Source: Gammaproteobacteria bacterium
Lineage (GTDB): Bacteria; Pseudomonadota; Gammaproteobacteria; Competibacterales; Competibacteraceae
Length of the DNA stretch: 34,642 nucleotides
Direction of reading: 5' to 3'
Assembly: GCA_003562535.1 (NCBI GenBank)
Contig: PWUP01000090.1
Span: 1-34,642, forward strand
In this document: positions 1-34,642 of the stretch, piece after piece
Layout of the letters: each line of letters opens with the position of its first letter
How positions within the stretch are numbered: the first letter of the stretch is position 1
Notes under the pieces: generated by a model
What the model saw: the letters and a program-made list of their open reading frames with translations, nothing else
Told to the model about the DNA's origin: nothing
Database searches by the model: none
Program-made: the position numbers and the translations under genes

Positions 1-1
1 A

Positions 2-682
2 CAACAGCGCATCGCCTTGGCGCGGGCGATTGTGATTCAACCCGACGTATTATTGCTGGATGAGCCGCTATCGGCACTGGATGCCCATCTGCGCGAAGGG
101 ATGCGGGTTGAATTGAAACGCATCCAGCGCGAGTTGGGTATTGCCACGGTGTTTGTTACCCACGATCAATCGGAAGCCTTGGCGCTGTCCGATCAGGTGG
201 TGGTGATGAATCATGGCACCATCGAGCAGCAAGGCACACCCCAAGAAGTCTATAACGCCCCGCGCACCGAGTTTGTCGCTGGGTTTCTCGGTCAGTCGAA
301 TATCCTCAGCGCCCGAATCAGCGGCCAACAGGGCGAGCTACTCACGGTGCAACTGGCGGATAATGGGCCGCAGGTATTGGCTGCACCACGAACCGACGCA
401 CCTTGGCAACCCAATGCCCCAGTCCGCTTGATCATCCGTGCCGAACGGTTACTGCTGGCTGAACAGCACCCCGAAGTGGCTGGTCAAACCTTGCTCGATG
501 GTGTAGTGACCACGGTCGATTATCAAGGGCAGAACGCGCGCTATTTTGTTAAAGTCGGCCCGCTGGATTTACAGGCGATTAACCCCATTGATCATCGCCC
601 ATTTGCCGAGGGTGAGCGGGTGCAACTGCGGATTCGCAGCCAGGATTGCGTATTGTTGGCTGATTCACAAGACCGCCATTAG
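2..682 (+). CDS. ABC transporter ATP-binding protein, C-terminal part (5' end off the window); PotA/FbpC-like
   Basis: The frame is open from the window edge. It contains [21 protein letters not shown] (Walker B) and VTHDQSEA (H-loop), followed by a C-terminal regulatory-type domain. Confidence 0.85.
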
Positions 683-1548
683 CGTAATTCGAACCTTACC
701 GGAACGTGCAGTGTGGCGCTGACCGCCCGTCCGCCTTGTCTCGCGGGTTGAAAGCGCCAATCGCGCAGCGCGGCCAGTGCGGCTTGGTCGAGCAGGGCGT
801 GACCACTGCCGGCCACAATGTCAATTTCCCCCGGCTGGCCGTTGGCCAAAATCTGTACTTCTAATACCACCTCACCCTGTAAACCGCGTCGCCGAGCTTG
901 AACCGGGTAGCGTGGCTCGGGATTATGCAGCACCTTTGCGGGTGTCCATTCGGTATCAGCAGCGCTGGGTTGCGTGGCTGTCGTGGTGTTGGCGGCATTA
1001 TCCTGAGTTGCTGCGGAGGCGGTGTCAGACCGCTTGGCTTGAGTTTGCGAGGACGGCGCAGGTTGCGGCCTTGCGGTTGGTTGCGAAGGCGGCGGAGTCG
1101 TAGGTGCAGGCGCGGGTTCCGGTGGCGCTGCTGGTTTAGGACGTGTCTCGGGTGGTGCTTGAGTGATTGGTTCAGGCGCAGGTTCCGGTTGCGCTATTGG
1201 TTCAGGACGTGGCTCGGATGGTGCTTGAGTGGTCGGTTCAGGCGCAGGTTCCGGTTGTACCGCCGGTTTGGAATCCAATTCGGGTTGTTCAGGAGTAACG
1301 GGTTGTGGTTCAGAGGACGGAGTGGCTTCTGGTTGCGGTATCGGTTGGGCTAAGCGTGCAGGTGGCTGTTCTGCAGACATCGCTGCGCTGGATTGGCTGG
1401 GTGCGGTATGCAGCAGGCTCACTTGCAGGCTAAGGGGCTGATCTACATGGGTGAGTGGCACGAGTGGCGGTTGCCACCACAGCAAACCCGCATGTACACC
1501 CAGAGACATGAGCAAGGCCAGTGCCAAGCGCAGAGTGTGAATATCCAT
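679..1548 (-). CDS. tonB: TonB family energy transducer
   Basis: The N-terminal anchor carries an SxxxH motif ([12 protein letters not shown]). A long Pro/Glu/Ala-rich spacer follows. The C-terminal TonB domain reads [22 protein letters not shown]...G...[17 protein letters not shown]. The ATG at 1548 is preferred over the upstream TTG at 1593. Confidence 0.85.
1060..1257 (-). repeat. Three tandem 66-bp (22-aa) repeats inside the tonB proline-rich spacer
   Basis: Units 1192-1257 and 1126-1191 are near-identical at DNA level ([22 protein letters not shown] / [22 protein letters not shown]). The third unit, 1060-1125, is degenerate. Confidence 0.8.
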
Positions 1549-1719
1549 AGACTTCGTTCGGCGGTATAACCGTTTGGGTTGCGACTTAAGCAAGCATTAA
1601 CCGCGTTACGAACGAAATTTTGTGATCTCATCTCCGCCGTAACGCAGTGTCCTGCGTCGCATAACGGCATTGAGATCACCGCCCCCGCAAAACACCCCGT
1701 TTGCTGGGTTGCGACGCCA

Positions 1720-1868
1720 GCAATGGCAGGTCTCCTGGCTCACGGGTCACAGCGCACTGTCCGCCTTCCCGGATAGAATGGATCAATCCAGTGGCGTTTT
1801 GAACAGCCGCTTACCGTTGACAGTTGCGGGGACAGCTAGGGCTTGACACCTATTCCCTTAACCATTGC
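1720..1868 (-). promoter_or_regulatory. Cobalamin (B12) riboswitch aptamer in the tonB leader
   Basis: The minus strand reads GCAATGG-TTAAGGGAATAGGTGTCAAGCCCTAGCTGTCCCCGCAACTGTCAACGG...GCCACTGG...CCGGGAAGGCGG...GAGCCAGGAGACCTGCC-ATTGC. All conserved cobalamin-riboswitch blocks are present, including the B12 box, and P1 closes as GCAATGG/CCATTGC. The aptamer lies about 170 nt upstream of the tonB ATG. Confidence 0.9.
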
Positions 1869-1970
1869 AGCGGGTATAGTGTAACGCATATTGCCGTGGG
1901 CGTAGACCCTGCGTTGGCTAAAGCAGCAAGGTTGGCTTATGGTGCCCACCTCATCAGCTCGGAAACCGCA

Positions 1971-2438
1971 ATGTTTAACGTTGTATTATATGAACCAGAA
2001 ATTGCTCCCAATACGGGGAATATTATCCGCTTATGTGCGAATACGGGGTGTCGTTTGCATCTGATCGAACCGTTAGGGTTTACGCTGGAAGAGCGCAAAC
2101 TGCGGCGAGCGGGGCTGGATTACCGTGAGTGGACTGCTATTCGCTGCCATGCGGATTACCCCACTTGGCACCAGCAAGTCAGCAGTCAGCGCATCTGGGC
2201 GTGTACGACTAAAGGTCACACCGCGCCCAGTGCGGTCGCGTTTCAACCGGGCGATAGCCTGTTATTTGGTCCGGAAACCCGTGGCTTACCCCAAGCCCTC
2301 TTGGAGGATTTAGGGTCTGAGTCATGGCTGCGCCTGCCTATGTTGCCAACCAGCCGCAGTCTGAATTTAGCCAATGCGGTGGCGGTCGTGGTTTATGAAG
2401 CGTGGCGACAACACGGTTATGCCGGAGCGGCTCGCTGA
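1971..2438 (+). CDS. trmL: tRNA (cytidine/uridine-2'-O)-methyltransferase TrmL (SpoU/TrmH family)
   Basis: MFNVVLYEPEIAPNTGNIIRLCANTG...LIEPLGF...LRRAGLDY...LLFGPETRGLP...LNLANAVAVVVYEAWRQ. The ~155-aa length fits TrmL. The ORF-track start at 1824 overlaps the riboswitch region and was discarded. Confidence 0.9.
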   Translation: MFNVVLYEPEIAPNTGNIIRLCANTGCRLHLIEPLGFTLEERKLRRAGLDYREWTAIRCHADYPTWHQQVSSQRIWACTTKGHTAPSAVAFQPGDSLLFGPETRGLPQALLEDLGSESWLRLPMLPTSRSLNLANAVAVVVYEAWRQHGYAGAAR

Positions 2439-2563
2439 GTGCCGCGTATTATTGCTGCTGCATACAGTGGGCAATCGCGTTACACTAATGGCTTGTTTAC
2501 CTGAAACTGATGGAGCGCAGCCATAGGGGCTGGCAACAGTCGCTATCGCTGGTGAATCACACG

Positions 2564-2998
2564 ATGAATGATAATCTACCGCGCGGTACTCTTTACATCC
2601 AAGACATTGACATTGGCATGAGCCGTCACCTGCGTAAAACCATTACCGATGACGATATTGAGTTGTTTGCTCAGGTTTCGACCGATCATAATCCGGTGCA
2701 TTTAGACGATAATTATGCCCGCAACACGCCGTTTAAGGGTCGTATTGCTCACGGCATTTTAACCGCTAGCCTGATATCCGCCGTGATTGGCGAACAATTA
2801 CCGGGTCATGGGACTATTTATATGAGCCAAACCCTGAAATTTATCGCTCCGGTACGCCCCGGTGATACGGTGTTGGCGGAGGTGACGGTATCGGCGGTGA
2901 ATCGTGATAAACGCCGAGTGACGTTGGAGTGTCTGTGCAGTGTGGAAGACACCCCAGTGCTGAAAGGCGAAGCGGTGGTGTTGGCACCAAGCCGCTAA
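2564..2998 (+). CDS. MaoC-like (R)-specific enoyl-CoA hydratase (PhaJ-type hot-dog fold)
   Basis: FAQVSTDHNPVHLD...GRIAHGILTASLISAVIG..LPGHGTIYMSQTLKFIAPVRPGDT. The start was chosen at MNDN, and the alternative upstream start at 2510 is possible. Confidence 0.8.
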   Translation: MNDNLPRGTLYIQDIDIGMSRHLRKTITDDDIELFAQVSTDHNPVHLDDNYARNTPFKGRIAHGILTASLISAVIGEQLPGHGTIYMSQTLKFIAPVRPGDTVLAEVTVSAVNRDKRRVTLECLCSVEDTPVLKGEAVVLAPSR

Positions 2999-3010
2999 GG
3001 GCGGTTTGCG

Positions 3011-3772
3011 ATGAATCTTTACGCTGTCCGTGCCATTTATGTCTTTGAACTCAGCCGCACTGCCCGCACCCTGTTACAAAGCATTGTCTCACCAGTAATC
3101 TCGACATCGCTGTATTTTGTGATATTTGGTGCGGCGATTGGTTCGCACATCACCGAAATTGATGGCATCAGCTATGGCGCGTTTATTGTGCCGGGATTAA
3201 TCATGCTGATGCTGCTCACCCAAAGCGTGGCGAATGCTTCCTTTGGGATTTATTTCCCGCGCTTTTCCGGGACGATTTACGAGTTGCTGTCAGCGCCGGT
3301 GTCGTATTTTGAAATTGTCTTAGGCTATGTGGGTGCGGCAGCGACTAAGTCGATTATTCTTGGCTTGATTGTGTTGGCAACGGCGGGGTTTTTTGTGCCG
3401 CTGCACATCGCTCATCCTGTTGTGATGATTGTGTTTTTAGTGCTCACGGCGATTACTTTCAGCCTTATTGGTTTTATCGTTGGCATTTGGGCGGATGGGT
3501 TTGAGAAACTGCAAATCGTGCCCTTGCTGATTATCACCCCGCTGACGTTTCTCGGCGGTACCTTTTACTCCATCGAGATGCTGCCCCCGTTCTGGCAAAC
3601 CGTCACCTTACTCAATCCGGTGGTGTATTTAGTCAGCGGCTTCCGCTGGAGTTTTTATGGGGTGGCCGATGTCAGTCTGACCGCCAGCCTAGTCATGGTT
3701 GGGGTGTTTTTAAGTGTAGCGCTGGCGGTGATCGCGTGGATTTTTAAAACCGGCTATCGGTTAAAAAATTAA
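3011..3772 (+). CDS. yadH: ABC-2 type transporter permease (YadH-like)
   Basis: About 6 TM segments. There is strong end-to-end resemblance to E. coli YadH ([52 protein letters not shown]). Confidence 0.8.
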
Positions 3773-3779
3773 CTTGCTG

Positions 3780-4790
3780 TCATTGCGCATAATAGGCGCG
3801 ATACCACTCCACAAACTGGGCGACACCCTGCTCCACATTGACTTGGGGTTGATACGCCACCGCTGCACTGAGGGCACTGACATCGGCGGAAGTGTCGGGC
3901 ACATCACCAGGCTGTAAGGGCAGTAATTCCAATTGCGCTTTACGGCCTAAGCACTGTTCCAGCACTTCGATATAGCGCAGCAACTCGACCTGTTCGCGGT
4001 TACCGATGTTATACAAGCGATACGGCGCTACACCGCTGGCGGCCGGGTCAGGCTCCAGACTGTCCCAATAGGCATCAGGCTGAGCCGGTTGATCCACTAT
4101 CCGCACAATACCCTCGACGATATCATCGATATAGGTAAAACTGCGGGTGTGCCGACCGTGATTAAACACCGGAATTGGCCGACCGGCAAGAATGGCTTGA
4201 GTGAATAAAAACAAAGCCATATCAGGCCGTCCCCAAGGACCATACACCGTGAAAAACCGCAAACCGGTGCAGGGGATGGCGTATAGGTGCGCGTAGCTGT
4301 GCGCCATCATTTCATTGGCTTTTTTGCTGGCGGCATACAGCGTTAAGGGGTGTTCGGTGGAGTACGCTTCCGCAAACGGCATGCGTGTATTGGCCCCATA
4401 AATTGAGCTGGTGGAGGCATAGACCAGATGCTCGATAGTATGGTGGCGGCAACCTTCTAAAATATGCAGAAATCCGGTGATATTGCTGGAAACATAAACA
4501 TGCGGATTCTCAGCCGCATAGCGCACCCCGGCTTGGGCGGCTAAATGCACCACACGCCGCGGTTTATAGGTGGCAAACAGTGATTCAATCGCGTCACGAT
4601 CGGCCAGATCGGCATGGACATGGGTATAGGCGGGATGATCCATAAACCGAGCTAACCGAGCTTTTTTTAGAGTGACATCGTAGTAGTCATTGAGATTATC
4701 TAAGCCAATCACGGTCTCACCGCGCCCCAACAAAGCCAAGGCGACATGTGAACCAATAAACCCGGCGGTGCCAGTCACTAAAATTGACAT
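3780..4790 (-). CDS. NAD-dependent epimerase/dehydratase, UDP-glucuronate 4-epimerase-like
   Basis: Rossmann motif VTGTAGFIGSH, STSSIYG, and catalytic YAASK (YxxxK). The start is at MSILVTG (ATG 4790). The 41-codon upstream extension in the ORF track was rejected. Confidence 0.85.
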   Translation of the reverse strand: MSILVTGTAGFIGSHVALALLGRGETVIGLDNLNDYYDVTLKKARLARFMDHPAYTHVHADLADRDAIESLFATYKPRRVVHLAAQAGVRYAAENPHVYVSSNITGFLHILEGCRHHTIEHLVYASTSSIYGANTRMPFAEAYSTEHPLTLYAASKKANEMMAHSYAHLYAIPCTGLRFFTVYGPWGRPDMALFLFTQAILAGRPIPVFNHGRHTRSFTYIDDIVEGIVRIVDQPAQPDAYWDSLEPDPAASGVAPYRLYNIGNREQVELLRYIEVLEQCLGRKAQLELLPLQPGDVPDTSADVSALSAAVAYQPQVNVEQGVAQFVEWYRAYYAQ

Positions 4791-4837
4791 GATGAGACAT
4801 GCTCCATCGCTGCGAGGAGGTATCGAGTCGTTGGCTC

Positions 4838-4860
4838 TGATAACCGGAATCCGATTATCA
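4838..4860. promoter_or_regulatory. 23-bp near-perfect palindrome in the divergent epimerase/deaminase intergenic region (candidate operator)
   Basis: TGATAACCGGAATCCGATTATCA has outer arms TGATAA/TTATCA and inner arms CGGA/TCCG. A TATAAT hexamer lies at 4884-4889, upstream of the ATG at 4917. Confidence 0.3.
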
Positions 4861-4904
4861 AGGTGAACGACTCCAGTATGGCTTATAATACACCTTATTT
4901 TTAG

Positions 4905-5921
<1,017 letters not shown>

Positions 5922-6031
5922 CGGCACTGTAGATGTTAAACCCAAACAAACGGAGGATCGGGATCAGACGGCGTAAGCTTGCGCTGTCCCACCCTGCCCG
6001 ACACTAGGCTGGGGTTTCCCGTGCACAACTG

Positions 6032-7945
6032 ATGACCTATCAACTCATACTGTCCACCTTGCTAGGGCTACTCTTAGCCACGACCGCACAATCCAGTCCA
6101 GCCAGCGCCTTGGATGACTGTGTTGAACACTATATTGACGCTGAATTAGATCGGGCCTCTGAGTGCCTAGAAACCTATTCGAGCAAGCATCCAGAACATA
6201 CGGCGGCGCGTAATCTGTGGGCTGCGGTGCAATTATTACAGCACCAACCCCTGCGAGTCACCACCACCCTACCTGAAGCGCTCGCCCTGGATAATCCCCA
6301 AACAGCGGCCTTGCGAGGTACCGCACTATTACACTCAGGAGCTGATTTAGAAGGCTTTGAATGGTTGCAATACGCTGTGGCGGCGGGCGAACCGGAGCAG
6401 TTGTACCGTTTGGTATTAACCGATGTCCAAGCCGATGCCCCTTTAATTATCATTGATCTGCGTGATGAAGTACTGCCCACTGATCTGCTTAAACCTCTGT
6501 GGTTACTACAGGAAAAATCATTCGGGCAAGCTATTGCCTTGATTGCTGGTCAACTCGAACAACACCCTGAATCACCGCTGTATCTTTATTTACTCGGTCG
6601 AGCGTATTCAGAGCAACGTGATTATCGTTATGCCTATACGGCCTTGAGCCGTGCTTTAGAGCGTCAACCGCAGTTGCTGAGTGCTCATCTGGGTATGGCC
6701 GGGATTGCTTTAGCTACGGGTGATTTGGATGTGGCGAGTGAACATTATTTTAATGTTCTACGGGTGCGGGATAATCATATTGACGCCTTAAACGGTTTGG
6801 TACAAATCGCCCAATACGGTGGACAAACCACATTAGTGCGTGAATGGTTGGAACATGCTTGGCAACGTAACGGCGAGGTTCAAATCGGTAGTTTATTGGT
6901 ACAAGCGCGGTTAGCCGATGACGCGACGGACAGCGCCTTAGCACTGTCTACGCACTTGTATGAACACTACCCTGAACAGCCACAATCCTTATATTCACAT
7001 AGCTTAGCGTTATTGGCTAATGAGTCTCCCGCTGCGGCCATCGACACCTTACAGACTTTAACTCATCTGCACCCCGATTCTGTGGAAGCGTGGAAATTAT
7101 TGGCCAGTGCGCAGATTCAGACTACAGAATTGGAGGGAGCCATCGCGGCTTTAAACCAAGCGGTCAGTTTGGAACCAGAACATCTAGCGGTACGGGTTAT
7201 TCGCGCTGAGGTGTATCTGCTGATCGAGCAGTTTGAATCAGCCCTAGCAGAAGCTCAAGAAATCCAAAGATTAGCGCCAGAAAAAGCCGTAGGCTATAAA
7301 CTGGAGGGAGATGCCTACATTCAACAAGGGGATTACGCGGCAGCGGCTGAGGTATACAGCATCGCTTTTGAGTATGAGCCTAACGCCGAAACGGTGCTGT
7401 TACTCAACAGTGCCCATTGGTTGAATGGTGATCCTATCCAAGCGATGAGTGTGTTACGCCGTTGGTTAGCCATCGCCCCCGAAGAAACTGCAGTTCGGCT
7501 GCAATTAGCCATGCAACTGCAACAGATTGGCGACGCGAACAACGCCCAAGAGGAATACGAACAGGTTTTAGAGTTAGCCCCACAAAATTTAATCGCTTTA
7601 AATAATCTGGCGTGGCTGTATTTAGATCATGATCCTCAGCGTAGTGTAGAACTCGCCCAACAGGCTTTAGAACTCGCTCCAGAACGGGGCGAGGTGGCGG
7701 ACACTTTAGGCTGGGCCTTGGTGAAAAGCGAGCAGTTGGACCGCGCCGTAACCGTGCTGCAACAGGCGGTAGCCACAGCAGGCCATATTCCCCGGATTCG
7801 TTACCATTTAGCCGTGGCTCAATATCAGAGCGGTGATGTTGAATCGGCTCGTGGGGTATTGACGACCCTGCTGGATGAACCCTTGCCCGCTAATTTGCGC
7901 CAGGACGTTGATCAGCTTTTAGCGCAAGTTGAACGGGCGCATTGA
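6032..7945 (+). CDS. Secreted tetratricopeptide (TPR) repeat protein
   Basis: N-terminal signal peptide (LLGLLLATTAQSSPASA). Multiple TPR-like repeats are visible (e.g. ALNNLAWLYL, AYSEQRDYRYAYTALSRALE). The specific function is not inferable. Confidence 0.7.
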   Translation: MTYQLILSTLLGLLLATTAQSSPASALDDCVEHYIDAELDRASECLETYSSKHPEHTAARNLWAAVQLLQHQPLRVTTTLPEALALDNPQTAALRGTALLHSGADLEGFEWLQYAVAAGEPEQLYRLVLTDVQADAPLIIIDLRDEVLPTDLLKPLWLLQEKSFGQAIALIAGQLEQHPESPLYLYLLGRAYSEQRDYRYAYTALSRALERQPQLLSAHLGMAGIALATGDLDVASEHYFNVLRVRDNHIDALNGLVQIAQYGGQTTLVREWLEHAWQRNGEVQIGSLLVQARLADDATDSALALSTHLYEHYPEQPQSLYSHSLALLANESPAAAIDTLQTLTHLHPDSVEAWKLLASAQIQTTELEGAIAALNQAVSLEPEHLAVRVIRAEVYLLIEQFESALAEAQEIQRLAPEKAVGYKLEGDAYIQQGDYAAAAEVYSIAFEYEPNAETVLLLNSAHWLNGDPIQAMSVLRRWLAIAPEETAVRLQLAMQLQQIGDANNAQEEYEQVLELAPQNLIALNNLAWLYLDHDPQRSVELAQQALELAPERGEVADTLGWALVKSEQLDRAVTVLQQAVATAGHIPRIRYHLAVAQYQSGDVESARGVLTTLLDEPLPANLRQDVDQLLAQVERAH

Positions 7946-7950
7946 GCTTT

Positions 7951-7967
7951 ATAGTTTTCAAAACTAT
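7951..7967. terminator. Weak AT-rich hairpin between the convergent TPR gene and spoVR
   Basis: ATAGTTTT-C-AAAACTAT is an inverted repeat in the 34-bp convergent gap. The stem is short and AT-rich. Confidence 0.25.
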
Positions 7968-7979
7968 CTGCACACTGAG

Positions 7980-9473
7980 TTAATGCTCAATCGCTGCCAC
8001 AGGTTCACGACGACCGTCTTCGAGCAAGGTCTCTAGGCGGACACTAAACCCCCAGAGCCGATACAGGTGCTTGAGCATTTCTTGGGCGTTTGCCGCTAAG
8101 GGTTTGCGGTTATAGCGGGTGTGAACTAGGGTGAGCGAACGGTCACCACGGTGATCAACGGAATAAATTTGGATGTTGGGTTCTTGGCTGCCTAGATTGT
8201 ATTGATCGGCCAAGGCTTGCCGCAGTCGGCGGTAACCGCGCTCGTCGTGAATGGCACTGATGGCCAATTCGCGTTGTTGATCGTCATCCAGTACCGCAAA
8301 TAATTTAAATTGGCGCATCACTTTAGGCGATAAATACTGGGCGATGAAACTTTCATCCTTGAAATTGCGCATGGCGAAATCCAGCACTTTCACCCAATCT
8401 TGTCCGGCAATATCAGGAAACCAGTAACGATCCTCTTGGTCGGGGTGTTCGCAGATGCGCCGGATATCGCTCATCATGGCGAAGCCCAAGGCGTAGGGGT
8501 TAATCCCAGAATAATACGGGCTATCGAAATCAGGTTGGGCGATCACATTGGTATGCGATTGCAAAAACTCGATCATGAATCCGTCAGACAGCAAACCCTC
8601 ATCGTACATTTGATTGAGCAGGGTGTAATGCCAGAACGTCGCCCAGCCTTCGTTCATGACCTGGGTCTGGCGTTGTGGGTAAAAATACTGGCCGAGCTTG
8701 CGCACGATACGAACAACTTCGCGTTGCCACGGCTCTAACAGCGGTGCGTTTTTCTCAATAAAATACAAAATATTTTCTTGCGGTTCCGCCGGAAAGCGCG
8801 TCTCTGGAGTCTGATCAGCCGTGTGTCCCTGAACAGGAATCGTCCGCCATAAATCGTTAATTTGGGTTTGTAGATACGCTTCGCGTTCTTGCTGGCGCAG
8901 GCGTTCGGCAGTGGCCGATAACGGGGCAGGGCGTTTATAACGATCGACCCCATAATTCATTAGGGCATGGCAAGAATCTAAGAATAATTCAACGGTCTCC
9001 TGACCATAGCGTTGTTCACACTCGGTGATGTAATTCTTGGCAAACAGCAAGTAATCGATGATGGCGTCCGCTGAAGTCCAAGTGCGGAATAAATAATTGC
9101 CCTTAAAGAAGGAATTATGTCCGTAGCAGGCATGGGCAATCACCAGCGCTTGCATGGTGAGGGTGTTTTCCTCCATCAAATAGGCGATACAGGGATTGGA
9201 GTTAATCACTACCTCATACGCCAAGCCCATCTGCCCACGGCGATAGTTTTGTTCGGTTGCGACAAAGCGTTTGCCGTATGACCAATGGTGGTAGCCCAGC
9301 GGCATGCCTACGGCAGAATAGGCGTCCATCATCTGCTCAGCGGTGATGATTTCAATCTGATTGGGGTAAATATCCAGCGGGTATTGCGCTGCAATCCGCC
9401 CCAGTTCTTGGTTGTAGCGTTCCAGCAGCGGGAACGTCCAGTCTGATGACTCAGAAATCACCAAGCGTTTCAT
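7980..9473 (-). CDS. ycgB: SpoVR family protein (YcgB homologue)
   Basis: 497 aa with an ...[13 protein letters not shown]... motif. It is the third gene of the conserved prkA-yeaH-spoVR unit and overlaps yeaH by 4 nt. Confidence 0.9.
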
Positions 9474-10735
9474 GCGGCTTGCCTCTTGAACAAATCGCGA
9501 AATACAGGATAAATATCGGCTGGCCCATCAATCTGGCGCATGGCGAATTGCGGGCATTGCGCTTGAACGTCTTCATAGGCTTCCCACAAGCTTTGATGCC
9601 GGTCAGGGGTAATTTCCACATAGGCGAAGTACCGCACCAACGGCATAATCGATTCGGTGAGCCACTGCTGGCACAGCGGCGAGTCAGTGTGCCAGTTATC
9701 ACCATCCGAGGCTTGAGCGGCATAAATATTCCAACTGGCGGTGGGGTAGCGTTCTCGGGCAATGTCGTACATCATTTCCAAAGCGCTGGAGACCACCGTG
9801 TCGCCGGTTTCCCGCGAGTAAAAAAATTCTTGCTCATCCACTTCTTTAGCAATCGTGTGATGACGGATAAACACCACTTCGATGTGCTCGTAATTACGCT
9901 CAAGAAATAAATACAGCAAGATAAAAAAGCGCTTAGCCAAATCTTTACGGGCTTGGTTCATCGACCCCGATACATCCATGAGACAAAACATCACCGCTTG
10001 CGATGAAGGTTGCTCCTGTTTGGCGCGGTTGTTGTAGCGCAGATCATAGGTGTCGATGAACGGCATCCCGCGCAGCCGAGCCTGTAAGCGCTCAATTTCA
10101 GCACTCAATGCTTCTCGCTCGGCAGCATCGGCTTCCGAGTCATCGCTCAGCGCGTGCAGACGCGCTTCCAGCTCGCGGAGTTGGGCACGATAGGGCGCAC
10201 CCAGCGCTTGCCGCCGTGCCAATGACTGCTTTAGGGAACGCACTACATTGATGTTACTCGGCACACCGTCAGTGCTGTAACCGGCACGCACCCATTTATA
10301 TTCCGTCAATTTAGCCAGTTCAGTTTTAACCAGATTCGGCAGTTCCAGATCCTCGAAAAACATTTCCAAGAATTCTTCGCGGCTGAGCTGAAAGCTAAAC
10401 TCATCCTCGCCCTGGCCTTGATTGCTGGCTTGACCTTCACCGCCTCTACCCCCACCACCACGGGGACGCGGCAGACGATCACCCTCGACAAAGTCTTTAT
10501 TGCCCGGGTGAATAATCTGCCGTTCGCCACCCGATCCGTGATGGAACACCGGCTCGCTCAAATCGCGTGCTGGAATATTGATTTTTTCGCCACTGTGCAT
10601 ATCGCGGATGCTGCGTTCTGACATGGCATCGGACACAGCTCGCTTGATTTGCGCTTTAAAGCGCTTAATGAAGCGCTGGCGATTAACGGCGCTTTTGTTT
10701 TTGCCGTCTATACGCCGATCGATAAAGTGGCCCAT
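9470..10735 (-). CDS. yeaH: YeaH/YhbH family protein (DUF444, vWA-like)
   Basis: MGHFIDRR...[12 protein letters not shown]-terminus, an acidic/Gly-rich linker, and C-terminal CLMDVSGSM (vWA MIDAS-like). Confidence 0.9.
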
Positions 10736-10754
10736 AAACCTGCTCCTGCGCCCT

Positions 10755-12677
10755 TTAAGACGCTTTGCGCACCCGCAGATACCATTCCGATAGCAAGCGG
10801 ACTTGTTTGCGGGTGTAGCCCTTTTCTGTCATACGGTTGACAAAATCCTCATGCTTTTTCTGGTCTTCTGCCGAGGATTTCGCCGTAAACGAGATCACCG
10901 GCAACAGTTCTTCCGTGCTGGAAAACATTTTCTTCTCGATCACCGCCCGCAGTTTTTCATAGCTGGTCCAAGCGGGATTCTTGCCTTGGTTGTTGGCACG
11001 CGCCCGCAACACAAAATTGACGATCTCGTTGCGAAAATCCTTGGGGTTGGAAATACCCGCCGGTTTTTCGATTTTCTCCAGTTCGTCGTTCAAGGCTGAG
11101 CGGTCAAAGAACTCGCCAGTTTCCGGATCACGGTATTCTTGATCCTGAATCCAGAAGTCGGCATACGACACATAACGGTCAAACAGATTTTGTCCGTACT
11201 CGGAATAGGATTCCAGATAGGCTTGCTGCAATTCTTTACCGATGAATTCGGCATAGCGTGGGGCTAAATACCCTTTGAGGTAGCCTAGATAACGCTCTTC
11301 GGTTTCTGCTGGGAACTGCTCACGTTCAATCTGGCGCTCCAGAACATACAGCAGATGCACTGGGTTGGCGGCCACTTCGGTGTGATCGAAATTAAACACC
11401 CGCGACAGGATTTTGAACGCAAAGCGGGTAGAAATACCAGTCATGCCCTCATCAACACCGGCATAATCGCGGTATTCTTGCAGTGACTTGGCGCGGGGAT
11501 CGGTGTCTTTGAGGTTTTCGCCGTCATACACCCGCATTTTCGAGAAAATACTGGAATTTTCAGGTTCTTTCAGCCGCGTCAGTACCGAAAACTGCGCCAA
11601 CATTTCCAAGGTGCCGGGCGCACAGGGGGCGTTATCCAGTGAGCTATTACTCAGCAGCTTTTGGTAGATCTGCACTTCTTCAGACACCCGCAAGCAATAG
11701 GGCACCTTAACGATGTACACCCGATCAAGAAAGGCTTCGTTATTTTTATTGTTTCTAAAGCTTTGCCACTCGGCCTCATTGGAATGAGCGAGAATCATGC
11801 CTTCATAGGGTAGGGCGGATAAGCCCTCAGTGCTGTTGTAATTGCCCTCTTGAGTGGCGGTTAACAGCGGATGCAACACCTTAATCGGGGCTTTAAACAT
11901 CTCGACAAATTCGAGCAAGCCGCGGTTGGCGCGACACAGCCCCCCAGAATAGCTGTAGGCGTCAGGATCGTTTTGAGCGTAATGCTCAAGCTGGCGGATA
12001 TCCACCTTACCGACTAAGGAGGAAATATCTTGGTTGTTTTCATCACCTGGCTCGGTTTTGGCTACGGCGATTTGATCCAGCACCGAGGGTTTGAGCTTAA
12101 CCACTTTGAATTGGGTGATGTCACCATTGTATTCATGCAAGCGCTTAACCGCCCAAGGCGACATAATGGTTTTGAGATGGCGGCGCGGGATGCCGTAGTC
12201 CTCTTCCAGTATAGGGCCGTCTTCGTCAGGATCAAACAGACTCAGCGGGGATTCAAACACCGGTGAACCTTGAACCGCATAGAAGGGCAGTTTTTCCATC
12301 AAGGCTTTCAGACGTTCTGCCAGCGACGATTTACCGCCGCCTACCGGCCCGAGCAAATATAAAATTTGCTTTTTCTCTTCTAACCCTTGGGCAGAATGTT
12401 TGAGATAGGAAACGATATGTTCAATCGATTCCTCCATACCATAGAAATCTTTGAATGCTGGATAGATTTTTAGAATTTTATTAGAAAAAATCCGGCTTAA
12501 ACGCGGATCATGGCTGGTATCGACCAGCTCGGGTTCGCCGATCGCCATCAACAAGCGTTCAGCGGCATTGGCATAAACATGGGGATCAGTTTTGCACAAA
12601 TCCAAGTACTCTTGGAGTGTGAGCACCTCTTGTTTACTGACTTCGTAACGTGACTGAAAATGCTTAAAAATACTCAT
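10755..12677 (-). CDS. yeaG: PrkA family serine protein kinase (YeaG homologue)
   Basis: 640 aa with Walker [13 protein letters not shown] and the conserved PrkA C-terminal domain. It is the first gene of the operon. Confidence 0.92.
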
Positions 12678-12738
12678 GGACTGGTGACCTCTCTGGCAAC
12701 ACTGCCGGGTGACCTCAACGGATGACTCAAGTTACGTT

Positions 12739-12754
12739 TGCAATTTACGAGCCA
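12739..12754 (-). promoter_or_regulatory. Candidate sigma54 (-24/-12) promoter of the prkA operon
   Basis: The minus strand reads TGGCTC-GTAAA-TTGCA with correct GG-N10-GC spacing, about 62 nt upstream of the prkA ATG. Confidence 0.5.
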
Positions 12755-12826
12755 TCAGCTTGACAACGCATTAAGCCATCAGGTTCCGAATGCCAGCACC
12801 CATAGGAGTGCGAACCCTTAGGCTGT

Positions 12827-12843
12827 TGCACTTTTTTTGTGCG
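12827..12843. promoter_or_regulatory. NtrC-like enhancer dyad upstream of the prkA sigma54 promoter
   Basis: TGCAC-TTTTTTT-GTGCG fits TGCAC-N7-GTGCA and lies about 75-90 bp upstream of the -24/-12 element. A second, looser dyad GCACC..GTGC lies at about 12796-12811. Confidence 0.35.
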
Positions 12844-12988
12844 ATTCGTAGCTACATTACGGTGCATCGGTATGTGACAATGGCGGTCGTCGCTCTGTAA
12901 ACCATTTTATCAATTTGTCAACAGAGTTCGATTTTATCCGTAAATTTCCGCTAGAATAGTACGATTTAGACCGCACCAATGATTAATC

Positions 12989-14563
12989 ATGCCTGATTCG
13001 AATTCGCTCACTATCCGTCGAGCGCTGCTCAGCGTTTCCGACAAAACCAATATTGTTGATTTTGCAAGTCAATTACACGATCTTAACGTGCAGTTGCTCT
13101 CCACCGGCGGCACCGCCCAGTTATTGCGTGAACGCGGACTGCCGGTTACTGAGATTGCCGACTACACCGGTTTTCCGGAAATCATGGACGGTCGGGTTAA
13201 AACCCTGCATCCGCGCATCCATGCCGGTTTACTCGGGCGACGTGGAATTGACGATGCCGTACTGGCAGAACAGGCCATCGAACCCATCGATCTGCTGGTT
13301 GTTAATTTGTACCCATTTGAACGCACCGTTGCCCAGCCGGATTGTGATTTTGCTACGGCTGTGGAAACTATTGACATCGGCGGACCGGCCATGTTGCGAG
13401 CGGCCGCTAAGAATTATCTCCATGTTGCCGTGGTCACTGACCCCAAACAGTACCTTGAATTAGGCCAAGAATTAACGGCTACGGCTGGCGCTGTCAGTGG
13501 CAACACTCGGCTGCAATTAGCGATTGCTGCGTTCAACCGCGTCGCCCAATACGATGCCGCTATCAGTCATTACTTTTCAGCCCTCAGCGCTGAGGGTCAG
13601 CGGAGTGAATTTCCCGAGCAGTATAATCTTAATGTCATCAAACAAGCGGATCTTCGGTATGGGGAAAATCCTCATCAACAGGCGGCGTTCTACCGTGACG
13701 CCCAACCCGCTGCCGGCACCCTGAGCACTTTTCGACAACGACAGGGTAAAACGCTGTCTTACAATAATATTGCGGATGCGGATGCGGCATGGGAATGCGT
13801 GCGCCAGTTCGAGCAGCCCGCGTGTGTGATTGTGAAACACGCCAATCCCTGTGGGGTTGCAGTGGCTACCGATAGCCGCAGCGCTTACCTCCATGCGTTT
13901 CGTACTGACCCAACTTCGGCCTTTGGTGGCATTATCGCGTTTAATAGTCCAGTTGACGTGGCAACCGCCAAAACCATCATTGAGCGCCAGTTTGTCGAAG
14001 TCATTCTAGCGCCCCGCATCGAACCGGATGCCTTAGTGGTGACGGCCGCTAAGGCCAATATCCGAGTATTGGAAATTCCGGCAGGGCAGGGGAGAAATAC
14101 TCATGATTTTAAACGTATTGGTGGTGGACTACTGATCCAGACCCAAGACACCGCTACGCTCAATCGGGATGCGCTGCGCATCGTCAGTCAACGCCCCCCT
14201 GAACCCCAAGAGCTGGAGGATTTACTGTTTGCATGGCGGGTGGTTAAACAAGTTAAATCCAATGCCATTGTGTACGCACGCAACGGCATGACCCTCGGCA
14301 TCGGTGCAGGGCAAATGAGCCGGGTGATCTCGGCGCGGATTGCGGGTCTTAAGGCTCAAGAAGAAGGCTTGGACATTGCAGGAGCCGTGATGGCTTCCGA
14401 TGCCTTTTTCCCGTTTCGGGACGGTATCGATATCGCAGCGGCGGCTGGAGTGCGTGCTGTGATCCAACCGGGAGGTTCAATCCGTGATGCTGAAGTCATC
14501 GCCGCTGCTGATGAACAGGGGTTGGCTATGGTGTTCACGGGCATCAGGCATTTTCGTCACTAG
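12989..14563 (+). CDS. purH: Bifunctional AICAR transformylase / IMP cyclohydrolase
   Basis: [25 protein letters not shown], and full-length 524-aa PurH architecture. Confidence 0.97.
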
Positions 14564-14582
14564 CATGTAAACGTGGGTCTCG

Positions 14583-16829
14583 ATGGTCACGGTTGGGCGT
14601 TGCATTGTTATTATTCTGTGGTTAAGCCTCACAGCCGCTAGTGCGGCTTGGGCTCAAACCGGAGCTTTGCCCCTAATCCAGGAAACATTACGCCAGACCA
14701 CGGTAGATCCAACGGCCACCTTGAGTTTGCCCGAACCAACCGCTTTACAGGCCGGCTGGTGGCAGTATTTTCAGCACAGTGAAGAGTCGGTTGTAAACAC
14801 CCGGATTGCGGCCACCTTAGAACGACTCGATGCGTTAGTTGATACTCTACCCGAAGCCTCGCGTGAGGCGGGGCGTGCTTCGGTTGAGTTGGTGCGGGCG
14901 AATTTACTGACACTACCACAAATTCGTGCGCAAACCGCCCCACAACCGCCTGCCCCACCCCCGTATGCGCGTGACTACACCATCACGCAAATGCTGGAAT
15001 TGAGCGAACAACTGCGGCAAGTACGTGCGAATCGCGATGCATTAGCCCCGGAGATTGCTGCGGCTGAAAATGCTATCAGTGCAGTAGGACGCCGTCTGGA
15101 TAACTTAATGGCGGGTTATTTAGCACTGCGCTCCAGCAACCCAGAACGGGCTTTGCAGGGATTAGAAATCATGGCGGAGCGCACGTCCTTGATGCTCACC
15201 GAAGAGCGCTTACGCATTGAGCGGGCCGAACTCCGAGTATTACAAGTGCGTGCCAGTCAACTGGCCGATGAATTCGAAGTGGCGCGTAATCGCTTATCCG
15301 CCACTTGGGGTGATTTATTACAGATCGATCTGGATATTGCTGATATCCAAGCCGAGTTGGAAGCCGCTCAAGGACGCCTAGTACGCGAACAGTCCACCGC
15401 CACACAAATCGTTGGTAGCTCACCGGCTGATCGAGCCACCGGACAATACCGCCAGCAACGAGTCATCAAGGCAGCGATTGATGAGGCTGAGATTCGCCTG
15501 CGTTTGCACCGCTTGCACATGCAACGTCACTTGACACAACTGCTACTGGATCAAGCCGTTGAAACCTTAGCTTTGCGGAACCAACTGGAACGTTGGTTAG
15601 CGGAACATAACGATCTCGACCATCAAATGCAAATCTGGCGCAATAATAGCGAACGTGAACGCAGCCGCGCCGGATTGGCCATTGCCTCATCCGATGAAAT
15701 CGGTACACCGGATTATAGTCGATTGATTGTGCTCAACCAAGACCGGTTCCGCCTAGCGCAAAATAGCCTAGTCGCCCTAGAACGGTTACAGAGCCTAGTT
15801 CAGCAAAATCGGCGTCTTTTAGAACAAATTGATGTCGAACTCTTACAGTTAGAAGGTTGGTTGCGAAGCTGGTTGGCGTGGTCCAAATTACGTGCCCAAG
15901 ATGTCGTCCAAGGTGCCAGTGGCTGGATTCATACCAGTTTGTTCCGTATTGCCGACACGCCAGTAACCGCTATGGGCTTGCTGCGCGTTTTGTTAATCAT
16001 CACCGTAGCGTGGCTGTTTTCTTATCTCTTACGCCGCGCACTCACCCGACTGAGTGAACGCAGTGATAGCCGTAATTTACCCGCGTTTTATACCGTTGGG
16101 CGCTTATCCCATTATGTGCTGATCATTGCCGGGGTGTTAATGGGCCTGTCCTCTGTGGGCATGGATTTTACCAACTTTGCCCTGATTGCTGGTGCATTAG
16201 CGCTCGGTATCGGCTTTGGTTTGCAGGCCATAGTCAATAATTTCATATCCGGTTTGATTTTATTGTTTGAACGCAGTTTAAAAGTCGGTGATTTCGTCGA
16301 ACTGGGTTCCAATATTGCGGGCGAGGTGGTCTCGGGTGAAGTGAAGGCCATTAATGTACGCAGCACTCATATCAAAACGAATGAAAATATTGATATTGTC
16401 GTACCCAACTCGGCCTTTATGACCAACAATGTCGTCAACTGGACCTTGCAAGAACCGTATCGGCGGGTGCATTACCCGTTCCGAGTTGCGTTTGGTGTAA
16501 GCAAGGAGTTGGTGCGTAAAGCAGGACTCGAAGCCGCCGAGAAAGTCCCGCATACGCTAAGCGGCTTACCCGGCAAAAACCCTCAAGTCTGGCTAGTGGG
16601 TTATGGAGAAAACGGTTATATTTTCGAGCTGGTGGTGTGGTTGACGCCGAGCGCGGTTAAGCGCCCCCAAGCGGTGCAAGCCGCTTTTTACTGGGAGCTG
16701 GAAACGGCATTACAGAAGTATCAAATCGAAGTGCCAGTGCCACAACGCGATTTGCGGCTGCGCGAGTGGCCATCAGGCTGGTCGGTCACAACCCCTACCG
16801 AAACCAGCCTGCCACCACGCTCAGTATAA
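14583..16829 (+). CDS. Mechanosensitive ion channel, MscK/KefA-like (MscS family with a long periplasmic coiled-coil N-domain)
   Basis: Signal peptide, a Gln/Leu/Arg-rich coiled-coil region of about 430 aa, TM helices, and an MscS core (ALGIGFGLQAIVNNFISGLILLFERSLKVGDFVE). Confidence 0.85.
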   Translation: MVTVGRCIVIILWLSLTAASAAWAQTGALPLIQETLRQTTVDPTATLSLPEPTALQAGWWQYFQHSEESVVNTRIAATLERLDALVDTLPEASREAGRASVELVRANLLTLPQIRAQTAPQPPAPPPYARDYTITQMLELSEQLRQVRANRDALAPEIAAAENAISAVGRRLDNLMAGYLALRSSNPERALQGLEIMAERTSLMLTEERLRIERAELRVLQVRASQLADEFEVARNRLSATWGDLLQIDLDIADIQAELEAAQGRLVREQSTATQIVGSSPADRATGQYRQQRVIKAAIDEAEIRLRLHRLHMQRHLTQLLLDQAVETLALRNQLERWLAEHNDLDHQMQIWRNNSERERSRAGLAIASSDEIGTPDYSRLIVLNQDRFRLAQNSLVALERLQSLVQQNRRLLEQIDVELLQLEGWLRSWLAWSKLRAQDVVQGASGWIHTSLFRIADTPVTAMGLLRVLLIITVAWLFSYLLRRALTRLSERSDSRNLPAFYTVGRLSHYVLIIAGVLMGLSSVGMDFTNFALIAGALALGIGFGLQAIVNNFISGLILLFERSLKVGDFVELGSNIAGEVVSGEVKAINVRSTHIKTNENIDIVVPNSAFMTNNVVNWTLQEPYRRVHYPFRVAFGVSKELVRKAGLEAAEKVPHTLSGLPGKNPQVWLVGYGENGYIFELVVWLTPSAVKRPQAVQAAFYWELETALQKYQIEVPVPQRDLRLREWPSGWSVTTPTETSLPPRSV

Positions 16830-16831
16830 TC

Positions 16832-17173
<342 letters not shown>

Positions 17174-17216
17174 TTAAACCTCTAGCAAGACGGGCTGACA
17201 ACTATAACCGAACAGC

Positions 17217-17243
17217 GACGGCAGCCGCTAGGGACTGCCGTCG
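17217..17243 (-). other. GC-rich hairpin between amtB and the downstream P-II gene
   Basis: CGACGGCAG-N9-CTGCCGTCG has a 9-bp stem and lies in the 96-bp amtB/glnK gap. There is no clear U-tract. Confidence 0.3.
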
Positions 17244-17266
17244 TGTCGCATTAGGGTAACGGCTGA

Positions 17267-18523
17267 TTACGACGCCTTACCTGCGGTAAAGTCAGGATAG
17301 GCTTCTAAGCCACATTCATGGACATCCAAACCGTCGTATTCTTCTTCGGCACTCACCCGAATACCGATAATACCCTTGATTAATCCCCAGATCAGGAAAC
17401 TGGAGAAGAACACAAAGCCAAAGATCACACCGATACCGGTTAACTGAGCCTGCCACGTTGCATCGGGGTTGCTGAGCAATACGGCCAACAAGCCCCAAAT
17501 ACCGACGACACCGTGTACTGAAATCGCTCCGACCGGATCATCAATGCGCAGTTTGTCAAATGTGACAATGGACAATACCACAATCAGGCCACCGACGGCA
17601 CCAATCATGGCGGCCAAACCAGGGGTTGGAGTCAGCGGTTCAGCCGTGATGGCGACCAAACCGGCCAAAGCGCCGTTCAATGCCATCGTAAGATCGGCCT
17701 TGCCAAATAAAATGCGCGCCACCACTAAGGCGGTCACCAGACCGGCAGCGGCCGACATATTGGTATTGACAAAGACCATGGCGACATTATTGGCCGATTC
17801 GACATCGGAGAGCTTGAGTTCTGATCCGCCATTAAAGCCGAACCAGCCCAGCCACAGAATCAAGGTGCCTAGAGCGGCTAAGGGCATATTGGCACCGGGA
17901 ATGGGATTGATCTGACCTTTCGGGCCGTATTTACCTTTGCGCGGACCAAGCAGCAAGACACCCGCTAACGCGGCTGATGCACCCGCCATGTGGACGATAC
18001 CCGAGCCAGCAAAATCAAGATAGCCTAACTCGTCCAGAAAGCCTTCGCCCCAGGTCCAATAGCCTTGCAGCGGATAAATTACTCCAGTAAATATAACGGC
18101 AAACAACAAAAATGACCAAAGTTTCATGCGCTCGGCAACCGCACCGGACACAATCGACATTGCCGTCGCTACAAAGACCACTTGGAAGAAGAAGTCGGAA
18201 AGATTGGAGTAATAGGGCGCATCGTCACCACCAGCCACGACCTCGGCGACGGTATTATCCCCGCCTAACAGCAGCGACACATAGGGGAAAAAGCTATTAA
18301 ATGCGCCTTCTGGATACATGATATTATAACCAATAATCATGTACATTAAGCACGCTATGGAATAAAGGGCAACGTTTTTAGTCAGAATTTCAGCGGTATT
18401 TTTAGCTCGCACCAGACCCGATTCGAGCATGGTAAAGCCGGCCGCCATCCACATCACCAGCGCCCCCGACATCAGAAAGTAAAAGGTGTCTAGGGCATAA
18501 CTCAGTTCTCTAATTTCGTCCAC
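17267..18523 (-). CDS. amtB: Ammonium transporter
   Basis: 418 aa with 11 TM helices. Amt signatures are present (FAGSGIVHMAGASAALAG, DDPVGAISVHGVVGIWG). GTG start with a GAGG RBS. Confidence 0.95.
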   Translation of the reverse strand: MDEIRELSYALDTFYFLMSGALVMWMAAGFTMLESGLVRAKNTAEILTKNVALYSIACLMYMIIGYNIMYPEGAFNSFFPYVSLLLGGDNTVAEVVAGGDDAPYYSNLSDFFFQVVFVATAMSIVSGAVAERMKLWSFLLFAVIFTGVIYPLQGYWTWGEGFLDELGYLDFAGSGIVHMAGASAALAGVLLLGPRKGKYGPKGQINPIPGANMPLAALGTLILWLGWFGFNGGSELKLSDVESANNVAMVFVNTNMSAAAGLVTALVVARILFGKADLTMALNGALAGLVAITAEPLTPTPGLAAMIGAVGGLIVVLSIVTFDKLRIDDPVGAISVHGVVGIWGLLAVLLSNPDATWQAQLTGIGVIFGFVFFSSFLIWGLIKGIIGIRVSAEEEYDGLDVHECGLEAYPDFTAGKAS

Positions 18524-18576
18524 AGTTGAACCTCACTTGTTATGACGGATTGTTAATATCGATGGGTTTGAAACTC

Positions 18577-18951
<375 letters not shown>

Positions 18952-19018
18952 TCATAGTAGTGATAGTGCATAGCCAACTCCTGATGAATACGTAAACAAT
19001 GATTCGGTAGGGTCGGAA

Positions 19019-19035
19019 TTGCACAGGCTATGCCA
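19019..19035 (-). promoter_or_regulatory. Candidate sigma54 promoter of glnK-amtB-glnK
   Basis: The minus strand reads TGGCAT-AGCCT-GTGCAA with correct GG-N10-GC spacing, about 105 nt upstream of the glnK start. Confidence 0.55.
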
Positions 19036-19042
19036 TTTACAG

Positions 19043-19055
19043 TAAAATTTTGATT
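19043..19055 (-). promoter_or_regulatory. IHF-like site between the enhancer and the sigma54 promoter
   Basis: The minus strand reads AATCAAAATTTTA, which fits WATCAANNNNTTR, and it sits in an AT-rich tract. Confidence 0.35.
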
Positions 19056-19133
19056 TTTAAAAATATGCACACTGTATCTAGGTGTGCGGCTGTCAGCACT
19101 ATGCGCTGTGTTAAAGCATTGAGGGTAGGTGTT

Positions 19134-19150
19134 TGCATTATTTTGGTGCA
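19134..19150. promoter_or_regulatory. NtrC-like enhancer dyad upstream of glnK
   Basis: TGCATTATTTTGGTGCA (reverse complement TGCACC-AAAAT-AATGCA) matches TGCAC-N7-GTGCA at 9 of 10 positions. It lies about 100-115 bp upstream of the -24/-12 element. A further inverted repeat GCACAC-N9-GTGTGC lies at about 19067-19087. Confidence 0.4.
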
Positions 19151-19221
19151 AACTTGGTTCTTTACCGAGATCGCTTTATGCTGGTTGTTCGGTAAATCAC
19201 GATTTTTAGCGAGGCATATCC

Positions 19222-19503
19222 ATGATTGATCCCAAACAGTTTGACCAACAATTTGATGACATGGCCAAACGCCTGACGGAAGCCTTACCGCCAGGCATGC
19301 GTCAAGTTCAATCTGATGTTGAGAAAAATATTCGTGCCGGATTACATTCTTTATTCTCGCGCATGGATCTCGTCACGCGGGAAGAATTTGAAGTTCAACA
19401 AGCGGTATTGGAGCGCACCCGCAGCCGCCTCGAAGCCCTAGAACGCCAGGTGGCTTTGCTAGAACAGCAGCTTGCAACCGGTAACGACTCCTCGGCACAA
19501 TGA
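19222..19503 (+). CDS. ubiK: Ubiquinone biosynthesis accessory factor UbiK (YqiC/BMFP family)
   Basis: 93-aa coiled-coil protein with ...MDLVTREEFEVQQAVLERTRSRLEALE... typical of YqiC/UbiK. It overlaps ubiA by 4 nt. Confidence 0.75.
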   Translation: MIDPKQFDQQFDDMAKRLTEALPPGMRQVQSDVEKNIRAGLHSLFSRMDLVTREEFEVQQAVLERTRSRLEALERQVALLEQQLATGNDSSAQ

Positions 19504-20408
19504 GCCAACCGTTCGACCTCACTCCCGAATCGGTCCCCCGCCTGACCGTCAAGGAACGCGCTTGGGAATACGCGCGACTCATGCGCTGGGATCGACCCAT
19601 CGGCGCTTTGTTGCTGCTCTGGCCGACATTATGGGCACTGTGGCTGGCGGGCAATGGCCAGCCGCAGCAGTCCATTGTGGTGATTTTCCTCCTCGGTGTG
19701 TGGGTGATGCGCTCGGCGGGTTGTGTGATTAACGATTTAGCCGATCGGCGCTTTGACCCCTTTGTCGAACGCACCCGTGACCGCCCGCTGGCCAGCGGGC
19801 GAGTGAGTGTGCGCGAAGCGTTGCTGTTAACCGGCGTATTACTCCTGATCGCTTTAGGACTGGCGCTATTACTTAACCGCCTAACAGTAATGTTGGCTGT
19901 GGTAGGAGCAGTATTGGCGGTGATTTATCCGTTTATGAAACGCTTCCACCATTTACCCCAGGCGAATCTCGGACTGGCGTTCAGTTGGAGCATCCCGATG
20001 GCCTATGCCGCCTTGACCGACAGCGTGCCGGCCAGTGCTTGGTTATTATTCATCGCCAATATGCTGTGGGTACTGGTTTACGATACCGAATATGCGATGG
20101 CGGATCGCGACGATGACCTCAAAATTGGCCTTAAATCGTCAGCGATTTTGTTTGGTCAATATGATCGCATTCTGATCGGCAGCCTCCAAACCCTGACCGT
20201 ACTGCTGCTGGCCGCCGTAGGCTGGGTCAACAGTCTCGGAAGTCTGTATTATCTGGGGTTATGCGGAGCAGTAGGATTATTCGTGTATCATCAGGTGTTG
20301 ATCCGTCACCGTGATCGCCGTCAGTGTTTCCAAGCGTTTCTGAACAATAATGCGGTGGGGCTGTGCATATTTTGTGGCCTATTGCTAGCCCTATTGCCCC
20401 AATATTGA
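19500..20408 (+). CDS. ubiA: 4-hydroxybenzoate polyprenyltransferase
   Basis: NDLADRRFD and [13 protein letters not shown] Asp-rich motifs, with multiple TM helices. Confidence 0.93.
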
Positions 20409-20448
20409 GTACACTGAGCCATTCTGGAATTGCGATAACGGCTTATCC

Positions 20449-21042
20449 ATGTCAGCACGTAAAGTCACGATTGAACGCGCCACGCTGGAAACTCAAATCC
20501 GAGTCCGTTTAGATTTGGACGGTACGGGTGAGGCCAAGTTGAGCAGTGGAATTGGATTTTTTGATCACATGCTGGAGCAAATCGCCCGCCACGGGCTGAT
20601 TGACTTAAGCATTGAGGCCACAGGCGATAGGCACATCGACGACCATCACACCGTTGAGGATATTGGCATTACCCTTGGCCAAGCCCTGGCGCAGGCCGTG
20701 GGTGATAAACAGGGCATTCAGCGCTACGGATACGCCTATGTCCCCTTGGATGAGGCGCTGTCTCGGGTGGTGATCGATTTTTCTGGGCGCCCCGGTCTTG
20801 AATACCAAGTTCACTTCCCGCGCGAACGTATCGGTCAGTTTGATGTGGATTTAATCCAAGAATTCTTTCAAGGCGTGGTCAACCATGCGGGGGTGACCTT
20901 GCATATCGATACTCTGCGCGGACGTAATGCGCATCATATCGCCGAAACGCTGTTTAAAGCTTACGGACGGGCGCTGCGCATGGCTGTGGAGCCTGACCCA
21001 CGGCGGGCTAACCGCATTCCATCGACTAAAGGCGTACTCTGA
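20449..21042 (+). CDS. hisB: Imidazoleglycerol-phosphate dehydratase
   Basis: 197 aa with [20 protein letters not shown] and NAHHIAE motifs. Confidence 0.96.
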
Positions 21043-21050
21043 GAGCACTG

Positions 21051-21695
21051 ATGGCGACTATTGCTGTGATTGACTATGGGATGGGTAATCTGCATTCCGT
21101 TGCCCGCGCCTTAAATCATGTGGCCCCGCGGGCACAAGTGACGGTGACTCAAGATCCTCAGGTAATCCTCGGCGCTGATCGGGTGGTGTTCCCCGGTCAA
21201 GGGGCGATGCGTGACTGCATGAGTGAGTTGCAACGCCATGATTTAATTGACGTGATCAGCACAGCCGCCCGTACTCGGCCTTTTCTCGGTCTGTGTTTAG
21301 GGCCACAAGCCCTGCTGACCCACAGCGAAGAAAATGGCGGGGTCGCTGGGCTGAATATTTTGCCAGGGCGCAGTCTATGGTTTGGCCATCACTTGCGCTC
21401 CGCTGCCTTAGCGAACCAGCATCTGAAAATCCCCCATATGGGCTGGAACCGTGTCCACCAAACTCGTCCGCATCCGCTGTGGACCTCCATTGCCCAAGAT
21501 AGCCGGTTTTACTTTGTTCACAGTTATTATTTGCTGCCGGATGAGCCGACCTTAACCGCCGGTTTAACCGATTATGGCTTCGAGTTTACTTCTGTTATGG
21601 CTAAAGATAATGTGTTTGCCGTGCAATTCCACCCCGAGAAAAGCGCCGCAGCGGGATTACAACTGCTTGCTAATTTTAGCTGCTGGCACCCCTGA
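21051..21695 (+). CDS. hisH: Imidazole glycerol phosphate synthase, glutamine amidotransferase subunit
   Basis: IAVIDYGMGNLHSV, GLCLG (catalytic Cys) and FHPEKS. Confidence 0.95.
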   Translation: MATIAVIDYGMGNLHSVARALNHVAPRAQVTVTQDPQVILGADRVVFPGQGAMRDCMSELQRHDLIDVISTAARTRPFLGLCLGPQALLTHSEENGGVAGLNILPGRSLWFGHHLRSAALANQHLKIPHMGWNRVHQTRPHPLWTSIAQDSRFYFVHSYYLLPDEPTLTAGLTDYGFEFTSVMAKDNVFAVQFHPEKSAAAGLQLLANFSCWHP

Positions 21696-21731
21696 TTCAC
21701 TGATCCCATTGCCTTGAGTGGAGAATCTGAG

Positions 21732-22463
21732 ATGCTCCTGATTCCAGCCATCGACCTTAAAGACGGCCAGTGTGTACGTTTACGCCAAGGTCGCATGGAC
21801 GATGTTACTGTGTTTTCTGATGATCCTGTTGCTGTAGCCGATCGTTGGGTCGCCGCAGGTGCCCAACGACTGCATTTGGTTGATTTAGATGGTGCGGCCA
21901 GTGGCCAACCCGTCAATACCGAGAGCATTCGCCGTATTGTGGCTCAACATCCCGATCTGCCTATCCAAATTGGCGGAGGGATTCGTACAACGGAAGACGC
22001 GGAAGTTTACATGGAACTCGGTGTTCGCTATTTAATTATCGGCACCCGTGCGGTGCGTGAGCCTTATTTTGTCAAAGATTTATGTTTGGAATTTCCTGGA
22101 CATATCTTCGTCGGTCTGGACGCAAAAGATGGCCGAGTGGCGGTAAATGGTTGGTCTAAGCTCTCGCGCCACGATGTGATCGATATCGCCAAGGTCTTTG
22201 AACGCGATGGGGTTGAGGCCATTATTTACACCGATATCAGTCGCGATGGCATGATGGCCGGAGTCAGCTTAGACTCTACAGTGCGCCTGGCTCAAGCGAT
22301 TAATATCCCGGTCATCGCCTCTGGGGGGGTGACTAATTTGGACGATATTCGCGCCTTATGTGCGGTAGAAGACGAAGGGATCAGTGGGGTGATTATCGGT
22401 CGGGCGTTGTATGAGGGTACGCTGGACCTGGCCGCAGCCCAACGCTTGGTGGATGGGTCTTAG
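21732..22463 (+). CDS. hisA: ProFAR isomerase
   Basis: [18 protein letters not shown]-terminus. The start is taken at ATG 21732 rather than the upstream TTG at 21714. Confidence 0.93.
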
Positions 22464-22464
22464 T

Positions 22465-23226
22465 ATGGCGCTGGCTAAACGCATCATCCCCTGTTTGGAT
22501 GTGGATCACGGTCGGGTGGTCAAAGGGGTGAACTTTGTCGATATTCGTGATGCCGGTGATCCGGTTGAAGTCGCCCGCCGTTATAACGAACAAGGGGCCG
22601 ACGAACTGACATTTCTCGACATCACCGCCAGCTCGGATGACCGCGACACCATGGTGCATGTGGTGGAACAGGTTGCCGGTGAAGTCTTTATCCCCCTGAC
22701 CGTTGGCGGCGGAGTACGTCGCTTAGACGATATTCGCACACTGCTGAATGCTGGTGCGGACAAAGTATCGATTAATACGGCGGCGATTCACAATCCCGAT
22801 TTCGTCAAAGCCGCTGCCGACCGCTTCGGTAATCAGTGCATTGTGGTGGCGATTGATGCGAAATCCGTCGCCCCCAACCGTTGGGAGATTTTCACCCACG
22901 GTGGGCGTCGTCCTACCGGGATTGATGCTTTAGCTTGGGCAGAGCAAATGACCGCTTTTGGTGCCGGTGAAATTTTGCTCACTAGCATGGATCGCGACGG
23001 CACCCGCAATGGATTTGATTTGGCGCTGACTCGCACCATCAGTGAAGCGGTCAGTGTTCCAGTGATTGCCTCCGGTGGCGTGGGCGAACTTGACCATCTC
23101 GCCGCAGGTATTCTACACGGCAAGGCCGATGCGGTACTGGCCGCCAGTATTTTCCATTTTGGTGAATACACCATTGCCCAAGCGAAACAGTGTCTCGCCG
23201 ATCATGGCATTGAGGTGCGCTGGTGA
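22465..23226 (+). CDS. hisF: Imidazole glycerol phosphate synthase, cyclase subunit
   Basis: [13 protein letters not shown]... with [11 protein letters not shown]. The start is at ATG 22465, and the ORF-track start at 22411 overlaps hisA. Confidence 0.95.
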
Positions 23227-23612
23227 GTTCACACTGGTTAGAGCGCATTCGCTGGAATGAGGCCGGTCTGTTACCCGTGATTGCTCAAGACGCGGACAGC
23301 GGGCGGGTGCTGATGTTGGCGTGGATGAACCGTGAGGCGTTGACGGCGACCGTCACTCGGGGCGAAGCGGTGTATTGGTCACGCTCGCGCCAGCAACTGT
23401 GGCATAAGGGCGAAACGTCCGGCCATGTGCAGAAGATCAAATCCATCCGCTTGGATTGTGACCATGATGCCTTATTGCTTGAAGTCGAACAGGTGCAGGG
23501 TATCGCTTGTCACACGGGTAGGCAAAGTTGTTTTTTTCAGCGCCTCGACGATCACACTTGGCAAACCGTTGACCCGGTATTACGTAACCCCGACGAGATG
23601 TACGGCTTATGA
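23223..23612 (+). CDS. hisI: Phosphoribosyl-AMP cyclohydrolase
   Basis: LLPVIAQD...[17 protein letters not shown]...DCDHDALL...CHTG. The GTG start overlaps the hisF stop. Confidence 0.92.
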
Positions 23613-23941
23613 GTGACATTCTGCACCATCTGGCTCAGACTCTAGAACAACGCAAGCAGGCTAATGCCGACAGTTCTTATGTCGCTAAACTGTATGCCGC
23701 TGGACTCGACGCGATTCTTAAAAAAGTCGGCGAAGAGGCAACAGAAACCGTTATTGCGGCTAAAAATGGTGAACCACGGCAATTAATTCACGAAACGGCG
23801 GATCTGTGGTTTCACACCTTGATTCTGTTGGCTCACCAAGGGCTACGCCCAGAACAGGTATTGGCCGAATTAGAGCGGCGTTTTGGTCAATCGGGTCTGG
23901 CGGAGAAAGCCGCCCGCACATCGCGTTCACCTTCGGCCTGA
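23609..23941 (+). CDS. hisE: Phosphoribosyl-ATP pyrophosphatase
   Basis: SYVAKLY...KKVGEEATE...ETADLWFH motifs. It overlaps hisI by 4 nt. Confidence 0.92.
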
Positions 23942-23985
23942 TAGGCTCGGGGCAATGCACATTCATTATCGAGGAATAATCCACT

Positions 23986-24246
23986 ATGGGTATTAGTATT
24001 TGGCAATTATTGATTGTACTGGCCATCGTGCTGGTGATATTTGGCGCTAAGCGATTGCGTGGCTTGGGTACGGATCTCGGTGCCTCTGTTAAGGGCTTTC
24101 GCGATGCCATGAAAGAGGGTGAAAACGACAAATCAGACCAACCCATTACGGGAACCGCTGAGCGTAACACCACTGAACCGGCCATCGAAGTCGATAAAGA
24201 ACGGGTGATTGATGCCGAAGTCGTTAAGGATAAAGACAAGACCTAA
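23986..24246 (+). CDS. tatA: Twin-arginine translocase subunit TatA
   Basis: [24 protein letters not shown] followed by an amphipathic helix. Confidence 0.93.
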
Positions 24247-24266
24247 GCTCGGCGAGAGACTATGCC

Positions 24267-24653
24267 ATGTTTGATATGGGTCTATGGGAAATTTTACTGA
24301 TTGGCGTGATTGCGCTGATTGTGGTAGGGCCTGAGCGCCTCCCACGCTTAGCGCGCACAGCCGGATTGTGGCTGGGCAAAGCCCGCAGTATGGTCGCCAC
24401 CGTCCGTTACGAAGTCGAACGTGAACTCAAAGTCGATGAGTTAAAGCGCGAGATCAAACAACAAACCGATAGTGAAGCGTTTCGTGACCTGAGTGAGCAA
24501 GTCAAATCGGTTCACTCGGATTTGCACTCTGCTGGTAAAGCTTTGCACTCTGACATCGATGGTGCACCAGAGCCGACGGATACGCAAACGCCTAAAGCCG
24601 ATGCTGACCCACCGTCGCAACCCGATTCCCCCTCTAAACCTCATTCAGGATAG
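24267..24653 (+). CDS. tatB: Twin-arginine translocase subunit TatB
   Basis: MFDMGLWEILLIGVIALIVVGPERLP. Confidence 0.9.
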   Translation: MFDMGLWEILLIGVIALIVVGPERLPRLARTAGLWLGKARSMVATVRYEVERELKVDELKREIKQQTDSEAFRDLSEQVKSVHSDLHSAGKALHSDIDGAPEPTDTQTPKADADPPSQPDSPSKPHSG

Positions 24654-24659
24654 CTTACC

Positions 24660-25448
24660 GTGACCCGTTCAGCGGAAGACGATCAAGAGCAACCGTTCAT
24701 CAGCCACTTGATGGAACTGCGCGACCGGCTATTGCGCATGGTACTGGGGATATTGCTGGTATTTGCAGTGTTGGTGCCGTTTGCCAACCCCTTATACCAG
24801 GCGATCTCACAACCGTTACGCGATCAACTGCTCGATGGCCATCAGATGATTGCCACCGGAACCGTCACCCCGTTTTTAGTACCCATCAAACTCACACTGG
24901 CATTGGCTTTTTTTATCGCCTTGCCGTGGGTGCTGTATCAACTGTGGGCGTTTGTCGCTCCAGGCTTGTATCGGCATGAGAAAAAAATGGTCATGCCACT
25001 GGTGGTTTCCAGTACGCTGCTGTTTTATACGGGTATGGCGTTTGCCTATTTTGTCGTGCTGCCCCTGTTTTCTGCCTTTATGGCCGGTACCACGCCGGAT
25101 GGGGTCAACTGGATGCCGGATATTCACCTGTATCTGAGTTTCCTGCTCACGCTGTTTTTCGCATTTGGTATTGCCTTCGAAGTGCCGGTAGCCACGGTAC
25201 TGCTGTGCCTGGTTGGCGTGACTACGCCCGACGCCTTGGCTAAGAAACGTCCGTATATTTTCGTGGGGGCTTTTGTGTTTGGGATGCTGCTCACGCCACC
25301 GGATGTCATTTCCCAAACGCTGCTCGCAATACCCATGTGGTTATTGTTTGAGGTGGGGCTGGTTCTGTCACGCATTTTACTACGGCGTAAAGCGCGGCAG
25401 GCCGCCGCTAACGAATCAGTGCCACCCATTGACAAAGATTCCCCCTGA
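24660..25448 (+). CDS. tatC: Twin-arginine translocase subunit TatC
   Basis: ISHLMELRDRLLR, six TM helices, and a GTG start. Confidence 0.93.
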   Translation: MTRSAEDDQEQPFISHLMELRDRLLRMVLGILLVFAVLVPFANPLYQAISQPLRDQLLDGHQMIATGTVTPFLVPIKLTLALAFFIALPWVLYQLWAFVAPGLYRHEKKMVMPLVVSSTLLFYTGMAFAYFVVLPLFSAFMAGTTPDGVNWMPDIHLYLSFLLTLFFAFGIAFEVPVATVLLCLVGVTTPDALAKKRPYIFVGAFVFGMLLTPPDVISQTLLAIPMWLLFEVGLVLSRILLRRKARQAAANESVPPIDKDSP

Positions 25449-25492
25449 TGCGGCCGGCTCCGTATCAATCAACCTAATTGTGAAACCAGCCA

Positions 25493-25508
25493 TGTTTCAC
25501 GTGAAACA
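25493..25508. other. parS-type centromere site (perfect 16-bp palindrome)
   Basis: TGTTTCACGTGAAACA is an exact match to the ParB/Spo0J parS consensus tGTTNCACGTGAAACa. It extends to the 18-bp palindrome ATGTTTCACGTGAAACAT and ends 20 bp upstream of the glyQ ATG. A GTGAAAC half-site lies at 25480-25486. Confidence 0.75.
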
Positions 25509-25528
25509 TTCAAGCCCAACGGAGGGTA

Positions 25529-26449
25529 ATGGTGTACGACCCCAAAACATTTCAGGGCATGATTCTAGCCCTGCAGGATTACTGGTCTGAGCAAGGCTGT
25601 GTCCTAGTCCAACCCTATGATATGGAGGTGGGTGCGGGTACATTCCACCCGGCTACCTTTTTACGGGCTATCGGCCCTGAGCCGTGGAGTTCGGCCTATG
25701 TACAGCCTTCACGCCGTCCTACCGATGGCCGCTACGGCGAAAACCCCAACCGCTTACAGCATTATTATCAATATCAAGTGGTGATTAAGCCGTCACCGAT
25801 TAATTTACAAGAACTGTATCTAGCCTCACTGTACCGTCTTGGCATCGACCCGCTGATTCATGATATCCGCTTTGTCGAGGATAACTGGGAATCACCGACT
25901 TTGGGCGCTTGGGGATTGGGCTGGGAAGTATGGCTTAACGGTATGGAGATCACGCAGTTTACCTATTTCCAACAAGCCGGGGGATTGGATTGTCGGCCAG
26001 TGATGGGTGAATTAACCTATGGTTTGGAGCGCATCGCCATGTACTTACAGGGCGTGGAAAGCGTGTTTGATTTGGTATGGACGGACGGCCCGCTAGGCCG
26101 AGTCACTTATGGCGATGTGTATCATCAAAATGAAGTCGAGCAATCACGCTACAATTTTGAATTAGCCGACACCCAAAGTTTATTTGACTGGTTTGATACC
26201 TGTGAGCGCGAAGGTGAACAACTCATTGAGCAGGGTTTACCGTTACCCGCCTACGAAATGACCTTGAAAGCCTCACACACCTTTAATTTACTCGATGCCC
26301 GCAAAGCGATTTCAGTCACTGAACGCCAACGCTATCTGCTACGGGTGCGTACCATGGCCCGCGCCGTCGCCCATAGTTACTACGCCAGTCGTGAACAACT
26401 CGGTTTTCCCATGTGTGCCAACCCGCAGGTGAATCCTGATGGCCGCTAA
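25529..26449 (+). CDS. glyQ: Glycine--tRNA ligase alpha subunit
   Basis: [18 protein letters not shown]... is very highly conserved in GlyQ. A GGAGGG RBS is present. Confidence 0.97.
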
Positions 26450-28523
26450 CCCTTCCCAGACCCGTGACCTATTGTTTGAGATGGGCACTGAAGAACTTCC
26501 ACCCAATCTGGTATTCAGCCTAGCACACGCCTTACAACAGGCTATCGTGCAAGGTTTGGACAAAGCTCAGCTTGCGCATGGCGAGGCGCAGTGTTTCGCC
26601 ACCCCTCGGCGTCTGGCGGTGTGGGTGGCTGACGTAGCGACTCAGCAACCGGATCAACAGCAGGAACGCCGCGGACCTGCACTGCGAGCGGCCTTCGATG
26701 CTCAAGGCCAGCCCACTAAAGCGGCTCAGGGGTTCGCCCAATCCTGCGGAGTCAGTGTTACGCAACTGGAACGGATGGAAACCGATAAAGGCATCTGGTT
26801 AGTGCATCGGCAACAGCAGCATGGCCAAGCGGCTGAGCGGTTGATTCCTGAACTCATCACTCACGCGGTTGATGCCTTGCCCATCCCCAAACGCATGCGT
26901 TGGGGGGCAGGGGATGCCGCCTTTTCACGTCCGGTGCGTTGGCTGCTGTTATTGTTTGGCGAGCAGGTGATCCCGTTGCGGCTGTTTGCACTCGATGCAG
27001 GTTCTATCAGTTATGGCCATCGTTTTCATCACCCTGATCCACTGACCATAAGCACTGCCCGCACTTATGCCGAACAGTTACATCAGCCCGGCCAAGTGAT
27101 TGCCGATTTTGCCGAACGCCGAGCGCGTATTCATCAGCAAGTCACAGAGATTGCCGCTGCTGCGGGAGGTAAAGCCGTGGTGACTGACGCCTTGCTGGAT
27201 GAAGTGACCGCCTTAACCGAATGGCCGGTAGCGATTCTGGGGCATTTTGAGGAGCGGTTTCTGCAAGTCCCCGCTGAGGCGTTAATCACTACCATGCAAT
27301 ACCACCAGCGCTATTTTCCCGTGGTGGACGCCTCCGGTCAGCTCATGCCGTGTTTTATTGCCATCAGTAATCTCATCAGCCAAGACCCGGAGCAGGTGCG
27401 TATCGGCAATGAACGGGTGATTCGACCGCGGTTTAGCGATGCTGAATTTTTCTGGAATCAAGATCGAGCGCGTCCCCTAGCGGTACGGACGGAACGTTTA
27501 GCCACGGTGATCTTCCAGCAGCAATTGGGGACCTTGCGTGATAAATCACTGCGGGTGCAAACCTTAGCTGTGGACATTGCGCAGCAGTTGAACGCCTCAG
27601 TTGAATTCGCCCAACGAGCGGCTGAGCTGGCTAAATGTGATTTGCTGACCGATATGGTGCAGGAATTTCCTGAGCTACAGGGGGTGATGGGCAGTCATTA
27701 TGCCCGCCACGATGGCGAGCCGGACGAAGTGGCTCAAGCCCTAGAGGAACAGTACCGTCCGGCCTTTGCCGGCGATACCTTACCGCACACACCAACGGGG
27801 CAAATTTTAGCCATCGCCGAACGCTTAGATACTCTGGTGGGGATTTTTGCCATTGGCCAAGCGCCCACGGGGAACCGCGATCCTTTTGCGCTGCGACGTG
27901 CGGCATTAGGTGTCAATCGTATTTTCATCGAATGCCGTTTACCGTTAGATTGTGAAGCGTTACTGCAGAAAGCAGCACAGGCGTACACGTCAGACGTTGA
28001 TGCCGAGTCAGTCATCTCCGAGGTGTTTGACTTCATTTTTGAGCGTCTGCGTGCTTATTATCAGGAACGTGAGGTCAGTGGTGATTTATTTGCCGCAGTA
28101 TTAGCCAATCGCCCGACTCAACCCTTAGATTTTGACCGGCGCTTGCAGGCCGTCAGTGCCTTTAGGGAATTACCCGAAGCGGCTGACCTGATTGCGGCGA
28201 ATAAACGGATTCGCAATATTCTGCGTAAAGTGCCAGGCCCGTTACCGGCTGAACCCGATGCGGCCATGCTCTACGAACCGGTAGAACAAACCCTATTGAC
28301 TCGGATGACTCAGATTACCCCCAGCGTCTCTGCACAGTTAGCACAAGCCGACTATGCCGCTGCGTTAAGTCAACTGGCTACACTGCGTGATCCCGTCGAT
28401 CAGTTTTTTGAGCACGTCATGGTGATGGCCGATGACATCGCGGTACGCAATAATCGCCTGGCACTGTTAGCGCAACTGGATGCGCTATTCAATCAGGTGG
28501 CCGATTTGTCACGCTTGCGTTGA
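26439..28523 (+). CDS. glyS: Glycine--tRNA ligase beta subunit
   Basis: [13 protein letters not shown]-terminus, 694 aa, overlapping the glyQ stop. Confidence 0.96.
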
Positions 28524-28533
28524 GTAGTGTGCT

Positions 28534-29076
28534 GTGAAACTGGCCGTATTAGGTCGTGATGGCGTCATCAACCATGCCGCACCGGAGATTATCCGACGAC
28601 CGGAAGATTGGCACCCTTATCCTGGTAGTCTCGAAGCCATTGCCCGCTTAAACCGAGCGGATTACTTGGTGGTAGTGGCGACCAATCAGCCGGGTATCGC
28701 TCAAGGGTTGATTGATATGGACAGCCTCAATCGTATTCATGAACGGATGCAGCAACAACTGCGCCGCTGTGGTGGCTCCTTGGATGCGATCTTTTTTTGC
28801 CCTGCAGACGATGATACCCATCCTGATCGTAAACCTAACCCCGGTTTACTACTGGCCATTGCTCAACGTTTCGGTGTGGCTTTGGAGAATGTTCCCGTCA
28901 TCGGCGACTGCCTTAAAGATATTCGCGCCGCTCAAGCGGTGCATGCTCAACCCTTACTGGTATTAACCGGCGAAGGCGAGCTGACGGCGGCACGGCTACC
29001 TGAACGCTGCATACCCGTGTTCACCGATTTAGCAGCGGCTGTGGATTATTGTCTTAAAACCGAGGGGCAGGATTAA
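28534..29076 (+). CDS. gmhB: GmhB-like HAD-IIIA phosphatase homologue (D,D-heptose 1,7-bisphosphate phosphatase family) with a degenerate motif I
   Basis: VVATNQPGIA (motif II), RKPNPGLL (motif III) and IGDCLKDIRAA (motif IV) are present, but motif I reads LGRDGVIN instead of LDRDGxIN. It occupies the conserved position after glyS. Confidence 0.75.
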   Translation: MKLAVLGRDGVINHAAPEIIRRPEDWHPYPGSLEAIARLNRADYLVVVATNQPGIAQGLIDMDSLNRIHERMQQQLRRCGGSLDAIFFCPADDDTHPDRKPNPGLLLAIAQRFGVALENVPVIGDCLKDIRAAQAVHAQPLLVLTGEGELTAARLPERCIPVFTDLAAAVDYCLKTEGQD

Positions 29077-29822
29077 TGTCAACGCGGCAACACATCAATT
29101 TAGTGATAAGAGCCTTAGTCTTTTATAGCGGGATGCTGGTCTCTGGTATCCTCATTGGCGCAGTCATCCTAGTGTTTGGATTATGGCGCCCAACATGGAG
29201 CTATGCCCTGTCACAAATGTGGTGCCGTTGGCAAATTGAGTGGCTACGCTGCATCTGTGGTGTGGATTACCAAGTCAGTGGTTGGGATAATGTCCCAGAT
29301 GAACCGGTTGTGATCTTAGCCAAACACCAATCAGCTTGGGAGACGCTGTTTTTACACTCACGTTTACCCCCTGTGGCGTGGGTGCTTAAACGCGAATTAT
29401 TGTGGATTCCTCTGTTCGGTTGGGCAATGACAATGATCGGCCCTATCGCCATCAACCGCAAAGCAGCCAGCTCGGCAATCAGTAAAATTATTGAACAAGG
29501 TCAGCAGGCGTTAGCGCAAGGTCGCAGCGTCGTAGTATTCCCAGAAGGCACCCGCTCAGCACCCGGTCAGCGCGGGCGCTATAAATTAGGTGGGGCTCGT
29601 TTAGCGGCACGCAGTGGTTATCCCGTGGTGCCGATTGCCCATAATGCGGGTGAATTCTGGCGACGCCAGGGCTTTATCAAAACACCAGGCACGGTTCACG
29701 TCGTGGTCGGCCCATTGATTCCGACCCAAGGACTGAGCGCCCAACAAATTAACCAACAGGCTGAGGAGTGGATCGAGCAAACCATGCTAACACTGCCAGC
29801 CGCTCGCTCTGATGAATTATAG
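29076..29822 (+). CDS. plsC: 1-acyl-sn-glycerol-3-phosphate acyltransferase
   Basis: KHQSAWE (HX4-acidic) and VFPEGTRS acyltransferase motifs, with an N-terminal TM segment. Confidence 0.88.
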   Translation: MSTRQHINLVIRALVFYSGMLVSGILIGAVILVFGLWRPTWSYALSQMWCRWQIEWLRCICGVDYQVSGWDNVPDEPVVILAKHQSAWETLFLHSRLPPVAWVLKRELLWIPLFGWAMTMIGPIAINRKAASSAISKIIEQGQQALAQGRSVVVFPEGTRSAPGQRGRYKLGGARLAARSGYPVVPIAHNAGEFWRRQGFIKTPGTVHVVVGPLIPTQGLSAQQINQQAEEWIEQTMLTLPAARSDEL

Positions 29823-29848
29823 GTACGATAGCTTTATCGGGCAGTGAA

Positions 29849-29864
29849 TGTTTCACGTGAAACA
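29849..29864. other. parS-type centromere site (perfect 16-bp palindrome)
   Basis: TGTTTCACGTGAAACA lies within the same 18-mer ATGTTTCACGTGAAACAT seen at 25492-25509, in the plsC/ruvB convergent gap. Confidence 0.75.
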
Positions 29865-29867
29865 TCT

Positions 29868-29883
29868 GGTTTCACGTGAAACC
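29868..29883. other. parS-like site, variant outer bases (perfect 16-bp palindrome)
   Basis: GGTTTCACGTGAAACC keeps the 14-bp core GTTTCACGTGAAAC. Its centre is 19 bp from the centre of the previous site, and it ends 1 nt before the ruvB stop codon. Confidence 0.65.
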
Positions 29884-29884
29884 A

Positions 29885-30925
29885 CTATGGATCAAATAAG
29901 GGCTGTTGTTGATGTTCAGGGCGCTGGGGTTCGGGCAAACCTAAAACCCGATAAGCGTATTGTGTCGCCAGTCGCCCGCGTGGGGTACGCATCAAATAGC
30001 CCTGTTGTAATAAATACGGCTCTAAAACATCTTCAATCGTACCGCGTTCTTCACCCAGTGCTGCCCCTAGGGTATCCAAACCCACCGGCCCACCGGCAAA
30101 CTTATCAATAATCAAACGCAGCAAGCGGCGATCTAACTCATCAAAACCACACTCATCGACTTTCAACATACGCAGCGCTTGCTGTGCTACCTCGCGGGTA
30201 ATCTGGTTATCCGCCCGCACTTGAGCATAATCCCGCACCCGGCGCAGCAGACGATTAGCAATCCGTGGTGTACCGCGTGAACGTCGCCCGATTTCCGCCG
30301 CACCGAGTGGTTCCGCCGCCACATTTAAAATGGCCGCTGACCGTTGGACAATGGAGGTCAGTTCAGCCTCGGTATAAAACTCCAAGCGCTGGACAATACC
30401 GAAACGATCACGCAGTGGCGAGGTTAATAACCCCGCACGAGTCGTCGCACCGACCAAAGTAAATGGGGGAAGATCCAGTTTAATCGACCGCGCAGAGGGG
30501 CCTTCACCAATCATAATATCGAGCTGATAATCCTCCATGGCAGGATATAACACCTCTTCGACCACGGGGCTGAGACGATGGATTTCATCGATAAACAGTA
30601 CATCATGCGGTTCAAGATTCGTCAGCAAAGCAGCCAAATCACCCGGGCGTTCCAATACTGGCCCCGAGGTTTGACGCAAACTCGCGCCTAGTTCAGCCGC
30701 GATAATATGAGCCAGCGTGGTTTTGCCCAAGCCTGGCGGACCGAACAATAACACATGATCCAAAGCCTCTTGGCGTGCCACGGCGGCATGAATAAAAATC
30801 TCTAACTGCTCGCGCAGCACGGCCTGGCCCACATAATCAGCCAGGCGCTTGGGGCGAATGGCTCGATCCAGTGAAACATCATCACTGGCGGCTTCTGCTG
30901 AAATCAAGCGTTCCGAAGGGGTCAT
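29885..30925 (-). CDS. ruvB: Holliday junction branch migration ATPase RuvB
   Basis: [14 protein letters not shown] (Walker A), [19 protein letters not shown]. Confidence 0.97.
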
Positions 30926-31530
30926 CGTTTCACCGTGGCTTGTAGGGCTTGGCGGATAATTTGATCGCTGCTGAGATCGGTACTCTCGATGGCTTTCACC
31001 ATGCGGGCCGCATCCACCGGTTTATAGCCTAAAGTGACTAAGGCACTGATGGCATCTTCAATGGGATCGGGACGCGGGGCCAGCCCAGATTCCGAGCGCG
31101 GTGCTCCACTGCTGACGCCCGCCTCGGGCGCTTGCAGGCGATCACGCATTTCCACCACTAAACGCTCTGCTGTGCGTTTACCAATACCAGGCAAACGCAT
31201 CAATGTGGCCGTATCACCTTCTTGGATGCACCGCGCAAAGGTTTGGGCATTCATGCCGGATAAAATCAGCAATGCGAGTTTCGCGCCCACGCCGGTTACC
31301 CGAATTAGACTGCGAAACAAGCTGCGTTCTTCTAAATCCGTAAAACCGTAAAGCAGATGCGCATCATCGCGCACAGCCAAATGGGTGTAGAGGGTGGCCT
31401 CTTCACCCACATTAGGCAGTTCGCCGAACGTAGTCAGCGACCCCTCCAGTTCATAAGCCACCCCGCCGACATCCACCATCACCCACGGCGGTTGTTTGAG
31501 TAGCACCTGACCGCGCAACCGCCCGATCAC
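30922..31530 (-). CDS. ruvA: Holliday junction DNA helicase subunit RuvA
   Basis: MIGRLRG...V.VGGVAYE, with HhH motifs ([25 protein letters not shown]). The GTG start overlaps the yebC stop (GTGA). Confidence 0.95.
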
Positions 31531-32273
31531 GCCAGTTCCGCCAGTACGTCGTCGGAAAACTCGGCGTTGGAATACACATTCTGGGTGTCGTCTAACTCCT
31601 CTAGCAGATCGAGCAGCTTCAACGCTTTCTGAGCGTCTTCGCCTTCCAGTGCGGCACTACTTTGAGCGCGCAAAGTGATTTCAGCATTCTCAGGCATCAG
31701 CTCAGCCGCCAGCATGGCCTGCTTCACCTGTTCGAAATCAGCAGGCACTGTGAGCACTTCGACTGAACCGTCTTCGCTACTGATGACATCTTCAGCGCCG
31801 GCTTCTAAGGCAACTTCCATAATCCGGTCTTCATCGCTGTCTGGAGGAAAACCAATCACCCCCCGTTCATCGAATTGAAACGCCACCGAGCCGCTTGTCC
31901 CCAGATTGCCACCGCATTTGGAAAAAACATGTCGCACTTCAGCCACCGCACGGTTACGATTATCCGTCATGCAATCGACAATGACTGCCATACCGCCTGG
32001 CCCATAACCCTCATAGCGAATCTCTTCGTATTCAACCCCGTCGAGTTCTCCGGCACCGCGTTTAATCGCCCGTTCAATGGTATCTTTAGGCATATTAGCG
32101 GCTAAGGCTTTGTCCATTGCTAAGCGCAAACGAGGATTAGATTCGGGATCAGAGCCTCCCATCCGACTCGCCACGGTGATTTCCCGAATCATCCGAGTGA
32201 ACACTTTACCTCGCTTAGCGTCTTGGGCTTTTTTGCGGTGTTGAATATTCGCCCATTTACTGTGTCCTGCCAT
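31527..32273 (-). CDS. yebC: YebC/PmpR family DNA-binding transcriptional regulator
   Basis: [23 protein letters not shown] is the canonical YebC N-terminus. Confidence 0.95.
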
Positions 32274-32441
32274 CGCTTATCCTCACAACATCATTGAAAG
32301 TGTGAATATTACCATTGGCGGCGCTGTTTATGCTGAAAGCGTCCGTGATCATTCAGTCCCCTCACCCCAACCCTCTCCCAAAGGAGTGGGCGTTTAAGGC
32401 CGGGGTCTGAACGCTTACGCGACCGAACGGCGCCCATTGAT

Positions 32442-32457
32442 TGTTTCACGTGAAACA
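32442..32457. other. parS-type centromere site (perfect 16-bp palindrome)
   Basis: TGTTTCACGTGAAACA extends to the 20-bp palindrome ATTGTTTCACGTGAAACAAT (32440-32459), between the hydrolase stop and the yebC start. Confidence 0.75.
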
Positions 32458-32466
32458 ATGGCCACC

Positions 32467-33096
32467 CTACTCATGCTGAAAGCGCCCCCTACGCAAGAAA
32501 GCCAAGACTTGTTGCCCCGCCGTTGGATTAAACAGCATGCCCGCATGACTGCAGTCGATACAAATATGGTCACTTTGCCCAAGGCAATACGTCTCAGCCA
32601 CGGTTACGGTGCCATCATGCGGTGCCGTCAAGGGCGCCAATACACTGCCAATGCCGTAACCGCTGTTGCCGGCCACTGATCCGAGCTCACGGTCTGATGG
32701 CCACGGCGGCACATCGCCGAGCAAGCCTTGGTGACGACTGGCACCGAGTAACCAGTCACCGTATCCATAACGCTGTACATGAGTGGCTACCGTACTGCCC
32801 TGATGCGGGGTGCCCAGAGTGACCGAGCGACCTGGGGGCAAATGGGATGAATAAGCCGCCATGACATGACGCAGCACCAACCCCCCCAAGCTGTGAGCGA
32901 CATAATGAGCATGGCTATGGGACTGTCGCAACACCTGTTCGAACAGCCGTTCGGCACTGGCTGCGGGCGTGTGTGATACGCTAGCATGGTTGAATAAAAT
33001 CGGTTGAAACCCGTGCTGGCGCAAATACTGAGCCAAGGGCAGCATGACGACACCATGTAAGTACAGTCCATGCAAAATATAAACGGGCGCTGACAT
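32467..33096 (-). CDS. Alpha/beta-fold hydrolase (esterase/lipase-like)
   Basis: ILHGL oxyanion-type N-terminus and GXSXG nucleophile elbow (AHSLGG), with candidate Asp (PHDGTV) and His (CSHAGM). Confidence 0.7.
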   Translation of the reverse strand: MSAPVYILHGLYLHGVVMLPLAQYLRQHGFQPILFNHASVSHTPAASAERLFEQVLRQSHSHAHYVAHSLGGLVLRHVMAAYSSHLPPGRSVTLGTPHQGSTVATHVQRYGYGDWLLGASRHQGLLGDVPPWPSDRELGSVAGNSGYGIGSVLAPLTAPHDGTVTVAETYCLGQSDHICIDCSHAGMLFNPTAGQQVLAFLRRGRFQHE

Positions 33097-33102
33097 CGGT
33101 GA

Positions 33103-33537
33103 CTACTCAGGTACCCAAGTTAAAATCGCCGCCCGATTCGTCCACGAGCCCGTGCGCTGCGCCGCCTCTGCCCGTGATAGCCAGATGAAGGCGCTATGTT
33201 CTTGAGGATTCAGGGTGATGGCCACCGGATGCGGTAAACACAGTCGGAATACATGTTCGCGGTTCACTGTCACGTCAGGAGGATAACGGCATTGCCATGG
33301 GGGTTGAATTAAAAACTCGTGAAAGCACTGACAGTCATTAAGACCCGCCGCGCTTAAACCGGTTTCCTCTTGCAATTCGCGTTGCGCAGTGAGCAGAGGG
33401 TTGGTTTCATCCCAATACATACTGCCGGTCACCGATTGCCAGAAGTGCTGCGGGTGTTGGCGCTGCAGTAATAACACTTGAGCGCAAACGGTGTACACTA
33501 CGACTAGAACTGATTCAGGCCGCTTATATTGATCCAT
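33103..33537 (-). CDS. nudB: Dihydroneopterin triphosphate diphosphatase (Nudix)
   Basis: YKRPESVLVVVY...FWQSVTGS...Nudix box REL-QEETG...WTNRAAI. It resembles E. coli NudB end to end, and the nudB/yebC/ruv neighbourhood is conserved. Confidence 0.88.
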   Translation of the reverse strand: MDQYKRPESVLVVVYTVCAQVLLLQRQHPQHFWQSVTGSMYWDETNPLLTAQRELQEETGLSAAGLNDCQCFHEFLIQPPWQCRYPPDVTVNREHVFRLCLPHPVAITLNPQEHSAFIWLSRAEAAQRTGSWTNRAAILTWVPE

Positions 33538-33539
33538 CG

Positions 33540-34178
33540 ATGAGTTATCCCATGCGAAGTTGTAACCACTACCGGCTATATTTAATCACTGTATTAGGGC
33601 TGTTGCTACTACTGGGCGCGTGCAGCAGTGATCCACCTCGTTTGCAACCGCTGCCGCCCGATGCTGTCGTGCTGGCTTTCGGTGACAGCCTCACTTATGG
33701 CACTGGCGCTGAGCGCGACCACTCTTACCCCGCACGTTTGGCTGAACACTTAGGCGTTACTGTGATTAATGCGGGGGTTCCCGGTGAAGTCAGTGCCGTG
33801 GGCTATCAGCGTTTGTCCAGACTGCTCGAACAACACCGCCCTGATTTGGTCATCCTCTGTCATGGTGGCAATGATCTGCTGCGCCGGCAATCGACAACCG
33901 ATTTAGCGCGTCATCTACGCAGCATGATTGAGCACAGCCAAGCTGCGGGTGCTCAAGTGGTCATCGTGGGCGTTCCCCAGCCGAGTCTAGCGCGTAGCGT
34001 ACCCAGCCTATACGCCGAATTAGCCGCTGAATACCAATTACCTTATGAAGGGGATATTTTGCCCGATATCTTGGGTGATAATCGACTCAAAAGTGATACC
34101 GTGCATCCCAATGCCGCCGGTTATTCACGCTTCGCCGAGGCGTTGGCCACATTGATTCAAACCGCTCAGGCAGAGTGA
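33540..34178 (+). CDS. SGNH/GDSL hydrolase lipoprotein (arylesterase/TesA-like)
   Basis: Lipobox LLLLGAC, block I FGDSLTYG, block III GGND, block V DTVHPN. Confidence 0.8.
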   Translation: MSYPMRSCNHYRLYLITVLGLLLLLGACSSDPPRLQPLPPDAVVLAFGDSLTYGTGAERDHSYPARLAEHLGVTVINAGVPGEVSAVGYQRLSRLLEQHRPDLVILCHGGNDLLRRQSTTDLARHLRSMIEHSQAAGAQVVIVGVPQPSLARSVPSLYAELAAEYQLPYEGDILPDILGDNRLKSDTVHPNAAGYSRFAEALATLIQTAQAE

Positions 34179-34214
34179 TAGCTCGTCTAACGCTACCCAG
34201 CCAAGGGTATTGCA

Positions 34215-34642
34215 GTGTCTATAACACACCATCATCATCCGTTAACTCGGTTCGGTTTTCGCTTCCACCGGGGAGGAACACACAGCTCCCGAACGATGAT
34301 GCTCGACGAACTGGCCGCACTGCTTGCCTATGTTGACCGTCACGATGCTGTGCAAGGTGACTATCGGCAAGCCATTGAGGCCGACAACTGCTTGGGTAAG
34401 CGCTCGGCAAAGACCCGAAAATTGACCTACCAGCATCTGGTGGATCTGTATGCGCTGGACACCGACACCCTGCTGTTTCGCGCCCTGCGGTATTTTTGGA
34501 CGCGGGATGCAGCAGGTCATGCCTTGCTGGCTCTGCTGTGTACCTATGCCCGAGATCCTATTTTCCGCGCCACAGCTCCACTGATCCTTAATTGCCCGCG
34601 AGGGGCAGTGATCACTAGGGAATCTTTGGAAGAGTATATTGA
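34215..34642 (+). CDS. Hypothetical protein, 5' part (runs off the right edge); possible BrxA-like (DUF1819) BREX component
   Basis: This open frame is missing from the ORF track because it has no stop. It reads ...FRFHRGGTHSSRTMMLDELAALLAYVDRHDAVQGDYRQAIEADNCLGKRSAKTRKLTYQHLVDLYALDTDTLLFRALRYFW...ALLALLCTYARDPIF.... The pattern recalls BrxA (sFt.GgLl.rES...AeL...dW..v...i.edNlLq.Rt.sS.kR). That comparison is from memory only. The start is GTG 34215 or ATG 34296. Confidence 0.4.
   Translation, partial: MSITHHHHPLTRFGFRFHRGGTHSSRTMMLDELAALLAYVDRHDAVQGDYRQAIEADNCLGKRSAKTRKLTYQHLVDLYALDTDTLLFRALRYFWTRDAAGHALLALLCTYARDPIFRATAPLILNCPRGAVITRESLEEYI

Follow-up and report, generated by a model that had tools for sequence, protein, structure and literature searches.

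A cluster of four 16-bp palindromes resembling parS, in a stretch of DNA where no partition or replication-initiation gene is visible, raises the question of whether it marks the ParB loading zone of a chromosome. The stretch analyzed here (the window, 34.6 kb in full) is a contig assembled from a soda-lake sediment metagenome and belongs to an uncultured gammaproteobacterium known only from metagenome contigs of at most 35 kb. A sequence-only reading had proposed that the palindromes form such a zone, and we examined their sequence, their gene context and their counterparts in related genomes.

A pattern scan of the whole window allowing up to three mismatches recovered the three identical copies and the single variant reported earlier. 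TGTTTCACGTGAAACA was found three times without mismatch, and GGTTTCACGTGAAACC, which has two mismatches to TGTTTCACGTGAAACA and is likewise a perfect palindrome, was found once (Table 1). Beyond these four sites, no further match was detected at this threshold; the sites span 6,965 bp (about 7 kb) and the remaining 27.6 kb contains no copy. The chance expectation for such matches in the window was 0.12 (sd 0.36) compared to the four observed, and none of 100 dinucleotide-preserving shuffles reached four, which bears out the claim that the copies are not due to chance. The identification of the 16-mer as the chromosomal ParB/Spo0J site also holds, as its sequence equals the parS consensus tGTTNCACGTGAAACa, a 16-bp inverted repeat. 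Three sites match it exactly, one has only its two outer positions changed (G...C), and the core GTTTCACGTGAAAC of the consensus is matched exactly by all four. Both the window and the related loci described below show the small copy number and regional clustering of chromosomal parS.

Other short palindromes were scarce. CACGTG, ACGCGT, CAGCTG, AGGCCT and CGTACG were each absent outside the parS sites, with 7–11 occurrences expected, and many 6-bp palindromes are generally avoided in the DNA of this genome. An accidental origin of four perfect 16-bp palindromes is therefore even less likely, and the persistence of the parS sites in a genome that otherwise avoids short palindromes suggests that they are kept by selection. 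That CACGTG occurs only within parS could have pointed to a particular restriction system or to selection against decoy cores, but this reading was rejected because many further 6-bp palindromes are missing in the same way. Apart from the full sites, the window has six half-sites, near the chance value of about four, and 4/6 lay within 25.4–31 kb (25480, 28534, 30871 and 30927). The half-site closest to site 1 may provide a weak extra ParB contact of uncertain significance.

Table 1. Position and surroundings of the parS sites, the neighbouring half-site and the enclosed gene groups in the window
Feature	Position	Strand	Context
Half-site GTGAAAC	25480..25486	.	Isolated, 6 bp left of parS site 1
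parS site 1, TGTTTCACGTGAAACA	25493..25508	.	80-bp tatC/glyQ gap, 20 bp before glyQ ATG
glyQ-glyS-gmhB-plsC block	25529..29822	+	NCBIfam; bracketed by sites 1 and 2/3
parS site 2, TGTTTCACGTGAAACA	29849..29864	.	27 bp past plsC stop codon
parS site 3, GGTTTCACGTGAAACC	29868..29883	.	3 bp from site 2; ends 1 bp from ruvB stop
ruvB-ruvA-yebC operon	29885..32273	-	NCBIfam; between sites 3 and 4
parS site 4, TGTTTCACGTGAAACA	32442..32457	.	10 bp past 3' end of DUF7379 gene; 169 bp upstream of yebC-ruvA-ruvB start

As claimed from the sequence alone, all four sites are strictly intergenic (4/4 by the ORF list, the NCBIfam annotation and the sequence) and bracket the glyQS-gmhB-plsC block, whose glyQS genes encode glycyl-tRNA synthetase, with site 1 upstream of glyQ and sites 2 and 3 past plsC. 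Sites 2 and 3 take up most of the convergent plsC/ruvB gap (62 bp), and site 4 lies in a gap of 193 bp between an alpha/beta-hydrolase-like gene (DUF7379) and yebC. The block is flanked in the window by his-tatABC on one side and by ruvBA-yebC on the other. The reported lack of parAB, dnaA and gid was upheld: among the 38 substantial ORFs annotated with NCBIfam, we observed no dnaA, dnaN, gyrB, parA, parB or gidA/B, and neither smc nor oriC was seen in the window.

To place these sites in a wider context, we analyzed a related set of 80 GlyS-anchored genome loci (1.18 Mb in total), in all of which (80/80) the glyQ-glyS-gmhB-plsC block is conserved. With up to two mismatches, about 100 parS matches were observed in this set compared to about 0.3 expected, all concentrated around glyQS or in or next to recF/gyrB. 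The nearest relatives are Candidatus Competibacteraceae (GlyS 58–60%, GlyQ 84–86% and PlsC 50–57% identical). A parS site is present 120–190 bp upstream of glyQ in 11 Competibacteraceae-like loci (L012, L014, L015, L019, L023, L025, L032, L040, L048, L060 and L079), where the position of the site is conserved and the flanking intergenic DNA has diverged. Across 140 half-sites of the Competibacteraceae sites, core positions 2–8 are invariant and the flanks are unconserved; the outer position is T in 79 and G in 57, and the G...C outer positions of site 3 correspond to the commonest variant. These genomes also carry parS arrays just past glyS, with up to nine sites in L040. We know of no published description of glyQS-linked parS arrays in Candidatus Competibacteraceae.

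The window resembles these arrays in having an intergenic parS upstream of glyQ, further sites beside glyS-gmhB-plsC, the GTTTCACGTGAAAC core and T or G at the outer positions. It differs in that the Competibacteraceae arrays sit in the glyS/gmhB gap, which in the window is only 10 bp long and empty. The arrays are often tandem repeats of 33–43 bp, and some 7 kb downstream, past lptD-surA, there is another site or array; the genes flanking the arrays differ from those of the window. In L021, L048 and L079, gyrB or gyrB-recF-dnaN lies 0.7–7 kb from the block, which places the block close to the dnaA operon; neither was found within 10 kb of the block in the other Competibacteraceae loci. In Pseudomonas-like loci, the block abuts gyrB-recF-dnaN-dnaA, with two parS inside recF. 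This synteny, which the earlier reading had noted for Pseudomonas, was observed in L029, L045, L051, L056, L058 and L071 and agrees with the literature (PMC5521831). The placement of parS thus varies by lineage, inside recF in some and as intergenic arrays at glyQS in others, and no parS was found near the glyQS block in Ectothiorhodospira or Methylococcales.

Taken together, consensus identity, confinement to a single 7-kb zone and equivalent sites in the nearest relatives support the proposed reading of the locus as a ParB loading zone. Judged from sequence, the four palindromes are very probably genuine chromosomal parS, the putative nucleation sites of a chromosome-encoded ParB of the Spo0J type. 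Given their match to the consensus, their clustering between genes and the recurrence of their positions in relatives, they would almost certainly act as true ParB nucleation sites. By analogy with studied systems, the cluster would very probably form the chromosomal partition and SMC-loading zone, with ParB binding and spreading, the action of ParA and SMC, and proximity to the origin all expected on that analogy. We infer that a cognate ParB exists, that this cluster is the main or the only one, and that the cluster is close to oriC and serves to load SMC; no ParB motif was found in the 122 loci retrieved.

By homology with the general mechanism of ParB and SMC loading (reviewed in PMC7333895), ParB dimers would bind each 16-mer, load CTP, close as clamps and slide to the flanking DNA. 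The 7-kb interval, together with some kb on each side, would then be gathered into one ParB nucleoprotein complex, and both glyQ-glyS-gmhB-plsC and ruvB-ruvA-yebC would be expected inside the ParB-coated zone. Movement of this complex by ParA would segregate the origin region, and the complex would load SMC. It might also mildly dampen transcription at the sites in 5' regions, namely site 1 before glyQ and site 4 before yebC-ruvAB, an effect shown for parS3/4 of P. aeruginosa (PMC5521831).

P. aeruginosa offers the closest studied parallel. Its parS1/2 lie in recF, its parS3/4 precede PA0011 and PA0013, and together they bracket gyrB-lptA-PA0006-glyS-glyQ; all four are high-affinity, ChIP-verified ParB loading sites that repress neighbouring genes, a single parS suffices for segregation, and ParB spreading lowers the expression of enclosed genes (PMC5521831; PMC4368675; PMC5098823). 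As in the parS1–parS4 region (about 15 kb), four 16-bp palindromes in the window bracket plsC/lptA, gmhB/PA0006, glyS and glyQ (with gyrB in addition in P. aeruginosa), and intergenic sites are located in promoter regions. The core is GTTCCACGTGGAAC in P. aeruginosa and GTTTCACGTGAAAC in the window. In P. aeruginosa, recF contains two of the four sites and dnaA/oriC is immediately next to the cluster, whereas all four window sites are intergenic, two of them stand in tandem 3 bp apart, and ruvBA-yebC takes the place of the dnaA operon. The cluster looks like a descendant of an ancestral gammaproteobacterial arrangement, dnaA-dnaN-recF-gyrB ... plsC-gmhB-glyS-glyQ with parS in or around the segment; in this organism, the dnaA operon no longer adjoins the block.

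The window 16-mer is also the perfectly palindromic form of the B. subtilis Spo0J consensus. In B. subtilis, parS sites are found, mostly inside genes, across a region around oriC that makes up about 20% of the chromosome, whereas those of the window are packed into 7 kb. The mechanistic model of ParB nucleation, spreading and condensin recruitment comes from that species (PMC7333895). With chromosome I of V. cholerae, the window shares a cluster that has no adjoining partition or initiation genes, the flanking genes being different; three clustered consensus parS lie there at +63, +66 and +69 kb from oriC, with neither dnaA nor parAB adjoining (PMC5098823). It is therefore normal for a parS cluster to have no such genes close by.

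Whether the origin itself lies in the window was also assessed. No DnaA-box cluster was found there: seven scattered one-mismatch DnaA boxes were detected, six inside genes and one isolated at 32277 in the gap upstream of yebC. Even in the two longest intergenic gaps (311 and 306 bp), AT content reaches only 54–57%. We therefore rejected the presence of oriC in the window, there being neither a DnaA-box cluster nor an AT-rich intergenic region. Fourfold-site GC skew gave values too noisy for replichore placement, and the sign change of bulk GC skew near 30 kb was rejected as a replichore signal, as it merely tracks gene strand. Since in P. aeruginosa any position up to about 650 kb from oriC is tolerated for parS (PMC5098823), and given the V. 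cholerae spacing, parAB and dnaA missing from a 35-kb window is no anomaly. The window flanks (his-tatABC and ruvBA-yebC) are shared with 0/80 related loci, so that origin proximity does not carry over from relatives with confidence. Exact-protein look-ups with PlsC, NudB and TonB yielded no contig passing the window ends; matches were at most 17 kb long and from the same soda-lake samples, and all contigs end near 34.5 kb, at the start of a BREX brxA gene. A metagenome scan with the DUF7379 protein gave only soil homologues of about 40% identity, of no use for synteny.

The strongest competing explanation accepts the palindromes as true ParB sites and takes them for a cluster, secondary or displaced, that would have remained far from oriC when the glyQS block parted from dnaA and at which ParB would mainly dampen transcription locally or act as a nucleoid-associated protein. 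It draws on the replacement by ruvBA-yebC of dnaA-dnaN-recF-gyrB, which adjoins the block in many gammaproteobacteria, on the location of sites 1 and 4 in 5' regions, and on P. aeruginosa, where six more parS sites and many half-sites are found at a distance from the origin and parS3/4 repress the promoters next to them (PMC5521831). However, three perfect sites and one near-perfect site within 7 kb are the signature of a primary cluster, non-centromeric sites being usually single and degenerate. Moreover, even larger arrays occur at the same block in Competibacteraceae, and parS is origin-proximal in most species (PMC7333895). We consider a displaced cluster unlikely.

A further idea, which we hold to be quite improbable, is that the centromere travelled with glyQS-gmhB-plsC and not with dnaA/oriC, so that parS is now uncoupled from the origin, and that parS palindromes may serve as points of rearrangement or insertion. 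Two side observations fit it. The ancestral plsC...gyrB synteny is broken precisely where the tandem parS pair lies, and in a co-occurring strain a RelE/HTH toxin-antitoxin cassette is inserted at this same pair, bounded by a duplicated 24-nt repeat containing parS.

We also weighed whether the palindromes act as RNA or DNA hairpins in transcription termination or attenuation, or as operators for an unrelated regulator that binds CACGTG, with a coincidental match to parS. The tandem pair between plsC and ruvB does fold as a 14-bp RNA hairpin (-25 kcal/mol, z = -5), but no U-tract follows it and a terminator scan made no call at any site. Sites 1 and 4, each standing singly, gave folds no more stable than those of shuffled sequence (z -0.03 and -1.7), and site 1 stands upstream of a gene start, not past a stop. 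In addition, every copy, in the window and in the relatives alike, has a 14-nt core identical to the parS consensus, an identity that a generic hairpin does not need. A Rho-independent terminator, with a GC-rich hairpin followed by a U-tract, was thus rejected, only the tandem pair forming a strong hairpin, and this explanation as a whole is very improbable.

The weakest alternative, a REP-like or mobile family of dispersed repeats that is locally abundant by chance, can appeal to the 4–5 extra flanking bases common to the three perfect sites (a 21-nt unit, TGTTTCACGTGAAACATTCA plus a flanking A, shared by sites 1 and 2 in inverted orientation and matched at 95% over 21 nt between the flanks of sites 4 and 1) and to the extra copy bounding the cassette of the strain variant, which together suggest copying of the unit over independent origin, but it is extremely unlikely: even with three mismatches allowed, the other 27.6 kb of the window contains no copy, the sites of the relatives are limited to the glyQS and recF/gyrB neighbourhoods, and there is neither a transposase nor any longer repeat unit.

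Overall, this parS cluster is a clean but ordinary case of a well-known feature and has little import beyond annotation: its sites indicate where the ParB loading zone of an uncultured soda-lake gammaproteobacterium probably lies, and could serve as a landmark for orienting a future genome assembly. The comparison with relatives is of modest value, indicating that the link of parS to the dnaA...glyQS segment, known from Pseudomonas, reaches the Competibacteraceae while individual sites turn over. Should a long distance between the cluster and oriC come to light, the locus would offer a natural test of the 'competence zone' idea developed for P. aeruginosa.

Scanning the 34,642-bp window with up to three mismatches, we found exactly four matches to TGTTTCACGTGAAACA (listed in the table below). 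The chance expectation was a mean of 0.12 matches, and 0/100 dinucleotide-preserving shuffles reached four. All four sites are perfect 16-bp palindromes with the same 14-nt core, GTTTCACGTGAAAC, and 4/4 are intergenic. This mismatch-tolerant search and the gene map bore out the four parS copies, their coordinates and their intergenic placement, as claimed by the sequence-only reading, and every detail of that description that we checked was accurate. The three perfect-consensus sites also have 4-5 further common bases on one flank only, the common unit TGTTTCACGTGAAACATTCA[A] showing 100% and 95% identity over 21 nt. This flank suggests either the copying of a slightly larger unit or an extended ParB flank preference; in the parS sites of relatives, flank preference is limited to A/T at the first flanking base.

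Coordinates of the features in the window and in related loci (handles beginning with L: related genome loci or metagenome contigs)
Locus	Feature	Position	Strand	Remark
Window	tonB-like gene	679-1593	-	
Window	Cobalamin riboswitch	1708-1881	-	Rfam RF00174, 107.9 bits
Window	trmL ORF call	1824-2438		TTG start
Window	Ammonium transporter between two P-II genes	16832-18915	-	TIGR03644
Window	parS1	25493-25508		exact TGTTTCACGTGAAACA; 20 bp from glyQ ATG
Window	glyQ-glyS-gmhB-plsC block	25529-29822	+	
Window	parS2	29849-29864		exact TGTTTCACGTGAAACA
Window	parS3	29868-29883		GGTTTCACGTGAAACC
Window	parS4	32442-32457		exact TGTTTCACGTGAAACA; 169 bp upstream of yebC
Window	Common-flank units	25492-25513, 29845-29865, 32437-32457		perfect-consensus sites
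Window	Truncated brxA	34296-34642	+	PADLOC PDLC02450, E = 1.4e-44
L006	Strain variant	4643-6044		corresponds to window 29771-29883
L029	recF parS pair	17561/18179		
L045	recF parS pair	7166/7778		
L051	recF parS pair	8828/9446		
L056	recF parS pair	18070/18679		
L058	recF parS pair	16591/17206		
L071	recF parS pair	18763/19393		
L013	Repeat-embedded parS	12089-12214		
L040	Repeat-embedded parS	20733-20841		
L012	Repeat-embedded parS	3493-3584		
L022	Repeat-embedded parS	9121-9209		

With parS masked, 6-bp palindromes are strongly avoided window-wide: ACGCGT, AGGCCT, CACGTG, CAGCTG, CGTACG, ATATAT, ACTAGT and CTATAG each have 0 copies for 3-11 expected from dinucleotide composition. CACGTG thus occurs only within the four parS sites; a CACGTG-specific avoidance was rejected, since ACGCGT, CAGCTG, AGGCCT, CGTACG and others are equally absent. 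General palindrome avoidance, which several restriction-modification systems may impose, strengthens the case for selection on the parS 16-mers.

The gene map combines the ORF listing with NCBIfam scans covering every substantial ORF. Its left part reads potA-like, tonB(-), trmL, MaoC-like, ABC-2 permease, NAD epimerase(-), add, TPR protein, spoVR-yhbH-prkA(-), purH, mscK-like channel and glnK-amt-glnK(-), followed in the middle by ubiK-ubiA-hisBHAFIE-tatABC. Around the sites the order is parS1, glyQ-glyS-gmhB-plsC, parS2, parS3, ruvB-ruvA-yebC(-), parS4, and the right end carries a DUF7379 hydrolase-like gene(-), nudB(-), a GDSL esterase and a truncated brxA. None of dnaA, dnaN, recF, gyrB, parA, parB or gid was detected by these scans, in agreement with the earlier claim that parAB, dnaA and gid are missing. 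The riboswitch lies upstream of the tonB-like gene and overlaps the long trmL call at its 5' part. Since this call matches its NCBIfam model only from residue 50 onward, the true trmL start is probably ~50 codons downstream. The ammonium transporter is of the 'marine subtype', and its glnK/glnB-type neighbours on both sides are an uncommon arrangement. As the edge ORF is the N-terminal part of BrxA, a BREX defence island begins ~1.8 kb past parS4; contigs of the organism all end near 34.5 kb, consistent with an island that varies between strains.

A GlyS-anchored scan with one genome per GTDB species gave 80 loci. The best were Candidatus Competibacteraceae MAGs (identity 58-60% for GlyS, 84-86% for GlyQ and 50-57% for PlsC), followed by Ectothiorhodospiraceae, Thioalkalivibrio, Thiohalophilus and Methylococcales; a close sequenced representative of the lineage is absent from this collection. 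The order glyQ-glyS-gmhB-plsC is kept in essentially all 80 loci, with variable flanks. Scanning for parS at up to two mismatches, and locating gyrB, recF, dnaN and dnaA by tblastn with the L058 annotations as references, we observed three states. In the Pseudomonas-like state A, gyrB-recF-dnaN-dnaA lies on the opposite strand within 2-3 kb after the block, and a parS pair spaced by 608-630 bp sits inside the recF coding sequence (six loci in the table; single sites in L039, L050 and L063). This pair is conserved in diverse gammaproteobacterial lineages (Thiohalophilus, Granulosicoccaceae, Kistimonas and unclassified MAGs), and has the same arrangement as P. aeruginosa parS1/2, which lie inside recF (PMC5521831). 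State B comprises Competibacteraceae and the window; the Competibacteraceae have an intergenic parS 120-190 bp upstream of glyQ, 1-4 additional sites in the glyS/gmhB gap and others ~7 kb downstream, up to nine in total in L040. State C (Ectothiorhodospira, including one complete genome, Methylococcales and Thioalkalivibrio) has no parS within 10 kb of the block at up to two mismatches. Only three substitutions interrupt the invariance of positions 2-8 (GTT[T/C]CAC) among 140 state B half-sites; T or G occupies the outer position, and flanks are unconserved. Across the 1.18 Mb of loci, ~100 parS matches were seen vs ~0.3 expected by chance. This pattern points to a selected protein-binding site, not a dispersed repeat. 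The glyS-adjacent and ~7 kb downstream Competibacteraceae sites are embedded in 33-43 bp tandem repeats (TRF: 3.8 copies of 33 bp; 2.5 copies of 43 bp), and these arrays apparently expand via tandem duplication. One 5.3-Mb Methylocaldum sp. GT1BB record carrying the block (NZ_CP194902.1) is titled 'plasmid unnamed' and is probably a mislabelled chromosome.

By exact-sequence look-up, the window's PlsC and NudB were found only on short contigs from few metagenomes (ENA ERZ27301262, ERZ27301263; JGI 3300000362; Logan runs SRR7083929, SRR7083934, SRR490155), none reaching past the window ends; the organism is therefore uncultured. TonB returned no record. The JGI contigs, named SL_1KL_011_SED, look like soda-lake sediment. 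A co-occurring strain variant, L006 (ERZ27301262 contig k141_664446), is 99.4% identical to the window outside a ~1.25 kb cassette encoding a RelE toxin and HTH_3 antitoxin, inserted between plsC and the tandem parS pair. The insert is flanked by the direct repeat GTTTCACGTGAAACATTCACTGCC, and it is this repeat that gives rise to a fifth parS, GGTTTCACGTGAAACA.

Among the rivals, only a secondary or displaced ParB site cluster carries real weight; the missing dnaA operon favours it, and we consider it unlikely. The lack of dnaA and parAB in 35 kb is not unusual: on V. cholerae chromosome I, the three parS sites are located at a distance of 63-69 kb from oriC, and in P. aeruginosa parS functions anywhere within ~650 kb of oriC (PMC5098823). 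The window has no DnaA-box cluster or AT-rich intergenic region; its fourfold-degenerate-site skew is too noisy for use, and around 30 kb the bulk GC skew changes sign in step with gene orientation. In L021 (Ca. Competibacter), gyrB ends ~7 kb upstream of glyQ, and in L048 and L079 gyrB-recF-dnaN begins 0.7-2 kb past plsC, so that glyQS-linked parS adjoins the dnaA operon there. The remaining Competibacteraceae loci carry phoU, murU, lptD and surA after plsC, with no dnaA-operon gene within 10 kb. In the window, ruvB-ruvA-yebC occupies this position. This flank and the his-tat flank were both absent from all 80 loci, so that descent makes origin proximity plausible without proving it. Slightly less probable than a displaced cluster, in our view, is that the centromere has become uncoupled from oriC and that parS palindromes serve as points of rearrangement or insertion; the parS-bounded cassette of L006 fits such insertion. 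A REP-like family was excluded, with no copy elsewhere in the window (up to three mismatches) or, in related loci, away from glyQS and recF/gyrB. A terminator or hairpin role was rejected: the hairpin formed by the tandem parS2/parS3 pair (-25 kcal/mol) lacks a U-tract, the folding of the single sites does not exceed that of shuffled sequence, and the terminator scan made no call at any parS site.

SMC loading occurs at parS. By the established ParABS mechanism (PMC7333895), a ParB dimer would be nucleated at each palindrome and CTP-bound clamps would slide outward. With four sites 2.6-4.4 kb apart, one continuous ParB complex could form over glyQS-gmhB-plsC and ruvBA-yebC, on which ParA would act to segregate the region and at which SMC would be loaded. 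From their positions before glyQ and yebC, respectively, parS1 and parS4 could allow ParB to dampen transcription. Such damping occurs at P. aeruginosa parS3/4, which precede PA0011 and PA0013 just past glyQ-tag; ParB there damps the genes from gyrB to PA0013 (PMC5521831). All these steps rest on consensus identity and conservation. Overall, the proposal of a ParB loading zone, or centromere, is supported by the same evidence as far as sequence allows; on this basis, the feature is a chromosomal parS cluster of the textbook type, carried by a new and uncultured lineage. It is unusual only in that its perfect-consensus sites are neatly placed, all between genes, and in having lost the dnaA operon as a neighbour.
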